From IMG/VR virus record IMGVR_UViG_3300009431_000004: 64,000 nucleotides of DNA. One strand, given 5' to 3'. Shown here piece by piece: positions 1 to 64,000 of the stretch. Within the stretch, counting starts at the first letter, position 1, and each line of letters starts with the position of its first letter. The position numbers and the translations under genes were made by a program. Origin of the DNA: a virus. The notes beneath the pieces were generated by a model that was given only the letters and a program-made list of their open reading frames with translations, searched no databases and was not told where the DNA came from.

Positions 1-1
1 T

Positions 2-1204
2 GCCAATCCATCGGCCTGCCGTGCCACCAAGCTCGTCAATCCTGATGCCCATCCGGGCCGGACCCCAATCCACAACGGCGGGGTCGCCCACTTCGCCACA
101 GAGACGGCCCGTGGTGGTGAACGAGGGCTTCGGAACCGGGAGCTGCGGCATCTGGATGTAGTCGTCGTCGGCAGCCTTGGTGCCGTCGGCGGGGACGGGG
201 ATGCCATCCTCGAAGAAGGGATTGGCCGTCCACTCGTGGTAGGGGTACTGGTTGTCCGCGTTGAGCGACCGCTCCGGCGGGATGACCACGAAGGTCTTGG
301 ACTCCGTGGGGTTGCCCGAGTCCGGCACTGCGAGGCACCGGGTGGCCTTCGGCTCAAGGAACATGATTTGCCGACAACAATGCTCTTGTCCGGGGACGAG
401 TGCAGGGAACTCGAAGTAGTCACGGGGTGGTTTGGCGGGGTCGAGCGTGACGGTGTTGCCCGTGATGTCGGTGACGCGGAAGATTTCCTGCTTCGAGTGG
501 TCCGTGAGAGGAACGATGTTGACGAATCCACCTGCGCTGGGGTTGACATACCCGTCACCCAACCCGCCGTCACCAGCGATGGCAGGACCGGCCAGTGCGC
601 CTTCCTCGCCCGTCTGGGTGAACACGACGTACAGTCCGCAGGGGAAGCGAGCCTCCCAGTCGGAACCGTCGAACCCGTAGTAATCGGGGAAAACGTAAGG
701 GATGACAGGCAGCGGCGGACCCGGAGGGGAGGCAATGCTGTACGCCTCCGAGGGGCAGATAATCATGCGTAGCCCGGTGGCCGGGACGTTATCGAAAAGC
801 ACCCATTGGATATTCGTGTGCCAGTTCTTGAGGGTCGGGCCGACGACAGCGAAGGAGATGGGATGGCCCAGCAGGGAGCCGCCCTTGGAGCCGAAGCGGT
901 TGGTCCCGTGCGCGTAAGGGGCGAAGTTGATTTCCTGCATCCCGAGACGCCCGAGCATGTACGGGACCGTCTGGACTGCGTTGGGGCCGAGGGACTGCTG
1001 GTCATCCTCGGTGGCGATGGGGAAACCACCCCACTGTCCAGCCCATGAGCCACCGAGGCCCTGCGTCACGAGGGCCGCCTGAGCCACCTTCCCGGTGGGG
1101 ACGGTCGTGAGCCGGGACAACTTCTCTTGCCATGGCTCGCGGCCTGATTGCGTCGTGCTGGTCAGCCGGTTGGCTCCCAACGTCTCGTTCGGGTCTTCAG
1201 GCAT
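2..1204 (-). CDS. Virion structural (tail fibre/baseplate-associated) protein, 3'-truncated by the window edge
   Basis: Absent from the ORF track because it has no stop. ATG at 1204 follows GGAG and reads MPEDPNETLGANRLTSTTQSGREPWQEKL..., apparently open to position 2. Same Pro/Gly/Asp-rich style as its neighbours. Preceded by the late promoter motif. Confidence 0.75.
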   Translation of the reverse strand, partial: MPEDPNETLGANRLTSTTQSGREPWQEKLSRLTTVPTGKVAQAALVTQGLGGSWAGQWGGFPIATEDDQQSLGPNAVQTVPYMLGRLGMQEINFAPYAHGTNRFGSKGGSLLGHPISFAVVGPTLKNWHTNIQWVLFDNVPATGLRMIICPSEAYSIASPPGPPLPVIPYVFPDYYGFDGSDWEARFPCGLYVVFTQTGEEGALAGPAIAGDGGLGDGYVNPSAGGFVNIVPLTDHSKQEIFRVTDITGNTVTLDPAKPPRDYFEFPALVPGQEHCCRQIMFLEPKATRCLAVPDSGNPTESKTFVVIPPERSLNADNQYPYHEWTANPFFEDGIPVPADGTKAADDDYIQMPQLPVPKPSFTTTGRLCGEVGDPAVVDWGPARMGIRIDELGGTAGRWIG

Positions 1205-1220
1205 CTTTCTCTCCTGCCGT

Positions 1221-1251
1221 CTAATTCAGCAGATTTATAGTCTCTCCACCG
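1221..1251 (-). promoter_or_regulatory. Putative phage late promoter, copy 1
   Basis: CGGT-GGAGAGA-CTAT-N12-TTAG in the 48-nt intergenic gap. Confidence 0.7.
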
Positions 1252-1252
1252 A

Positions 1253-4200
1253 CTACGTGGTCACTGGCGGGGTCGGCAATGCCGCCTTCTCGCTCTCCCG
1301 GATGATTTGGATTCCCGAAATGCCCCGCACATTGTACGGACTGATACCGGGGCCGGTTGTCCCGGTCCAAGCGGGGTCGATGCGCTCGTGCCAGAAGTCG
1401 AAGTTCGTGGACTGCGAGGTAGCCCCGTCCTTCATGATGACCTTCACCAGAATCGGGACCGTTCCGTCGGCACTGGCTTGAAGGGTCGCCGCAGGTCCGA
1501 CGTTCGCCCGGACCTGACAGTAGACTTGACCCGTGTGTTGGTCGTAGTAGTCGTAGGTGTACTCGCCCAACACCCTGCATCCCGCGCCGTCTCGCACCGG
1601 GTCTTGCTTGCTCGGGCCGCCGCCATCGTTGCGCCCGAGGTCCATCCACGTCGTCAGCCCCGGCACCTTGACCATGATGGCGATGCCGTGAGTTGGATGG
1701 CCCGGACCCGGAGCTGCGTAGCCGAACTCGTTGTACTTCAGGCCGTCGATGCGGAAGGTCACGAGGGCGGACCCCACCACGTCCTCGTCTTCAGTGGCGT
1801 TCGAGAAGGCCACGTCGAAGCAGCGGACGTATTCCTTGTCCCCGGTCGTGGTGGAGTAATCCGATTGCGTGATGCCCTCACCGGCACCGGGCGCGTACCC
1901 GGCGGTGTAGTCCTCCTTGGGGTACATCAGGCGGCCAGCCGAGGGGGCCGCGTAGATAGCCCAGTCGGAAAGCGGCGGATTCCTGTCGGGCATCCCCGCC
2001 ACTTGAAGCTCGTCAAAGGTGTCCAGCACATCAACGGTTTCATGACGGTCCAGTTGCACCCACGAAGCCGTGTCCCATGGGGCAACCACGGTATGCCCGG
2101 CCCGCACGGGGACCTCGATGAGGCCCGCAGCCCAAGCCGCCATGCCCGGTCCACGGAGCTGGTCGCCACCTGCGGCGGCGTTTACCCCGGCGAAGTCCCT
2201 CGTGTAGCGGTACACCTCGTCGAGGAATCTCTCCTCTGTGTCCTTGCCCGCCGTCGCCAGCGAAGCGTAGGCCGGAGACACAGCGCCCGTGGTGAAGTTA
2301 CCGTAAGGAGCCGTTCCACCACCTGCGGTGGTGAAAGCGGTCGAGTGGAACAGAACCTCGCGTCCGTCGGTGGCGTCGAGCGCCTGCCCCGCCCCCGCTC
2401 CGCCTGCGGCCCAAGTGGGCTGGACCGTCTCCTGCCACGTCGCATGGGCCAGAGGGCGGCGCACGAAGGCACGGGGCCGTGCATTGATGGTGAAGGCCGG
2501 GTAGCCGTCGTCCCCGTCCGGGACGATGGTTTCCCCACCTGCGAGCTGGATGGTCAGGTTGTCCCCGAACAGCGGCCCGACGACTTCGCTGAAAGCTCCC
2601 AGATGCGTGTAGGGGAACTCAATGCGCTGGGGTCGCACACCTCGGGCGTCCGTGAAGCCGGGCGTCACCGTCATGGTGGGGACTCCGGCCACGTCGTCGT
2701 AAGAGAAATGACCGAGGTACAGGAGTGCCGGGTCCGGGCTGCTCACCTGCGCGGGTGGCACGTCCCCCGTGGACATGGGGTTGTCGTCCGTCCTGTAAAC
2801 CTCGGTCCATGGGTCTGCTACCCCGCCACCTGTCACAACAGCAGTCAGGGTGTCGATACTGAAGGCGGGGGCAGCGGTGACAGCATCGTTCGGGATGAAG
2901 TAAGTCACGCCGGAGCAGGCCATGAACTCGCCGCCCGTCCCCGCGTCTGCCCACATCCATGTGTGGGTCGTGAAAACGATGTCGTCCTGATGGTCCTCGT
3001 CGGCCACGTAGATGGACGACCTGTTCAGGAAGTACCCGAGAGACTTGTAGCCGTACTGGGGAGCCATGTGGGGGTTGACCCCGGTGCCGTCGTCCTCGTT
3101 GACGAGGTTCCCGTAGTCCTCGATGGCACCCGCGTTCGGGTAGGCCCCGTACAGTTCGTATCCGTCGGTCGCGTCCCACGGCATGATGCCGTCACGGACG
3201 AACTTCTCGAAGTCCTCTTCCTGCTTGAAGTGGAAGAACCAGTAGGTCCCCTTGGCCCCCTTGGTGTCCGAGTCCAGCACGTAGAACGAGTGCCGGTACT
3301 TGGCCAGTTGCCAGAGCCATGCGTCCTGAAGGAAGGGCATGTTGAAGGGTGCTTCGTCCACCCCTTCCTGAACTGTCCCTCCTGCGTCTGCCGGACCTTC
3401 GACGTTGATGTCCGTCCCCCATGTGTAGCCGCCTGCATTTCGCAGCACCCAGACTCCGGGTTCGATTTCTTCCACCATGGAGTCATCGCCGTTATCGAAC
3501 GGCTCCTCTACGAAGAAGTACCGGGCCGTCTCCTTGGTCGTCAGGGGGTCGATGCCCCTCGGGGTGAACCGGATGCCGGTCCGCCGGGAGTAAGAGGCCA
3601 TGACCGGGAGCCGGTACGAGAAGAAGTTGCTCGTTTCGAGGAAGGTCAACCCGATGGCGTAAACGCCGTCCACCATGCCAGCGTGGATGGTGTAGTCCTC
3701 GTAGGCGTTCGGCCCTGCCCCCAGAATCGGGATGCCGTAGGGCAGCTTGGGGGGTTCCCCACAGATGGCTTCTGCCACGGTCCCCAGCCGGACTTGGCCC
3801 GGTGCCGGGATTTCCGAGTTGGGGTGGCGGGGAGCGCCCACGTTGCCGTCGCCGTCAAAGTCGTTCCACGGAGGAGGGAGTTGCTCCGGCGCGATAGTGG
3901 AGACTCCCGTGAAGATTTCATCGAGGTTGTACTGACCCGTTGCCTGACCGGGATAGGCCATGGGGTCGTAGTTGCCGTTCTCGTCCGTCCCTACCGCGAA
4001 AATACCTCCGGGGTCGCCGTCACAGACGAGGGGAGCGCCGATGGACTCATCCCAGCGAATACAGTCACCACCCGTGATGCCTTGGCCCAGCAGGATGGCG
4101 GCCACCACGCGGTCCAGCAGGTCCTCTGCGAGAAAGTCCGCCACGTCGCCATTGTGAGGCCAGCGGATGAGGGCCAGCACACCCCGGTCCGCCGGGAAGA

Positions 4201-4981
4201 TGTTGCCAACCATGCAGGCGGGGAAGTGGTCCGGTCCCGGTCCGACGCTGCCCGGAGGCTGAAGAGGGAGCGCCGCAGTCGTCCGCCGCACAGCGTCGCC
4301 TACATCGGTGAAAGCTCCGGCGTAGGCTTCGCCTTGGCCTCCACCCCGAACCGTGCTGACATTCCAGACTTCGAGGTCCCTGCTCTCAAGGCTGCCGCCT
4401 CGCAAGTCCTCCCCGGCAGCCGGTTCGGTATCCAGAGTGTCGTACTCCGGCTCCTCTTGCCAGATGCCGTTGAAGTTGAGAGTCGGGGCAGTCGCCGCGA
4501 AGAAGTAGGGGTACACATCGTCCGGGTTGTTCATGGCGGGAGGGTACTCGTAGGGGTCCTCCGAAACTCCGGGGACCAAGTTACGCTCTACGAGGTTCGA
4601 GTCCCCCAAGTCCAGCATCCCCCAGACTGGGACGGTACTCCACAGCCGGTCAAGCCGCAGGATGCCGTTCATGGTCGGCTGAGGAGGCATCCCCGAGGTC
4701 AGCCCGTCAAGGCTCTGCTCCACGTTCCGGGAGCCGAGCAGGAGGTCCGGGAAAGGAGAGACACTGATGGCCGAGGCCGGGTGAGCGCCCGACGGGTCGT
4801 GGATGTGAGCGTCCAGTCCGGCCAGCCCACCGGCCCCGCCTTCGGGCTTGGGGCCGTCGTACTCGGGATACCCGATGGTCGGGCTGCCGGGGACTACGCC
4901 ACCGAGGCTGTAAGGGCTTTCTGCCGGGACCGTCTTACCGGAGCCGGTTCTGATGCTACCGGGGTCTACCTTACGAGGCAT
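1253..4981 (-). CDS. Large tail fibre/virion structural protein (1242 aa)
   Basis: Long ORF with RBS. N-terminal AHIHDPSGAHPASAIS...NVEQSLDGL motif typical of phage fibre/spike shafts. Position in the tail module. Confidence 0.65.
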   Translation of the reverse strand: MPRKVDPGSIRTGSGKTVPAESPYSLGGVVPGSPTIGYPEYDGPKPEGGAGGLAGLDAHIHDPSGAHPASAISVSPFPDLLLGSRNVEQSLDGLTSGMPPQPTMNGILRLDRLWSTVPVWGMLDLGDSNLVERNLVPGVSEDPYEYPPAMNNPDDVYPYFFAATAPTLNFNGIWQEEPEYDTLDTEPAAGEDLRGGSLESRDLEVWNVSTVRGGGQGEAYAGAFTDVGDAVRRTTAALPLQPPGSVGPGPDHFPACMVGNIFPADRGVLALIRWPHNGDVADFLAEDLLDRVVAAILLGQGITGGDCIRWDESIGAPLVCDGDPGGIFAVGTDENGNYDPMAYPGQATGQYNLDEIFTGVSTIAPEQLPPPWNDFDGDGNVGAPRHPNSEIPAPGQVRLGTVAEAICGEPPKLPYGIPILGAGPNAYEDYTIHAGMVDGVYAIGLTFLETSNFFSYRLPVMASYSRRTGIRFTPRGIDPLTTKETARYFFVEEPFDNGDDSMVEEIEPGVWVLRNAGGYTWGTDINVEGPADAGGTVQEGVDEAPFNMPFLQDAWLWQLAKYRHSFYVLDSDTKGAKGTYWFFHFKQEEDFEKFVRDGIMPWDATDGYELYGAYPNAGAIEDYGNLVNEDDGTGVNPHMAPQYGYKSLGYFLNRSSIYVADEDHQDDIVFTTHTWMWADAGTGGEFMACSGVTYFIPNDAVTAAPAFSIDTLTAVVTGGGVADPWTEVYRTDDNPMSTGDVPPAQVSSPDPALLYLGHFSYDDVAGVPTMTVTPGFTDARGVRPQRIEFPYTHLGAFSEVVGPLFGDNLTIQLAGGETIVPDGDDGYPAFTINARPRAFVRRPLAHATWQETVQPTWAAGGAGAGQALDATDGREVLFHSTAFTTAGGGTAPYGNFTTGAVSPAYASLATAGKDTEERFLDEVYRYTRDFAGVNAAAGGDQLRGPGMAAWAAGLIEVPVRAGHTVVAPWDTASWVQLDRHETVDVLDTFDELQVAGMPDRNPPLSDWAIYAAPSAGRLMYPKEDYTAGYAPGAGEGITQSDYSTTTGDKEYVRCFDVAFSNATEDEDVVGSALVTFRIDGLKYNEFGYAAPGPGHPTHGIAIMVKVPGLTTWMDLGRNDGGGPSKQDPVRDGAGCRVLGEYTYDYYDQHTGQVYCQVRANVGPAATLQASADGTVPILVKVIMKDGATSQSTNFDFWHERIDPAWTGTTGPGISPYNVRGISGIQIIRESEKAALPTPPVTT

Positions 4982-4992
4982 CTCAGTCTCCC

Positions 4993-7900
4993 TCAGTCAC
5001 ACTGTCTATCACCCACAACACACAGGAGGTTGCGGGTCCGGTACACGGCAGCGGCGGTCCGGTTGTCCGTGTCGGTGAACCGGACGTTGTTCTCGTCGTC
5101 CAGCTCTGCGTGACGGCTCAGAACGATGAGCAGCAGCTCGTTCTTGCGGAACAGCAACCCTCCCGTGATGCCGGGGAGGTCTTCCACGGCCCTTGCGAGG
5201 AACGGGAAGAACACCTTGTGCCTTGTTGACCCGAAGAGAGGCTGGGACATGATGGTCGGGCGGTATGCCTCATCGTCCACGAACGGGTAGTAGGCACGGA
5301 ACTCCGCGTCTTTCCTCGGCTTCTGCTCGTTGGTCGTCCCACCGATTGAAAGAACATCCTGCCCGTCCGCCTGCACGAATGGGTGCAACGCGAGCAGGCC
5401 GGTCTGTGCGTCAAAGTCGTCGATGGTGATGTCGGCGGTGGCACAGTAGAACCACTCCTGCGTGGTTCCTGCCACTTGGTCCACGATGTTCAGGGGAGAG
5501 CCGTCGTTGATGGCAATCTGGTCCAGCGGCCCGGTGTAGGGGTAGCCCATGTCCACGGACCCCATACCTACCTGCCCGGTCCAGAGGTTCGGGCTGCCGT
5601 AGAGGGGTTCGACCGGCAGGGTCGTCGGCAGCACACCGTCATCCGTCGTCCCGATGGCCCCTTCCTTCACGCCCGCCGTCTGCGGGACGTTCGAGCGGAA
5701 GTAGATGGAGAGCTGGTAGCCTCCGCCCATCGCCCCGTAGTTGGGGATGGCGTCCTGCGGGAAATACTGGACCCTCGTCAAGCACTGCTGCGCCGAGAGT
5801 GTCTGCGCGAGGACGAGCTTGCGTGTGCTGCACCCGTACTCGGTCAAGGTGTCGTCCACCGTGCGTCCCACTGCCGCTACGAGGTCCGTCACCACTGGGG
5901 GAGTGCCTTCGAGGCCATAGAGCCTTCGGGGCGGGAACAGCTCGGTCGTGGCCCGGCTGACGATGGTTTCATCCACCGGGACTCCGGGCTGCTGGCCTGC
6001 GGGGTTGTGGACCTGCGTGTTGTTCGGGACGTACTCCAACGCGACTTCACGGTAGCCTTCCCGGAATTCCGGTGCGAGCAAGTCCTCGAAGTCGTTGGGG
6101 CGCTGGGCCGGGGCATCCTCGATGACCGGGCCGGGGCCAGCAGGCCCGACTCCCCCGTCGTAGACCACAGAATCAGGAACGACCTCGTGGTCCGGGGTGT
6201 CCGTCGTGCCGTTGTCCCCGATGGGATAGGTCAGTTCGACCTCGACGAAGATACGGCGGTCGGACCCGACATGAGGCCCGGCAGCCCGACCCACCATCTG
6301 GTAGTCCGGGTTGGCGGGGTCGCCCCCGTTCACCACCCGGTCGTTGAGGTCCAGCTCCATGTAGAGGTGCCGCGTGCCGAGTCCCTCGATGAGGAGCGGC
6401 TCGACCTGCTGGGGGACCGGGGTGCCGTAGTGGCCGTCGTCATGCCACACGGACAGCACGTCCGAGATGACCGTCCCCAACGGCGCGAAATGGGAGACGG
6501 CTGGGTCGGGAAGACCCACACCCGAGGTGCCTCCTCCGTCCTGACCCTGAAAGACTCCCCCGAGGGTCGTCGCGTCGAAGTGTTCGAGGTCGATGTGAAG
6601 GGCGTCCTCGAAGTACCACGAGTCAGCGGGGGAACCTCCGGCTTTCTCGACGTACTTCCCTGTGTTGACCGTGCCGGGAGCCACAACCGGGCCGACTTCG
6701 CGGTCGCCGGGATAGAAGGAGAACACCACCCGTTCACAGACACCCTGCGAGCCGAAGCGACGGCAGCAGTGGTCGAAGTTGCGGATGAACTCCCCACGTT
6801 CGGTATCCCCGGAGATGGGCGGAGCGCCGTCGGCTCCGCGCCCCACCTCGTTGCACACGAGATAGCGGGTCGAGACATCCCCGGAGTCGCCTCCCATGAC
6901 CTGCTTCGAGGCGATGTCCACCTGCCACGTCCGCAGGCTGCCATCGAGGAGGGACTGCATCTGGTACTGAAGCTGCCCGGCGAAGTCGTGGCCGGGGAAG
7001 GCGATGTGTCGCCGGAGGTCCAGCAGGTTGTTCTGGGTGATGACATCCGCGAACTCGCCGTCAGGCCGGTCCGACCTCCCCGCCGGGATGGGGCCGAGGG
7101 GTCCGTTATAGCCCGTGTGCTGGTAGAGCGGCGCTCCGTTGGTGTTGGCCAGCGGGTCAAAGCCCTTGAAGCCCAAGGGGGGACTCGAAACATCGTTGTG
7201 CCGGAACACGAAGCCCAGCGGGATGGCGTAGACGTAACCGTCCAGCGTCCCGAGGTCTGCCGTGGACTGGTCGGAACCATCTCCGGCGACCCAGAGGCCA
7301 GTGTCTTCCAGCCCATAGGTCGCGGCAGAGGAGTTGCCCCAAACCGAAGCCTCGTCCGCCGGGACGAAAGGATAGAAGCGCCCACCACCGACATTGGCTG
7401 CCGAAGCCGGGTTGGACCGGGCGGCCTGTGCGTACACGGTCGGGGTGCTGGGCGGCCCCAGATTCAGGTTCGAGAACCCGTCGGGATGCTTCTTGTAGTT
7501 GACGGCCTCGTCGGTCCCCGTATGCCGGATGCGGTACTGGACCTGCACCCGCTGGGAGGACTCGGTGTTGACCACCGGGTCCATGAGGGTGTCCGGGAGA
7601 GCCGCGATGAGGGGGGAATCGACGTTGCCGTGACGGTAGATGTGAGTCTGGTCCGGCTTGTTGGGCCGGTCCTCGCCTCCCGTGAAAGTCGCGCCGGATG
7701 CGGCCAGAGAGCCAATAACCGCCGTGGCCACTGCGAGCGTAATGAGGTTGCCCGCCACTCCGGGGGTGACGGCCTCGATAGTCACGATGTCGGTGTTGGC
7801 CCGCGCCGCCACAAAGGTATGGAAGGAGTTGGCCGCGTCGTTGAGGGCGTCCGCGATGTTGACCGCCGTCGCGGACTCGCTGGCCCCGATGGCGAACTCA

Positions 7901-8604
7901 TCCACACCCGGAACGCCGACCACTGCTGTCAGGACGACTCCGTTGATGGTGATGGTATCGCCAGCCGCGAGGTCGGCGTTCGACGCCACCTGCACGGCCC
8001 CGGTTGCTTTCACGCTTGGGGCGACGAGCGTGACCCAGACTTCGAGGAACAGAAAGTCCGTGCGCTTGATGGAGGCTTCGGTCCCGTCGTACAACCGGGG
8101 TGGGTCGAGGACGACAAGATTCCAGCCCGTCGTCCGGGTGTTGGTGTATTCCACGACCACGGGCCATCCGGCCACCATGGCTTCCAGACGAGGGAGCAGA
8201 ACTGCGTCGATGATGGTGCGGTCCGACAGGATATGGTCGCCACCGCCGATGGAGCCGGGGCCAAGCGAGCCGATGGAACCGACCGACCCTCCCCCGCCGC
8301 TGTCGTCCACCACCTCAACCGGCGCTGATTCCAATGTGTAGTCGCAATACACATCGTACCGGCTCTGGCCCCGGAGCCACCCAGACGGGGCTTGCCAGCG
8401 GCGCAGCAGATAGTTCTGCCACCACGCGGCATCCTGCCCGAGCTGAAGCTCAGAATCGAGGACCGGCTTGCCCGACTGCCAGACGACATCGGTGTAAGCC
8501 CTGTCCCCGGTTTTGAGGTTCCGGGACACAGTGTTCGGAGTGTAGCCGACGCTGGTAGCGTCGCCCAACTCGTCATAATTCCTGTCGCGGTCCTTTACAG
8601 CCAT
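4993..8604 (-). CDS. Baseplate-attached tail fibre/structural protein (1203 aa), DUF4815/DUF6519-like N-terminus
   Basis: N-terminal VVWQSGKPVLDSELQLGQD resembles the VxxQxGxPxLDxE motif of baseplate-docking domains. Internal beta module GDTITINGVVLTA...ATAVNIADALN. Confidence 0.65.
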   Translation of the reverse strand: MAVKDRDRNYDELGDATSVGYTPNTVSRNLKTGDRAYTDVVWQSGKPVLDSELQLGQDAAWWQNYLLRRWQAPSGWLRGQSRYDVYCDYTLESAPVEVVDDSGGGGSVGSIGSLGPGSIGGGDHILSDRTIIDAVLLPRLEAMVAGWPVVVEYTNTRTTGWNLVVLDPPRLYDGTEASIKRTDFLFLEVWVTLVAPSVKATGAVQVASNADLAAGDTITINGVVLTAVVGVPGVDEFAIGASESATAVNIADALNDAANSFHTFVAARANTDIVTIEAVTPGVAGNLITLAVATAVIGSLAASGATFTGGEDRPNKPDQTHIYRHGNVDSPLIAALPDTLMDPVVNTESSQRVQVQYRIRHTGTDEAVNYKKHPDGFSNLNLGPPSTPTVYAQAARSNPASAANVGGGRFYPFVPADEASVWGNSSAATYGLEDTGLWVAGDGSDQSTADLGTLDGYVYAIPLGFVFRHNDVSSPPLGFKGFDPLANTNGAPLYQHTGYNGPLGPIPAGRSDRPDGEFADVITQNNLLDLRRHIAFPGHDFAGQLQYQMQSLLDGSLRTWQVDIASKQVMGGDSGDVSTRYLVCNEVGRGADGAPPISGDTERGEFIRNFDHCCRRFGSQGVCERVVFSFYPGDREVGPVVAPGTVNTGKYVEKAGGSPADSWYFEDALHIDLEHFDATTLGGVFQGQDGGGTSGVGLPDPAVSHFAPLGTVISDVLSVWHDDGHYGTPVPQQVEPLLIEGLGTRHLYMELDLNDRVVNGGDPANPDYQMVGRAAGPHVGSDRRIFVEVELTYPIGDNGTTDTPDHEVVPDSVVYDGGVGPAGPGPVIEDAPAQRPNDFEDLLAPEFREGYREVALEYVPNNTQVHNPAGQQPGVPVDETIVSRATTELFPPRRLYGLEGTPPVVTDLVAAVGRTVDDTLTEYGCSTRKLVLAQTLSAQQCLTRVQYFPQDAIPNYGAMGGGYQLSIYFRSNVPQTAGVKEGAIGTTDDGVLPTTLPVEPLYGSPNLWTGQVGMGSVDMGYPYTGPLDQIAINDGSPLNIVDQVAGTTQEWFYCATADITIDDFDAQTGLLALHPFVQADGQDVLSIGGTTNEQKPRKDAEFRAYYPFVDDEAYRPTIMSQPLFGSTRHKVFFPFLARAVEDLPGITGGLLFRKNELLLIVLSRHAELDDENNVRFTDTDNRTAAAVYRTRNLLCVVGDRQCD

Positions 8605-8629
8605 GCGTCGCGTCCTCGTAGCCTTGCCG

Positions 8630-9454
8630 TCATGTGCGCCTCACGTCCGGGTCCACCCCTCTCCGCTCCCACTGGGGGATGAGCGGAGAATAGATGCCCT
8701 CCATGGCCCTCCACAGAGTGCTGTTCAGGCACACCGTGGAAACCTTGGTCCCGGTTTGGCCCTCGAATTGGGCCAGCCGAGTGGCCAGAGACTTCGGCAA
8801 GAAGCCTGTGCGCCTGCTCCATCCGACCACTTCCACCCATCCCGAGGGGACCAGTTCCCACAGCGGTCTGAGCAACCGAAACGACGGCACCCAGTCGAGT
8901 CCGACCACACTGGGGCGGTACTCGTATGGGACGCCCTCCCGAAGAAGGACTCGGGCGAAGTTCGCCTCCATCAAGGAACGGCAAGCGTGCGGTATGTCCG
9001 GTCGCCTGCCTCCTCTGGCACGCCCACCGTGCGTCCGGTAGCGTCTGGGGGAGAACCCGTCCGTCGATTCCCTCCGCACCTTGGTCTTTCCCGTACAACC
9101 CCGGCTGATGGCGTCCCGATGTTCATCCGTCAGGGACTTGCCCGTCCACGGGGCGGACAGCTTCATTCTCTCCGACTGGGCCTTCCTCTCTTGGGCGGAC
9201 CCCCACCGCTTGCTCGCGGCTGCGGCTTGCTTCCTCCGGCAATCCTGTGAACGGCTCCTGCTGGCCGGTGCATCCGTCAAGGCTCCGGGGAACCGAGCAA
9301 GGTAGTTGGCCGGAGAGATGTCGTGTGCGGCTCTCAGGTGCCTCCCAAGCTGCTTCCTCTCGGCCCCGCAGATGCGGCAGGACACCACGGACGGAGCCTG
9401 ACCAACCACGTTACTGCCGATACCCTCTCGGGCGTTGGACGCGGAAGCCTGCAT
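8630..9454 (-). CDS. Homing endonuclease-like protein (Zn finger + NUMOD3-like + degenerate PD-(D/E)xK), 274 aa
   Basis: ATG overlaps the upstream TGA. Contains CRICG..QLGRHLRAAH (Zn finger), GKSLTDEHRDAISRG (NUMOD3-like) and RSLMEANFARVL..YEY..PSF..VEVVGW (nuclease fold with altered catalytic residues). Confidence 0.7.
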   Translation of the reverse strand: MQASASNAREGIGSNVVGQAPSVVSCRICGAERKQLGRHLRAAHDISPANYLARFPGALTDAPASRSRSQDCRRKQAAAASKRWGSAQERKAQSERMKLSAPWTGKSLTDEHRDAISRGCTGKTKVRRESTDGFSPRRYRTHGGRARGGRRPDIPHACRSLMEANFARVLLREGVPYEYRPSVVGLDWVPSFRLLRPLWELVPSGWVEVVGWSRRTGFLPKSLATRLAQFEGQTGTKVSTVCLNSTLWRAMEGIYSPLIPQWERRGVDPDVRRT

Positions 9455-10128
9455 CAGAAGGTGAGCCTCCACGTTATGCTGAGGACAGCGGTTGACGGTT
9501 TCGTGATGACCGAGAAAGTCAGGTAGTTGGCCAGAATGTCGTGTCCGGTCACGTCGATGGTCGGGTCGTAGGTGGGAGTGGGGGTTCCCGGCCCGTTGTC
9601 GATGGGATTCCGGGTGGCCGGGGAGAGGGAGTAGGTGTTCATCAGGCCCATCTCATTGAGCGGCCCGACTGCTTCGCCTTCCCCGAAGGTGGTGGTGAAG
9701 TCCACGATGTTCGTGGGGTACGCCACGGCCACGCCATCGGCGTTGCGGAACTGCGTGGAGGAGAACGCCTTGCGGCCAATCTCCACTACGAGGCGACGCT
9801 GCTCCCGCTGCGGGGCATCCGGGGAGAGCAGGTTGCCCGGCGCTCCGGTCCCGACCCCGAGCATGATGAGGCCGTTGTTGCGGCCCGCCGTGGGCGTCTC
9901 GCTGTCCTTGAACAGCCGGGCAGCCAAGATGCCCGCATCGAGAGTGATGATGTTGTCCAGCTCGCGCTCGTCCAGCACTTCGCCGGTCCGGGCGTCAATC
10001 ATCTCGATGAACAGTTGCCCCTTCTTGGGTCCGCAGAGGAAGCTCTCAGGGAACACCCCAAGGTCGAGACAGGCCGCCTGCATGGCATCCCCGCCCATCT
10101 TTACACGGTCACGGAAGACTTGGGACAT
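9454..10128 (-). CDS. Tail-collar/fibre attachment protein (DUF3751-like), about 224 aa
   Basis: NIITLDAG..LGVGTG..FTTTFGEGEAVGPLNEMGL..ITKPSTAVLSITWRLTF pattern. ATG at 10128 follows GGAGAGGG. Confidence 0.65.
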   Translation of the reverse strand: MSQVFRDRVKMGGDAMQAACLDLGVFPESFLCGPKKGQLFIEMIDARTGEVLDERELDNIITLDAGILAARLFKDSETPTAGRNNGLIMLGVGTGAPGNLLSPDAPQREQRRLVVEIGRKAFSSTQFRNADGVAVAYPTNIVDFTTTFGEGEAVGPLNEMGLMNTYSLSPATRNPIDNGPGTPTPTYDPTIDVTGHDILANYLTFSVITKPSTAVLSITWRLTF

Positions 10129-10154
10129 ATCCCTCTCCAAATAAACCGCAGTTC

Positions 10155-10185
10155 CTACTTGTGCGCCGAGATAGGCGCTCTATTG
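10155..10185 (-). promoter_or_regulatory. Putative phage late promoter, copy 2
   Basis: CAAT-AGAGCGC-CTAT-N12-GTAG, intergenic. Confidence 0.65.
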
Positions 10186-10187
10186 AC

Positions 10188-13100
10188 TCAAGGGTTAGCC
10201 GCCCGAATTATTCGGGTGGACACAACACCCGGCGGCAACGAGTGTCCCCCTTCACACACAATACCGAGCCAAGGGTCGTGAACACCGCCCACGACAGTCG
10301 AAAAGCCGCCCGCGAGGAGTGAGCTTTGCCGAATTCCAGCTCCTCCGGTCAACACCCCGGACTCCCCGACTGGGGGAGGCGTGATGTCCGGGGCGACCCC
10401 GGCCAGTACGATGAGGCTTGGCATGATGGTGGTGATGACGGGCAAGTAGGACGTACTGACTGGCATGATGGATTCCACCATCACAGTGGGCCGTCCAGCC
10501 AATGTAACGCCTGCAAAGGCGATGAGGGTAGGCACACTGGTTTGCCGGTTGATGGCTTCCGCGAGCTGCACATGCGGCTGGACCATCACCCCGAAGTCTG
10601 TTGAAACCAAGGGGACTTTGCGGCCAGTGAGGGTCACTCCCCCACCGACGAATTCGTCTTCGAGCCGGACCTGCACGCCATCGAGGGCGTCGGGGTCCGT
10701 GGTGAGGAACTCGAAGAAGCCGTGGTCCCTTTCCGGGGTCAGCGTGTCGAGGCCACCCCATGGCCCGATGTGCGAGTAGTCCCCGGCCCCGGTCATCTCT
10801 GCAAAGGCCGCCCCCATCCCGTTCGAGGGAGCCGGGCCGGACGGGTTACGGGTCCAGTTGTGGGGCCGGGACGGGGGCGTGTTGTCCACAGCGGCCCAAT
10901 CCCAGTCTTCTTCCAGAGGAGTCTCCACCGCAGGGCCGGGGCCGACCGACCCGACGCTCCCGGCAGGAACGGACATGACCGACCACAGTTGCAGGTGCCA
11001 GTCGGTCCGCTGGTAGATTCTGCCCTCGCCGCGACCAGCGCGGCCCTCCTTGGAGGGGTAGTTCGGCCACAGGACAGCAGTCCCCGGACCCAGAGTCCCA
11101 CCGAGAGGTTGCTGGCCGATGGGGTTGCCGTCGCCGTCCACAACGGGACCGAGGTAGCCGCCCCCCGAGGCAAACAGGACATGGCCGGGCATCCCGCCGC
11201 CCTGCTCGAAGTCGGGCTGCTTGGGGAACTCCGCCTTGTCCCAGAGCATCGTGCCGCTGAGTTCGAGGACATGAGCGCCAACTGGGCAGCCCACCTTGTC
11301 CCCGGTTGTCTGCAAGTCCGCGCTGGCCCCTGCGCCATCGAGGGGGTCGCCTCCGGTGCTACCGACGGATGCCCCATCGTTCGTGTAGATGTCGTCGCCG
11401 CAGTCCGGGTCGAGGCCCGAGAAGCCCTGCGGGAGTGTCCCTTCACAGATGGACGAGATGAGGTCTTCCGACCCATCGTTGTCCACCTCGATGAAGTCCA
11501 GCGACTCGTAGCGAGCGCCCTCGGGGTCGCGGTGGGTCAGGATTCGATACGGGTCGTTCAGTGCCACGCCGGGGTCGTTCAGCGTGTCGTCCGGGTCGTT
11601 GAGCCGCGTCCCGTTGACCTCTTCCCACTCCGAGTCCCCGGTCTGACTCTTGGGGACCGGCGGCGTCCCCTCGTTCAGGAGGGTCACACCGTCAAGGAGC
11701 GGCTGGTTCTGAAGGTACGTCACCGTGGCTTGGCCGGGGATGAAGATGACCTCGACGGAGACTGTCTCGCCGGAGAACTCGTAATCGTTGCCGTCCGAGT
11801 CCCTCCCCAGCGTCAGGACTTGAGAGTCCTCGTCGAAGGTGTACTGCATGTAGGTGTAGATGGTCGTCCCGTCGATGACCTTGTAGACACTGCTCGCGTA
11901 CATCTGGGTCGGGCGCAGGGAGAGCCGCCTCTTGTCGAGGGTCTGCACCGCGATACGTTCGTAGGTCACGTCCTGCGTGCGCTCGCCGCTGTTGATGATG
12001 TTGGCCCGGTTGAGGACCATGCCCTGCGGCTGCATGAAGTCCACCGTGGCCACCTTGAACAAGCGGTAGCGCACGAAGTCCCATCGCTGCTGGGTGACAG
12101 AGCGTGGGTCGAAGGAACCGAAGCCCACGAACCCAAAGGTGGACGGCACGCGAGGCAGCACCGGGTATTCGAGGTTAATCCAGCCCGCCGACGGTTCTGT
12201 CGTCTCGTTGGTGAAGCCGCTGCCGGGAACACCGGGCGTCTCCGGCTGGTAGTAAGGAGGCAGAGGCATGTCCGGGCGGAAGACCGTCACACCCCACGTC
12301 GGGGTGCGGAGGATGCGGACCTCGGTCCACTCCCGCCAGTCCATGTCCTCCACGACCGGGCCTGTCTCTGCCGAGTTCTTGGTGTCCGTCGCGTCGGTCC
12401 GGGGAATCTCCCAGTTGTCGATGTCGCTCTTGTCCCCGCCTTTCCACACGCCCAGCGTGCGGTAAGACAGAGGAGGCGGCAGCATCGAGTACGACAACGA
12501 GCGCCAGCGAACTGAGCTAGCCGTCAGTCCAGCCGCGTCGTGGACGCCCCACAAGCAGGTGTCGTTGCCCGTCCCGCCGGGGAACTGGGTGTCCACGAGT
12601 GTCGGGGTCACGGCCTCATCATCGAGGAACAGGGTCACGACGCCCTGAGAGGCCACGAGCCTGTAGGTGTGGAACTCGCCGTCGTCCCAGTCGAAGGTGT
12701 AATCCTGCACGGTGACGCCGTTGGCGTCCAGCAGGCGCACCCCTCCATCGATGAGCCGAATCTCGCCGTAGTAATTGGCTTGGCCGAAATCCCCACCGAT
12801 GAAGATGCCGGAGTCGTCCCCGTTGAACGTCACGGAGTCCACGGCGAACCGAGCTTCCAGTACCCGGTCGCCTTCCTCCGAGAAGCACAGCCCAGCCGTG
12901 TCGAGGTTGCCGGTGTAACGGAGGCTCTCACCCACCGACTGGGACGTGATGAAGTCCGAGATGTGAGATGCCCCAGTCCCAGAGGACCCGGCCACTTCCG
13001 TCCAGTCCTGCGCCGTCGGCGCGAGCAGGCCAGCCACGCTGATGACGGGGAGGTCGATGAGCCGTCGGTAGCAGAGCTGCCCCGGACATTTCACGTAGAG

Positions 13101-16100
13101 GAGGGTTGCGAGCCGTATCTCCCGGTTGCCGTCGTTCAGGACAATTTCGGTGTCCCCGGCCCCTAACGTGCCTGTGTCCATCCGAAAGTTTGCCCGAAGG
13201 TCCAAGTTTGAATCAGGAGCGAAGAAGGGTTCGATTCGCTTGTACCCAAACAGAAACTTCAAACTTTCCGAGGCACTCGTAGCCTTGAGAAGCACGTCGT
13301 CATCGTTACTTAGCGCCTTCGAGTAACCGAAAGTTTGCTGGGTGTACCACTCGAAATTCGGGTCATGCTCCGGCACCACCCCCATCTCGGTTGCCACCGC
13401 CTTCGAGTGGCTGCGGAAGTAGGACTGGTCCGGCGTGATGCCGTAACGAACGAAGGACCATGTGCTGGTGTTCGTGGCCATCCGGCTCAGGGAACCCCAG
13501 AACACCTGCCCCTCACCCGTCTGGGTCAAGATGAGGGAAGTCTCGGCGGGCATTGGGAGGACCGGGACGTTACCGTCGAGGGTAACGATGTCCGAGGTGG
13601 TCGTCCCGGACATGGCCAAGGTTGCGACCTTCTGGTCCGGGTCCGCCACGAGCCTGTAGGTCGAGAGGCCGTTCCACGGAGTCTCGAAGATGGCGGTCGG
13701 GTAGTTGTTCCCGTACTTGGTCGGGTCCGCCGGGAAGGCCGGGCTGACGGTGCAGGTCGATGTCCCGTCGCACTGGGCGACGACGTGGGTCGCCGTGTGG
13801 ACCCCTGCCTGCGGGCCTTCGAGAATCTGGAAGCGGTCGCCATCCTTGAAGTCGGTCGGCACCTCCGCCGACGGCACGCTCATGGTCGTCGTGCTGGTGA
13901 TGGTCGCAGTCGTCTCGGGGCCAATCTCCCACGCGCCGACCTGCTGGACCTTGCGGGGGTCGATGAGCATCCCCACATGCTGAAGGCCGTTCACGAGCAG
14001 CGCCCCCACGAGGTACAGCTCGTGGTTGTTGTGGAACCCGAAGCCGACCCCGGTGAACACACCGTCCGGGTTGATGGCCGAGGTGTCCGGGATGGTGAAC
14101 CGCGTGTTGAGCGTGATGGCCGACGGGAATGTGAGGTCCAGCTCACGCCAATACATGGCTGTCTGGGCGTCGTCCGGGTCGTAGGAGCCACTCTGGGCGT
14201 CGATGAGGGTCCACGTCCCCTGCCCAGTGTTGTACGCGCCCGTGTCGGTCCCCTGAAGCGTCCAAGGAGGCGTGGCCGCCCGAGGGCTGCCTGTAGCCTC
14301 GTAAGCCACTGTAGACCCACCCACGGCCTCCTCGAAGGCATCTGTGGAGGTCTGGTGCGGGTTCGTGTTCAGGAGCAGCGTCGTGGGGCTGTTCAGGAGC
14401 GCCGAGTATTCCCGCTCGAAGCCGAGGTATCGGTGGCCGATGAGCATGGGCGACGGGCGCGTCATGGGACCAAGGACAACCGCCATGGGGAACCGCGCCG
14501 TGTCGGGCCTCCCCTTGGGATGGTCCGGCAAGTCTTGATTCTGTTCCCCGTGGGCCGCCGGGTCATGGTGTCCAATGCCCCGGTCCCACTTGTTGAGGAC
14601 GAGGCCCAGCGTATTCAGCCCGGCCAGTTCCATCGTCGGCGTGGCAAACCACTTGTAGTCCACCTTCACGTCGATGTCGCCCGGCGGCATGAATGGAATC
14701 GGTGTGGTGAGCTGGATGCGCCCGATGTACGGGTTCACGTCCTCGACACCGACCTCGACCCCGTTGACCAAGACGGTCACGTCCTGCTTGGTTGCCGGGG
14801 TCGCGTCGCCCCAACCCTTGACCAGCGGACCGCGTTGGGTCTGAAGCCAGTCCCTCGTATCCGCGTAGGCACCCTCGAACTCGGATTCGTGGTTGTGAAG
14901 GAAGTTCCACGCCTCCGAAAAGACCGTATAGGTGGAGGTTGCCTCGACGCCGAGAATCTGGAAGCCCGTCACGCTGGTCGGGGCGTCCAAGAACAGCCAC
15001 GTCACACCCGGCCCAGCGTCATCTGTCACGGTGAGGTTCGTGAAAGGTGTGACCGCGACCGGCAACCCATCGAGCAGAAGGGCCGCCGTCTCTGCCTTCT
15101 GGTTCCAGACAAGGGACAGCGTGTGGGTGCCGGTACTCCAATCCCCCAGAACATCGACCGTGAAGGCGTTGTTGGTGAAGCTGAGAAGGTCCGTCCCAGC
15201 CGCGTCGCGCTTCAGGCCCACCCGGACGCCAAGCCCCTGTGTCGCCGGGCCGTTCTGAAAGATGACCTCCCCGAGCGTGAATTCAGGAAGGTCGTCGAGC
15301 GCCGGGCTGTAAAGGCCCTGCCCTGCGTTGAAGGTGAAGTCCATGCGCGTCGTGGAGTCCGGGGTGATGTGGGCGACGCTCGGGACCGTAGGCTCGAAGA
15401 AGCCCCAGCCATACGGACCCCAAGCGGGGCCGGGCCGGTTCAGCCGGAGCAGGCCGCCCGATACTTCGGAGGAGCCGTTCTGGGGGTTCTGCTCTTGCCC
15501 GTCACACCCGGTGGCCGCCGAGGGAAGAACGCTGCCGTCGTACTCCACGGCGGTCGAGTTGGTGGCGATGCAGGTGTAGTCGAGCCGGGTCATCCCAGTG
15601 GTGGTCAGACCCACCTTGGCGGCGCTCCCTTCAAAGGGGTGCGTGGCCGCCGACACCCTGATGGCTATGGGGTAGTCCGGGTCCGAGGTGAAGGAGTAGG
15701 AACTGGGATTGTCGATGCCAGAACCGGGGTGCGGTTCCAGCGCCGCTGTCAGCATCGGGTAGGCAAAGGTCAGCCGGAGCATCTCTTGGTCGATAGGGGT
15801 GACTGTGTAGGGCGGTGCTTCGCCACGGCACAGGAGGACAATCGGCCCCGTATCCAGCAGGGGGTTCCCGGACATATCGGTCGGGCCGACTACCACGATG
15901 CTGTAGGTGCCTCCCTGCGTCGTCCCCGTGTGCTTCAGGATGACGGACATGGCCCCGGCGGTCCCGAGGGTGCTGTCCACCTCACCCAGCGTTTCTATCC
16001 GCACGCTCTCGATGGTGACGGATGGAGCCGCCCCTGCCACCGGGGTCAGCGTGTAGGACGCCGGGTCAAGCAGAGCCGGATTGAGGGGGTCCATCGGTTC

Positions 16101-16442
16101 GGTGAAGAAGACCTCGATTTCCCAGCCGGAGATGCTCAGAGCGGACGCGACCTGCGGGGGTGTCTTGTCCACGGACCCGTAAGGACCGAGGCCGTAGGGG
16201 TCGCCGCCGAAGCCGCCGTCGATGGGAATCTTCGGGTCGGGGAAGCCGCCTGCACCACCGTAAGGGTAGAAGCCGTAGGCCGCTCCCGCCGGAGGTGGCG
16301 TGAGGGGACTCTCGGACCAGCCTACGCCGCCGTAGCCGGAAGCCTCCGGGTGCGGAGGGCAGACCAGCACGGATGGGCATGGAGGGAACGGGCCGAACCC
16401 GAAAGGCCCGGTGTCCCAACAATCAGGAGAGCCGTTGGCCAT
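10188..16442 (-). CDS. Very large virion structural/fibre protein (2084 aa) with Ig-like and lectin/LamG-like beta domains
   Basis: N-terminal G(Y/F)G/PYG repeats. Ig-like IEVFFTEPMD..LDPASY modules. Jelly-roll-like WDDGEFHTYRL..VTLFLDD segments. Confidence 0.65.
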   Translation of the reverse strand: MANGSPDCWDTGPFGFGPFPPCPSVLVCPPHPEASGYGGVGWSESPLTPPPAGAAYGFYPYGGAGGFPDPKIPIDGGFGGDPYGLGPYGSVDKTPPQVASALSISGWEIEVFFTEPMDPLNPALLDPASYTLTPVAGAAPSVTIESVRIETLGEVDSTLGTAGAMSVILKHTGTTQGGTYSIVVVGPTDMSGNPLLDTGPIVLLCRGEAPPYTVTPIDQEMLRLTFAYPMLTAALEPHPGSGIDNPSSYSFTSDPDYPIAIRVSAATHPFEGSAAKVGLTTTGMTRLDYTCIATNSTAVEYDGSVLPSAATGCDGQEQNPQNGSSEVSGGLLRLNRPGPAWGPYGWGFFEPTVPSVAHITPDSTTRMDFTFNAGQGLYSPALDDLPEFTLGEVIFQNGPATQGLGVRVGLKRDAAGTDLLSFTNNAFTVDVLGDWSTGTHTLSLVWNQKAETAALLLDGLPVAVTPFTNLTVTDDAGPGVTWLFLDAPTSVTGFQILGVEATSTYTVFSEAWNFLHNHESEFEGAYADTRDWLQTQRGPLVKGWGDATPATKQDVTVLVNGVEVGVEDVNPYIGRIQLTTPIPFMPPGDIDVKVDYKWFATPTMELAGLNTLGLVLNKWDRGIGHHDPAAHGEQNQDLPDHPKGRPDTARFPMAVVLGPMTRPSPMLIGHRYLGFEREYSALLNSPTTLLLNTNPHQTSTDAFEEAVGGSTVAYEATGSPRAATPPWTLQGTDTGAYNTGQGTWTLIDAQSGSYDPDDAQTAMYWRELDLTFPSAITLNTRFTIPDTSAINPDGVFTGVGFGFHNNHELYLVGALLVNGLQHVGMLIDPRKVQQVGAWEIGPETTATITSTTTMSVPSAEVPTDFKDGDRFQILEGPQAGVHTATHVVAQCDGTSTCTVSPAFPADPTKYGNNYPTAIFETPWNGLSTYRLVADPDQKVATLAMSGTTTSDIVTLDGNVPVLPMPAETSLILTQTGEGQVFWGSLSRMATNTSTWSFVRYGITPDQSYFRSHSKAVATEMGVVPEHDPNFEWYTQQTFGYSKALSNDDDVLLKATSASESLKFLFGYKRIEPFFAPDSNLDLRANFRMDTGTLGAGDTEIVLNDGNREIRLATLLYVKCPGQLCYRRLIDLPVISVAGLLAPTAQDWTEVAGSSGTGASHISDFITSQSVGESLRYTGNLDTAGLCFSEEGDRVLEARFAVDSVTFNGDDSGIFIGGDFGQANYYGEIRLIDGGVRLLDANGVTVQDYTFDWDDGEFHTYRLVASQGVVTLFLDDEAVTPTLVDTQFPGGTGNDTCLWGVHDAAGLTASSVRWRSLSYSMLPPPLSYRTLGVWKGGDKSDIDNWEIPRTDATDTKNSAETGPVVEDMDWREWTEVRILRTPTWGVTVFRPDMPLPPYYQPETPGVPGSGFTNETTEPSAGWINLEYPVLPRVPSTFGFVGFGSFDPRSVTQQRWDFVRYRLFKVATVDFMQPQGMVLNRANIINSGERTQDVTYERIAVQTLDKRRLSLRPTQMYASSVYKVIDGTTIYTYMQYTFDEDSQVLTLGRDSDGNDYEFSGETVSVEVIFIPGQATVTYLQNQPLLDGVTLLNEGTPPVPKSQTGDSEWEEVNGTRLNDPDDTLNDPGVALNDPYRILTHRDPEGARYESLDFIEVDNDGSEDLISSICEGTLPQGFSGLDPDCGDDIYTNDGASVGSTGGDPLDGAGASADLQTTGDKVGCPVGAHVLELSGTMLWDKAEFPKQPDFEQGGGMPGHVLFASGGGYLGPVVDGDGNPIGQQPLGGTLGPGTAVLWPNYPSKEGRAGRGEGRIYQRTDWHLQLWSVMSVPAGSVGSVGPGPAVETPLEEDWDWAAVDNTPPSRPHNWTRNPSGPAPSNGMGAAFAEMTGAGDYSHIGPWGGLDTLTPERDHGFFEFLTTDPDALDGVQVRLEDEFVGGGVTLTGRKVPLVSTDFGVMVQPHVQLAEAINRQTSVPTLIAFAGVTLAGRPTVMVESIMPVSTSYLPVITTIMPSLIVLAGVAPDITPPPVGESGVLTGGAGIRQSSLLAGGFSTVVGGVHDPWLGIVCEGGHSLPPGVVSTRIIRAANP

Positions 16443-16454
16443 TCTTCCATCTCA

Positions 16455-18395
16455 CTAAATCGCGGACCATACACCGTCGTAGTAGAAGAACGTCATCGCC
16501 GCCCCGTTGGTGTTGATGATGTACGTCGCCAACCCGCCCAGTGCGGCGTTGAACAGGTCCGTTCCCTGACAGGTCACGGTGATGTTGTTAATCGCGGCAT
16601 TGCCCTGCTGGTCCTTGACCACGATGAGACGCCCGTCAGTGGGAGTATCGGGCAACACGACTTCGACTGCGGAGGCGGTCGTCATGCAGACCGCGATGAC
16701 CTCACCGGACTGCATCGAGTACGGGGTGTTGCCCGCATTTACTTCGGCTGGTTCCCATACGTCGGAGCTGCCGCCACTGCCCCCGATGATGGGGAGAACG
16801 GTGTGCGTGATATTGCCGCCCACGAGGTCGAGGTCGCTCAGGTCATCCAGCGTGACCGCACCGGAAGTCACACCGACGGTGCCTGTCGTGGCGGCCCCGA
16901 GTACCCGGTAGACACCGGAGAAGTCGCTGTGGCGGACCATCACCTCCATGTTTTCGGTAGATGCCCCCGCCGCCGCACCAACGCCGACGCCCACGGAACC
17001 CCCGCCTGCCCCGGTGCCGTGGCCCAAATGGCAGTAGTCCATGACCAAGCTCTTGGCGATTCCCTTGTAGCACCAGTTGTCCGCTTTCCCGCAATGGGCG
17101 GACGAATAGTTCAGGGTGAGTTCCGCCGAGGGGCTGGGACTCAAAATCGCGTCAGCCCCGGTGACAGTTGTCTCGGCCAGAACCGCGAAGCACATCCCCC
17201 CTCCGGCCAGTAGAAGACCGCAGGGTTCTTCGCCCGGAGCGACGACAGTCGGGTCCGGCCCCTGAATCATGCTTCGGCCTGCACTCAAGAAGGCCCAGTC
17301 GGTGGTGTCCCCGAGGGTCAGGGCGGTCCCCAAGTCCGCATTCTTGATGACAGAGGACTCAAGCAGGAAGGCCGAGCCACCGTCCACGAGCAGAGCGGGG
17401 CTGTCGGTCGCCACGGTGCTTTCCAGCGTGATGCCCCGCAGAATCATGGGGTTCGTTGAGGACGGCGGCGAGGTCGGAACCCCTATCATGGAGTGATAGC
17501 CCGTGACTGCCCGGACAAGGACTGACCCCGCTGGGAAAGTGGTGTCGTCGGCAGCGAACGTCATCCCGGCTTCACCCGCGTTGACGAGGAAGACGTGCGG
17601 CACGATGGCCAGTGCTTCCTCGTAGTAACCGGGGGCGACCATGATGACGTAGGGGTTCTCGTCTTCCAGCGGTGCTTCCCCGCGAGCTGCACATGCGCTC
17701 GCGTAGGTGATGGCCGCATTGATGGAGGAGAAGTCCGCAAAGCCCTGAGCTGCGATGCGAATCCCCGTCTCGTCCAGAGCCGCCGAGTCCGGGCCGGGCA
17801 TCTTGATGACGTTGCTCGGGTCGTTCTGGGTTTCGGCGTTGTCCCGGCCCCTGTTGGCGTCCACGTAGAGGACTCGCCCGGACATGGCTGCCCGTCGGGT
17901 GAGCGCGAGCAGGCGCAGGATGTTCGAGTTCTGGTCGTCCGCCCAGCCCTCTGCTGAAGCGTCCACGGGAACGATGCCGTTCGAGTCGCGCCTTTCGCCC
18001 GCTGCCACGAGCTTGAGGTTGGCGAAGGTGGTCAGGATGCGGAACCGAAGGAACATGGTGTCTTCGGTCGGCAGTCCGGCGTCCACCACGAGCCGGAGCA
18101 GGTACGAACCGTTCCAGTCCGCGTTGAACCGGCATGTCTTGGAGGTCGTGCCTTCAGGGGCGAGCAACTGGGCGTCCGAGGGGTCGCCCTCGTAGTCGTC
18201 GCCTGAAGACGCCGACGGCCCTGCCGAGTCCGGCTTGAACGCCAAGGTCCAAGCGTAGGTCGAGGCGTCGTGGACGGACGTGCTGACGACCTGATAACCC
18301 TTGAGCAGGTCGTCCCGGCTCGCGTCAACCGTTACCGGCCCGACGGGAGTCCCGCCGGGATGGTTCAGGAAAGTCGTTGTGATGCTGGCAGGCAT
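16455..18395 (-). CDS. Tailspike/fibre protein with probable right-handed beta-helix (646 aa)
   Basis: DFSSINAAI..VIMVAPGYYEE resembles a beta-helix cap. C-terminal VVLPDTPTDGRLIVVKDQQGNAAINNITV..W module is of the T4 gp34-repeat type. Confidence 0.65.
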   Translation of the reverse strand: MPASITTTFLNHPGGTPVGPVTVDASRDDLLKGYQVVSTSVHDASTYAWTLAFKPDSAGPSASSGDDYEGDPSDAQLLAPEGTTSKTCRFNADWNGSYLLRLVVDAGLPTEDTMFLRFRILTTFANLKLVAAGERRDSNGIVPVDASAEGWADDQNSNILRLLALTRRAAMSGRVLYVDANRGRDNAETQNDPSNVIKMPGPDSAALDETGIRIAAQGFADFSSINAAITYASACAARGEAPLEDENPYVIMVAPGYYEEALAIVPHVFLVNAGEAGMTFAADDTTFPAGSVLVRAVTGYHSMIGVPTSPPSSTNPMILRGITLESTVATDSPALLVDGGSAFLLESSVIKNADLGTALTLGDTTDWAFLSAGRSMIQGPDPTVVAPGEEPCGLLLAGGGMCFAVLAETTVTGADAILSPSPSAELTLNYSSAHCGKADNWCYKGIAKSLVMDYCHLGHGTGAGGGSVGVGVGAAAGASTENMEVMVRHSDFSGVYRVLGAATTGTVGVTSGAVTLDDLSDLDLVGGNITHTVLPIIGGSGGSSDVWEPAEVNAGNTPYSMQSGEVIAVCMTTASAVEVVLPDTPTDGRLIVVKDQQGNAAINNITVTCQGTDLFNAALGGLATYIINTNGAAMTFFYYDGVWSAI

Positions 18396-18427
18396 GTTAT
18401 CTCCCTCAGACCGTCAAAGCAGGGCCT

Positions 18428-18458
18428 CCATAGAACCGGACATATAGGCCAATCATCG
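18428..18458 (-). promoter_or_regulatory. Putative phage late promoter, copy 3
   Basis: CGAT-GATTGGC-CTAT-N12-ATGG. Confidence 0.7.
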
Positions 18459-19817
18459 GAAGAAGAACTCGGAAGCATCTTCCCCAACCACGGGCCTTGG
18501 CACCTGCACGCCGAGTCTGTCCACAGTCACCATGTAATCCTGACCCGTGACTGCTTGGGCCATTCGGTTGCGAATTCTCAGGAGACTGGGGGCGGCCCGC
18601 ACCTGAGTCGCCACATGCGCCGGGTCCACGAATCCGACCGGGCCGCCGTTGCTCCCCAGAACTGTCTTGAGGCGGTAATTGCCCGCGTTCGGCCCGGTCG
18701 TGAAGGTCAGGATGTCCCCCTCGGGGGCCAGCGCCCAGTTCTGGGACGGGTCCGTGATGACATCCCCGGACACCGTAGCGGTCCCTGAGAGGCCGCTAAC
18801 GGTCGTGTACGCCCTCGCAGTAGTGTCGTCCCCTACTGGGAAGACCCGGATTTCCTCGACCCTGTAGCGGCCTACCCAGCCCTCATCCGTGGAGCTGGCA
18901 TCCGTGGCGTTCGGCCCGGACAGAATCGTGAGGACGGCTCCGGGTGCAATCGAGGTGAAGTCCCGATTGGCATCGCTGAACAGGGAACGGTCTGTCAGGG
19001 TGATTCCGTCGGTCCCCGTGACCCGCTCCGCTCCGAGGCAGAACTTCCGTAAGTCGTCGTAATGATAGATGTCGTAGTCGAACGCCATCGTGTCGGAGAA
19101 CAGCGTCCCGAAGGACTCCCGGAACAAGTGCCGGTAGTCGTAAAGGGTGTGGGCCGCCTTCAAGGCCCGCATCACGATGGAGACATTACTCAGGAGGACG
19201 AAGGGGTCGTCCGGGAAGTCTTCGAGCGTGATGGTTTCTTCACCGACTACGAGGGTCCGCGAGCCGGTGACGTTCACCTCGAAGGTGAACTGGTCCGCAG
19301 GCCCCCATGCTGAGTTCGGTGTCGTGCGGGCGGCCACGGACTTCTCGATGACTTCGACGAGGGCGTCGGTGAGCAGCTCGACCCCTTCCTTCACCGTCGC
19401 GGCTGTCGCTCCTTGCAGAAGCAGGATGACCATCCTCTTGAGGAACTGCCGATAGGTGAGGTCGCCTTCCAGCTCGGGCCAGCCATCTGACTCGGCATCC
19501 GGGAACACGAGCGCCCCGAGAATCTGATAGAGGACCTCGGACCGGGTGTAGTCGTACACCGAGTCGGCCCAGACCTCCTGCGCGGAAATCTGGAACGAGG
19601 CAATCTGTTCGGCAGCCGCCTGATACTGAAGGGTGTAGTTCGGCCCCGTCACCTGCGAGACGTAGTTGCTCGGCAGGAGCTTGAGGAACACCTCCATGAT
19701 GCGGTCCACCTGTGAACCCACCGCGTTCTTGCGGCCCTGACTGTCCTCGTCGAAGGGTGCAGGGTTCTGGGGGACCAGACCCGGAAGCGTCGTTTTGTCT
19801 TCTGGCCTGTCTGCCAT
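18453..19817 (-). CDS. Baseplate wedge protein (P2 gpI-like position), 454 aa
   Basis: Follows the J-like gene. LLPSNY..DLTYRQFL..LLQGAT..KAAHTLY pattern. Confidence 0.55.
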   Translation of the reverse strand: MADRPEDKTTLPGLVPQNPAPFDEDSQGRKNAVGSQVDRIMEVFLKLLPSNYVSQVTGPNYTLQYQAAAEQIASFQISAQEVWADSVYDYTRSEVLYQILGALVFPDAESDGWPELEGDLTYRQFLKRMVILLLQGATAATVKEGVELLTDALVEVIEKSVAARTTPNSAWGPADQFTFEVNVTGSRTLVVGEETITLEDFPDDPFVLLSNVSIVMRALKAAHTLYDYRHLFRESFGTLFSDTMAFDYDIYHYDDLRKFCLGAERVTGTDGITLTDRSLFSDANRDFTSIAPGAVLTILSGPNATDASSTDEGWVGRYRVEEIRVFPVGDDTTARAYTTVSGLSGTATVSGDVITDPSQNWALAPEGDILTFTTGPNAGNYRLKTVLGSNGGPVGFVDPAHVATQVRAAPSLLRIRNRMAQAVTGQDYMVTVDRLGVQVPRPVVGEDASEFFFR

Positions 19818-19819
19818 CT

Positions 19820-20077
19820 CTACTCGTATGCCCCGGCCAATTCACCGAAGCAGCCATGCTGCCAACCCACCCAGTCCTTGTATCGCCAACGCAACGCCTC
19901 CCCGGCAGAGGCCACGATGCCCCACAGGGTATGGAACTCCCAGTAGGAGGGGGTGTTGTTCAGGACCATCTCCCTCACCGTCAATCCGGCGGGGACTGAA
20001 GCTCCGAGAATCCACGGCAGCTCGGTTCGTTGCCCGGCTGCATCGGCCAGAACTAAAATTGCCATCGGGGCAGCCAT
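19820..20077 (-). CDS. Small Trp-rich hypothetical protein (85 aa)
   Basis: Fills the gap exactly: TGATG overlap upstream, 2-nt gap downstream. Confidence 0.6.
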   Translation of the reverse strand: MAAPMAILVLADAAGQRTELPWILGASVPAGLTVREMVLNNTPSYWEFHTLWGIVASAGEALRWRYKDWVGWQHGCFGELAGAYE

Positions 20078-23000
20078 CAGTTACCGCGCCTCCCCTTCAC
20101 CAGCGCCGAGAAGTCCGTGTCCTCGTCGTAGCTGAAGTCCAAGTCCCCGAGTTGCAGGTACTCCGTCGGCCCCGGTTCGATGTTCTTGACCCCGGTGTCC
20201 CCGTAGACCATGTAGGTCACGGTCCACTCGTTCGTCGTGGGGTCATCCCCCGTGACCACTGTGACCAGCACACGCCGGGCCGTAATCTGCTGTCGCAGGG
20301 TGTCCAGCTCGTCCCCGCTGGCCAGCGGGTATTCGGCGGCCAGCGTCGCGTCGTCGCTGAAGCCGGGAATGTTCAAGCCGTCGTTGCCGATGATGTAGGC
20401 ACCCATGGCTGCGTACTTGAGCGGCACCCCGTTGTAGTTCGGGGGCGTGTCGAACAGGGTGAACGCCACCTCGTCGCGGAACACGCCGCGAGGCTCATTG
20501 AAGGAACCCCCGCCGTCGATGGTGCCGCTCTCCAAGGCCACGTCCACTCCGAGCAGGTAGACCTTCACGAGGTCGCTGGACCACGCCGTGATGAGTTCAA
20601 CGTCGGTGTCCTCTCCGGTCCGCATGACCTCCCGGACCACCATGGAGCCGTCCGTCTTGGCCATCTTGACCAGCGGCGTCACCACGTAGGACACATCGGT
20701 CGCCTGTTCGATGACCCCGATAATGTCCGACTGGCGGAGGGGCTGCCCGAGGGAGACGGCCCCGAACAGGCGTGAGAGGTTCGTCCGTACCGCGCTGTCC
20801 ACGACATCCTTGGACTTGCCCTTCACCATGACGATGGTGCCGGAGATGTCCACGCCCGTCGGGAGGGCGTCCTTCACGAGGACATCCGCCGTGACGTGCC
20901 TCATGGACCGGATGGCGTTCTGGGCCACGGCCACGAGGGCGTTGGACTGGTACGTGACCACGAAGTTCTCATCGTGCTGGTAGTCCACGATGACGGTGGT
21001 CCCCTCCTCGATACGGGAGTCGTCGGTCAGGACGAACGCGAGCGGGTTCTCGCCCTCCTCGTCGAGGAAGGTGAAGTCCTGCACGTCTCCCGGATGGAAG
21101 GGGCCGTAATACTCCGTAACACGGTCCACGGTGTAGATTCTGACCGTGGTCTTGTTGGCCCCGAGGCTGTTCAGGTACTCCGGGCCTTCGAGGATGACAT
21201 GCTCCTCTCCCGTGACCACGATGGGGTCGCCCGAGGGAACTTCGATGGGTTCGGTCCCGTCCGTGGGGACGACGACCTGCACGTAGTCCCCAGCCTCGGA
21301 GGACCTTCCCATGAGCAGGGGAAGCCCTGTGAACAGCCGGTAGGCGCTGGGGTCAATGACCCCCGAGCGGGTTGGGTCGCCCGCAAACGTGACAATTTCC
21401 CGGACCGGCTGCCGGGTGAAGATGTGCTTGTTGCTCGTGCGGTAGCGGTACGACCCCCGGAACACATCCGTCAAGGAGATGTTCACCGGGTCGTTGTTGG
21501 CCTGCGAGAGCTGGATGCCGTCCGGCGCGATGACCTGCACGTCGGTCAGGTCGAACACGAAGCCCGTGGTGTGGTCCTCGAACACGAAATCCCAGTCAGG
21601 GTTGTCCAGCATCTCAATGAGCGGGTTGTCGTCCGACAAGGCATCGTCGATGGCCCGGAATTGGAGGTTCTGGATGTCCCCGACCGGCTCGAACTGCTGG
21701 TTGAACCTGAAGTCGAACCTGAAGGCGAAGCCGTCCGTGAGCGTCGCAAGGCTCTCGCCCCGGCACCACACATCCACCTTGCCGCCCGTGTGCTTCTCGT
21801 AGTCGGAGTCCCAGTCACGCATCATCAGGGCATGGCCCGCGTCCACCACGTTGACCTGCCGAACGCCCGGCACGTCGATGGTGGTCTGCACGTAGCCCCG
21901 GTAGGTGCCGGAGTCCACGGCGGACAGAAGCCCGTCGGCACGGGTGGCCAGCTCCCGGTTCGTCTCCGCGTTGCGCCCGCCGAAGGTGTAGCCCTCGTTG
22001 ACGACCTGAACTCCCGGAGGCCCGTTCAGCAGCGACTTGATTTGGCCCGGAGCAAGGTTCCCCGCCTCTCCGGCGTCTTCGGCTTGGATAAACACCCGCG
22101 TCGAGTAGCGGCCCGTCTGGGGGTTGTACGTCGTCCCGGCACCCGTGGCTGCGATGGCCCCTGCCGAGGTGAGCCGGAAGTTGATGCCCCCGCCGGTCGC
22201 CTGCATCCCGATGACGAGCTGCTGTGTCGTCGTCGGCTGGGTGGTCATGTAGGCCGTCACCTCGCCGCGAGCGCGGTAGCCGGTCCGGCGGACGGCCCCT
22301 CTCCGGGCGGCCAGAGCGTCGAAGGCGTTGTCGATGACGAGCTGGGTGTCGGCGTCGGACTGAAGGAAGAACGCCTGCTTCAGGGCCACCTTGTAAGGAG
22401 ACTGGTTCACCGGCAACGAAGTCCCGGAGTTGCCGGGGTCGTCGATGGCCAGCAACGAGGAGAAGCTCTGGGCAGCCTGCACGAACCCCAGAACGAATCG
22501 GATACGCTCCGCCTCGGTTGCGAACGGGTCGATGAAGGTATCCCGCAGGGGTGCGCCCGGCTTGATGTCCAGCTCGGGCTGCGAACGGAAGATGGCCAGA
22601 GCGGTGTCCCGGACCACCTGCTGGTGGGTGACAGGGGGCAGCAACGCCAACGTCGGGGTGATGATGAGCGGCGCGGCTGCCAGTTCCGGGCTGAAGACCG
22701 ACTCGTACTCGTCTCCACCAATGAGGTAGACCGCCGTGACGACGTAGTACAGGGGGTCTTGGTCCGGGAGCGCAAGGAACGCCGAATTCGGGATGGCCGG
22801 ATTGTCCGACGAGGTTGTGGTGGACCGCCGGTCGTGGGTGAATGAGAACATCTGCACCCGGCGCACGGACTCCACGGTCACGGTGGTCTTGAGGTGTGTC
22901 ACCACCTCGGGAATCGGGAAGGCTTGGTTGTAGTCGGTCTGGAAGACAGTCCCGATGCGGTCCACCTGCTGGCCGATGACGTTCAGGTACAGCGGGTCCG

Positions 23001-23595
23001 CTGCGGGTTCCCCGTCGGCGTTGGTGGCCACGGTGGCGTCCACCGTGAGGTCCCCCAGCTCGTCTGTTTCCTCGGTGGTGTTGCTGGAAACGACCATCTC
23101 CGGGTTGATGCGGAAGTACCCGGCGGTCCCTCCTCCGGGGTCGGTAGAGGCGTAGAAGTGATACCCGACGACGTTGGAATCGACCAGTCCCTCGCACATG
23201 ATTTGGACCGTGTGGTCCCGCTTCTCGATGGACACCCCGGACGGGGCCAGAATCCCGGCCTTCACGTCCCGGTCGAGGGCCAGCCGGGCGTTGACCGTGC
23301 CGACCGCAGTTGTCTCACCGTTCGAGAGGACAGCCCGCACCTCGATGATGTTGTCGCCGGGGTACAGCTCCAAGCCAGCCGGGAAGGCCGACGGGTTGGG
23401 GATGGTGAACTCCGTCCCCTCGAAGATGATGGAGTCGGGGTCCGAGGTGAAGCCGCCGCTCCGGATGGACACCTGTATGTCTACCGTGTCGGGGTCAGTT
23501 GTCCCCCGGAAGAATCGCGTCGAGATGTCCGTGGAGAAGATGTACTCACTTCTCAGCACTCCATCCGGCCCGTAGAACTGGGGCGTGTTCGCCAT
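20077..23595 (-). CDS. Baseplate J-like wedge protein, extended (1172 aa)
   Basis: DIKPGAPLRDTFIDP, GEAGNLAPGQI, FGGRNAETNRELATR and GGKVDVW motifs of gpJ/gp47-type proteins. Follows the gp25-like gene. Confidence 0.85.
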   Translation of the reverse strand: MANTPQFYGPDGVLRSEYIFSTDISTRFFRGTTDPDTVDIQVSIRSGGFTSDPDSIIFEGTEFTIPNPSAFPAGLELYPGDNIIEVRAVLSNGETTAVGTVNARLALDRDVKAGILAPSGVSIEKRDHTVQIMCEGLVDSNVVGYHFYASTDPGGGTAGYFRINPEMVVSSNTTEETDELGDLTVDATVATNADGEPAADPLYLNVIGQQVDRIGTVFQTDYNQAFPIPEVVTHLKTTVTVESVRRVQMFSFTHDRRSTTTSSDNPAIPNSAFLALPDQDPLYYVVTAVYLIGGDEYESVFSPELAAAPLIITPTLALLPPVTHQQVVRDTALAIFRSQPELDIKPGAPLRDTFIDPFATEAERIRFVLGFVQAAQSFSSLLAIDDPGNSGTSLPVNQSPYKVALKQAFFLQSDADTQLVIDNAFDALAARRGAVRRTGYRARGEVTAYMTTQPTTTQQLVIGMQATGGGINFRLTSAGAIAATGAGTTYNPQTGRYSTRVFIQAEDAGEAGNLAPGQIKSLLNGPPGVQVVNEGYTFGGRNAETNRELATRADGLLSAVDSGTYRGYVQTTIDVPGVRQVNVVDAGHALMMRDWDSDYEKHTGGKVDVWCRGESLATLTDGFAFRFDFRFNQQFEPVGDIQNLQFRAIDDALSDDNPLIEMLDNPDWDFVFEDHTTGFVFDLTDVQVIAPDGIQLSQANNDPVNISLTDVFRGSYRYRTSNKHIFTRQPVREIVTFAGDPTRSGVIDPSAYRLFTGLPLLMGRSSEAGDYVQVVVPTDGTEPIEVPSGDPIVVTGEEHVILEGPEYLNSLGANKTTVRIYTVDRVTEYYGPFHPGDVQDFTFLDEEGENPLAFVLTDDSRIEEGTTVIVDYQHDENFVVTYQSNALVAVAQNAIRSMRHVTADVLVKDALPTGVDISGTIVMVKGKSKDVVDSAVRTNLSRLFGAVSLGQPLRQSDIIGVIEQATDVSYVVTPLVKMAKTDGSMVVREVMRTGEDTDVELITAWSSDLVKVYLLGVDVALESGTIDGGGSFNEPRGVFRDEVAFTLFDTPPNYNGVPLKYAAMGAYIIGNDGLNIPGFSDDATLAAEYPLASGDELDTLRQQITARRVLVTVVTGDDPTTNEWTVTYMVYGDTGVKNIEPGPTEYLQLGDLDFSYDEDTDFSALVKGRRGN

Positions 23596-23596
23596 G

Positions 23597-24799
23597 CTAT
23601 CTCCCGCTGTTCAACTGAAGGCGACTGCCACCGGGAACGTAAATCGTCCGTGCTTCTTCGGCACTCAGGCCCGCCTGCTCGGTCCCCAACATCAGGCCAT
23701 TGCTCCCCATGAGCGCCACCACGTCCGGGACTGTGAACACGATGTTCAGGTTGACCGGCTGCCCCGAAGCGTTCTGCACCGCGACCCCAATCATGAAGGT
23801 GGTCGGGTCTTGCTCGTGCGGCAACACCTCCACGTTCAGGACCGAGTAGAGACGCTCCTTGTAGGTGACGGTCTGGTACTTGGCCTGCTCCTCCTGAAGG
23901 GACTCCAACCGGGAAAGCGCCCGCCGGACATCCTCGCTGATGACAGAGGACACCCCGGACAGCGACTTGCTGCCGATACGCGAGCGGAGCTGGGTGCCGT
24001 ACCACGGATGGTACGGGTTGCTCCCACGGTCGGTCAGGAGAATCTTGAGGACGGCCTGATACAGCAGGTCTTCGTTCTCGATGAGGACGGACAGCCCGCT
24101 CGTGTCGTACCGGAAGTCGTTTTCGATGTAGCCCCCGCCACACCGGAGACACCGCTGGGGAGGCGTCGTGTACGTGACCTTGAATCGGGGGTTGTTGCGA
24201 ATGACCCCCCTGAACTGGGGATAGCGGTTGGTGATTTCGTCCGGGCGGATTACGAGTTCCCAGCCGGGATAGAGCTGCTGGCCGGTGGCACGCCACTGGT
24301 AGTTGACGCCTCCGCAGTTGCCCACTCCCGTCGGCGCACCGAACCCCAACGAGACTGCGGCGGTTCCGCTGACCTTGATGAAGGAGTCGATGCCGACCTT
24401 ATTGGTGTCCGAGAACAGGAGATGCCCGTTCACGTCTTCCGGGAGAATCGAGCTGATAAGCCCCTGCTTGAGAATCTCCTTGATGACCTGCTCGGCGGTC
24501 CAACGCTGGGTGCCTCGAACGCCGAAGGTGATGGTCGAGCTGCCCCCGGAGGACTCGATGGTCAGGGTGTCCTCGTTCTCCACGAGGTCGTAGGGACCGG
24601 AGATTGCACCGTAGAGCTGGGCGACGGAGAACAGGCCACCTTGCGGGATGAACAGCTCATTGTTGACGAGGATACGCACCAGCCCGGAAGCAGCCACAGG
24701 CTGCCGGGTATCAAGAGAACGTCTGTCGCTCCCTAGAGCCACCACCTCCTCCACTGTGAAGTGGGGACATGGCCAAGCAAGCGCGAAATCCCGACTCAT
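23597..24799 (-). CDS. gp25/GpW-like baseplate wedge (sheath initiator) with N-terminal extension (400 aa)
   Basis: C-terminal DLLYQAVLKILLTDRGSNPYHPWYGTQL signature. Directly upstream of baseplate J apart from a 1-nt gap. Confidence 0.8.
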   Translation of the reverse strand: MSRDFALAWPCPHFTVEEVVALGSDRRSLDTRQPVAASGLVRILVNNELFIPQGGLFSVAQLYGAISGPYDLVENEDTLTIESSGGSSTITFGVRGTQRWTAEQVIKEILKQGLISSILPEDVNGHLLFSDTNKVGIDSFIKVSGTAAVSLGFGAPTGVGNCGGVNYQWRATGQQLYPGWELVIRPDEITNRYPQFRGVIRNNPRFKVTYTTPPQRCLRCGGGYIENDFRYDTSGLSVLIENEDLLYQAVLKILLTDRGSNPYHPWYGTQLRSRIGSKSLSGVSSVISEDVRRALSRLESLQEEQAKYQTVTYKERLYSVLNVEVLPHEQDPTTFMIGVAVQNASGQPVNLNIVFTVPDVVALMGSNGLMLGTEQAGLSAEEARTIYVPGGSRLQLNSGR

Positions 24800-25587
24800 G
24801 CCTTGACCTTCCTACGCTGTGCCGCTCGCCGGGCTTCGGTCCAAGGAATCCCCTTACGGGCGGCGCTCATCCTCCGGCAAGTGGCTTCACTGCGCTTGAG
24901 GCCCGTTATCTTTTGACGCTGTTCCTCTGACCAACGTCGCCCACGATTGGCCTCCCCAATCTTGCGTTTCGTCTCGGGGCTTTGGGTCGAACCCGTCCTC
25001 GCTGCAATCGCGGCCAAGGGGGGCTGACCTTTCTTTGCATCCGAAATCGCCTGTTTATGGGCCGCTGACATTGACCCTTTTGGCACCCCTCTCTGGGCTT
25101 CAGCAACTCTCTCCCGATGTCTTTGAGTCGGGACATACCCCGAGTCTAGTGCCGCCTTCACCATCTTTGGTTGGAAAGTCGGGTCCGCCACCAGCCTCCG
25201 ACGAGTCGCATCCCCAATCTTTGCCCGAGCTTCAGCGTTTGGGGTATAGCCTTTGAAGCTGCCCGCAGTCGGGAGAGTATTCATGCCCTTCTGACCGCAC
25301 GCATCGCAAGCATCCATATAGTGCTGTTCACGGACCGCCAACTGGTCCGGGTCGGGGACCTCCTCCAATATCCGAAATGTAAAGGAATCCCCGCCGTAAA
25401 GGTCCCACGCCTTCTGAAGTCTGGGGCATCCTCTCCCCGCCCTTAGCTCCTTCACATGGTCCCGCCAGCGCCCTCGGATTCGACGGGATTGCCCAACGTA
25501 CACCTGCCCGGAAGCAGCACAGGTAATCTGGTAGACCCCCATCTCGGGGAGGTCATAGGGCCAAGCCAGTTGAAAATCCTTCGCCAT
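24796..25587 (-). CDS. GIY-YIG homing endonuclease with NUMOD3 repeats (263 aa)
   Basis: GVYQI..YVGQS..RW..H..REQHYMD..GMN catalytic domain. Repeats HKQAISDAKKG, QSPETKRKIGEANRG, RSEATCRRMSAARKG. Confidence 0.92.
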   Translation of the reverse strand: MAKDFQLAWPYDLPEMGVYQITCAASGQVYVGQSRRIRGRWRDHVKELRAGRGCPRLQKAWDLYGGDSFTFRILEEVPDPDQLAVREQHYMDACDACGQKGMNTLPTAGSFKGYTPNAEARAKIGDATRRRLVADPTFQPKMVKAALDSGYVPTQRHRERVAEAQRGVPKGSMSAAHKQAISDAKKGQPPLAAIAARTGSTQSPETKRKIGEANRGRRWSEEQRQKITGLKRSEATCRRMSAARKGIPWTEARRAAQRRKVKA

Positions 25588-25605
25588 CTTCGCGCCTACG
25601 TTTCC

Positions 25606-25636
25606 TCATTGAATGGACCATATAGGCTAGACACCG
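25606..25636 (-). promoter_or_regulatory. Putative phage late promoter, copy 4
   Basis: CGGT-GTCTAGC-CTAT-N12-ATGA. Confidence 0.7.
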
Positions 25637-25642
25637 CCCGGC

Positions 25643-26533
25643 CTATCCGCCCATCGGGTCACGGTTCTCCGACGACACATCGGGGAACGTGAATTCGAGG
25701 AACGGCACCTTGCCCTGATTGGCCCGGAAAGCAATCACCTCTCCGTCGTTGTCCGTCTCGTAGAGCATCTCGTACATATCCTGAATCAGCACTTGCATCC
25801 GAAGGTCAGGGGAGAACCTATTGGAATCGAACTCGCTGACCCCAGAGAGCGCCCCGCCAAAAGCCTGCACCAGAACCTCATCCCGCTCCTTTTCCAGTTG
25901 CTCCCGAAGGTCACAGAGCTTGATGATTTGCCACTCGATGTCCTGCAAGCGTTCCTTGATTTCCTGATTCGCCCAGCTCCGAATCTGGTGCATGTACCGG
26001 ACGACCGAGTTGGAGTCGAAGTTGCCCCGGTCCTGCCGCCCGCCCTGTCGAGCTGGGTAGTAGCTGTCCGCATCGACCCATCCGCCCCTGTAGGAGCCGT
26101 AGCCCGTCTCTTTGCCCTCAACGGCAATCGGGTCGTTGTAGTCTGTCGAGATGGGAGCCACGATGCCCCCGTGAGGATAGACCCGGTGGACCTTGACCCC
26201 GCCGTCGGCATCCTCTGAAACGATTTCGGTGCTGTCCGGGTGCATGAAGGGGGAGATGTCCAGCGGGTTGCCCCCATTGGCCACGTAGGCTTGGCAGAGC
26301 CTCCCCAGTGAAGACCCTTCCGTGACGGAGAAGCCGATGCGCTCCTCCGTGGCTTTCGTCTCACCGTCCTCCGTGGTCAGCTTGTAGGCCACGGTCACGA
26401 ACCCAATGCGTTCGACCTCGGCGTCAATCGCCCCGACACGAGCGGACACAGCCTTCCGGTTCCGCAGGAGCCAGCTCGTGGTGGCCCTGAAGTAACCGAC
26501 CGGCCAGACGCTCATTTTCGAGAAGGACGCCAC
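25643..26533 (-). CDS. Hypothetical virion protein (296 aa)
   Basis: GTG start after GGAGGT. Coiled-coil C-terminal half. Within the baseplate cluster. Confidence 0.7.
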   Translation of the reverse strand: MASFSKMSVWPVGYFRATTSWLLRNRKAVSARVGAIDAEVERIGFVTVAYKLTTEDGETKATEERIGFSVTEGSSLGRLCQAYVANGGNPLDISPFMHPDSTEIVSEDADGGVKVHRVYPHGGIVAPISTDYNDPIAVEGKETGYGSYRGGWVDADSYYPARQGGRQDRGNFDSNSVVRYMHQIRSWANQEIKERLQDIEWQIIKLCDLREQLEKERDEVLVQAFGGALSGVSEFDSNRFSPDLRMQVLIQDMYEMLYETDNDGEVIAFRANQGKVPFLEFTFPDVSSENRDPMGG

Positions 26534-26541
26534 ACTACCTC

Positions 26542-29433
26542 CTACAGCACATCCGGTTCGGGGTCAGGCGGGACCGGGGGTTCCTCGGGGATTCCCTCGA
26601 TGCCCACAACGGGGGCCAGTTGTCCCTCCTCGGACAGGAAACCCTCCGACTCCCCCTGCGTGACACTCATGATGAGCTTGATGATGTCCATAATGAACGC
26701 CGGGCCGACCGGGATGACCACCGCGATACCTGCCCCGAAGGCCAGCGGCTTGTCGTTGGGCTTGTTCTGGGCTGCCACCAAGTCTGCCATGACTCCGCCC
26801 GTCCCGTTCGAGTAGAGCATGAGGGCGCTGCACTTCGGAATCTGGAAGGTGTAGCCCAGCATCGACTGGACGAGAGCGTTGATGCGCCGGATGAGCTGCT
26901 GCAACTCGATGATTCGAGCCTCGATGAACTCGATGTACTTCTGGATGGTGTCCGTCACCGATTCGAGAGTCTTGGCGATAGCCTCCACCCAGTTGAGGAA
27001 CTGAGCCATGACTTCCTCGATGGCAGGAAACTGGTCGAGGAAGCGGATGGCAATCCACTCTCCGTCATCTGGGGAACGGTTCAAGGCAGCCCCAGCCACC
27101 CCGAGGGCGAGCGCCGCCTCTTGGAGGAGCTGCCCGCCTTGGTACTTGGCGAACGCACCCCGGCAGAATATGACACCCGCACCCGGCACGTTTGCCGGAG
27201 GTGGATTGGCCGACCGGACCTTTATCAGCTCGCGCTGCCCGACGTAGAACACCGGGGACAGGTCCGCCGACCCGACCGTCTGCTGTGTGGCAACCAGCGT
27301 ATTCATGGAGGCCCGGTCCTCGTCCGGCACCACGTAGGAGCCATCCTCCTGCCTGTACTTCTCGTAGAAGATTCGGAGCGACGGGGGCAACGCCCTCATA
27401 AAGGTTTCGGCCCCCTCCGCCGCAACTGTCGGTGTGACCTTGAACTTGTCGTCCGTACCCCCGACCTTGCCCTCCTGCATCTGGGGACGCCGTTCCTGAA
27501 ATACTCCGTCGATGAAGAAGAACTGCTGGACCGTACTCGGGGCGACACCCATGCAGTACGGGTTCAGGGCGACACCGGCATCCAAGATGTTGCCCGATAC
27601 GTCGGTGTCCATGGATTCCAAGATGGTTGATGCAACCGTGGCCTCCGGGAGGTAGTGGAACAAGTCCGGGCTGACCTCTTTGATGATATTTCCCCACAAC
27701 ACCGAGCGCAGGGCTTCGGTAGCATCCACCACTGCGGCCTCGGCTTCAGGTAGCGGGCCGGTCTTGCTGTAGAGGTCGTGAGCCGTCGCCCGGACCCACG
27801 TCAGAATGTGGTCGCGCATCTTCGTCGGGTCTTCTTCCCGTGTGTCCCGGAGCTTCTTGGCGAAGTCCTTGTAGATGAAACCGACGAGGTGCTGGAACTT
27901 TTCCAGCCCACTCCGCTCCAACGCCAGACCGGGGACGATGAGCTGATTGGCCTGCATGAGCTTGAGTTTCTCTGCGTCGATGACGTTTTCCAGCGTGTCG
28001 ATGGGCGTCAGGTCGGGCCTGCTCAGGACCAGAACCACCAACGCCACCTGCACGGCTTCAAGGTACTGCTGGGTGTTCACGTTCGGGAACACCACGGGCC
28101 AAGGCTGGGAGAACTCGCTGATGGAGCTGTAGGGGCCGTCCGCGTCCTTGGTTGTGACCATCGGTGGCCGGGTCGTGTCGTCCTTGAGGGGCAGGTACTT
28201 CGAGAAATCGTACTGGAACTCGACTTCCTTGCTCCCGATGGCCTCCGACGTGGAAGCCACGCGCACGTAGAGAGTGTGCGCCGGTCCGTCGTCCTCGATG
28301 GTCACTTCCCCTGTGGACGAGTCCATGGATACCGAGGCATCGTGAGGCATGTCCTCGGTCTTGAGCAGGTACGAAAGGGCGTCGCCCACCCACTTCTCAC
28401 CAATGTTGACGGACATGAAGAAGGTCCGCTGGAAGAAATAGGTGTCGCCATCCTTGAGCGATTCCAACGGGATGGGGATGCCTGTCGGGGTGCGCCCGTA
28501 GATGCGGGTACGCCCGTCCTCGATTTTTACGTCCCCCTTGAGCGAGTTGTTGTACTGAAGGTCGGCCGGGAAGCCTGCGAGCATCTCCGCCCCACCATAG
28601 AGGACGAAGTTGTCGTTGCCCTCGTCCTTTACAGGGCCGAAATCTCGGGGCTGCTGGCCGCCCACGGTGCCTGCATTGGACTGGCCCCGGTCCCACACGA
28701 CGGGGATACCGTTCTCGAAGGTGGAGACGGTCACGATGTAGCCGCCCGGAGGCATCGGCGGGAACGGGTCAAAGGGGTTCTTCTTGGTGGGGACCGTGGC
28801 CACCCACTTGACCTGTGCCACGTTCGGGGGCGTCCCGTCCCCTTTCTTGAAGAAGGCACCCAAGTCCTCGATTTGCCAGACACTCAAGGCATCGTTGCCG
28901 TACTTGATTTCGGTGATAGTCGGCACGGGGAAGCCGCCCGGTGTCTTGTACTCCTGCTTGAAGAACTGGATGAGCTTCAGGATGAAGGCAATGAGCCGTT
29001 GGATGTCCGAGATGTCTACCGACAAGTAGAAGAACAGACTCAGGATGGCTGTCCGGCTCGACAGGTTCGGGCGCGTCGGGTCGGTTCTGTCGGTCAGTCG
29101 GGCAATCATCCGGCGCTCGTACTCTGCGAAACCTCCCCGCAACTCCTTGAAGGGGTATTTCATGAGAGGCCAGTCACCCGTGATGTAGATGCCCATCTGG
29201 CGCAGGTCTTTCAGGAGGCCCTTTATCTCGTCGATGAGTGCCTTCACGATGGCCGCAATGGGGTCGATGTAGCCGATGAGGTATGCCTTGGCGATGTTCA
29301 ACGCCACCAGCATGATGTCCAGCACCGTGATGAGAAACTCCGCCACCGAGTTGATGGCGTTCCGGGTGTCCTCCAAGAAGTCCGGGACTTCGAGGGTCAG
29401 AGTTCCCCATTGGTCGGTGGCGGTGTCGGCCAC
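26542..29433 (-). CDS. Hypothetical virion protein with terminal amphipathic/coiled-coil helices (963 aa)
   Basis: GTG start after GGAGG. Long ORF with typical codon bias. Confidence 0.7.
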   Translation of the reverse strand: MADTATDQWGTLTLEVPDFLEDTRNAINSVAEFLITVLDIMLVALNIAKAYLIGYIDPIAAIVKALIDEIKGLLKDLRQMGIYITGDWPLMKYPFKELRGGFAEYERRMIARLTDRTDPTRPNLSSRTAILSLFFYLSVDISDIQRLIAFILKLIQFFKQEYKTPGGFPVPTITEIKYGNDALSVWQIEDLGAFFKKGDGTPPNVAQVKWVATVPTKKNPFDPFPPMPPGGYIVTVSTFENGIPVVWDRGQSNAGTVGGQQPRDFGPVKDEGNDNFVLYGGAEMLAGFPADLQYNNSLKGDVKIEDGRTRIYGRTPTGIPIPLESLKDGDTYFFQRTFFMSVNIGEKWVGDALSYLLKTEDMPHDASVSMDSSTGEVTIEDDGPAHTLYVRVASTSEAIGSKEVEFQYDFSKYLPLKDDTTRPPMVTTKDADGPYSSISEFSQPWPVVFPNVNTQQYLEAVQVALVVLVLSRPDLTPIDTLENVIDAEKLKLMQANQLIVPGLALERSGLEKFQHLVGFIYKDFAKKLRDTREEDPTKMRDHILTWVRATAHDLYSKTGPLPEAEAAVVDATEALRSVLWGNIIKEVSPDLFHYLPEATVASTILESMDTDVSGNILDAGVALNPYCMGVAPSTVQQFFFIDGVFQERRPQMQEGKVGGTDDKFKVTPTVAAEGAETFMRALPPSLRIFYEKYRQEDGSYVVPDEDRASMNTLVATQQTVGSADLSPVFYVGQRELIKVRSANPPPANVPGAGVIFCRGAFAKYQGGQLLQEAALALGVAGAALNRSPDDGEWIAIRFLDQFPAIEEVMAQFLNWVEAIAKTLESVTDTIQKYIEFIEARIIELQQLIRRINALVQSMLGYTFQIPKCSALMLYSNGTGGVMADLVAAQNKPNDKPLAFGAGIAVVIPVGPAFIMDIIKLIMSVTQGESEGFLSEEGQLAPVVGIEGIPEEPPVPPDPEPDVL

Positions 29434-29675
29434 TAGATTCCTCCTCCGAACTTGAGCCGGGCCAACTGCTCCTTCAGGGCCACAAGCGATTTCTCATCCT
29501 GCTCCACCAACCCCTGAAAGAGGTCGCGCAGGTGCAGGAGCTTCTCCCTCTGGTCGCCCACCATGGCGGGCATCACGCGACGGGCTTCCTTCTCGTCCCA
29601 CTTACCGGGTTCGATGCCCAGCTCATCGAGGAGAGCTTTCAGCTCCTCTATCGTCTGTGGTGCCTGCTCACTCAA
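29433..29675 (-). CDS. Small coiled-coil hypothetical protein (about 80 aa)
   Basis: Probable TTG start overlapping the end of the giant gene, after GGAG. Reads (M)SEQAPQTIEELKALLDELG... Confidence 0.6.
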   Translation of the reverse strand: MSEQAPQTIEELKALLDELGIEPGKWDEKEARRVMPAMVGDQREKLLHLRDLFQGLVEQDEKSLVALKEQLARLKFGGGI

Positions 29676-32600
29676 CGATGCTCTCCGTGGCTTCCTCCAA
29701 CAACAGGAGCCGTTCTCTCTCCGCCAGCCGCTCCGGCAGCTCCTCGTCGAACCGCTTGATGCCCGCCAGCGTCCCCAGAATCTTGTGAACCCTGTAGGCC
29801 AGCCAGACGTACCGGATGGGCCGGAAACGGTCCGACTCGTCCAGCACGAGGTCAATGCGCTCGGGCAGCACCGGGCGAACGTCACTGCCCCCACCTATGT
29901 CATCGGTATAGGCCGTGTAGGGCGTGCCCCCCGGCGCTGAGAGCTTCATCGCTACGTTCTGGTAGGGCGGGTCGGCGTGGGTCAGGCGGTCGAGCCGCAG
30001 GTCGAAAATCCAGAAGCGCCGGTCCAGCAGGGAGAGGCAACTCCGGTTATTCATGAACGGGACAGTCCCCAGCTCCCCAATGATTTCCTCGATGAAAGCG
30101 TTGCTCAGGACGCCCATGCCGGACTCCGGGTCCGTGACGATGCCGAGGTCCGAGATGTGTTCCTTGTCTTGGAACTCGTAGTAGGAGCCGTACTTCCAGC
30201 CCCGCAACAGCGCCCGCAGCATCTCGACGAGGGACAGCATCCGCTCGCGCATGGTCAGCACAAGGTCGATGGCCTCGTCCGAGAACAGGCCGGACGGGCG
30301 GATGACTTTGTAGGAGAAGGGGCGGATGGAGTAGTCATTGCCCTTGTAGGTCTGTGTCACCGGGTCACGCTTGGCCGTCGGGCGCAGGTCCATCTGGCCC
30401 TCGAAGGGGGCTATTGCACCAGTAAGGCCCGAATCCGAGATGGTTGGGTAGATGGCGTACTCCCGGTTCGGGGTCGTCCCGCTTGCAAACGTCACCCAGT
30501 TGGTGTCGTTGATGCCACCCGCGTAGGTCGAGATGGGGTCCACCTCCAAGTGCGGAGTCGCACCTCCGATGACCTTCAGGACGCGATAGAAGCCCCGGTT
30601 GTCGTCCAGCTCGCTGGGCTTGCCCGCCCAGTCGTGCGGAGGTGCAGGCCACCTGCTTGTGACGCCGAGGTCCCCCAGAGGACGCGCCCCTCTGTCCGGG
30701 ACAGCGGGCAGGCCGCCATGCTGGGGCAGAGTGCCTGCGGGGTCGATGACCACGATGTCCCCGACCCGGACGCCCACGGTCCCGAAGGTCTGGCTCCCGG
30801 AGGTCAGTTGGTCGTCGTACATCTTGTTGACCACGGTTTCGTAGTCCCCACCGGGTGGAATTTCCTCGACGTAGCCCCCCTCCTCGGTGTCCCAGTCGGC
30901 GTCGGAGCGGTAGACTTCCCGGTCGCTGATGAGTTCGAGGAGCTGCTCGTTGGACTGCTCGTGTGGGACTGGCGGCTGCCGGAGGTAAATCTCGAAGCGC
31001 ATCCCGCCGAGAGCAGTCAGCTCGGCAGGTGTGCGCCGCGTGATGCCGGGCATGGCCAGCTTGAGGGTGACGGAATCCTCGACCCCCGTAATCTCGACTT
31101 CCTCGATGAGCGTTCCGTCATCGTCGAGGAGCCGGAAGCGGTCCCCCGCGTTGATGTTCACGTCCGGGTCATCGAAGGGGCCGAGGTTGGTCCCGTCGTA
31201 GCTGAATCCGTCGTTCCACACATCCGGGGCGAGCGGGGCCGCCGGATTGGAGACGTTCCAGTTCATGACGAAGGAGGCCGTCACGACACCCCTCTGGCGG
31301 ACGTTGGTCGAGTAGTCGTTGATGCGACCACGACGCATCTCGTAAGCGAACCGGAGGGCGCGAAAGTGGTCCCCGGCTTCTTCCATGATTTCGTGCCAGC
31401 GCCGGACGCTCCGCACGGTGTACTGGACCTCCTCTCGGGCGTCGAGGGTCGTGGCGGCCCCACCGGGGTACTGTGTCCCCGCGTACTCCAATTCGTTACG
31501 GAACCAGCTCTCTTTCTCCCAGTCGGGGACAGCAGCAAGGGGGTCCGCGATGGGGTGGGTTCTGTCCACCACCAGAGCGTCAAGGACCGACAAGTTGGCC
31601 ACGGACCGGGGGAAGGACGGCTCGAAGAAGATGCCACCTTGCGCCCAGTAGCCGGGAACCACAGGCCCGGCGAGGTCGGCTACCGCGAGTTGCGTTCCCG
31701 GCAGAAGACAGTCCACCAAGGTCGGGCCGGGCGGTGCGGCGGTGTTGAGCGTCTCCCATTGGGGATGGGGGACATTCATGATGTCCAATGTATCCACGAC
31801 GTTGTGGTAGATGGGCGTCGTCAGGTCTGCCTCAAAATTGTTGCTCCCCACCGGGTTGTTCTCCCGGAGTCTCAGCGGGGTGCCTGCTCCTGTGCTAATG
31901 CCAGCAGGCCCCGTGAACAGGAGGTCTGCGCCGCCGGTCTGAATCGGCGGGCAGAGCGTGACGTGGCGGAACCCGCGTTCTGCGAGGGGGTCCTCGACCC
32001 CGACGCAGTTGTCGTCGGGGAGGCCGTACTCGGAGCCGCCCATGGCCACGGGAAGATAGGTCATCCCGGACACCTGCAACGCCCGGTTTCCGATAAGAGC
32101 GTCGAACTCGGCGTCAGTCGCAATCAGGGTGTTCAGTGCGTCCCTGTAGGTCGCGGGGTCGAGAGTGAATACTGCCTCCTCTCCCGGAGAGACGAACGAG
32201 GTGTAGGCCGCACTGATGAGTCCATAACGGAAATCAGCAACGACCCCCGAGGCCAAGGCGGAGAGGTCACGAATCAGATAAACACGCCCAGCCCCCACTG
32301 CCGGGAAGGCCGAATACTTGCCATTTACCAGCGGAGCGCCCGTGTACTTGGTCTGGGGCAGGAACGTAATGGTCAACTCATGTGTCGCCGGGTCGAAGTC
32401 CACCACCCTCGGGAATTCCAGAGGGCACCAGCCATTACCCGCTCCGGCAACTGTGGTTGGGGACACCTCACGACGGACCGGAGCGCCCGCGTTTGGTTCG
32501 ACCACATGCCGGATGAGATACGTCCCCAGCTTGGTACTGGCCGGGTGCGCGGCATCCACCGAGGAGTTGACAACGCACAGGTCGCCCTTCTGGATGAGCG

Positions 32601-35600
32601 CCAATCCCCCGAGGGCGGGCGGAGTCTCTATCACGAGCCGGTTGTCCGAAGTTCGCCGTTCGTTGGGGGTCAAGTCCGTGTTGTGGAAACCAGCGGCGAG
32701 GCCGACTCCACCACAGATATTGGTGGTCCCTTCGGCGTTGTCATTCGAGGGCATGGCCGAGAAGGTCACGTTGTCGCCCGTGATAGGAGTGTTCCCGTGA
32801 CCCTCGAAGCCCATGACCTTGATGGTGGCCAGCTCCGCCTCTGGGGCTGCCGTGGCTGGCTCCCATGAGCCGACCTCTGTCTGCCCATGCCGGAGCAGGA
32901 AGGTGTACGGGATGGGGTCGTTTGGCGGCGCAGGGTCGAGGCCGTTGGTGTAGCTGTTGACCTCGGTCCAGTAGTGCGGGTCTGGCGCAGGGTTCGGGTT
33001 CGGTGCCAGAACCTCCGTGACGACGAGCTTGGATTCCAGTTCCAACTGGACGAAGGGAGGAAGTGGCACGATTGGGTGGACGTACCCCCGTTCCTTGGCC
33101 ATGCGGAGGTCGTAGACCTCGTGGAAGGTCAGCCGGTCCTCCGCAATCCACCCGGTGGTGGACTCCCCACCAGCGGTGTTGATGTCGAAAGAGAACTCCT
33201 GCCCGTAGAGGGTCCGGTAAACCCCCGGAGCGGGGGTGACATACGGGAGGAACCATTCGTTCTCCTGACCCGGAGGTGGAGGAGGCGGCCCTCCAAGGTT
33301 GAACCACGGGAACCAGCCCGTCCCTTGGACGATGATTTGCTGGTTCGTTGGACTCGGGTAAGCCGGATGAGAGTCCCCGAAGGTGATGCCCGGCACGACG
33401 GCGGGGATAGCTAGTGGGTTGCCGTCCCAATCCACGGTCCAGACATTCGGGCCGATGATGAACATCGTGATGCCAATCACCCCGCCGGACATATTCGGGA
33501 AGGGCGGCCCGGATGCGCCGAGGGGCCAGAACTGGACGGCAAAATCCTTCCGAAGGATGAACTTGATGGCGATGACGTTAGTGGCCTTGGGGCCGACGAG
33601 TCCCCAGACATCGTTCAGGTTTCCCACGGCTGGCAGGAGGCCGTTGTTCAGCTCAAACTGACCGATAGAACTGAAGTCGAGGATGGTCACGCCGAGGGCG
33701 GTGTCCTCGATGACTTCGACTCCCGGCAATCCCGGCGCGGGGAAGTCGGGGTAGGTCTGCGACGGGTCGAGCCAGACCATGGCGTCGTCGAAGGTGTAGC
33801 GCACGGGGTCGCCCGTGTCGCTGACACCTCCGCCCGGAGCCGGAGCCGTGTGGGCCACGAATCGCGGAGGCTCGAAGCCGTAGGGCGGACCCGGCGGGAG
33901 CGGGGACGGGGGCTGTGGGTCGTAGACAGCGCCGACCGTATGGATGCCCATCGGGCCTTCGGTGGCAAAGGGACCGGGCGGCTGCATGAGAATCACGTCG
34001 TAGGGGCGCACCGTCCCCTCACCCACCCCGGTCCTTGACGGGTCTTGGACGGTCTGAAGGGTGGCCGGAAGAAGCGCCGGGGCCGTCATAACCTCGCCGT
34101 CGTTCCCCAGAATCTCGTCCGGGTAGACTGCATTGCCCAGCCCGTCCACGGCCACCATGACCCTCGGGAAGCTCGCCCCAATCTCGTCGAAGCGGTCCAG
34201 CTCCGTGTCGCCAGCCCGCATGTAGGGAATCTGGTAGTCCCCGGAGTCGTCCGTGATGCCTCCGTCGAGCGCAGGCACACGGAGCGGGTTCTGCCCCATG
34301 TAGAGGAACTCGACCGGCCCTTCGATAGCAGTCATGGGGTCCGGGGGCTTCTGGCCGAACAGCTCCTTGAAGCCGAACCAGAAGGGGTCGTGGAACGACG
34401 GGTAGGTCTTGTCCACCAGTCGCCCGTCCGACTTGATGTCCAAGTCGAAGCCCGTCCGGTAGCTGTCCAGCGCGTTGGCCATCCGCTCGAAGTCCACGAA
34501 TTCAGGCGGGTCTTGGAACTCGTTGGGGCCAACTCCGGTCATGGACCCGATGGGCGGCCCCACGAACACCGTGTCGCCCTGCTCCGCCGGGAACTCGTGG
34601 AGCGGGATACCCGAGTCGGGGGTCAGCCCGATGAGTACGCGCCCGGAGTCCGCGATGGGGTTGTCGTCGGCGTCCTGAAGGAGGATGACGCAGCCGTACA
34701 GCACTTCCCGAACGAAGATGCCCGTGAAGGAAGGTTCCCCGTCCACGTCGATGGGGTTGTCCCTGTCGTACAGTTCGTAGGTCGTGCCGTCGGGCCGACC
34801 CCAACGGAGCTGCTGCCCCTGCCAGAAACCCGGCACCGCCAGCTCGTAGTCACCGCTCCCCGCATCCGGGATTGAGCCGCCTTGCGAGAGGAGCTGTGCG
34901 TCATCCGGGTAGTTGGTGTCCGGGTCAAGCGGAACATCCCGGAGAAGCGCCGGGAAGGCGATGATGGCTGGGTCGGGTATGGCCATCACAGGCTCCGTCC
35001 CGCCCGTGAAGACCGCTGCCGGGATGCCGTCCGGCTGGTAAGCCCAGACACGACCACGAGCAAAACGCAGCCCAAGGTCCGCCGTAACGACCGTGGTGAT
35101 GTCTTCGAGGACCGGGTTGTAGAGCTGCCCGATGGTTTCGCCATGCGTACTCTGCCGACTCCCGTCGATGCTTCGCCCGTAAGTGTAGACCCCGAAGTCA
35201 TTTGCCTCGGGTTCAGCCCCCACGCCCGGATAGGTCATGAGGAAGGCCCGCGTCAGCGTCGGATAGAGCCGGGAGAAGCGGTGCTGGTCCGTCATCCGGG
35301 CGTAGATGCCCTTGGCCTTGTAATCGAAGAATGGGAAGGAGGTCGTCCGGGCGATGTGCCGCTTGCCGAGCTGGATGAACACCCGGTCGTCCACGTCATT
35401 CTGGACAAGCTGCCCTTGCCGGGCGGTCATATCTCGAAGTTGGGAGGGGTCCGGGAGGAACCCGTCGATGACTCCGCCGCTGATGGCCACGGTGCTGGGG
35501 GCCACAATCCAATCGGATTCGAGGTACGTGAGGTCGATGTCCGGGCGAGCCTCGTTGTAGACCTCGGACCAGACGTGGCGTGGCTGTACGAGGCCGGAGA

Positions 35601-38600
35601 TGGCGTCCTCGTATCCCGGCGTCGGCCAGTCTTTGTCATGGCCTACGAAGAAACGGAACTTGCCGTCACGGTCCCCGATGAAGCCGCCGGAGATGGTTTC
35701 GTTGACCTGCTCGAACGCTTCGATGCTCTGGTTGTAGAAGTCAAGGAACGTCCGGGCGGCCCGGTCCTTGTCTTCGAGATTCGACCGCTCACCCAGAAGG
35801 CCGTTCCGACCCAGCTCCCAGTTCTCGTCTCCGCCTCCCGCCGTGGTCGGTGCGCCGCTCGCAGGCTGCTTTGAGGTAATCTCCTCGACAGCCTCACGGG
35901 CCGCCTCACCCAAGAAGGCAGGCAACCGGACGCACCGGAAGTAGAAGGAGTCCGGGTTATAGAAGGTGTAGGTCGCGGTCAGCAACGCCCCCAGAAGGCC
36001 GTTTGCTTCGGTCGGGATGGCCCCGTAGAGGAAGTTTGCCGCGTACCGAGGGGTCGCCACCACCCCGTCCTTCAGGAAGGGCTGTAGAGGCCGTATCCGT
36101 GTGAAGTACAGATGGAGGAACTGGCCCGGTTGCAGGGCGGCCTGCACGGGTTCGAGCAACTGGAAATTACCCGTGCCGGGGTCGAGACTGTATTCGACGC
36201 CCTCCGCAAGGGTGCGTCCCGGCAACGGATTTCCGGCGGAGTCTGTCTCCCCGTCGAGGACCAGCTCATACGGCTCGTCGAGGAGAATCGGCCCCACCCC
36301 CAGAAAGTCGCGGCTCTCGGGCGGGTAGATGGGTCGGTACGAGAGCTTCACCAGCGGCGGGGTGTCCATGGAGAAACCGCTGCGGAAGCCGGACGTGACC
36401 GAAATCTTGGTCCGAGTGCCGTCGTCGTTCAGTGTCACCTCGGAAATGGTGAAGGGCGAACCGTCCAGCTCGAATACATGACCCGGTTGCGCGAACTCTG
36501 TCAGGTCGCCCGTGAAGGTGATGTGCTTCTGGCCCCGGCTCACCGGCTCGAAGGGGAAGACGCTGGTGTCCACCTCGGACATGAACCCCAGAGGAGCATT
36601 CGTCGGGGTCGGGCTGCCCCCATGCGGTGTGACCTCGGTGGCCACAGCTTCAGAGGTGACGACCGTGATGACATCGTTGCCCGGAGCGCGGGTGCCGACC
36701 TCGTTGGTGGTCGTGGGGAAGATGCCGATGCCGGTCACATCCCCCTTGTCCCGTCCTTCTGAGTCAGTGCGCGGCGGGTAGTAGGTCAGCTTCGTGACGT
36801 AGAAGCACTCCTCCCCGATGCGGAACATCTGGCCCAGCTCGAATTCCGCCGTCCGGTCGCCCCAGACGCCAAACTCGCTGACGCCCGCTTTGATAAAGAA
36901 GGGTGGCCTGTAGACCGGCTTCTGAGAGGACTCGTAGGCTTGCTCCCCACCCTGAGCCTCGAACACCGCGTAGGACACCGTGACCGGAATGTGCGCCTCG
37001 ACCGTCCTGACGAAGGTGAGACGGCCCTTGCCGTTCAGCTCACGGGGGTAGTCCACGAGGTAATCGGTGGTCCCGAAGTTCTGCATCATCGGGCCGATGT
37101 AGACCGTCGGCTCGATACGCTGGTCGATGGTCGTGTCCTCAGACCCGAAGGTGTAGGTGTTCCGGGCCGTGCGGACTGCTGCCTCGGCCCTCACGAAGAC
37201 CGGGAGGAATTCGGTAATCATCTCCCCCACTTTCCGGCCTTCGAGGTCCGCCCGCCAGTATTCGACCTCGATGGAGGAGTCCTGCGGGATGGGGGTGGTG
37301 AACGCGAAGGCTCCCAGCAGAGGACTGAGAGACACATCGCGGCGCTGCTCGGTAATCATCTGCTCGACGAAATAGGCCGTGGTCCCCTCGAAGGCGGCCA
37401 TGTCGGCAGCCGAGAAGTTCAGGTCCCCTGTCTGGGGTCGATACTCCACTTCGAGGGCTGCCATGTCGGCGGCGGGCAGGAATTCTTCGACGTACCAGAC
37501 CGGGGCCGCCGCGTAAGAGGTCAGGACGTTGGACCCGAACTTGAGGCGGCCCACGGGGTCTGGCCCGGATACCGCTGTCAGGTACTCGATAGCGTCGCCG
37601 GGGTCCGGGCTGAAGGAAGCAACCGGGTTCAGCCCAGAACCGTGGCTGTAGAGGACCGTCCCGACCCGGATGGAGAAAGACTCGGTGGTGAATCGGGTCG
37701 AGGTGACAGCGGGGACATCCAGCACGTTGTTGGCTATCGGCCCCAGCTCCGTCTGGGTGAGTTCAACCAGAGTGGCCGTGTTCGCTGCTGTGGCCAACAT
37801 GAGGCCGTACCTGATGTTGATGAGCCGACCACTGGACAGGGCCGCCTCCATGTTGGCCTGCAAGGGAGGTGCCGGAGTCGTGGCCGGAACTGCCCCCACC
37901 GGGGAGAGCATCAGAACCTTGAACGGCTCGGTTTGCAGGTGGTTGAAGTCCTTGTAGGTGATGTCCGCGATGACCGTGGGGTCGTACACATCACGGGTGA
38001 AGCCTTGGAACACCTCCCAGACGACCGGGTTGGGGGACGCAGCCGGGAACGGAGGCAGCACATCCAGCTCGGTCGGGCTGGTGATGGCCTGCACCGTGTA
38101 GGAACCTTCGGCGTCGCTGGACCCGACCTTGAGCCGGTAGCCCACCTGCACGGGGTTCGCCGGGTTCGTGTAGTCAGCAAAGGGGTCGGTGAAAGCTGTC
38201 CCGCCTTCTTGGAAGCTCCCCTGAGCGCCGGAGGCAACCCGCGAGCCGAACCGCTCGACGAGGATGACCGTACCGGGCGTGCCGTTCTGGGGCAGCACGT
38301 AGTCGTTGTCCTGACTTTGGAGGACCCTCGGGCCGCCGTCGGGCGAGATGTAGAGGCCGCCTCCGATGCCGGGCGCACCGAGCATCGACTCCGGGGACAC
38401 GGCTGTCTCCCCGAGGTTCAGGGTCGTGGTCATGGTGTCCACGGTCCCCTCGATGGTGTCCCGCTCCACCCAGTCGAACTTCCGCTGGCCGAATCGGTGG
38501 ATGATGTCCCTGTAATGCTGAAGGGGCTTGTTGACGACCTGCACATCGTCGCCGTCGGTGATGATGGTCTGAAGGTTGAAGAAGACCCCTTCGTCGAAAC

Positions 38601-41139
38601 CCGCGATGTCCTGCAAAGGCGGGTAGTTCAGGAAGTAGAAAGGTGTCGGCGGGACATCCTTGGTGAGGATTCCGTCTTCGATACGGTCACGGTCCCGAAT
38701 GTCCGGGGTGGCATCGGCCCGGTCCAAGTTGATGGGGCTGCGGGCCATCCCCAGAGCTGCCCCCGAGTCCGGGAGCCAGTTCTCGACCCCGCCGTCCGCC
38801 CTCCAACCGGGCAGGAATCCCAGCACGGCGGCCCCGGACAAGTCCTTCACCGGGACGCCCCCGGAACCCAGCGCACCCCAGCCAACTTCGATTGACCCCG
38901 TGTCCGGGTCGGCTGCTTCGAGGACCACGCGACCATTCTGGGCGTAGGCCGCCCCGGCGGGAAGTGGGGGAACCGAGTTGGCCATGAGGTCCGCCGCGAC
39001 CTCCTCGGGCGTGTAGAAGCTCTGGGCTGTCGGAGCTGTCCATTCGTAGGGCGTCCCGTCGATGGCGAAGTAGAGGGTCTGGGCCTCCTCGAACCGGAAG
39101 ATGTCACGGTTGCGGGAGATGAGCCGGGCCTGCGTCGTGTAGGTCGCCGGGGTCACGGTCGCCTGAAGGAAGTAGACCGGCTCGCCCGGCGTGCCTCCCT
39201 GCCAGTCGTCCAAGTCGTCCCTGCTCAACATGACGCGGGAACCGTGCGCCCCCATCTCGCGGGCCACGTAGGCTTCGCCCTTCTGGACCTTGTAAGGCTG
39301 GGAGGGCAGGTCGTCTTCGCGGTCCACCACAAGGACTGCTGCGACCGCACCCTTCTTCGAGAAGATGATGGTGTCGCCTACTCCATCCGTGACCTGCCGC
39401 AGGCGGCCCGTGTTCTGGCCCGTGGAATCATCTCCACCGGGTCGCACGCTCGCGTCGAGCAGCGGGTACTTGGGGACAGCTCCCGTGGCGTCCGGCGCAT
39501 CCAACATCCCGGACTTGCCAAGTCCGCGATATGGGTCCGAACCCACGAAGTTCTCGGGCAACACCTCCTCACAGGGCAGGTAGTATTCCGTGGCAGTGCC
39601 GACGATGGCGACACCGCCAGACTCGTTCAGGAGCTTGGTTGGCTCCTTGGTCGGCTGCGAGATGGCATTGAGGGCCACCCCGTCGTACACCACGTCCTCG
39701 CCCAAGAAGTGCTTGTCGAAGTGAACCGAGTCCGGGTCGGACTTGGCCACGTCTTCCGGGCTGAGGCGCAGGCGGCCCGTGGACAGGGACAGAACGACCT
39801 GACCCACTGCGGGACTGGCCGCCGCTTCGAGCAGAGCGTCTGTCGCCACGAGGATGGGCTGAAGGTATCGCCGGTTGCCGAGCTTCAGAAGGGGCCGGTC
39901 CGTCGGGCCGGGGATGGGCGCGAGGAACAGCGGTTGGAAGTCCGCGTCCCGCAGTGGGCCAACAATCCCGTCCGCCGTCTCGAAGAAGTGCTTGTAGCTG
40001 TACCAGATGGTCTTGCCAGCGTGCTGTGCCGCGTAGGCGGGGTTGAACTCCAACTTGCCGTTGGAGCGGCCCATGACCGCCTTGGCCGTGGGGTCGTTGG
40101 AAAAGTCGTAACCGTCCTCGACCTCGCTATCCGGGCGAATCCGAATCATGTCCACCGGGGTACTCGCCGCTCCGGGGTTCTCCCCGAGGCGAATCATGGC
40201 GTAGGCATCCGGTGTGGCCGAATCGCCCGGCAGGTAGGAGTTGACCGGCAGATTCGTGACCTTGGGGTCGAGCTGGTACATCTCGTCGAGGAGCAGCTTG
40301 CCCACATTGACGGAGCCGGTCCCCTTGTATGGCTCCCACTTCTGGGTCGTGCCGTTCCACCCGAACCGAGTCTCGTAACGGTCGTTGCGCGTCCACCAGA
40401 ACTTGGCCGGGGCCAGCGCGTACCGGACCTCCCGGATGCGGTCGCCCCGGTCGTTTGAGAGGCCGCCTTCAAGCACATCGAGAATCTGCCCGGTGTCGTA
40501 GGGCGGTTCCGGGATGAGGTCTTCGCGGGTCAGGCGCACGAGGCCCGCGTCTGCGTCTTGGTCCAGCGCCGTGAGCAGCACCGTGATGTAGGGCTTCGTC
40601 CCTTCCCGGATGGGGGTGGCCGACAGGTCGTCCTCGTCCGTCCAGCCCTCGTCGTCGTAGTCGTCCACGTCGCCACGGGAGATGACGAGGGCGATGATGT
40701 TCCCGATGGACCTGTCCCCGTTGTCCTGCACCACGACCCGGCTGGTCCCGTCCTCGAAGAAGCCGTAGTTCACGGGGGTCGGGTCGCCCGGAGGAATCAC
40801 CGCAGGAGTGTCGTCGGTGACTTGAAGCTCACCGATGGGGATGGTCCCGAAGCCCTCCTCGGTCCACCAGTCCGGGTCGAGCGCGACCGCGAGCTGGGCC
40901 GTGTTGGCCGCCCAGAGGAGGTACTCGACAGGCGTGGTGCCGGGAGCTTCGAGAACAGCGGTGCGGTACTGGTCGGCCCGAGCGTCCACGAACTCCGGGG
41001 ACTGGGGTTCCAAGGCGTAGATTGGCGGGACTTCCCGAGCGTCCCGGAGGACTCCCGTCACCGGCTCGCCGGTTGATGCCGAGTTCGAGGGCGCGATTCG
41101 AGGCGGCCTCAGAACCCATCCGTCAAAGGAGAAACCCAT
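29668..41139 (-). CDS. Giant baseplate/tail-associated structural protein (3823 aa)
   Basis: Uninterrupted 11.5-kb ORF between the spike and wedge genes. Beta-rich, Pro/Gly/acidic, with repeated modules. Confidence 0.75.
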   Translation of the reverse strand: MGFSFDGWVLRPPRIAPSNSASTGEPVTGVLRDAREVPPIYALEPQSPEFVDARADQYRTAVLEAPGTTPVEYLLWAANTAQLAVALDPDWWTEEGFGTIPIGELQVTDDTPAVIPPGDPTPVNYGFFEDGTSRVVVQDNGDRSIGNIIALVISRGDVDDYDDEGWTDEDDLSATPIREGTKPYITVLLTALDQDADAGLVRLTREDLIPEPPYDTGQILDVLEGGLSNDRGDRIREVRYALAPAKFWWTRNDRYETRFGWNGTTQKWEPYKGTGSVNVGKLLLDEMYQLDPKVTNLPVNSYLPGDSATPDAYAMIRLGENPGAASTPVDMIRIRPDSEVEDGYDFSNDPTAKAVMGRSNGKLEFNPAYAAQHAGKTIWYSYKHFFETADGIVGPLRDADFQPLFLAPIPGPTDRPLLKLGNRRYLQPILVATDALLEAAASPAVGQVVLSLSTGRLRLSPEDVAKSDPDSVHFDKHFLGEDVVYDGVALNAISQPTKEPTKLLNESGGVAIVGTATEYYLPCEEVLPENFVGSDPYRGLGKSGMLDAPDATGAVPKYPLLDASVRPGGDDSTGQNTGRLRQVTDGVGDTIIFSKKGAVAAVLVVDREDDLPSQPYKVQKGEAYVAREMGAHGSRVMLSRDDLDDWQGGTPGEPVYFLQATVTPATYTTQARLISRNRDIFRFEEAQTLYFAIDGTPYEWTAPTAQSFYTPEEVAADLMANSVPPLPAGAAYAQNGRVVLEAADPDTGSIEVGWGALGSGGVPVKDLSGAAVLGFLPGWRADGGVENWLPDSGAALGMARSPINLDRADATPDIRDRDRIEDGILTKDVPPTPFYFLNYPPLQDIAGFDEGVFFNLQTIITDGDDVQVVNKPLQHYRDIIHRFGQRKFDWVERDTIEGTVDTMTTTLNLGETAVSPESMLGAPGIGGGLYISPDGGPRVLQSQDNDYVLPQNGTPGTVILVERFGSRVASGAQGSFQEGGTAFTDPFADYTNPANPVQVGYRLKVGSSDAEGSYTVQAITSPTELDVLPPFPAASPNPVVWEVFQGFTRDVYDPTVIADITYKDFNHLQTEPFKVLMLSPVGAVPATTPAPPLQANMEAALSSGRLINIRYGLMLATAANTATLVELTQTELGPIANNVLDVPAVTSTRFTTESFSIRVGTVLYSHGSGLNPVASFSPDPGDAIEYLTAVSGPDPVGRLKFGSNVLTSYAAAPVWYVEEFLPAADMAALEVEYRPQTGDLNFSAADMAAFEGTTAYFVEQMITEQRRDVSLSPLLGAFAFTTPIPQDSSIEVEYWRADLEGRKVGEMITEFLPVFVRAEAAVRTARNTYTFGSEDTTIDQRIEPTVYIGPMMQNFGTTDYLVDYPRELNGKGRLTFVRTVEAHIPVTVSYAVFEAQGGEQAYESSQKPVYRPPFFIKAGVSEFGVWGDRTAEFELGQMFRIGEECFYVTKLTYYPPRTDSEGRDKGDVTGIGIFPTTTNEVGTRAPGNDVITVVTSEAVATEVTPHGGSPTPTNAPLGFMSEVDTSVFPFEPVSRGQKHITFTGDLTEFAQPGHVFELDGSPFTISEVTLNDDGTRTKISVTSGFRSGFSMDTPPLVKLSYRPIYPPESRDFLGVGPILLDEPYELVLDGETDSAGNPLPGRTLAEGVEYSLDPGTGNFQLLEPVQAALQPGQFLHLYFTRIRPLQPFLKDGVVATPRYAANFLYGAIPTEANGLLGALLTATYTFYNPDSFYFRCVRLPAFLGEAAREAVEEITSKQPASGAPTTAGGGDENWELGRNGLLGERSNLEDKDRAARTFLDFYNQSIEAFEQVNETISGGFIGDRDGKFRFFVGHDKDWPTPGYEDAISGLVQPRHVWSEVYNEARPDIDLTYLESDWIVAPSTVAISGGVIDGFLPDPSQLRDMTARQGQLVQNDVDDRVFIQLGKRHIARTTSFPFFDYKAKGIYARMTDQHRFSRLYPTLTRAFLMTYPGVGAEPEANDFGVYTYGRSIDGSRQSTHGETIGQLYNPVLEDITTVVTADLGLRFARGRVWAYQPDGIPAAVFTGGTEPVMAIPDPAIIAFPALLRDVPLDPDTNYPDDAQLLSQGGSIPDAGSGDYELAVPGFWQGQQLRWGRPDGTTYELYDRDNPIDVDGEPSFTGIFVREVLYGCVILLQDADDNPIADSGRVLIGLTPDSGIPLHEFPAEQGDTVFVGPPIGSMTGVGPNEFQDPPEFVDFERMANALDSYRTGFDLDIKSDGRLVDKTYPSFHDPFWFGFKELFGQKPPDPMTAIEGPVEFLYMGQNPLRVPALDGGITDDSGDYQIPYMRAGDTELDRFDEIGASFPRVMVAVDGLGNAVYPDEILGNDGEVMTAPALLPATLQTVQDPSRTGVGEGTVRPYDVILMQPPGPFATEGPMGIHTVGAVYDPQPPSPLPPGPPYGFEPPRFVAHTAPAPGGGVSDTGDPVRYTFDDAMVWLDPSQTYPDFPAPGLPGVEVIEDTALGVTILDFSSIGQFELNNGLLPAVGNLNDVWGLVGPKATNVIAIKFILRKDFAVQFWPLGASGPPFPNMSGGVIGITMFIIGPNVWTVDWDGNPLAIPAVVPGITFGDSHPAYPSPTNQQIIVQGTGWFPWFNLGGPPPPPPGQENEWFLPYVTPAPGVYRTLYGQEFSFDINTAGGESTTGWIAEDRLTFHEVYDLRMAKERGYVHPIVPLPPFVQLELESKLVVTEVLAPNPNPAPDPHYWTEVNSYTNGLDPAPPNDPIPYTFLLRHGQTEVGSWEPATAAPEAELATIKVMGFEGHGNTPITGDNVTFSAMPSNDNAEGTTNICGGVGLAAGFHNTDLTPNERRTSDNRLVIETPPALGGLALIQKGDLCVVNSSVDAAHPASTKLGTYLIRHVVEPNAGAPVRREVSPTTVAGAGNGWCPLEFPRVVDFDPATHELTITFLPQTKYTGAPLVNGKYSAFPAVGAGRVYLIRDLSALASGVVADFRYGLISAAYTSFVSPGEEAVFTLDPATYRDALNTLIATDAEFDALIGNRALQVSGMTYLPVAMGGSEYGLPDDNCVGVEDPLAERGFRHVTLCPPIQTGGADLLFTGPAGISTGAGTPLRLRENNPVGSNNFEADLTTPIYHNVVDTLDIMNVPHPQWETLNTAAPPGPTLVDCLLPGTQLAVADLAGPVVPGYWAQGGIFFEPSFPRSVANLSVLDALVVDRTHPIADPLAAVPDWEKESWFRNELEYAGTQYPGGAATTLDAREEVQYTVRSVRRWHEIMEEAGDHFRALRFAYEMRRGRINDYSTNVRQRGVVTASFVMNWNVSNPAAPLAPDVWNDGFSYDGTNLGPFDDPDVNINAGDRFRLLDDDGTLIEEVEITGVEDSVTLKLAMPGITRRTPAELTALGGMRFEIYLRQPPVPHEQSNEQLLELISDREVYRSDADWDTEEGGYVEEIPPGGDYETVVNKMYDDQLTSGSQTFGTVGVRVGDIVVIDPAGTLPQHGGLPAVPDRGARPLGDLGVTSRWPAPPHDWAGKPSELDDNRGFYRVLKVIGGATPHLEVDPISTYAGGINDTNWVTFASGTTPNREYAIYPTISDSGLTGAIAPFEGQMDLRPTAKRDPVTQTYKGNDYSIRPFSYKVIRPSGLFSDEAIDLVLTMRERMLSLVEMLRALLRGWKYGSYYEFQDKEHISDLGIVTDPESGMGVLSNAFIEEIIGELGTVPFMNNRSCLSLLDRRFWIFDLRLDRLTHADPPYQNVAMKLSAPGGTPYTAYTDDIGGGSDVRPVLPERIDLVLDESDRFRPIRYVWLAYRVHKILGTLAGIKRFDEELPERLAERERLLLLEEATESIVE

Positions 41140-41142
41140 CCG

Positions 41143-41751
41143 TTACACCACCACGCAAACCGTCGGCCCGGACATCGGAACCGGCGGAACTGTCGGCACT
41201 CCTACAACTGCACCTGCCCCAGTACCCTGTAACAATAGGCTGGCTATTCCAATGCCCAGCCCGGTTGCCATCATGCTGAGGGCTGGCCCCGGCCCCAGAG
41301 TCGCGGTCAAGGTCTGCATTAACATACCGACGAGGGAGGCCGAATTGGCCACCGTAATCTTCGAGACATCCGCCCCCACCCCGACGCCCGCCGCCGGTCC
41401 CACGTACTGGGCCGATGCGTTGAAGGCGGTCGAGATGCCGGTTGAGATGGCGAGGGCGAGGCTCTGCGCCAGAGGACCCACCATCCCGGCCCCGGCCAGC
41501 CCGGCCTGCACCAGTCCCGGATTGGGTGGCACGATGACCTTCGAGGCCACGGGGTTCACAGCTCCTCCGCCGGACACTCCGGTTGCCAACCCGGTCAAGC
41601 CGAGGTTCTGCGGCTGCATGATTCCCCACTGGGAGACTCCGTTTGCAACCCCGAGCGCCATCCGGTCGTAGTTCACCCCGCCGAAGGAGTGGATGCCCGA
41701 AGTCCGCGCCAAGGAGAGCGAGGAGTAGAGGATGCCGGGGTTCAGTGCCAT
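41143..41751 (-). CDS. Gly/Ala-rich spike-associated protein (about 202 aa)
   Basis: ATG at 41751 after GAGGAG (MALNPG...). Three LAxG(I/V)xxG(I/V)-like helical repeats. Confidence 0.65.
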   Translation of the reverse strand: MALNPGILYSSLSLARTSGIHSFGGVNYDRMALGVANGVSQWGIMQPQNLGLTGLATGVSGGGAVNPVASKVIVPPNPGLVQAGLAGAGMVGPLAQSLALAISTGISTAFNASAQYVGPAAGVGVGADVSKITVANSASLVGMLMQTLTATLGPGPALSMMATGLGIGIASLLLQGTGAGAVVGVPTVPPVPMSGPTVCVVV

Positions 41752-41758
41752 ATTCTCC

Positions 41759-42544
41759 TCAAGGCCCAACGATGTGGGACTCGACGACAAGTCGGCACAA
41801 CCGGAAGAACTCTTGCTGGTCCATGTCCCATTTCATTTGCTGCACCCGCTTGTCCACCCACTGGATGTTCCCTTCGACGTACCCCTTTCTGCTGTCGATT
41901 CGGTCTAAAGAAGCGGTCCCCTTCCGCGCCCCGACGGGCGGGAAGTGAATGGGAAGTCCGGTTAAGGCACACTTTCCGCCCTGCTTCTTGAACAAGTCCC
42001 ACACCTCTCGTAAGGACACACCGACCTCCAACCCACGAGCTTGGGCGTTGTTCAGGATGTTGGACCAGAAGGTCTTAGGTATCTTGCCCACACCCTGCCA
42101 ATTATGCGCCCTCTGCCCCCTCCGGCGACGCCCCATGGCCGAGGCGGATTCTTTGGCGAGGCAGCCACAACTTCGAGTCGTCCCATTAGAGAGGTTGGAT
42201 AAAGACACCACTTTCCGTTTCCCGCAATCACAACGACAGTCCCACCGAGTCCCCCCTGACTGCGTGCTTCTCTGATTACGACCCTCTACCACGAGCCGCC
42301 CGAATCTCTTTCCCACCATCTCTGCTTCAGGAAACGCTCTCCAAGAAGCCCCCCTCAGACACCCACAGCTTTGCGTGTGGCCGGACCGGACCTTGGTGAG
42401 AACTTTGATGACCGAAGCCCCACAGGAGCATTGAAACGTCGCCTGTGTCCGGCCATTCTTGTGGGGCGGGGCGGCCCCCCGCAGAGTAAGCTCGCCAAAC
42501 TGCTGCCCAATCAGCTCCTCAACGCTAATTTTCGGCGCACCCAT
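41759..42544 (-). CDS. HNH-type (DRID variant) homing endonuclease with two Cys-rich N-terminal repeats (about 261 aa)
   Basis: G(Q/K)xFGxL..CxCG..G.TxSCGC occurs twice. C-terminal QGGKCALTG..ASLDRIDSRKGYVEGNIQWV. Confidence 0.85.
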   Translation of the reverse strand: MGAPKISVEELIGQQFGELTLRGAAPPHKNGRTQATFQCSCGASVIKVLTKVRSGHTQSCGCLRGASWRAFPEAEMVGKRFGRLVVEGRNQRSTQSGGTRWDCRCDCGKRKVVSLSNLSNGTTRSCGCLAKESASAMGRRRRGQRAHNWQGVGKIPKTFWSNILNNAQARGLEVGVSLREVWDLFKKQGGKCALTGLPIHFPPVGARKGTASLDRIDSRKGYVEGNIQWVDKRVQQMKWDMDQQEFFRLCRLVVESHIVGP

Positions 42545-42568
42545 TGTGACCCTTTCACTGTGTTGTCT

Positions 42569-42599
42569 TGTTAGAGGGCGTCCCATAAACTAACTACCG
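42569..42599 (-). promoter_or_regulatory. Putative phage late promoter variant driving the HNH gene
   Basis: CGGT-AGTTAGT-TTAT overlaps the spike stop codon. The downstream element is degenerate (AACA). Confidence 0.45.
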
Positions 42600-45016
42600 A
42601 CGATATGGGACTTGGCTCCCATGCCAAAAGTAGAGAAAGGCAAATTCGTGAAGGGGTCGAGCGACCCGGCACAGATGATTGGCCCTTGGTCCGGCCCAGA
42701 GATGGGGCCACCGAGATAGACCCCGGAACCTCCCTTGAGCGTGGCTGTCCCTGCGGCAGAGGAAACCGTGGCCGCCGCCTGACCTTCCATCGTGGCCGTC
42801 CCGGCGGATGCCTTCAACGAGACGTTCCCCGCCTTGGCCGCCCCGGTGATGCCCGATGAACTCAGCTCCATGCTGCTTGTGACTGCCTTGGCCTTCCACA
42901 CACCGAGCTTCAGGTCGAAGGTCATGTTGCCGACGAGAATCTCCGTCTTGTGGTTTCCGAGGGTGAACTTTTCTCGCCGGTCCCCCGAGGTATAGGTGAC
43001 TTTTTCTGCAACCATTCCGGGGAACGCGGGCGAGTAATTCCGCTCATGGAGCGGCCCCGAGGTCGGGAGAAGCCCTTTCGGCCCGGCGTAACTTTCTTGG
43101 GCCTTCCCGTTGACAGTCTTGTGAAAAGCGTCCGTCGTGAGGGACATCGACTTGGTGGCATTCAGGTCCATATTCTGGTGGGCCGTGACCTGCACCGAGG
43201 TCGCGTTGCCGTCGATGATGTTGCCCTTCAGGAACACGGTCTTCTCGGCCTTCACCCGGACATTGGTGCGCCCTTGGATGTCCACCGACGGCAGGTTGCC
43301 GGAGCCTTGGCCCGAACCCGAGACGGACTCCACCTTGTCCGAGGCGTCCTTCGGCCCTCCGCCCCCGAAAATCTTGACCTGCCCGGCCTCGGACGAGAGG
43401 TCGAGACTGTTTTGGCTCCGGGTGCCGAGACTCACATGGCCGTTGAGCAGCAGTTCGAGTTTCCCGCCCATGCCGAGCTTCAGGCCGCCGTGGAGGTATG
43501 CCTCGATGGACGACTCTCCCGGAGGACCCCCGATGGATGCCTTGAGCTGCCCCTTCTTGTTGAGGGACCAGAACGTCTCCGGGCCGCCGGGTCCGATGGG
43601 CGGTGTCAGCTTCATCAGCGTGGCAGCCTGTTCTTCCAGCGGGGTCGGCTGAACCCCGGACCCCGGAAGAGGGATGTTGGCCGCTTCGAGCCGTGGGGAA
43701 GGAGTCGTTCCATCGAAGATAATGGCTTGGAGGGGCAGGCCGTACATGGTCCGGCCCTGCTGGGAGAACGGGTCGTTCCCGACCACCGACCCCATCACGC
43801 ACTCGATGAAAGGCATGTTCGGCGGCAGCCCCTCGGGAGCTGAGGACGGGTCAGTCGAGGGAAGCCGCTCCGCGTCGAACCCGTCCGTCTGCTCGGTGAC
43901 AGGGAGGCGGCCATCCGAGGTGTGTGTCACGTCGATGCGGTACTCGGTCAGGGTCGGTTTGTCCGGGTCGAGGTGCGCGTTATCCCGAGACTGGGAGGAC
44001 ACACGGTAGATAATTTTCCCACCGTAGATAGCGTCCGGCTCTTGTGTGCCGGGGGCCACGAAGCCCGTCTCGTCGATGAATCCGCCGAGACGCATGAACT
44101 CGTAGGGGTCGAGGTACGGGTTGTCCCCGAGGAAGCTGCGCCCGAGATAGCCGCCTTCCGCATCCTTGAGGCCCTTCCGCAGGATACGGGCAGGAGTCAG
44201 GAAACCTTCAGGAGACTGCTGGTCTGTCGGCAGGCCAAGGTCACTGACCGGCTCCTTCGCGGATGCTTGGCGGCTGCCATCCCAAAGATTGTCATCCCCC
44301 ACCATGGAAGGGTGAAGGGCCAGTGCGTCCCGTTGCACCATCCCGGCGTAGACTCGCGCCCCAGCAAGAGCTTGGAAACTCTGCAAGGCCCGAAGAATGG
44401 CCGCTTGGTCTTGGTCCCGCAGGCGGAACTCATTACCACGCCTGTTGGCGAGCCGGACGCTTTCGTCCAGAATGAAATCCGCCCCCTGAGACGAGCTGGC
44501 CACCACGTTACCGGGCTGGGCGTGCCGGAGTTTGTGTCGGACGCGGTTGTAGGCACCTTCCGCGAACTGCCGGTCCACAGGGGACTCTTGGTCGAACTCG
44601 TCCACTCCGAATTCGCCAGTCGTCAGCCACTCACGACCGGGCCAGACTCCGGGGATAATCCACGTCAGAATCACGGGGGAGCGGGTGCCTTGGGAGTTGC
44701 TGCTCTCCTGTGGCAGCCAGCCGATGATGCAAGTGTCCCCCACCTCGGGCATTGCGCCGAAGAAGTGCCTCGCCCCTGCTCCGGGGAAGGTCAACGGGAT
44801 GGGCACACGCTCGAAGGTGTCGGACGCCCCTGTGAGCGTCTGTAGAGTGACGTAGAACTCCTCGTAGTCGATGGTGACGACCTTGGCGACCCCCAGACCC
44901 CAACCCGTCTCCGGGCGCATCTTCTTGAGGTCGGTCTTCGCCTTGGTCGTGGTGGAACGCATCGCCCCGCGAGAAACGGTATCCAGCACTCCTACAGGTC
45001 TGCGGGTTTCCGGCAT
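42590..45016 (-). CDS. Baseplate central spike (gpV/gp5/VgrG C-terminal-like), 808 aa
   Basis: OB-fold-like N-terminus AKVVTIDYE..MPEVGDTCIIGW. C-terminal short beta-strand repeats. Follows the hub gene. Confidence 0.75.
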   Translation of the reverse strand: MPETRRPVGVLDTVSRGAMRSTTTKAKTDLKKMRPETGWGLGVAKVVTIDYEEFYVTLQTLTGASDTFERVPIPLTFPGAGARHFFGAMPEVGDTCIIGWLPQESSNSQGTRSPVILTWIIPGVWPGREWLTTGEFGVDEFDQESPVDRQFAEGAYNRVRHKLRHAQPGNVVASSSQGADFILDESVRLANRRGNEFRLRDQDQAAILRALQSFQALAGARVYAGMVQRDALALHPSMVGDDNLWDGSRQASAKEPVSDLGLPTDQQSPEGFLTPARILRKGLKDAEGGYLGRSFLGDNPYLDPYEFMRLGGFIDETGFVAPGTQEPDAIYGGKIIYRVSSQSRDNAHLDPDKPTLTEYRIDVTHTSDGRLPVTEQTDGFDAERLPSTDPSSAPEGLPPNMPFIECVMGSVVGNDPFSQQGRTMYGLPLQAIIFDGTTPSPRLEAANIPLPGSGVQPTPLEEQAATLMKLTPPIGPGGPETFWSLNKKGQLKASIGGPPGESSIEAYLHGGLKLGMGGKLELLLNGHVSLGTRSQNSLDLSSEAGQVKIFGGGGPKDASDKVESVSGSGQGSGNLPSVDIQGRTNVRVKAEKTVFLKGNIIDGNATSVQVTAHQNMDLNATKSMSLTTDAFHKTVNGKAQESYAGPKGLLPTSGPLHERNYSPAFPGMVAEKVTYTSGDRREKFTLGNHKTEILVGNMTFDLKLGVWKAKAVTSSMELSSSGITGAAKAGNVSLKASAGTATMEGQAAATVSSAAGTATLKGGSGVYLGGPISGPDQGPIICAGSLDPFTNLPFSTFGMGAKSHIVGS

Positions 45017-48000
45017 CAGTCTTCCTCGGCTCCTTGCGTAAACGCGCTCTGAAGATTACCGGAGGCATCCACGATATTCGTCACCGCAGGCCCGAGCGCG
45101 GCCACTGCTGCGCCGGTCTTTGCCCCTGCTGCGTCAAACGCTTCCTTCGACCCCTTAATCGTGTCCACGATGGAGGTAGGTCGCTGGTCCGGCAGGCTGC
45201 CCGCGAGGGCGTCCCGTGACATCTGCCAGCCCACCGCCCGCTCTGCCGACGTGGACATGAGCCATGAAGTCACCCGGTCCTGCGTGCCATCGCCGTAGTC
45301 TGTCGGAACGGTGGTCGCGGGGGCCACGAACTTCACGAAGTCCTCCTGCCCCGCCGCTTCGAGGAGGGTGTTCGCCTCGGCCATCTTGCACTGACAGACG
45401 TTCTTGCCGACGGCCAAGGTCATGTCTGCCAGAGAGTAGGCCGCGTTGTTAATAGGCACCTTCTGGATACCGTCCTTGCCCTTCTCCGCGAACCAGTTGG
45501 ACAGTCCGAACTGAAGGACATTCGGGTCGTCCGTCTCCACGGCCAGCCCGAGGTCGAGAATCTGCTTGTCGGTCAACCGGGTTTGGAGCTTCTCTAAGAC
45601 GATTTTCTCCAAGGCGGTCCGGGCCTCGGGGGCGGCTAGTGTCTTCTTGACCGTCTTCGTCTTCCCGTCCAGCCCCGTTTCGGTCGTCGTAATCGTGATG
45701 GGTTGGCCCTTGATGAAAGCCCGCACAACTTGGTCGATGGTGTGCTTGTCGAGGAGCTGAAGAGGGTCTTGAGCGTGCATCACGGCGAAGACCCCTTCCG
45801 GGTCGATGTCCACGTCCCGGCCATACCGGAAAGCACCGATGACCTCGTAGCCGCCTGCATCGGACACCGGGAACACGGGACTCTGCACGTTGCCCTTGTA
45901 GGTCTTGAGCTTCCGCGTCTTCACCTTCGACCGGCGCTGGCTCGTTCCCGCCCCCGCCAACCCGTTGAAGGTACTCAAGGCCAGCTTGGCATCTTCTTCG
46001 CTCAACTGGGAGATTTTCATGACCTTGAACCACGACTTCCGGGCGCTCTCCATATCTCGAAACAGACGGTATCCGAGGCCCTTTGAAGCGGCTTTATAGA
46101 ATTGCTCAACGGTGTAGCCGCCGCCTCCTGAAAAAGCCGTGTCCCCTCCCGCCGTGGCCCCGATGAAGTCGTACTCCCCCATCACGGCGCTCATCGGGAT
46201 GGATGTATTGCGGAAGGTTATCCCCGAGGGAAAGGCAAGTGCAGGGAACGCTGGCACTTTGTTCTGCTGTGCCGCTGGCAGCGCGGCCTTAGCAGCCACC
46301 GCTGCATCCACAAACTTCTGGGCCAGTTCCTCCCACGGGCCTTTAGTGATGGCCCCAAGGGTGGAGGTCAATCGGGTTTCCTCGTCCGAGGAGGCCAGCA
46401 CCTTCTGATAGAAGGCCGTCCCCAGTGACTTCTGGGAACCCTTGGTCAAGTCCGGGTGGGAGGACTTGGGCGAAGTCGTCGTAAGCGGCTTCTTCAGGGA
46501 CACCTTGTGAGAGGCGAACATCAACTCCCGAATCTCACTGGTGGGCAACACCTCGCCGCTGGGTGCTTCCGGGTTGTTGGTGAAGACCTTGATGCCCCAC
46601 TCCGGCTCCATCTCCCCGAGGGTCGCCGCAGGCACCTTGTCCCCAGCAGCGACCGTCTTCTTGGAGTCCTCCACGAAACCTATGACCTTCGGACCCTTCC
46701 AGACGGCCTCCAAGAATGGGTTGGATGTCTCGACGGCCTTGTCATCCACCGACTTCTTCACCTTGAAGTTGGGCTGTAGTTGTCCCTGATGTTCCTTGCT
46801 CGGGTGGGAAGCCGAGTAATACCGATAGGTTCCGGGCAGCGTCCCGTTGGTCATGATGGACTTCTTGTCCGAGAGCATGTCGAGGAGGCTCGACGGGGAG
46901 TTGATGTCCCCGAACGTCTCCCCCTCGGTCTGCTGCTTCGTCTTGTACGACTCCCCCACAACCGAGATGAGCTGGTTGAGGTACGAGATGTCCGTCTGCT
47001 GGCCCGGTTCCAGTGTTTCCCAGAAAGCCAGCTCCTCCGCACGAATATGACTGTTGGCATCCTTTATCTGCTTTTCCAGCTTCTCCCAGTCCTTGGCAAT
47101 CTTGTCGAGCGCCACTTTGTGGTCCGCCGCAGGCTTCAGGTTCCGCACTTGGGAATCGAGGGTTACGAGGTCGGACTCCCATTTCCTGATATTGACCAGT
47201 TGCTCGTCCCGCTTCTGGACGTAGGCCGCCTTGTGGGCGTTGTAGGCCCCAGCGAGCTTTCTGATGTCCTTGGCACCCGACGGAGCCGACCCCCCGCTTT
47301 CCGAGAAGTAGAACGAGATGTTCCCCATCTCCGATACCGCCGACTTGTAGACAGGGCCGGGGTTACTGGGGTCCTCGGTCGTCAGGACTTTGAGTTGGAC
47401 GGCCTGCTTCAGGAAATTGTTGATGGTGTCCTCATTGTCGAGGACAGCAACATCAGACCCCACGATAAAGAACAGCGGGTTTAGCTGCTCAGGGTCGAGC
47501 GCCATGACCACGTTAGGGAAGCCTGCCAGCCGGGGACGGTCTGCCATGTCCAACACCTCCAACGGCCTCTGGGGGAGCCGGGTATTGGAGAGGTCGATGG
47601 CGTCGATGCCGGTCTTGTCCACCCTGCCGGGCGCGTAGAACTTGGACCGCTTCCCGACGAGCTGGATGGTGGTGGTGCATTGACCACCCACAGAGAAGCT
47701 GTGCGCGAAGGAGTTGTTGTAGTAGAAGCAATCGAGGTACGCAATATAGACCGGGTAGCCGGGCCGAATCTCGGGCCGCAACGGGATGGTTAGCGACGCC
47801 GAAGTCGTAGGGACGTTCATCACATCCATGCGGTTCACGGCAGCGAAAAACATGCTCTTGGGGTCGTTGAAGTAGGCTGTCTCGTAGTCGCCGGGCCGCC
47901 AGCCAAATTGGGCCACCAGCCGGTAGTCGATGTACTGGCCCTTGACGCCCCACTCATTCTCCATCCCGTGGCCCGCCAAATTCTTGATTTGGGAACCCTT

Positions 48001-50073
48001 CACGGTCATGTACGTGACCTGCGGCTCCTTCTCGTCGAAGTTGATGGAGATGATGTCGATGTCCTCGATGCGGTAGACCCGCGAGGACGAGGTGTCCATG
48101 TTATACATCGGCGGCTTGAACACGAAATCGCCATCCACGTCTTGGTAGAACTCGAACCCCGTGACCTCACAGACTCTCTGGATGATGTCGAGCTTCGATT
48201 CGTAGGTGGCCTCGAACAGTTGAACCTGCCCGAAGTTACCGATGTTGGCCACGAACGCCTGCATCTCCACCATGTTCATCTCGAACTGCGGGGTCTTGGC
48301 GTTGGTGCCACCGGGCTGGGAACGCCGAAGCCATTGAAGTGCCTCCAACTTCCTGTTGTTGAACATCCCGAGGGAAAGTGCCTGTTGCAGGATGCTCCCC
48401 GTGTCCGCCTGACCGGACTTGTCGAACCGCTCCCGCATCAGTCTGGTCAGTTGAGAACTCTTGGTCTGGGAGAGCCACGCGGCCTGCGCGGAGTTGAACA
48501 GCTCCCCCGTCGCCCCGTGCATCCTGAGCTTGATGTCCCGTGTCTGGAATCGACGTTCCCAGTAGCGCAGGTTCAGGGAGAACAGGGACTCCCCTGTCAC
48601 CGGGCTGCGGGCGTCCTGATTCGTCTTATGGGACAGCGCCCATTCCACGCCTGCGGCGGACCCGGCCACGTCGTGGTGCATCTTGTAGATGATTTCGTAG
48701 GGGTGCATCCCCGTGAAGTTGTGGCCCACGAGGGACATCTTGAGCTTCGAGTTGTGCGGGCGTGCGCCGAACAGCGACGCATTGGTCGAGACACGCTGGT
48801 ACTCCCAGAAATGGAGCATCGAGGCACACTGGATGGAGACAGTCTGGACCCCACCGCTATAGGAATGCGAAACCTGCGTGATAACCCCGTGGAAGACGTG
48901 GTAGTAGGGGTACGCGAGGATATTCTCGATGTCCTTGCCGGACAGGCCAGCCTCATCCAACGCCGATTCCCCGAAATCAGGGGGCTTCGTGACAGGTGAG
49001 ATGTCTGTCTCTTCCGGGGTGTCCTGCCCGAGAACCTGATTGAGATTTGGCACTTCGTCCCCGACGGCAGGTGGGTTCAGGGACGCACCCTCGGAATTGT
49101 ACGCATCGACGAGATGCTGGCCGCCATGTTCCTTGGCCCACGCCAGAGAATCGGCGGTGTTGAGTTCCGTGCCGTCCGCCAGCGTGATGTGGAACCATTG
49201 GTCGCCACCTTGTTTGGGGTAAGGGAACCCGTAGTGGCCCCGAAAGTCGTAGTGAGTTGATGATGTCTTCCCTGTCTCGGGATTCTTGTAGAAGCCGTTG
49301 CCCCCGGTTGGTAGCCGCCCGGCATTCTCCAACGCCCACGTCCCGGCCCAGACCTCCTCTACTGGAACTTGCTTCTTGTCCCCGTTCTCGTCCCAGTAGA
49401 ACACGCGGTAGTCAGTGGCAGCCCCTTGACCGTGGTTGGCTGAGTCGCTGCGCCCATCGACATGGCTGCCTATCCAGACCTTGGCGTTCGGGTACTTCTG
49501 CTGCCAATATCGCTCGACGACTTCCACGACCCCGGCGGAGATGGTAGACCACGGATACCCGTCTTTGGCCATGCCTTGCGTCTTCCACTTGTTCTTCAGG
49601 TCGTCTGGCACCTTGCTGAAGTCGATGTCCCCGAATTCATCAGTGGAATGGCCACCTTCCAGACCTGCGAGAGGCGCTCCCGACACCGTGAACTCGTCGT
49701 GGTCTTCCAAGTCCTTCAAGTTCTGGGGCTGGTCGAGGTTCGAGTACATCCCCTTCACCGGGAAGTACCCACGCTCGTAGATGTGGACTTCGAGGCCGGG
49801 TCGCAGGATGAACTTCGCGTCGCGGGCGAACGCCTCGTTGTGGTGGATGGGGATGGACAGCGTGAAGCTGGCCGACGCCCCGCCGGGTTCCACCCCGGCG
49901 TCCACCGACACCTCGGTTATAAACTGCTGAATGTCGATTTTGCCGTTGCACTTCGGGCAGCCGGGGATGGCCAAGTCGCCGTTCAGGTAGACCAGCGCAT
50001 CCGGGGTGTGCTGGACCACCTGCTTGCCAGCCAGTTGCCAGCTACCGACGTATGGCCGATGTTCGACACCCAT
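45016..50073 (-). CDS. Baseplate hub (gp27/gpD-like) with inserted M15-type metallopeptidase domain (1685 aa)
   Basis: Hub motifs VFHGVITQV, FEFYQDVDGDFVFKPP, PLRPEIRPGYPV. Peptidase motif SANHGQGAATD...GNGFY...HYDFRG. Confidence 0.8.
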   Translation of the reverse strand: MGVEHRPYVGSWQLAGKQVVQHTPDALVYLNGDLAIPGCPKCNGKIDIQQFITEVSVDAGVEPGGASASFTLSIPIHHNEAFARDAKFILRPGLEVHIYERGYFPVKGMYSNLDQPQNLKDLEDHDEFTVSGAPLAGLEGGHSTDEFGDIDFSKVPDDLKNKWKTQGMAKDGYPWSTISAGVVEVVERYWQQKYPNAKVWIGSHVDGRSDSANHGQGAATDYRVFYWDENGDKKQVPVEEVWAGTWALENAGRLPTGGNGFYKNPETGKTSSTHYDFRGHYGFPYPKQGGDQWFHITLADGTELNTADSLAWAKEHGGQHLVDAYNSEGASLNPPAVGDEVPNLNQVLGQDTPEETDISPVTKPPDFGESALDEAGLSGKDIENILAYPYYHVFHGVITQVSHSYSGGVQTVSIQCASMLHFWEYQRVSTNASLFGARPHNSKLKMSLVGHNFTGMHPYEIIYKMHHDVAGSAAGVEWALSHKTNQDARSPVTGESLFSLNLRYWERRFQTRDIKLRMHGATGELFNSAQAAWLSQTKSSQLTRLMRERFDKSGQADTGSILQQALSLGMFNNRKLEALQWLRRSQPGGTNAKTPQFEMNMVEMQAFVANIGNFGQVQLFEATYESKLDIIQRVCEVTGFEFYQDVDGDFVFKPPMYNMDTSSSRVYRIEDIDIISINFDEKEPQVTYMTVKGSQIKNLAGHGMENEWGVKGQYIDYRLVAQFGWRPGDYETAYFNDPKSMFFAAVNRMDVMNVPTTSASLTIPLRPEIRPGYPVYIAYLDCFYYNNSFAHSFSVGGQCTTTIQLVGKRSKFYAPGRVDKTGIDAIDLSNTRLPQRPLEVLDMADRPRLAGFPNVVMALDPEQLNPLFFIVGSDVAVLDNEDTINNFLKQAVQLKVLTTEDPSNPGPVYKSAVSEMGNISFYFSESGGSAPSGAKDIRKLAGAYNAHKAAYVQKRDEQLVNIRKWESDLVTLDSQVRNLKPAADHKVALDKIAKDWEKLEKQIKDANSHIRAEELAFWETLEPGQQTDISYLNQLISVVGESYKTKQQTEGETFGDINSPSSLLDMLSDKKSIMTNGTLPGTYRYYSASHPSKEHQGQLQPNFKVKKSVDDKAVETSNPFLEAVWKGPKVIGFVEDSKKTVAAGDKVPAATLGEMEPEWGIKVFTNNPEAPSGEVLPTSEIRELMFASHKVSLKKPLTTTSPKSSHPDLTKGSQKSLGTAFYQKVLASSDEETRLTSTLGAITKGPWEELAQKFVDAAVAAKAALPAAQQNKVPAFPALAFPSGITFRNTSIPMSAVMGEYDFIGATAGGDTAFSGGGGYTVEQFYKAASKGLGYRLFRDMESARKSWFKVMKISQLSEEDAKLALSTFNGLAGAGTSQRRSKVKTRKLKTYKGNVQSPVFPVSDAGGYEVIGAFRYGRDVDIDPEGVFAVMHAQDPLQLLDKHTIDQVVRAFIKGQPITITTTETGLDGKTKTVKKTLAAPEARTALEKIVLEKLQTRLTDKQILDLGLAVETDDPNVLQFGLSNWFAEKGKDGIQKVPINNAAYSLADMTLAVGKNVCQCKMAEANTLLEAAGQEDFVKFVAPATTVPTDYGDGTQDRVTSWLMSTSAERAVGWQMSRDALAGSLPDQRPTSIVDTIKGSKEAFDAAGAKTGAAVAALGPAVTNIVDASGNLQSAFTQGAEED

Positions 50074-50074
50074 C

Positions 50075-51517
50075 CTATCTCCTGAAAGGCTGCGCTCGGC
50101 CCGGCGCAGCCTGTGTGACGGTCAGAGGTGAGGACACCGAGGAACTCTGGAACCCGTCTGTCCCCATACTCTGCTGGGCGACCCCCTTGGGCTGCCCTAT
50201 CTCCGAGGCTCGCGGCGTCTGATAGTCAGGGTTGCCCGTCACGAGCTGCGTGGCATCCTGCGGGAGGAGTGTCCCGAAAGCCTCCGACGGACTGACTTCG
50301 CGCCCCTGCGTCGTCAAGGTGAGTCCGTCCGTGCCAGCCCCCACCGCGTATTCCCCGGACTTGTTCTGGGACTTGCCGGTGTACCGCATGTCAAGGAGAC
50401 TCGGCATGGGTGCCTTCATCGGCAGGACCGCCATGGACGGGGAGGAGGTGTCCGCCATCATGGAGACGACGAACTCCATCGAGAACTCGATGCCGCCGTT
50501 GGGCTGGGAGTCCTGATAGGCGTAGGAGAACGACCCCATGTGACCGTAGTAGACCCAGCCGTCGTAGTGGATGGAGAGCATCCCGACGAAGTGGTGGGCG
50601 TTGGACCGACCCCGCGTGTCGTAGATGTACCCGTTGCTCCGGTACAGGGTAAAGGCGTTCATGAGGTTCTGCCACGCGACGGAATCGTTCTTCGAGGCGA
50701 AACTCACCCCGCGCCCGCCGGAGACAAAAGCACCGCACTTGGCCGTGATGGTCAGCTTGGGCTGGTCCTCGCCCCATGCGTGGAAGATGTACCCGAAGCG
50801 GGAACGGTCTTGGAACTGCTGAATCTTCGAGATGGAGATTTGCAGGTTCGAGGGATTGATGAGCAGCACCAACGGAGGCGTGTTCATGGCCGCCGAGAGC
50901 TGCATCGAGATGTCCACCGCCGTCAGCAGGTCCGCGATGGCGGGCTTCCCCAGACGGGCGGTGCTGGTAGAGTTCCCTGCGCCGTCGGACAGCGTGCCGT
51001 CGCCCTTCGGGTTCTTGGCCGTCCCTGCCGAGGAATTCTGAACGACGTACTCTTCAGTGGACCCCGTGGTGTAGTCGATGCCGGAGATACCGGACACAGC
51101 CAGATTGGCTCGGGCCTTTTGTACCAGCGACACCGAAGACGCCCCCGCCGTCCTGTAAATCTCCGGGGAGATACCGGGGGACTCGTCCCCGTTCAAGCGA
51201 CCCCCGTCCTCCCCGAACGCAAGGGGTGGTTCCACCTGAATCATGAAGGGGGACAGGTTCCGCAGGAGGGCGTTGGACATCTCGATGGGGACAGCCTGCT
51301 GGGCGTCGTACTCGATTTGGATGTCCGGGCCGGTCCGTAGCCCCTTGAAGGCTTCCGGGGGCGGAGGTGTGACAACCGCCGCCTCGACCTGCTTGGCACG
51401 GGCCGACTCGTAGTCGTTCAACGCCCCAACGTCCGCCAGCAATCCTCCACCGGAGGGGGTGCCGTCTGCGGTCGTGGGCGGAGACGTGAGTGTCTCCATG
51501 GAAGTGAACCCTGCCAT
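50075..51517 (-). CDS. Tail tube initiator/baseplate protein, paralogue 2 (480 aa)
   Basis: LLINPSNLQIS..IFHAWGEDQ..YDGWVYYGH..FSMEFVV tube-like fold. Located between tape measure and hub. Confidence 0.6.
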   Translation of the reverse strand: MAGFTSMETLTSPPTTADGTPSGGGLLADVGALNDYESARAKQVEAAVVTPPPPEAFKGLRTGPDIQIEYDAQQAVPIEMSNALLRNLSPFMIQVEPPLAFGEDGGRLNGDESPGISPEIYRTAGASSVSLVQKARANLAVSGISGIDYTTGSTEEYVVQNSSAGTAKNPKGDGTLSDGAGNSTSTARLGKPAIADLLTAVDISMQLSAAMNTPPLVLLINPSNLQISISKIQQFQDRSRFGYIFHAWGEDQPKLTITAKCGAFVSGGRGVSFASKNDSVAWQNLMNAFTLYRSNGYIYDTRGRSNAHHFVGMLSIHYDGWVYYGHMGSFSYAYQDSQPNGGIEFSMEFVVSMMADTSSPSMAVLPMKAPMPSLLDMRYTGKSQNKSGEYAVGAGTDGLTLTTQGREVSPSEAFGTLLPQDATQLVTGNPDYQTPRASEIGQPKGVAQQSMGTDGFQSSSVSSPLTVTQAAPGRAQPFRR

Positions 51518-52278
51518 CAGACCCCTCCTCCGCGCCCATCAGGCAGCAAGAACGGAGCGGCCTCCCCGAGGCCACCTTCCCCGACCGGGGTGTTCTGGGC
51601 GAAGTCCAAGAGGCTGTCCGGGGAAGTCCCCGTCCCCAGCCCCGGTGTGTACCCGAGCTGGTAGGGCAGCGTGCGGAACCGCTGTGCCTCGAAGCTGACC
51701 GTAAAGGTAGCCGTCAGGGCGAACTGGTAAGGCTTATCCGCCGCCTCCGTAATGTTGAAATCGGAGAACCACCCGATGTAGACGCCACCGTCGAAGGTGA
51801 TTTTGATGGCCCCGTTGAACACAATCTGGCCCGTGAGGTCGTAGACACAGCCGTTGTTGTGGAACAGGGCCAGCAGGTCGAGGTACTTGTCGTAGGCCAA
51901 CGTCTCGCGGCGGGTGCCTCCTGCCGGGTAAGCCCCCGGCCCGCCTGTGGTGTTCGAGAGGCCCGAGTAGAGCCGCATGAAACCACCCGTCACCATGTCG
52001 AAGCTGATGGACCGTGCGCCCTCGCCCCAGTGCTGCTCGACGTAGCCGCCCTTGGTCTGGATGCGCTCGATGACCTTCGCGTAGGTGAGGGACATGGAAG
52101 TCGGGTTGACGTGGAGGACCATCTTGAGGCCCTCGGGGAGGATGCTCGTCTCCATGTCCGGGGCGAGGATGTCGAACACGACCGGCTTGATGCCCTTGTT
52201 GCGGTCGAACTCGTCCTGCGGCGAGTTGAAGGCCCCCTTGAAAACAGGGAGGACACTGGCTGAAAGGTTCGCAGGCAT
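51517..52278 (-). CDS. Tail tube initiator/baseplate protein, paralogue 1 (253 aa)
   Basis: LHVNPTSMSLTY..EQHWGEG..FDGGVYIGWF..FALTATFTV. Immediately after the tape measure. Confidence 0.65.
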   Translation of the reverse strand: MPANLSASVLPVFKGAFNSPQDEFDRNKGIKPVVFDILAPDMETSILPEGLKMVLHVNPTSMSLTYAKVIERIQTKGGYVEQHWGEGARSISFDMVTGGFMRLYSGLSNTTGGPGAYPAGGTRRETLAYDKYLDLLALFHNNGCVYDLTGQIVFNGAIKITFDGGVYIGWFSDFNITEAADKPYQFALTATFTVSFEAQRFRTLPYQLGYTPGLGTGTSPDSLLDFAQNTPVGEGGLGEAAPFLLPDGRGGGV

Positions 52279-52286
52279 CAGTTATC

Positions 52287-55200
52287 TCATCCCGGCAACA
52301 CGCCAGCCGACTGCGCTTTCTCGATGGTTCTGAGCGAGCCGGGGCCGTCGTTGTAGAGGTGGAAGATATTGGTGGCCCCGCCCCCTGCACCAGCACCCGC
52401 GAGAGCGCCTCCGGGCTTGGCGAACACACCCACGTCTCCGGGGTCCACCCGCTGGGCGAACTTCACTCCCCGGCTCCCAATCTGCATCACAATGTCGTGG
52501 GCGACACCCGACACAATCCCTTTCTCCCCCAACTTTTTGTAGAACTCGCTTCCCTTCTCCCCCAGCATCTCTTCGGTCGAGAGGTAGTCCCCTTGCAAGA
52601 ACTTCTTGGCCTGCACCTGCATCTGCGGCATATCCCGGTAGGACTTGCCGGTTAGCGACATGAGCAGTCCCGCAACTGCCGCCTCATCCTGTTCTCTCTG
52701 CTCCTTGGACAACTCTTTCTTCCTCAACTTCTCCCACTCTTGGAAGAACTCTTTGCGCCCCCGCTTGTCCGCCGTCCTGTCCTTCTGTTCCTTGGCTACA
52801 ACGTCGTCATGAGCGCGTTTCTCCGCAGCAGCGATGGCTTGGGCCACCGACGCCATCTCGGTGGTCTGCAACATCGCCTGCTTCAAGTCTTCGGCGGCGT
52901 AGTGCTCCCAGTCCCCGGTAAGGGACTGCACCGCACCACCTCTACGAACCGCCTCTACTTGCCCATAAGCATGAGCGGGGACATGCGTGCCGGACGGGGC
53001 TTTGGCATATTTCTCCACTATCACCCTAGACATGCTTTCCTTGTACTTGGCAAATTCCTCGGGGCCGAGCTTGGCCTCAATGGCGGCATACGCTTTCCTG
53101 TACCCGGCGTCTTCATCGCCTTCAAGTACACCTTCCCGTTGACCCCGCTTGATTTCCAACATGGCGGTGATGTCCCTCAAGGACACCTCTTTTTCCCTTA
53201 TCAGCCGACTGTACGCCTCCTTCTCGTCCCCGGTGGCACCTGCTCGTAACGCCTCAAGTTTACTGAGTTCCTTGCTCCCTCCGCGCTCCTTTTCCCGCAA
53301 CAACTTGATGTCCTTGTCCAACTTCTGGATACGTTCTTGGTCGGGGCCACCGAAAAGCTCCACCGAAAGGATTTGCCAGATACTCGTTACAACAGTGTGG
53401 ATGTCAGCCAGAATACGCTCGACACCCTGCTCCATAATCTTGGACATCTTGGTTGTCTCACGAACCTGCTCTTGGGCGAGCTTGATGTCTTCAGGGATTT
53501 GATTGGCCAGTTCCTCGAAGCTGTCCCCTTGTGACACCATCAGATTCATGAATTCATCGGAGATGACTTCCCCTTTCCCTTGGCGCAGCACGTCAACCAG
53601 TTTGCCTGTTGCGTCCCGCTCCTTGTCAAAGATGGCTTTCCGCCGATTGCCCTCCTTGTCAATGTAGACACCGAAGGTCTTGGCCATCTCCTCAGCCTGC
53701 TTCTCGTCGTATTCCGCTGCCCACTTCGTGGTGTCTTTCCTAGCCTCCGCCTGAACCTCCGACAGCTTCTCGTGGTAGCCCCGGAGACGACCTGTCAGCA
53801 TCGCCAACTGGTCGAAGGCTTCCCCAGAGACACCGACGGCCCCTTCGACCGCCATCCGCTGCTTGGGAGTCAATTCGTCGAGGGTCTTGCCAAACAGCTT
53901 CATCGCGGAGAACGCCTGCATGGCCATCTTTCCGCCCGGTCCGAGCTGCCCGAGGGCCGCTGCCTGATTCAACGCGCCACCCTTCATCCCCGAAGACAGG
54001 GTGATGAGCTTGTCCAGCTCGCGTACCAGCTCGTCATTCCCAGCCAACGAGGCGTCCGTGAGCAATTCCCTCTTCTCCTTCTTGGACAGCCCGGCCAGAG
54101 CCTTGGCGAAGGCTGCGGCTCCTTTCTTTCCCTCCACGGGTCTTGCGATTCCGGCCTTGTCGAAGGCTGCTAGGAATGCTTCCTTGTCCCCCTCCTTCAT
54201 CGTATTGAGCTTGCGCTCGAACGCTGAGGCCATGCCCCCGGCCTCCGTCTCGATTACGTCGCCTACAATCTTCCCAGTCGTCAGGTAGACCCGCTTCACA
54301 CGGTCCTGCATCGTCTCCTCGGTGAACCCCTTGGTGAGCTGCTGAAGGAAATCACCACCGACTCGTGCGCCCAGAATCTTCCCGAGCTTGATGAGCAACG
54401 CGGCAGTCTCGGAGAGCCGGACGTTATACATGGACATGCCAGAGGTGGCCTGAAGGACCATCCCGTAGAATCGCTTGACCCCAAAGCCGGACTCCATCGC
54501 CGCCCCGTGGATGGCGCTGAGGCCCGTCTGAAGCGTCTCGAAGTTCTCGCCCAGCTCCTCCATCCACGAAGCCATCGACTCGGCCATCGTCTTGTTCTCT
54601 TGGCCGAACAGCTTGGCGTAGACCATGGTGGTTGACGTGGCTTCCCGGAGCCGCTCCTGCTGGTCCGCGAAACCCTTGGTCTGAGCGGTCAGTTCCCTGA
54701 AGACCTTGCCTGCGCCTGCGTAGGCACCGAGGATTTCGAGGTGGTCCTTGGCCGTCGTCCCCCAGATTCGATTGAAGTTAAACGCCTTCGAGAACGACTC
54801 ACGCACCCGGTCGAGGGTCTTCCCCATCTCGCCGTATTCGTCTACCAGCTCCCCGGCGGCAATCCCGCTCTCCAAGATGGTCGAGTTGAGGTCCTTGGCG
54901 GCGTCGTCCGCGTCGAGGACCATCTTCCCGATAGCTGCAAACCCGGCGACGACAGCCCCGATGGCTATCAAAGCCGGGCCAACCGTCGCCAAGAACTTGC
55001 CGAGCGTCCCCGCCATTGCACCCATCGGGCCGCCCGTGTCCTTCTTCGCGGCGGCAGCGGCCATCTTCTTGGTCCCTTCGCCCATGCGCCGGATGAGGCC
55101 CGACAGGTTCTTCACGTCCCCGGACACCACGTCCGAGAAAGCAGCCCCCATTGATTCCCCGAATTTCTCGGCTCCGGCGGCCATCTCCTCGCCCTTGCCT

Positions 55201-55610
55201 GCCTTCCCGACCTTGGCAAGAGTGGATGCTCTACGGGAAATCGCTTTCTTTTGGAGGTCCATCTCCTTCTGCCAGCGTTTCTCGTCTTGGATTATCTGGG
55301 CCTTGGCCACCTTGCGGGCGGACTCAAGCCGGAGCTTCTCCTCCTTGGTGATGCCTTTTTCCGCGAGCCGGGCCGAGGTCGCTGCCATCTGGATGTAGGT
55401 GTCGGACAGCCGTTGGGAGATGCCCATGAGCTTGTCCTTGACCTTCTTCATCTGGGGGCCGGAGAAGCCGCTATCGACGGCCTTCACCATCGAAGTCGAG
55501 AAATCCCGCTGGACCGTATCCGCTGCCTTCTTCAGGTCTTTGACCGCCTTCGGGCCGAACAGGTCCAGCTCGACCCCGGCGCGGATGAGGTTCTGATGAG
55601 CAGTCGCCAT
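52287..55610 (-). CDS. Tape measure protein (1107 aa)
   Basis: Helical, Ala/Gly/Lys-rich, with a hydrophobic segment GPALIAIGAVVAGFAAIG. Follows two chaperone-like genes. Confidence 0.85.
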   Translation of the reverse strand: MATAHQNLIRAGVELDLFGPKAVKDLKKAADTVQRDFSTSMVKAVDSGFSGPQMKKVKDKLMGISQRLSDTYIQMAATSARLAEKGITKEEKLRLESARKVAKAQIIQDEKRWQKEMDLQKKAISRRASTLAKVGKAGKGEEMAAGAEKFGESMGAAFSDVVSGDVKNLSGLIRRMGEGTKKMAAAAAKKDTGGPMGAMAGTLGKFLATVGPALIAIGAVVAGFAAIGKMVLDADDAAKDLNSTILESGIAAGELVDEYGEMGKTLDRVRESFSKAFNFNRIWGTTAKDHLEILGAYAGAGKVFRELTAQTKGFADQQERLREATSTTMVYAKLFGQENKTMAESMASWMEELGENFETLQTGLSAIHGAAMESGFGVKRFYGMVLQATSGMSMYNVRLSETAALLIKLGKILGARVGGDFLQQLTKGFTEETMQDRVKRVYLTTGKIVGDVIETEAGGMASAFERKLNTMKEGDKEAFLAAFDKAGIARPVEGKKGAAAFAKALAGLSKKEKRELLTDASLAGNDELVRELDKLITLSSGMKGGALNQAAALGQLGPGGKMAMQAFSAMKLFGKTLDELTPKQRMAVEGAVGVSGEAFDQLAMLTGRLRGYHEKLSEVQAEARKDTTKWAAEYDEKQAEEMAKTFGVYIDKEGNRRKAIFDKERDATGKLVDVLRQGKGEVISDEFMNLMVSQGDSFEELANQIPEDIKLAQEQVRETTKMSKIMEQGVERILADIHTVVTSIWQILSVELFGGPDQERIQKLDKDIKLLREKERGGSKELSKLEALRAGATGDEKEAYSRLIREKEVSLRDITAMLEIKRGQREGVLEGDEDAGYRKAYAAIEAKLGPEEFAKYKESMSRVIVEKYAKAPSGTHVPAHAYGQVEAVRRGGAVQSLTGDWEHYAAEDLKQAMLQTTEMASVAQAIAAAEKRAHDDVVAKEQKDRTADKRGRKEFFQEWEKLRKKELSKEQREQDEAAVAGLLMSLTGKSYRDMPQMQVQAKKFLQGDYLSTEEMLGEKGSEFYKKLGEKGIVSGVAHDIVMQIGSRGVKFAQRVDPGDVGVFAKPGGALAGAGAGGGATNIFHLYNDGPGSLRTIEKAQSAGVLPG

Positions 55611-56809
55611 TACTCTCCTTCACCGGGTTCCGTGCGGAACTGGACGCGGCGGGACGCCACCTCCTCGGTCAGGTCTTTTGGCTCTCGTTTCGCCAACTTT
55701 TCCCCGTCCGCGACGAGCAGCCCAGAATCGGGACTCCTCTTTAAGTATTTCTCATAGAGGAAATCTCGACTTCCGTGGTCAGTGACGTGAATAACCCTTC
55801 CACCGGGCTGGCCGACCTCCCTTTCCCTGAGAATTTGGGCGAGTTGCTCTTGGGTGTACCCCACCAAGGGCGACGGATGCCTCGCGGAGGATTCCTCCAT
55901 AGCCAGTCGCTCGCGCAACGCAGCGGCCCTTTTCTCCCGTTCGGCCTTCTCCGCCTCGTGCTGGGCAGTGATTTTCTCCTTGTAGGCGTTGACTATCTTG
56001 TCGTGTGCGTCCTCCTCGCCCGCCACCCAGCGGCGCATTTCCTCTTCCAACTGCTCCGGCGTCTTGGACGGCAGGGAGAGGGCATCCATCGACTTCTTGG
56101 CCTCGACCTGCTCGGGGGAGAGAATCCCCGTGGCGAGGTAGTAGAACTTGTCCTGAACAGCCTGCCTGCGACCCAGCTCGGACTCCCAGAGCTGCTTGTC
56201 CCGCTGGTCGAGTTTCTTGGCCCCCTTGGGCGACTGTGTGGACGCAATGAGCTTGAGGCCCTCCCAGTACGTCTCATCCCGGACCCGCTGGTCCTCCATC
56301 TCGTTGAAGAAGGCCCACATGCGCTGCACGTAGTTGGTCCCCAGCGCCTCGACCCCCGGTATCCCGGCGTGCTGTGGAGTGAAGTGGCCCCCATAGGAGC
56401 GCCACCGGAAGCGCGAGATGGATTCGTAGCAGTAGGATTCAGTCGCGTCCACCGCCTTCGACTGGCGGGTGAACAGGCCCATCACAATGCTGAAGAGGAT
56501 GTCCCGCGCTCGCGGAGGGAGCCGCTGAAGACGCTGGGCCAGCATCGGCACGTTCTGGCTCTCCCCGAGGAGAGAATGGCCATTGGCCAGCCAGATGGCG
56601 GTCGCAATCGTCCAGACTTCCCAGTTGATGGAGCTGTTCTGGGTGCGGGACTGAAGCAGGAACAAGTCACCGGGGCCGAGGGACCGTACCACGAGCTGGG
56701 TGCCGTTCACCACGATGGGGTGTGACAGGAACCCGACGGTGATGAGCGATTCCACATCCTCGTAGAGCGGAAGTCGCTGGTCGGAAGTGGTCCTCGGCAG
56801 AGGCGACAT
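55610..56809 (-). CDS. Putative tail assembly chaperone 2 (399 aa)
   Basis: Synteny, immediately upstream of the tape measure. Has its own GGAGG RBS. Confidence 0.55.
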   Translation of the reverse strand: MSPLPRTTSDQRLPLYEDVESLITVGFLSHPIVVNGTQLVVRSLGPGDLFLLQSRTQNSSINWEVWTIATAIWLANGHSLLGESQNVPMLAQRLQRLPPRARDILFSIVMGLFTRQSKAVDATESYCYESISRFRWRSYGGHFTPQHAGIPGVEALGTNYVQRMWAFFNEMEDQRVRDETYWEGLKLIASTQSPKGAKKLDQRDKQLWESELGRRQAVQDKFYYLATGILSPEQVEAKKSMDALSLPSKTPEQLEEEMRRWVAGEEDAHDKIVNAYKEKITAQHEAEKAEREKRAAALRERLAMEESSARHPSPLVGYTQEQLAQILREREVGQPGGRVIHVTDHGSRDFLYEKYLKRSPDSGLLVADGEKLAKREPKDLTEEVASRRVQFRTEPGEGE

Positions 56810-56821
56810 AATCCTCCATCA

Positions 56822-58150
56822 TCACGGCTCCGTAGTTGGGGCCTTCCTGAATCGCGGGTTCTGGGTTCCCTCCGAGGCCGTGCTGGCGTTGACCCTCGCC
56901 TTCTCTGCGGGAGGGGGTGGAACCTTCGCCAGTTCTTCCGTCTCACCCCGGAAGACAGGAACCTCCTTGCCGGATGCGTGGGTGGCGGTTCCGACCTCAG
57001 CCGGGTTGGACTGGAAATCTTCCAGCTCCTCCATGGCCGCTTCCTCTTCGGCCCGGAGCGAGTCCCGCGTCTCGATTGCGTCCATGTGAGGGGGCTGGCC
57101 CCCAGAAGGAAGGACCACTCCCGGATTGGGGGTGAGGACCGACCCCTCCGCCGGGGGAATCCCCGTCTCCCCTCGGCTCAACCGGGCTTCGAGGAGCCGC
57201 TTGTTCTCAGCGGCCACAGCGGCCTCCGGGTCGTCCGGGTCGAGCAGTGAGTCCTCCAAGCGGTCAAAAGCCGTCTGAGGTGCCTCTGCGGGCCTTGCAG
57301 GGGTATCTGTGGCCGCGACCGGGGTCACGGTTTCTTCTGTGGCTGGCGGAGGCTCCGGGGCTTCCGAAGGGGCCACTGGCGGAGGGGCCGCATCCGGGAT
57401 GATAGGCTTCCGCTCACCGGACGGGGCGGGGTCGGGGGTTGGGGCCGGGGCTTCTTCGGGTTCGCTGACATCTGCCCCGGCCATCTTGGCCCGCAGCTTG
57501 TCGGCATTGGCCCGCGTCTCCTCCGCGTCGGCTGTCTCGACCGCAGCCGTAGACTGGACCATCTCGGTGAAGTTGGTCTTGAGGGTGTCCCCCTGCGTCT
57601 TGGCCGCCTTGAGCTGGGTCAGGAGCTTCTCCACCCTCCCGATTTCCGCGTCGAGGTCCGAGGGGGCGAACTTGATGGCGTTCTGAACCCTCTCTTCCAT
57701 GGACAGGATGAGTTCCGTGTACTTGCGGTACATGGCCAGCCGGAGAGTGCCTCCCCAACGCTGGATGAGCTTCCTGACAGCAACGTGCTTCGGGAGACGG
57801 ACAGCCTGTCCGTTGTCGAGCTTCTCCCCAGTCTCGACGTACTCGACATCCCGGAAGTCTTGTTCCCCGACTGCCACGACGGCGTAGGACAGGAGAGCGA
57901 GCTTGAAGCGTTCGAGGAACTCCAAGGCTTCCGCAGGTTCGGCCTCTTCGTCGCCGCCCTTCTCTTCTTGAGTCAAGCCGAAGGTGGCGAACTTCTGGAC
58001 CTCGTTTTCCTCTTCAGGCAGGATGACGCGCAACGTGACCTTCGTCTTGTCGGCCACGTCGAACGTGATTTCCCCCTTGCCGAGTTCCTCGATGGGGGCG
58101 AACGCCTGTTCCAAGGCTTCAAAGGTAATCTGCGGCTGCGACTGCGACAT
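56822..58150 (-). CDS. Putative tail assembly chaperone 1 with Pro/Ala/Glu-rich disordered C-terminal half (about 442 aa)
   Basis: Follows the tube gene. Chaperone-like VTLRVILPEEENEVQ..LLSYAVVAVG. ATG at 58150 after GAGGG. Confidence 0.55.
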   Translation of the reverse strand: MSQSQPQITFEALEQAFAPIEELGKGEITFDVADKTKVTLRVILPEEENEVQKFATFGLTQEEKGGDEEAEPAEALEFLERFKLALLSYAVVAVGEQDFRDVEYVETGEKLDNGQAVRLPKHVAVRKLIQRWGGTLRLAMYRKYTELILSMEERVQNAIKFAPSDLDAEIGRVEKLLTQLKAAKTQGDTLKTNFTEMVQSTAAVETADAEETRANADKLRAKMAGADVSEPEEAPAPTPDPAPSGERKPIIPDAAPPPVAPSEAPEPPPATEETVTPVAATDTPARPAEAPQTAFDRLEDSLLDPDDPEAAVAAENKRLLEARLSRGETGIPPAEGSVLTPNPGVVLPSGGQPPHMDAIETRDSLRAEEEAAMEELEDFQSNPAEVGTATHASGKEVPVFRGETEELAKVPPPPAEKARVNASTASEGTQNPRFRKAPTTEP

Positions 58151-58357
58151 ATCTTCCCTCACTCATCATGGGACGCAGCGCAGGTGGGCCGTGTAGTGCA
58201 AGCGGGCGGATTCCGTTCGTCTACTTCTGTCCGTCTGACCACCCTTTCGGGGGGAAGCAGCTCAAGCGTTTCTGTTCACATCCGTCCGTTGGTCCGTAAG
58301 GCCACCGGGCTGTTCCCAGTCCACATTTAACCTCCCTCAAGGGGAGGACGATTCACT
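58151..58357 (-). ncRNA. Candidate structured leader/small RNA with five ACGGA motifs
   Basis: The longest non-coding gap inside the tail operon. ACGGA x5, a GAAA-tetraloop hairpin and a 5' CCTCCC/GGGAGG hairpin. Confidence 0.35.
58331..58347 (-). terminator. Hairpin after the tail tube gene (weak terminator or processing stem)
   Basis: CCTCCC-CTTGA-GGGAGG followed only by TTAAAT (poor U tract). Confidence 0.35.
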
Positions 58358-59212
58358 TTACCCTGCTACGCTCTCGGTGAAGCCGATGGACTGCTCCGAG
58401 CCACCGATGGCTCCGCCACCGGCCTGCGAGATGCCGAAGCCCTGCTCCGCGAACCGGATGGAGCCGAGCTGGCCCAGCGTCGGGTCGTTGCCCGTGGCGA
58501 GGAACTCGCCGTAGACACTGGCGAAGTCGTGAACATCGGACACGCTCACGTCACCGGACTCCATGATGACCCCGGCGTCCTTGGCGAAGGATGCCGACCA
58601 CGAGGTGAACCAGCACGCTTCGTAGATGGTGATGATGGCCGTGTGGCCCCGGTCACGGGGGTTCAGGTCGGGGGCCGCCTCGCGCTGGGTGCCGTCGGAT
58701 GGGACCGTGACTTGCGGGAAGCTGATGGCCCGTGAGCCACCGTCGAAGGAACCGGGGGAACCCGTCTGGCCGATGTTGGCCACGCCGAGGTCGCGGTCTG
58801 CGAGGGTCGAGAACACGAGCTGCTGCTCGATGTCGAAGGGCCACTTGTGGTGCTTGAGGGACCGGACGGGGCCGTCGATGCCCGCCGCGTAGCCCGTCGC
58901 CTGCCAGAGGTTGCAGAGGTACAGGAGCGCCCGCTCGAAGGAGCCGGTCATCGGTTCGGTGACACCCGGCACCTGCTCTGCAATCTGGTCCCCGAATCCG
59001 ACCCCGCGCACCGGCTCGATGGCCCGCGATTCCGTGGGGTTGAAGGTCGAGACAACGCCCATCTGGTGCATTGCCTGAAGGCTCCCGTAGTGGGGCGTCA
59101 GGATGCGAACCTTCTGGGAGACGGCAGTCCGGGTGTTGGGGCTGGCCCCGAAGTCGTACAGGTAGGAATCACCGCCTACTCCCGACTGTGGGTTTTTGTC
59201 CTTGTTCGGCAT
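58358..59212 (-). CDS. Tail tube protein (284 aa)
   Basis: GVVSTFNPTESRAIEPVRGVGFGD..EQVPG..SFERALLY..PFDIEQ..TIYEACWFTSWS pattern of myophage tube proteins. Strong RBS and own promoter. Synteny. Confidence 0.75.
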   Translation of the reverse strand: MPNKDKNPQSGVGGDSYLYDFGASPNTRTAVSQKVRILTPHYGSLQAMHQMGVVSTFNPTESRAIEPVRGVGFGDQIAEQVPGVTEPMTGSFERALLYLCNLWQATGYAAGIDGPVRSLKHHKWPFDIEQQLVFSTLADRDLGVANIGQTGSPGSFDGGSRAISFPQVTVPSDGTQREAAPDLNPRDRGHTAIITIYEACWFTSWSASFAKDAGVIMESGDVSVSDVHDFASVYGEFLATGNDPTLGQLGSIRFAEQGFGISQAGGGAIGGSEQSIGFTESVAG

Positions 59213-59252
59213 GAGAGTCCTCCCTTTCAGGCGCTAGAGCGACCACGCTCGT

Positions 59253-59283
59253 TCATTGTATGGGTTTTATAGGCAGACAAACG
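59253..59283 (-). promoter_or_regulatory. Putative phage late promoter, copy 5
   Basis: CGTT-TGTCTGC-CTAT-N12-ATGA upstream of the tube gene. Confidence 0.7.
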
Positions 59284-59290
59284 GACCCCC

Positions 59291-59740
59291 TTACGGGCTG
59301 TTCTCGACCCACAACCGTTGGAATTCCAAATGGAACGCCTTGATGGCGTAACTCAATCGGATAATGACGAAATTCTCGGCATTCCGGGTATCCGCACTTT
59401 TGGTCCAGTTGAAGGAGCCAGTGATGACTGCCTTTTGGTCCCCCACCATGAACTTATGGTGCATCAGGCCGGACTTGGTGTCCAGAAGGAGAGGGACACC
59501 GGCAGCCAGTAACTTCTCGTCGTCCGCGTAGCGACCTCCGGCCTGCTGCTTGTCCACCAGCACACGGACCGCCGCTCCCCGTTGGTGCGCCCGGATGAGG
59601 GCTGCTGCGATGTCGTCATGGGTCACAGAGTAAACGGCAGCGTCAATGGTCTTCTCGCACCTGTCGATGAATCCGATTATCTGGTCGGCTGCGCCCCGAC
59701 CGGGAGAGAAATAGGAACTGACGTAGGGTCGTCTGGCCAA
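59291..59740 (-). CDS. PLD-family (Nuc-like, single HKD) nuclease/phospholipase D-like protein (149 aa)
   Basis: YFSP..IDAAVYSVT..MHHKFMVGD..VITGSFNWT..NAEN motif. TTG start after AGGAGGTG. Confidence 0.9.
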   Translation of the reverse strand: MARRPYVSSYFSPGRGAADQIIGFIDRCEKTIDAAVYSVTHDDIAAALIRAHQRGAAVRVLVDKQQAGGRYADDEKLLAAGVPLLLDTKSGLMHHKFMVGDQKAVITGSFNWTKSADTRNAENFVIIRLSYAIKAFHLEFQRLWVENSP

Positions 59741-59780
59741 TCCGCACCTCCTACATGGGGTGCGGATTGGCCGATTACCG
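59735..59780 (-). promoter_or_regulatory. RBS/start-sequestering 14-bp hairpin overlapping a late promoter variant
   Basis: GGCCAATCCGCACC-CCATGTAGGA-GGTGCGGATTGGCC perfect stem at 59735-59772. Overlapping motif CGGT-AATCGGC-CAAT-N11-GTAG. Confidence 0.75.
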
Positions 59781-59784
59781 AGGG

Positions 59785-62241
59785 TTACGCGGGGAGCTGG
59801 ACCTGCCGGGCGTCCCCGATGACCGCGACGTAGGCATCGTAGTTCTCGGAGGCCCGGAGTGTTTCGTAGCGGGTGTCCCAATCACCGTCCACCTTGACGG
59901 TGCCGTCCCGCAGCATGGCCACGAGTTGGGTGAGCCAGTCATCCCCCGCAGCGGCCTTGGACTCGATGTAGTCCGCCATCCGCTTGAGGTGCGGGGAGAA
60001 CATGGCCGTCCCGCTGTCCACATCCCTCTTGAGGAGTGCCAGTGCCAGCACGACGGTCTTGACGAACCGCATGTTCGGGTCGGCTCCGGGCATCCCGCCG
60101 TCGGCCATGAGCATCGTGACTTCCCCGAGGAAGGACCACGACTGGTCGGACATGATGATTCCACCCTTGGTACGAGTCTCGGGTGTGTAGTCCGCCTCGA
60201 AGCCCATCGTGTCCGCGCTGCTGTCAGGAGAGACACAACTGTTGACTTGCACGCTGCGGGACCGGAGACTCTTGAGGCTGCTCCCGAAGCTACGGGTCAA
60301 GCCCCGCCCACCGTCCATCGAGAACATCACATTCGGCTGAGAGGAGTAGAGGTTGGGGGAGGGCATCGAGGCGCACATCACCATGCCCGCATCCCGCTGG
60401 CCGGTCATGTCGGAGGGCATCCCCACCGGAACCACCTGCTGCTCGGGCTGCTCACCGGCTTGGTCCCCGAGACGTTCCACCACGGCGCACAAGCTCATGA
60501 CCCTGCTGGCCAGCCCGTAGGCCGTGGAGATGGCCTTGAGTTCCTGTTCGATGCTCTTGAGGGCCGGTCCCTTGCCGGTCATGTCCATGGCGGTTTCCAA
60601 GTCCCCCACCTTACGCCCCGCCCAGAGGAGGGCGGAGAGGCCGTTGGGAGTCGGAAACACGCTGGCGAGCTTGACCGTGGCCGAGCCGCCCTTCCACTTG
60701 AGGGCCAGCTCCGTCGGACGGCCCTTCCCAGAGGAGCCGTTGTCGGTGATGATGAGAGCCTTGCCGCCCCACACGGTCCCCACGTCGTGGGTCTGGGACT
60801 TCTTGCCCGCCTTGGCGATGACGGTCGCATCGGTCTGGACCGGCTGCCGCACGGTGGCGAACAGTTGCATGGACGCGGCGTCCACGTCCTCGTTGACGCT
60901 GACCATCTTCGAGACGCCACCAGTCCTGCGGGCGAGGGATTCGAGGAAGCGGTCCTGTGCCGCGTCCCCGATGCCGAGGATGTGGATGCGGCTGCTACAC
61001 GCTGCCGCCTGTTCGATGATGGGGCCGGTTTCCCAGACTTCGCCGTCGGTCAGCATGAAGATGTCCCCGCCGGGTCCACCCAGCACGTCCACGGCTCCGC
61101 CAAGGGCCATCGCCAGCTCAGTCCCACCGAGGCACGAACCGGCCAACAGCCACTTCCGGGCGCGTTCCCGGTTGGTGTCTGTCGCCTTGCCCATGTCCTT
61201 GTCGAAGACGCTGAGTTCGGAACCGAAGGCGATGAGGCCGAACTCGTCGTCCGAGGCCAGCCCCGCCAACATGGCGTCGAGGGCGGCCACGGCCCGCTGA
61301 ATCTTCGGGCCGTCCATGGAACCGGAGCGGTCCAGCAGGAAACACACCCGGCGCGGAGCGGCCTGCATCTGCGGGAAGCAGCTCGACGGGATGAGGGCGG
61401 ACCAGCGGGCCGCGTCCTTGGGCAGCTTCGGGTCCACGGACTCGTCCACGAACAGGGTCGGTGCGGGTTCACGCACCTTCACGTCCACCACGAGGTCACG
61501 GTCCGGCACGTCGTTGTTCCCCGAAAGGAACACCTCGGCGCTGCCGTCGTCGTTGGGTCGCACCTCGACCTTGTGCGAGGGCGAACCCACGGAGTCCAAC
61601 TTCCCGCCCGCCTCAACGTGCAGGTGGAAGGAAATCTGGTGCAGACCGTCGGCCTTCTCCTCCCACTCGGGGAGGATGAGGTCCCCGAAGACCTCCGTCG
61701 GCAGCTCCATCCCGCCATCGCCGCTGGCCTTGGCCTGCGCGTGGTAATTGGGCGCGAGGGTGAACGGGTAGCGGAACCGGAACTTCTTGTCTTCCAGCTC
61801 GACCCCGACGTTCACCTCGACGATGACCGAGACTTCCTCGTCCGGGCGAATCTGGCCCACGGAGAGGGTCACGAGGCCATCCTGAGCCGTTTCAGCCAGC
61901 ACGGAGAGGTGTCCGTCCGCGACGCCCTGCTCGTACTCCTCGCGGGCCTCGGCGCGGGGTTCCAGCTTGGACTCCATCTCGAAGTCCTTGCCCTTCACGA
62001 TGAAGCGCCGGAGCGTCCCTTGCCTCGGAAGCATGAAGACGTAGAGGACTTCGGACGGCCCGTCTCCTTTGCACTTGAACCTGTGCGTGGCCCGCAGCAA
62101 CGCACCCGCCGGGCTGACTCGCCCGGACAAGTCAAGATGCTGCATGGCCAGCTCGATGGGTTGCCGCGTGGCGGCATCCAGAATTGTGTGGACCCACTGG
62201 CCGGGATTGCCCCCGAAGTTGGGTACGGTTGTCAGCGACAT
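59785..62241 (-). CDS. VIT + von Willebrand factor A domain protein (818 aa)
   Basis: VIT N-terminus (EVLYVFMLP..EAREEYEQ..SVGQIRP). Intact MIDAS: LLDRSGSM, GGTEL, LTDGE. C-terminal YGLASRVMSLCAV. Confidence 0.9.
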   Translation of the reverse strand: MSLTTVPNFGGNPGQWVHTILDAATRQPIELAMQHLDLSGRVSPAGALLRATHRFKCKGDGPSEVLYVFMLPRQGTLRRFIVKGKDFEMESKLEPRAEAREEYEQGVADGHLSVLAETAQDGLVTLSVGQIRPDEEVSVIVEVNVGVELEDKKFRFRYPFTLAPNYHAQAKASGDGGMELPTEVFGDLILPEWEEKADGLHQISFHLHVEAGGKLDSVGSPSHKVEVRPNDDGSAEVFLSGNNDVPDRDLVVDVKVREPAPTLFVDESVDPKLPKDAARWSALIPSSCFPQMQAAPRRVCFLLDRSGSMDGPKIQRAVAALDAMLAGLASDDEFGLIAFGSELSVFDKDMGKATDTNRERARKWLLAGSCLGGTELAMALGGAVDVLGGPGGDIFMLTDGEVWETGPIIEQAAACSSRIHILGIGDAAQDRFLESLARRTGGVSKMVSVNEDVDAASMQLFATVRQPVQTDATVIAKAGKKSQTHDVGTVWGGKALIITDNGSSGKGRPTELALKWKGGSATVKLASVFPTPNGLSALLWAGRKVGDLETAMDMTGKGPALKSIEQELKAISTAYGLASRVMSLCAVVERLGDQAGEQPEQQVVPVGMPSDMTGQRDAGMVMCASMPSPNLYSSQPNVMFSMDGGRGLTRSFGSSLKSLRSRSVQVNSCVSPDSSADTMGFEADYTPETRTKGGIIMSDQSWSFLGEVTMLMADGGMPGADPNMRFVKTVVLALALLKRDVDSGTAMFSPHLKRMADYIESKAAAGDDWLTQLVAMLRDGTVKVDGDWDTRYETLRASENYDAYVAVIGDARQVQLPA

Positions 62242-62657
62242 TTCCTGTCCTCCTTTGTGTCTTCTTCGTCTACATTTTCAACAGCCTTCGAGAACGTCCC
62301 GAGGGCATGTGTGACCCGGTGTCGGCGGTGTGGGGACATCCCCACCTTGAGTTGAACGGTCACGTCGTCGGCCAGCTCGAACTGGTCCCACGTCCCGTCC
62401 GGGGTGGTGAGCCTCCGGTGAAAGTCCGCCCTCTGGTCTTCCAGAATCCGGCGGATTTCTTCGAGGCCCTTTCCCTGAGCCTTGAGGTTCTGGATGGCCT
62501 TGAGAACGTCCAGATGGCCTTCCTTCGTGTAACTGGCCGTGCGGCCTTGGCCCACAGGACCGGCGAGCAGTCCCGAGGAGATGTAGTAGCGGATGGTCCG
62601 TGCCGAAATCGAGCTGGCCGTCACCAGCTCGTCCATGGTGAATGTTGCGGTTGTCAT
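62232..62657 (-). CDS. MerR-family HTH transcriptional regulator (141 aa)
   Basis: FTMDELV..ISARTIRYYISSGLL..ASY..HLDVLKAIQNLKAQG..LEEIRRIL. ATG at 62657 after GGAGG. 10-nt overlap with the VIT-vWA gene. Confidence 0.9.
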   Translation of the reverse strand: MTTATFTMDELVTASSISARTIRYYISSGLLAGPVGQGRTASYTKEGHLDVLKAIQNLKAQGKGLEEIRRILEDQRADFHRRLTTPDGTWDQFELADDVTVQLKVGMSPHRRHRVTHALGTFSKAVENVDEEDTKEDRKCR

Positions 62658-62670
62658 TAGGTCCTCCCAG

Positions 62671-62711
62671 AATCTAGGGAGCAACATAACGTCACTGTCA
62701 AGTTCTGTCAA
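62671..62711 (-). promoter_or_regulatory. Tandem sigma70-type promoters for merR-VIT
   Basis: TTGACA(62711-62706)-17-TATGTT and TTGACA(62701-62696)-19-TAGATT, created by a 10-bp direct repeat. Confidence 0.7.
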
Positions 62712-62715
62712 GTTC

Positions 62716-62738
62716 TTTTTTCGAGGGGGTCGAAAAAA
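62716..62738. repeat. Perfect inverted repeat between the divergent genes
   Basis: TTTTTTCGA-GGGGG-TCGAAAAAA. Confidence 0.8.
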
Positions 62739-62794
62739 CTTTCGATGGGGTAATAGGAAAGTCGCAGTGGTGCGACCTACTCTAGGAGGACCCC

Positions 62795-62977
62795 ATGGAC
62801 GAATCCCTATTCACCCAGCTCACGAAGATGATTGACGGCTTGACCGACCTCAAGAGGGACGCCGAGGCTGCCGACAAGGGCAACAAGGCCGCCGGAACCC
62901 GCGTGCGTGTCGCCCTGAGCGCCACCAAGAAGACCTGCGACGGTCTGCGGAAGAAAGCGCTGGACCTGCGAAAGTAA
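62795..62977 (+). CDS. Hc1/histone H1-like small DNA-binding protein (60 aa)
   Basis: DAEAADKGNKAAGTRVR..L..K...LRK signature. AGGAGG RBS. Confidence 0.85.
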   Translation: MDESLFTQLTKMIDGLTDLKRDAEAADKGNKAAGTRVRVALSATKKTCDGLRKKALDLRK

Positions 62978-63076
62978 GCGCAGTCCGGGGACGACGCCTT
63001 ACGGTCGGGGGTCGTAGCGGGTTGCTGCGGCGTGGTTGGGGTTGGAGCTAATTCCGGCTCTGCATGATAGTCGGGC

Positions 63077-63979
63077 CTAGTGACCGTACATGGGGTTGGT
63101 CTGTTGCAGGGGCCGCCCGTTCCATGGGTAAGCGTTTGCGTAGCTGGTCATCTTCAGGTAGGGCCTTCCACCGCTGACCAGAACTTTCTTTTTCATGGGA
63201 CGCCCCACGAATTTGTTTTTCAATGGCGTCACTTCGTCCATGGTGCCTTGAGACTTGGGTTTTACCTTCTGGTCCAGCTCCCGAATGACAACGAACTTCG
63301 CCTTGACTTCGGTGACTTGGAAGAAGTCGATGTTGGTCTGGTCGTATCCCCATGACATATCGAAGATGTCCCCGGCTTTGACGGAGTGCTGCCACTCAGC
63401 CTTTTCCTTCTTTTCCTTGAGGTACTCCTTCCGGTTTCCGATGGTTCTCTTGATGCGTTCTTGACGACTGCGCTCATCCCGGAAAGCCTCGAACCAGATG
63501 GCCTTGTCTGAGCGACCCTGATAAGCGATGGCGATGAAACGACCTTTCTCGTCGGTCCATTGCCAGATGGCCATGTCAGTCCCTTTGGGGTCCACGTTGG
63601 GCTTCTTGCCTGCCAGCTCCGGGGGCAGGGCCTTGTCACGAGGGCCTGCGGTCTTAATGACCGGCCCCCACTGCTCGGCCAGCTTCATCTTCGCTGGCTT
63701 GAGCTGGGTCTTCTTCTCACGGTCGAACCGGGCCTTGAAGTACCCGTCGGTCTTCTTGCGCTCCTCCACGAGGTCTTTGTGGTGCTTCTCGGCATGAAGG
63801 AGGGCGGCCACGACGAGCTTCCATGCGTGCTGGCCGTCCGAGGCGATTTCCTTGCCGGAACCCGCACCCGGAGCGAAGTAGTAGAGCTTGCCGCCCGCGA
63901 AGCCACCTTGGTCACGGTCCACTGTGACGCGGTACTCGGCGTCGCCCAGATGCCACTTGTGTTCCCGGCCCCGACCCAT
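63077..63979 (-). CDS. Basic phage hypothetical protein (300 aa or more; may extend beyond the window)
   Basis: C-terminal GDIFxxSWGYDQTNIDFFQV motif that I recognise from phage hypotheticals. No in-frame stop upstream of the ATG before the window edge. Confidence 0.7.
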   Translation of the reverse strand: MGRGREHKWHLGDAEYRVTVDRDQGGFAGGKLYYFAPGAGSGKEIASDGQHAWKLVVAALLHAEKHHKDLVEERKKTDGYFKARFDREKKTQLKPAKMKLAEQWGPVIKTAGPRDKALPPELAGKKPNVDPKGTDMAIWQWTDEKGRFIAIAYQGRSDKAIWFEAFRDERSRQERIKRTIGNRKEYLKEKKEKAEWQHSVKAGDIFDMSWGYDQTNIDFFQVTEVKAKFVVIRELDQKVKPKSQGTMDEVTPLKNKFVGRPMKKKVLVSGGRPYLKMTSYANAYPWNGRPLQQTNPMYGH

Positions 63980-64000
63980 GAAAGGCCAACCTACAGTCGG

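What the first reader, a model, noticed from the sequence alone, without database searches (positions are those of the whole stretch)
41759..42613. HNH endonuclease ends with the spike gene's own C-terminus, and the replacement end doubles as its promoter
Seen: the spike ends AAG TCC CAT ATC GTC GGT AGT TAG (KSHIVGS*, 42590-42613). The HNH ends GAG TCC CAC ATC GTT GGG CCT TGA (ESHIVGP*, 41759-41782). Differences in SHIVG are synonymous. The altered codons GTC GGT AGT TAG create the CGGT-N5-G..TTAT late promoter motif pointing into the HNH. Inference: the mirror image of the GIY-YIG case. Insertion near the 3' end fused the old end and downstream RBS to the endonuclease, and the imported end restores the gene, confers immunity and supplies transcription. 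Two unrelated nuclease families using end-swapping in one operon suggests a general strategy in this phage group.
Basis: partly seen in the sequence, partly recalled or inferred. Interest (0 to 1): 0.75.

Follow-up and report, generated by a model that had tools for sequence, protein, structure and literature searches.

The report
HNH homing gene swaps spike end
A selfish DNA-cutting (HNH) gene sits inside the last few codons of a huge phage's tail-spike gene: the spike keeps a working end upstream of it, and a second copy of that end is fused to the nuclease. This layout is known from fungal mitochondria and yeast, but I found no published phage case.

Summary
The spike (42590-45016, minus strand) ends KSHIVGS*. 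The HNH gene (41759-42544) ends ESHIVGP*, with three synonymous differences. SHIVG occurs nowhere else in six frames of the window.

It is not chance. The tail is the conserved C-terminus of this spike family (GAK-x-H-[ILV]-V-[GT]-x*). It is carried by 11-13 of the 15 closest HNH homologues and by 0 of 105 distant ones. This HNH clade is found only at this site. It occupies 8 of about 76 IMG/VR spike loci plus one locus with a more distant HNH, in five separate lineages (window included). The four placed on the spike tree each have an HNH-free sister.

So this is a free-standing homing endonuclease lying between two copies of the spike's last 6-10 codons. The downstream copy keeps the native stop/RBS/start junction with the next gene.

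It fails for this phage's nearest HNH-free relative, which ends GS* with the same codons as the window's upstream copy. It also fails in a fifth lineage.

The promoter claim is weak but not empty.

The closest known cases are mitochondrial mORFs and yeast WHO elements. Earlier notes of this scan report similar end-swaps elsewhere in this genome.

The parts
42590..45016 (-). Baseplate central spike / hub-like gene (808 aa, P0001), the host gene of the insertion. It ends with the family consensus ...FGMGAKSHIVGS*.
   Evidence: ORF and translation. 760+ homologues of about 800 aa on contigs up to 528 kb. No Pfam or PHROG hit. Atlas neighbours carry Phage_base_V / Gp5_OB at score 0.95. Weak VgrG-like PDB hit, E 0.18. 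The name 'spike' is therefore a lead, not proven.
42596..42612 (-). Copy 1 of the 17-nt direct repeat (AG TCC CAT ATC GTC GGT), the functional end of the spike. It is followed by AGT TAG (42590-42595).
   Evidence: The last four codons GTC GGT AGT TAG are 11/12 identical to copy 1 of the occupied loci L196 and L167, although the spikes are only 58-60% identical.
42545..42589 (-). 45-nt leader between the spike stop and the HNH start. It holds the TTTATG box and a GAAAGGG ribosome-binding site (42550-42556).
   Evidence: Leader length (45-46 nt) and the block TCG[GC]TAGTTAG-N-YTAT are conserved in window, L196 and L167 (alignment A3).
42584..42599 (-). Promoter-like motif CGGTAGTTAGTTTATG, which overlaps the spike's last codons and its stop.
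   Evidence: It matches CGRT-N5-G-N-YTAT-R, a pattern with four hits in the window. All four are on the minus strand and lie in intergenic gaps 35-50 nt upstream of a start codon (that pattern was derived after seeing the sites). It fails the third box of CRRTR-N6-YTAT-N13-TRR. Function untested.
41759..42544 (-). Free-standing HNH-type homing endonuclease gene (261 aa). It has two N-terminal Cys-rich repeats (CxC...SCGC) and a C-terminal nuclease domain.
   Evidence: PHROG phrog_374 'HNH endonuclease', E 9e-41. Start fixed by the invariant M15. AlphaFold model pLDDT 77. The C-terminal domain (residues 160-271) is closest to PacI (Z 6.4) and to the Gme, McrA, Cas9 and IscB HNH domains. No Pfam hit.
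41765..41781 (-). Copy 2 of the direct repeat (AG TCC CAC ATC GTT GGG), fused in frame to the HNH. It is followed by CCT TGA (41759-41764).
   Evidence: SHIVGP* is a bona fide spike-family end: many homologues end H[ILV]VGP*. Distant HNH homologues end about 6-10 residues earlier, near LC+xVxEH.
41752..41758 (-). GGAGAAT spacer and ribosome-binding site between the old spike stop and the next gene.
   Evidence: The HNH-free relative L162 has TAG GGGGATAGG ATG GCA CTG at the same place.
41143..41751 (-). Downstream Gly/Ala-rich gene (202 aa, P0003). In HNH-free relatives it directly follows the spike.
   Evidence: In the IMG/VR loci without an HNH, where the start of this gene is recognised, it mostly lies 0-20 nt after the spike stop, often as an overlapping TGATG or TAATG.

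Best explanation
The HNH gene is a free-standing homing endonuclease whose home site lies inside the last roughly 6-10 codons of the spike gene. The element sits between two copies of those codons.

The upstream copy, with a TAG stop, completes the spike. It overlaps a conserved leader that carries a promoter-like box and the ribosome-binding site of the nuclease. The downstream copy is fused in frame to the nuclease, so the nuclease terminates at a spike-type stop. That keeps the stop/RBS/ATG junction through which the next structural gene is presumably translated.

The two copies give the element homology on both sides with an unoccupied allele. A break made in such an allele during co-infection can then be repaired by copying the element in. 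Recombination between the copies can also remove it. The element was built once, by an insertion that had to supply a substitute gene end. It has since persisted by gain and loss across this phage family.

Shown here: the architecture, the homology of the tail, the site-specificity, the presence/absence polymorphism, and the mosaic ends in relatives.

Inferred: cleavage, immunity, promoter activity, translational coupling, and which copy is the resident one in this particular phage.
For: (1) Both ends read SHIVG at the same offset from the stop; chance is about 9e-7.
(2) 80 of 119 spike homologues end H-x-[ILV]-[GTSI]-x(0-3)*, so the HNH tail is a spike-family end.
(3) 11 of the 15 closest HNH homologues fit the same regular expression, and 2 more carry variant tails. 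None of 105 more distant homologues does. Their tails run 6 to 10 residues (e.g. LGAKNHIVGT, AKNHLVIG).
(4) In IMG/VR, 8 of about 76 spike loci with a complete 3' end have the HNH between the spike and the downstream gene. In the rest the two genes abut.
(5) A DNA-motif scan for the clade found exactly those 8 contigs and none in GTDB genomes. A second motif scan added L258 at the same site.
(6) On the spike tree the four occupied lineages placed there are each sister to an empty one.
(7) Reciprocal mosaic in L196 against its empty sister L164. Copy 1 reads AKAHV|IGS*, copy 2 reads GAKGHI|VGA*, and L164 reads AKAHV|VGA*. The stop/ATG overlap is shared by copy 2 and L164. L204 copy 2 equals the sister L180 end (11/12 nt), and its copy 1 equals the end of L210 from another clade.
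(8) HNH tails AKNHLVIG and AKNHLVTG are identical to the spike ends of P0007 and of P0005/L163; L163 is HNH-free by its DNA, while the occupancy of P0007 and P0005 is unknown.
(9) No intron or other RNA family was found at the site.
Against: The nearest HNH-free relative of this phage (L162) carries the copy-1 type end GTC GGT AGT TAG, not the copy-2 end. So the simple 'downstream copy = old end' reading fails here.

In L258 the fused tail (GAPPNHRVGP*) resembles ends of a different spike clade. There the tail apparently travelled with the nuclease.

HNH divergence (52-63%) parallels spike divergence (50-60%), so no recent transfer is demonstrated.

The nuclease has D-R-I-D where canonical HNH enzymes have the catalytic His. 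It has no Pfam hit, and its fold matches are only Z 5-6, so activity is not shown.

Confidence: 0.8

Rival explanations
1. Reverse polarity in this phage. The GS*/TAG end (copy 1) is the window lineage's own end. The HNH arrived together with its already fused GP* tail from a donor, and the right-hand crossover lay in or beyond the spacer. This is a variant of the main explanation about history only; the architecture is the same.
For: L162, the sister lineage without the HNH, has GTC GGT AGT TAG. That is 12/12 nt identical to window copy 1, against 6/12 for copy 2. In L258 the fused tail is clearly foreign to its spike clade. L173, the empty sister of L167, also ends GS*.
Against: The same (G/A)TC G(G/C)T AGT TAG end occurs in the occupied loci L196 and L167, whose spikes are only 58-60% identical. 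[IV][GA]S* ends are otherwise seen only in L162 and L173, which sit next to occupied lineages on the tree. That fits an end linked to the cassette and retained after loss of the HNH. The window's GGAGAAT spacer resembles L162's, so the far side of copy 2 looks resident.
Confidence: 0.4
2. The shared tail is a selected peptide, for example a docking or assembly tag. It would let the nuclease bind the partner of the spike's C-terminus. On this view it is not a by-product of insertion.
For: The tail is kept in frame in most members of the clade.
Against: Tail length varies from 6 to 10 residues. It has decayed to an apparently frameshifted remnant in L167 (SARRD*) and is absent in P0131. The tail always abuts the native stop/start junction. 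It also tracks lineage-specific spike ends letter for letter (P0125 = P0007, P0127 = P0005/L163, L204 = L180), as DNA recombination predicts.
Confidence: 0.05
3. Read-through or recoding of the single TAG joins the spike and the HNH into one protein, or the element is an intein or intron. The second SHIVG would then be the true end of a long spike.
For: In the window, the spike ORF and the longer HNH ORF (from 42586) are in the same frame, separated only by TAG plus one codon. The same holds for L167.
Against: In L196 and L204 the HNH is in another frame, and L196 has an in-frame TAA in the leader. TAG ends 8 of 26 genes here, and the long ORFs are intact under table 11. The conserved HNH start is M15 with its own ribosome-binding site. 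No group I or II intron model matches.
Confidence: 0.02
4. Chance similarity of two short C-termini.
For: Only five residues and 14 of 17 nt are shared.
Against: The probability at a fixed offset is about 9e-7. The same phenomenon recurs in 11-13 of the 15 closest homologues and in every occupied locus read except L167, where it has decayed.
Confidence: 0.005

Closest known systems
Mitochondrial mobile ORFs (mORFs) with a C-terminal duplication of the host gene: Allomyces macrogynus atp6; Glomus sp. atp6, atp9, cox2, nad3; Rhizopus atp9; Mortierella cox2 (PMC3630166, read)
   Same: An endonuclease ORF inserted in the 3' end of a conserved gene. An inserted substitute C-terminus completes the gene. 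The native C-terminus is left downstream of the endonuclease. In some cases (Glomus atp6, nad3) the pieces are in phase. In those cases the native copy matches element-free relatives better than the inserted copy does, as here in L196/L164 and L204/L180.
   Different: Those are LAGLIDADG or GIY-YIG enzymes in organelle genomes, with duplications of about 50-300 nt. Here it is an HNH-type enzyme in a huge phage. The duplication is only 18-30 nt. The displaced end is translated as the nuclease's own C-terminus and serves as the junction to the next gene. The polarity is not uniform across lineages.
WHO elements at the aldolase gene FBA1 of Torulaspora and Lachancea yeasts (PMC7282813, read)
   Same: A homing element that is neither an intron nor an intein. 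[quoted passage not shown] That fragment serves as the second homology arm. Homing replaces the 3' end with a cleavage-resistant version. There are cycles of degeneration and re-invasion.
   Different: WHO genes are intein-derived LAGLIDADG-zinc-finger nucleases. The duplicated fragment is about 400 bp and untranslated. Cleavage and resistance were shown experimentally there and not here.
Free-standing homing endonucleases of T-even phages (Seg and Mob families; 'intronless homing'). Named from established knowledge; not found described with an end duplication.
   Same: Phage-encoded, free-standing GIY-YIG/HNH genes between or beside conserved genes. They are sporadic among relatives and spread by break repair with co-conversion of flanking markers.
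   Different: The classical cases sit in intergenic positions or split a gene into two pieces. To my knowledge they are not described as flanked by two copies of a gene end, or as wearing the host gene's last codons.
Other end-swap cassettes noted by this scan in the same genome (e1-5678117 endolysin C-end; e1-5678125 5'-end swap), and the GIY-YIG at window 24796-25587
   Same: The same logic: a nuclease gene inside the end of a conserved gene, with a duplicated gene end on the other side.
   Different: Different nuclease families and different gene ends. Here the duplication is the shortest and is fused in frame. Here a family-wide survey also shows gain/loss and mixed polarity. The two earlier notes were not re-tested by me.

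Membership tests
Free-standing homing endonuclease gene (phage 'intronless homing' type) | Encodes a nuclease of a recognised homing-endonuclease family | tested here: met
   PHROG phrog_374 'HNH endonuclease', E 9e-41, plus four other endonuclease PHROGs. The C-terminal domain is nearest to the PacI, Gme, McrA, Cas9, IscB, ZRANB3 and Cap5 HNH domains, at Z 4-6.4. There is no Pfam hit.
Free-standing homing endonuclease gene (phage 'intronless homing' type) | Intact catalytic residues or demonstrated cleavage of the unoccupied allele | not testable with these tools
   The invariant motif is ASLDRIDS..GY..N.QW, with Arg where canonical HNH enzymes have His. The motif is conserved across the family, but activity needs a bench assay.
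Free-standing homing endonuclease gene (phage 'intronless homing' type) | Sporadic presence at one fixed site among related genomes, with precise empty alleles | tested here: met
   8 of about 76 IMG/VR spike loci plus L258 are occupied, all at the same site. The empty sisters are L162, L164, L173 and L180/L183.
Free-standing homing endonuclease gene (phage 'intronless homing' type) | Own start, stop and expression signals; not inside an intron or intein | tested here: met
   Conserved M15 start with a ribosome-binding site and a 45-nt leader. No Rfam match at E up to 1. The spike ORF closes with TAG before the HNH.
Free-standing homing endonuclease gene (phage 'intronless homing' type) | Signs of recombination or co-conversion at the flanks | tested here: met
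   Reciprocal mosaic of copy 1 and copy 2 in L196 against L164. In L204 copy 1 resembles the L210 end and copy 2 the L180 end. The direction (gain or loss) is not resolved.
Homing elements with a duplicated host-gene 3' end (mitochondrial mORFs, yeast WHO elements) | Host gene's 3' end present twice, flanking the endonuclease gene | tested here: met
   A 17-nt repeat in the window (42612-42596 and 41781-41765). Relatives carry up to 10 codons.
Homing elements with a duplicated host-gene 3' end (mitochondrial mORFs, yeast WHO elements) | The upstream copy completes an intact host gene | tested here: met
   The spike ORF is full length (808 aa, against 780-830 in homologues) and ends with the family consensus.
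Homing elements with a duplicated host-gene 3' end (mitochondrial mORFs, yeast WHO elements) | The downstream copy is the resident one, closer to element-free relatives than the upstream copy | tested here: inconclusive
   Met in L196/L164 (10/12 against 4/12 nt) and L204/L180 (11/12 against 6/12). Not met in window/L162 (6/12 against 12/12). In L258 the downstream copy is of a foreign type.
Homing elements with a duplicated host-gene 3' end (mitochondrial mORFs, yeast WHO elements) | The occupied allele is resistant to the element's own nuclease | not testable with these tools
   Only the sequence differences between the copies are visible: three synonymous changes, and different flanks on each side.
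Intein or group I/II intron carrying an endonuclease | Element is removed at the RNA or protein level; splicing motifs or an intron RNA fold present | tested here: not met
   No RNA family match. A stop codon and a separate start lie between the spike and the HNH. No intein blocks were reported by Pfam or PHROGs.

The most novel reading that the evidence does not exclude
Huge phages of this family may host a class of 'end-swap' homing cassettes that invade coding sequence without an intron or intein. The cassette would carry a substitute gene end that doubles as its own promoter or operator. It would use the 18-30 bp displaced end both as its downstream homology arm and as its own C-terminal codons, so that the stop/start junction of the operon stays intact. 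Unrelated nuclease families (HNH here, GIY-YIG 17 kb away, others noted elsewhere in the genome) would have converged on the same trick. That would make it a general and so far undescribed route of phage gene invasion.
Probability: 0.45. Interest if true: 0.7.

Novelty: new variant of a known kind. Interest (0 to 1): 0.55.

Why it matters
Free-standing phage homing endonucleases are usually pictured as sitting between genes. This one sits inside the end of an essential structural gene yet leaves both that gene and the operon's stop/start junction intact, using only 18-30 bp of duplicated coding sequence.

If this is general, three things follow:
- It would explain how nuclease genes can colonise tightly packed, translationally coupled structural operons.
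- It would be a source of mosaic gene ends that confuses phylogenies and gene calls.
- It would be a natural model of minimal homology arms for break-driven gene insertion.

It also links phages to a mechanism so far described only in fungal mitochondria and yeast nuclei.

Tried and rejected
**DNA context of the closest HNH homologues.** P0123, P0125 and P0127-P0129 could therefore not be read in context.

**Collection scans with the HNH alignment.** The scans of IMG/VR and of metagenome contigs returned only distant HNHs (44% identity or less), because the patterns chosen were family-wide.

**GTDB genomes.** No copy of the clade motif was found. No whole genome is held for this window.

CGGT-N5-G-N-TTAT with up to one mismatch gave 7 hits against 6 expected. 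With a two-base gap it gave 2 hits against 6 expected, so the pattern as written is not enriched. A sigma-70 scan found one site inside the spike end and nothing informative.

**Spike structure.** The monomer model was too poor to search (pLDDT 53). A PDB profile search gave only a VgrG-like hit at E 0.18.

**Pfam.** Nothing for the spike, the HNH or the downstream protein.

**Explanations rejected.** TAG read-through, an intein or intron, a peptide tag, and chance. The reasons are given under the rival explanations.

**Literature.** Searches for a phage precedent found none. This covers open-access text only and is not proof of absence.
Full report
**1. What is in the window**

All genes here lie on the minus strand, in a tightly packed structural operon:
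- a 1685-aa ORF (45016-50073);
- the 808-aa protein P0001 (42590-45016);
- the nuclease gene (41759-42586 as the longest ORF);
- a 202-aa Gly/Ala-rich protein, P0003 (41143-41751);
- a 3823-aa giant ORF (29668-41139).

P0001 ends AAG TCC CAT ATC GTC GGT AGT TAG. The nuclease ends GAG TCC CAC ATC GTT GGG CCT TGA. GGAGAAT and then ATG GCA CTG of P0003 follow. SHIVG occurs nowhere else in six frames of the window. The chance of five matches at a fixed offset from the stop is about 9e-7.

**2. What the two genes are**

P0001 has no Pfam or PHROG hit. It has over 760 homologues of about 800 aa on contigs up to 528 kb. One is a 485-kb uncultured phage in GenBank, at 38% identity. Language-model neighbours carry Phage_base_V and Gp5_OB, and a profile search gives a weak VgrG-like hit. 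'Baseplate spike' is therefore a reasonable but unproven name.

The nuclease matches PHROG HNH families at E 9e-41. In a 16-sequence alignment the invariant Met is residue 15 of the long ORF. The gene therefore starts at 42544, giving 261 aa, with a GAAAGGG ribosome-binding site and a 45-nt leader. Its model (pLDDT 77) has two small N-terminal Cys-rich modules and a C-terminal domain. That domain is nearest to PacI (Z 6.4) and to several other HNH domains. The usual catalytic His is an Arg (D-R-I-D), so activity is not shown.

**3. The tail belongs to the spike family**

The spike family ends in a conserved motif, GAK-x-H-[ILV]-V-[GT]-x*. 80 of 119 homologues fit H-x-[ILV]-[GTSI]-x(0-3)$, and many end ...HIVGP*.

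Among HNH homologues, 11 of the 15 closest (45-64% identity) fit the same expression, and two more carry variants. None of 105 more distant ones does; those end about where the window's protein reads ...LCRLVVE. The tails run from 6 residues (this window) to 10 (LGAKNHIVGT). Some are letter-for-letter spike ends of the family: AKNHLVIG equals the end of P0007, and AKNHLVTG equals the end of P0005/L163. The tail is therefore spike-derived DNA and not an HNH feature.

**4. Site-specific and sporadic**

Eighty IMG/VR loci encoding spike relatives were fetched. Of about 76 with a complete 3' end, eight contigs have the HNH between the spike and the P0003 homologue. These represent three different sequences: L167-170, L196/198/224 and L204. 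In the others no HNH was detected, and where the start of the downstream gene is recognised it mostly lies 0-20 nt after the spike stop, often overlapping as TGATG or TAATG.

A degenerate DNA pattern for the clade's QW.[DEH]KR.Q.MKW motif found exactly those eight contigs in IMG/VR and none in GTDB genomes. A second pattern added L258. Its spike belongs to the window's own clade (it is P0004), but its HNH is only 45% identical to the window's.

On a spike tree built without the last 12 residues, each of the four occupied lineages placed there is sister to an empty one: window/L162, L196/L164, L167/L173 and L204/(L180, L183). HNH identities (52-63%) parallel spike identities (50-60%). The picture is therefore long persistence with repeated loss and re-invasion, not a demonstrably recent transfer.

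**5. The two copies in relatives**

- *L196 and its empty sister L164.* In L196, copy 1 reads AKAHV-IGS* (TAG) and copy 2 reads GAKGHI-VGA* with a TAATG overlap. L164 (75.5% spike identity) reads AKAHV-VGA* with a TGATG overlap. Over the last four codons, copy 2 matches L164 at 10/12 nt and copy 1 at 4/12. Further upstream, copy 1 is the one that matches. This is a reciprocal mosaic, as expected from crossovers within the repeat.
- *L204.* Copy 2 (AKGHLVTP*, TAATG) matches the sister L180 at 11/12 nt. Copy 1 (GHIITP*) equals the end of L210, which belongs to another clade.
- *Copy 1 across occupied loci.* The copy-1 ends of window, L196 and L167 are (G/A)TC G(G/C)T AGT TAG, 11/12 alike, although these spikes are only 58-60% identical. 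Their leaders are 45-46 nt long and share TCG[GC]TAGTTAG-N-YTAT.

**6. Where the model fails**

L001/L162 is the closest HNH-free relative of this phage (71%). It ends NHNVGS* with GTC GGT AGT TAG, then GGGGATAGG ATG GCA CTG. That is 12/12 with the window's copy 1 and 6/12 with copy 2. L173, the empty sister of L167, also ends GS*, though with TGA.

There are two ways to read this. Either these are lineages that lost the HNH while keeping the cassette-type end; this is plausible, because [IV][GA]S* ends occur only beside occupied lineages on the tree. Or GS* is native to these clades, and in the window the GP* tail came in with the nuclease.

In L258 the fused tail GAPPNHRVGP* resembles the ends of a different spike clade, so there the tail did travel with the nuclease. 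In L167 the tail has decayed to SARRD*, which looks like a frameshifted GAKG....

The polarity in this particular phage is therefore unresolved. I put it near even.

**7. The promoter claim**

Three of those seven hits do lie in the few intergenic gaps, however. A tightened pattern, CGRT-N5-G-N-YTAT-R, hits four times. All four are on the coding strand, 35-50 nt upstream of starts: gene 2-1204, gene 16455-18395, the GIY-YIG gene and the HNH. I derived that pattern after seeing the sites.

It has four exact hits against 0.02 expected, but the HNH site is not among them, because its third box is missing at the fixed spacing and it has TTAT where the others have CTAT. The codons GTC GGT AGT TAG also occur in the HNH-free L162, so they were not created for the HNH.

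The junction block is conserved across three occupied lineages. That argues for some DNA-level function, such as a promoter or an operator. Nothing more can be said without transcript data.

**8. Mechanism proposed**

*Shown:* the nuclease gene lies between two copies of the spike's last codons. The upstream copy closes an intact spike. The downstream copy gives the nuclease its stop and keeps the native junction to P0003.

*Inferred:*
- The nuclease cuts unoccupied alleles near these conserved codons.
- The two copies serve as left and right homology, so that repair copies the element in.
- The occupied allele escapes cutting because the target is split between the two copies, or because it is recoded.
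- Ending at the old stop preserves translational coupling of P0003.
- Recombination between the copies, or deletion between the two stops, removes the element again.

**9. What is known**

The same layout is described in two places. One is fungal mitochondrial mORFs, with an inserted C-terminus, an endonuclease and a native C-terminus, sometimes all in phase (PMC3630166). The other is yeast WHO elements at FBA1, where the duplicated 3' fragment is proposed as the second homology arm and the replaced end confers resistance (PMC7282813). Partial C-terminal duplications next to endonuclease ORFs are also noted in another fungal mitochondrial genome (PMC6279837).

I found no phage description in four searches and one phage homing-endonuclease survey.

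Earlier notes of this scan report two similar end-swaps elsewhere in this same genome; I did not re-test them. In this window, the GIY-YIG gene at 24796-25587 begins MAKDFQLAWP and the gene after it begins MSRDFALAWP.

**10. Verdict**

It is a new variant of a known kind, of moderate interest.

Noticed in passing
window 23597-25587 (minus strand): The GIY-YIG homing endonuclease gene (24796-25587; phrog_314, E 2e-27) begins MAKDFQLAWP. The 400-aa gene that overlaps its stop (23597-24799) begins MSRDFALAWP. This is a duplicated gene start on both sides of the nuclease, the 5' mirror image of the HNH case.
   Followed up: partly
window 1221-1251, 10155-10185, 18428-18458, 25606-25636 (minus strand): Three-box motif CRRTR-N6-YTAT-N13-TRR. 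It has four exact hits against 0.02 expected. All lie in the intergenic gaps over 40 nt, upstream of starts. The HNH leader matches only the first two boxes.
   Followed up: partly
L162 6395-6418; L173 6392-6412: Two HNH-free spike loci end GS*, like the cassette-linked copy 1 of occupied loci. Each is the sister of an occupied lineage. They may be footprints of HNH loss that kept the substitute end.
   Followed up: partly
L258 (IMGVR_UViG_3300009128_000074), about 4198-5075 on the minus strand of the locus: A second, distant HNH lineage (45% identity; P0140) occupies the same site in a spike of the window's own clade (P0004). Copy 1 is AKAFNIGP* and the fused tail GAPPNHRVGP* is of a foreign type. 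Its leader holds a CCCTATAT box.
   Followed up: partly
L167 7175-7236: The HNH of this lineage ends VVTHSARRD*. At the DNA level this looks like a frameshifted and shortened remnant of a GAKGH... spike tail, so the fused tail can decay.
   Followed up: no
window 42584-42592: The spike ORF and the longest HNH ORF are in the same frame, separated only by TAG plus one codon. The same holds in L167 but not in L196 or L204, so this is probably coincidence.
   Followed up: yes
window 41759-42109 (HNH nuclease domain): The family-wide invariant motif is ASLDRIDS-x-KGY-x(3)-N-x-QW. It has Arg where canonical HNH enzymes have the general-base His, and Pfam has no model that matches.
   Followed up: partly
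window 29668-41139 and 41143-41751: A 3823-aa ORF directly follows the 202-aa Gly/Ala-rich protein. Neither the small protein nor the spike has a Pfam or PHROG family; the giant ORF was not examined.
   Followed up: no
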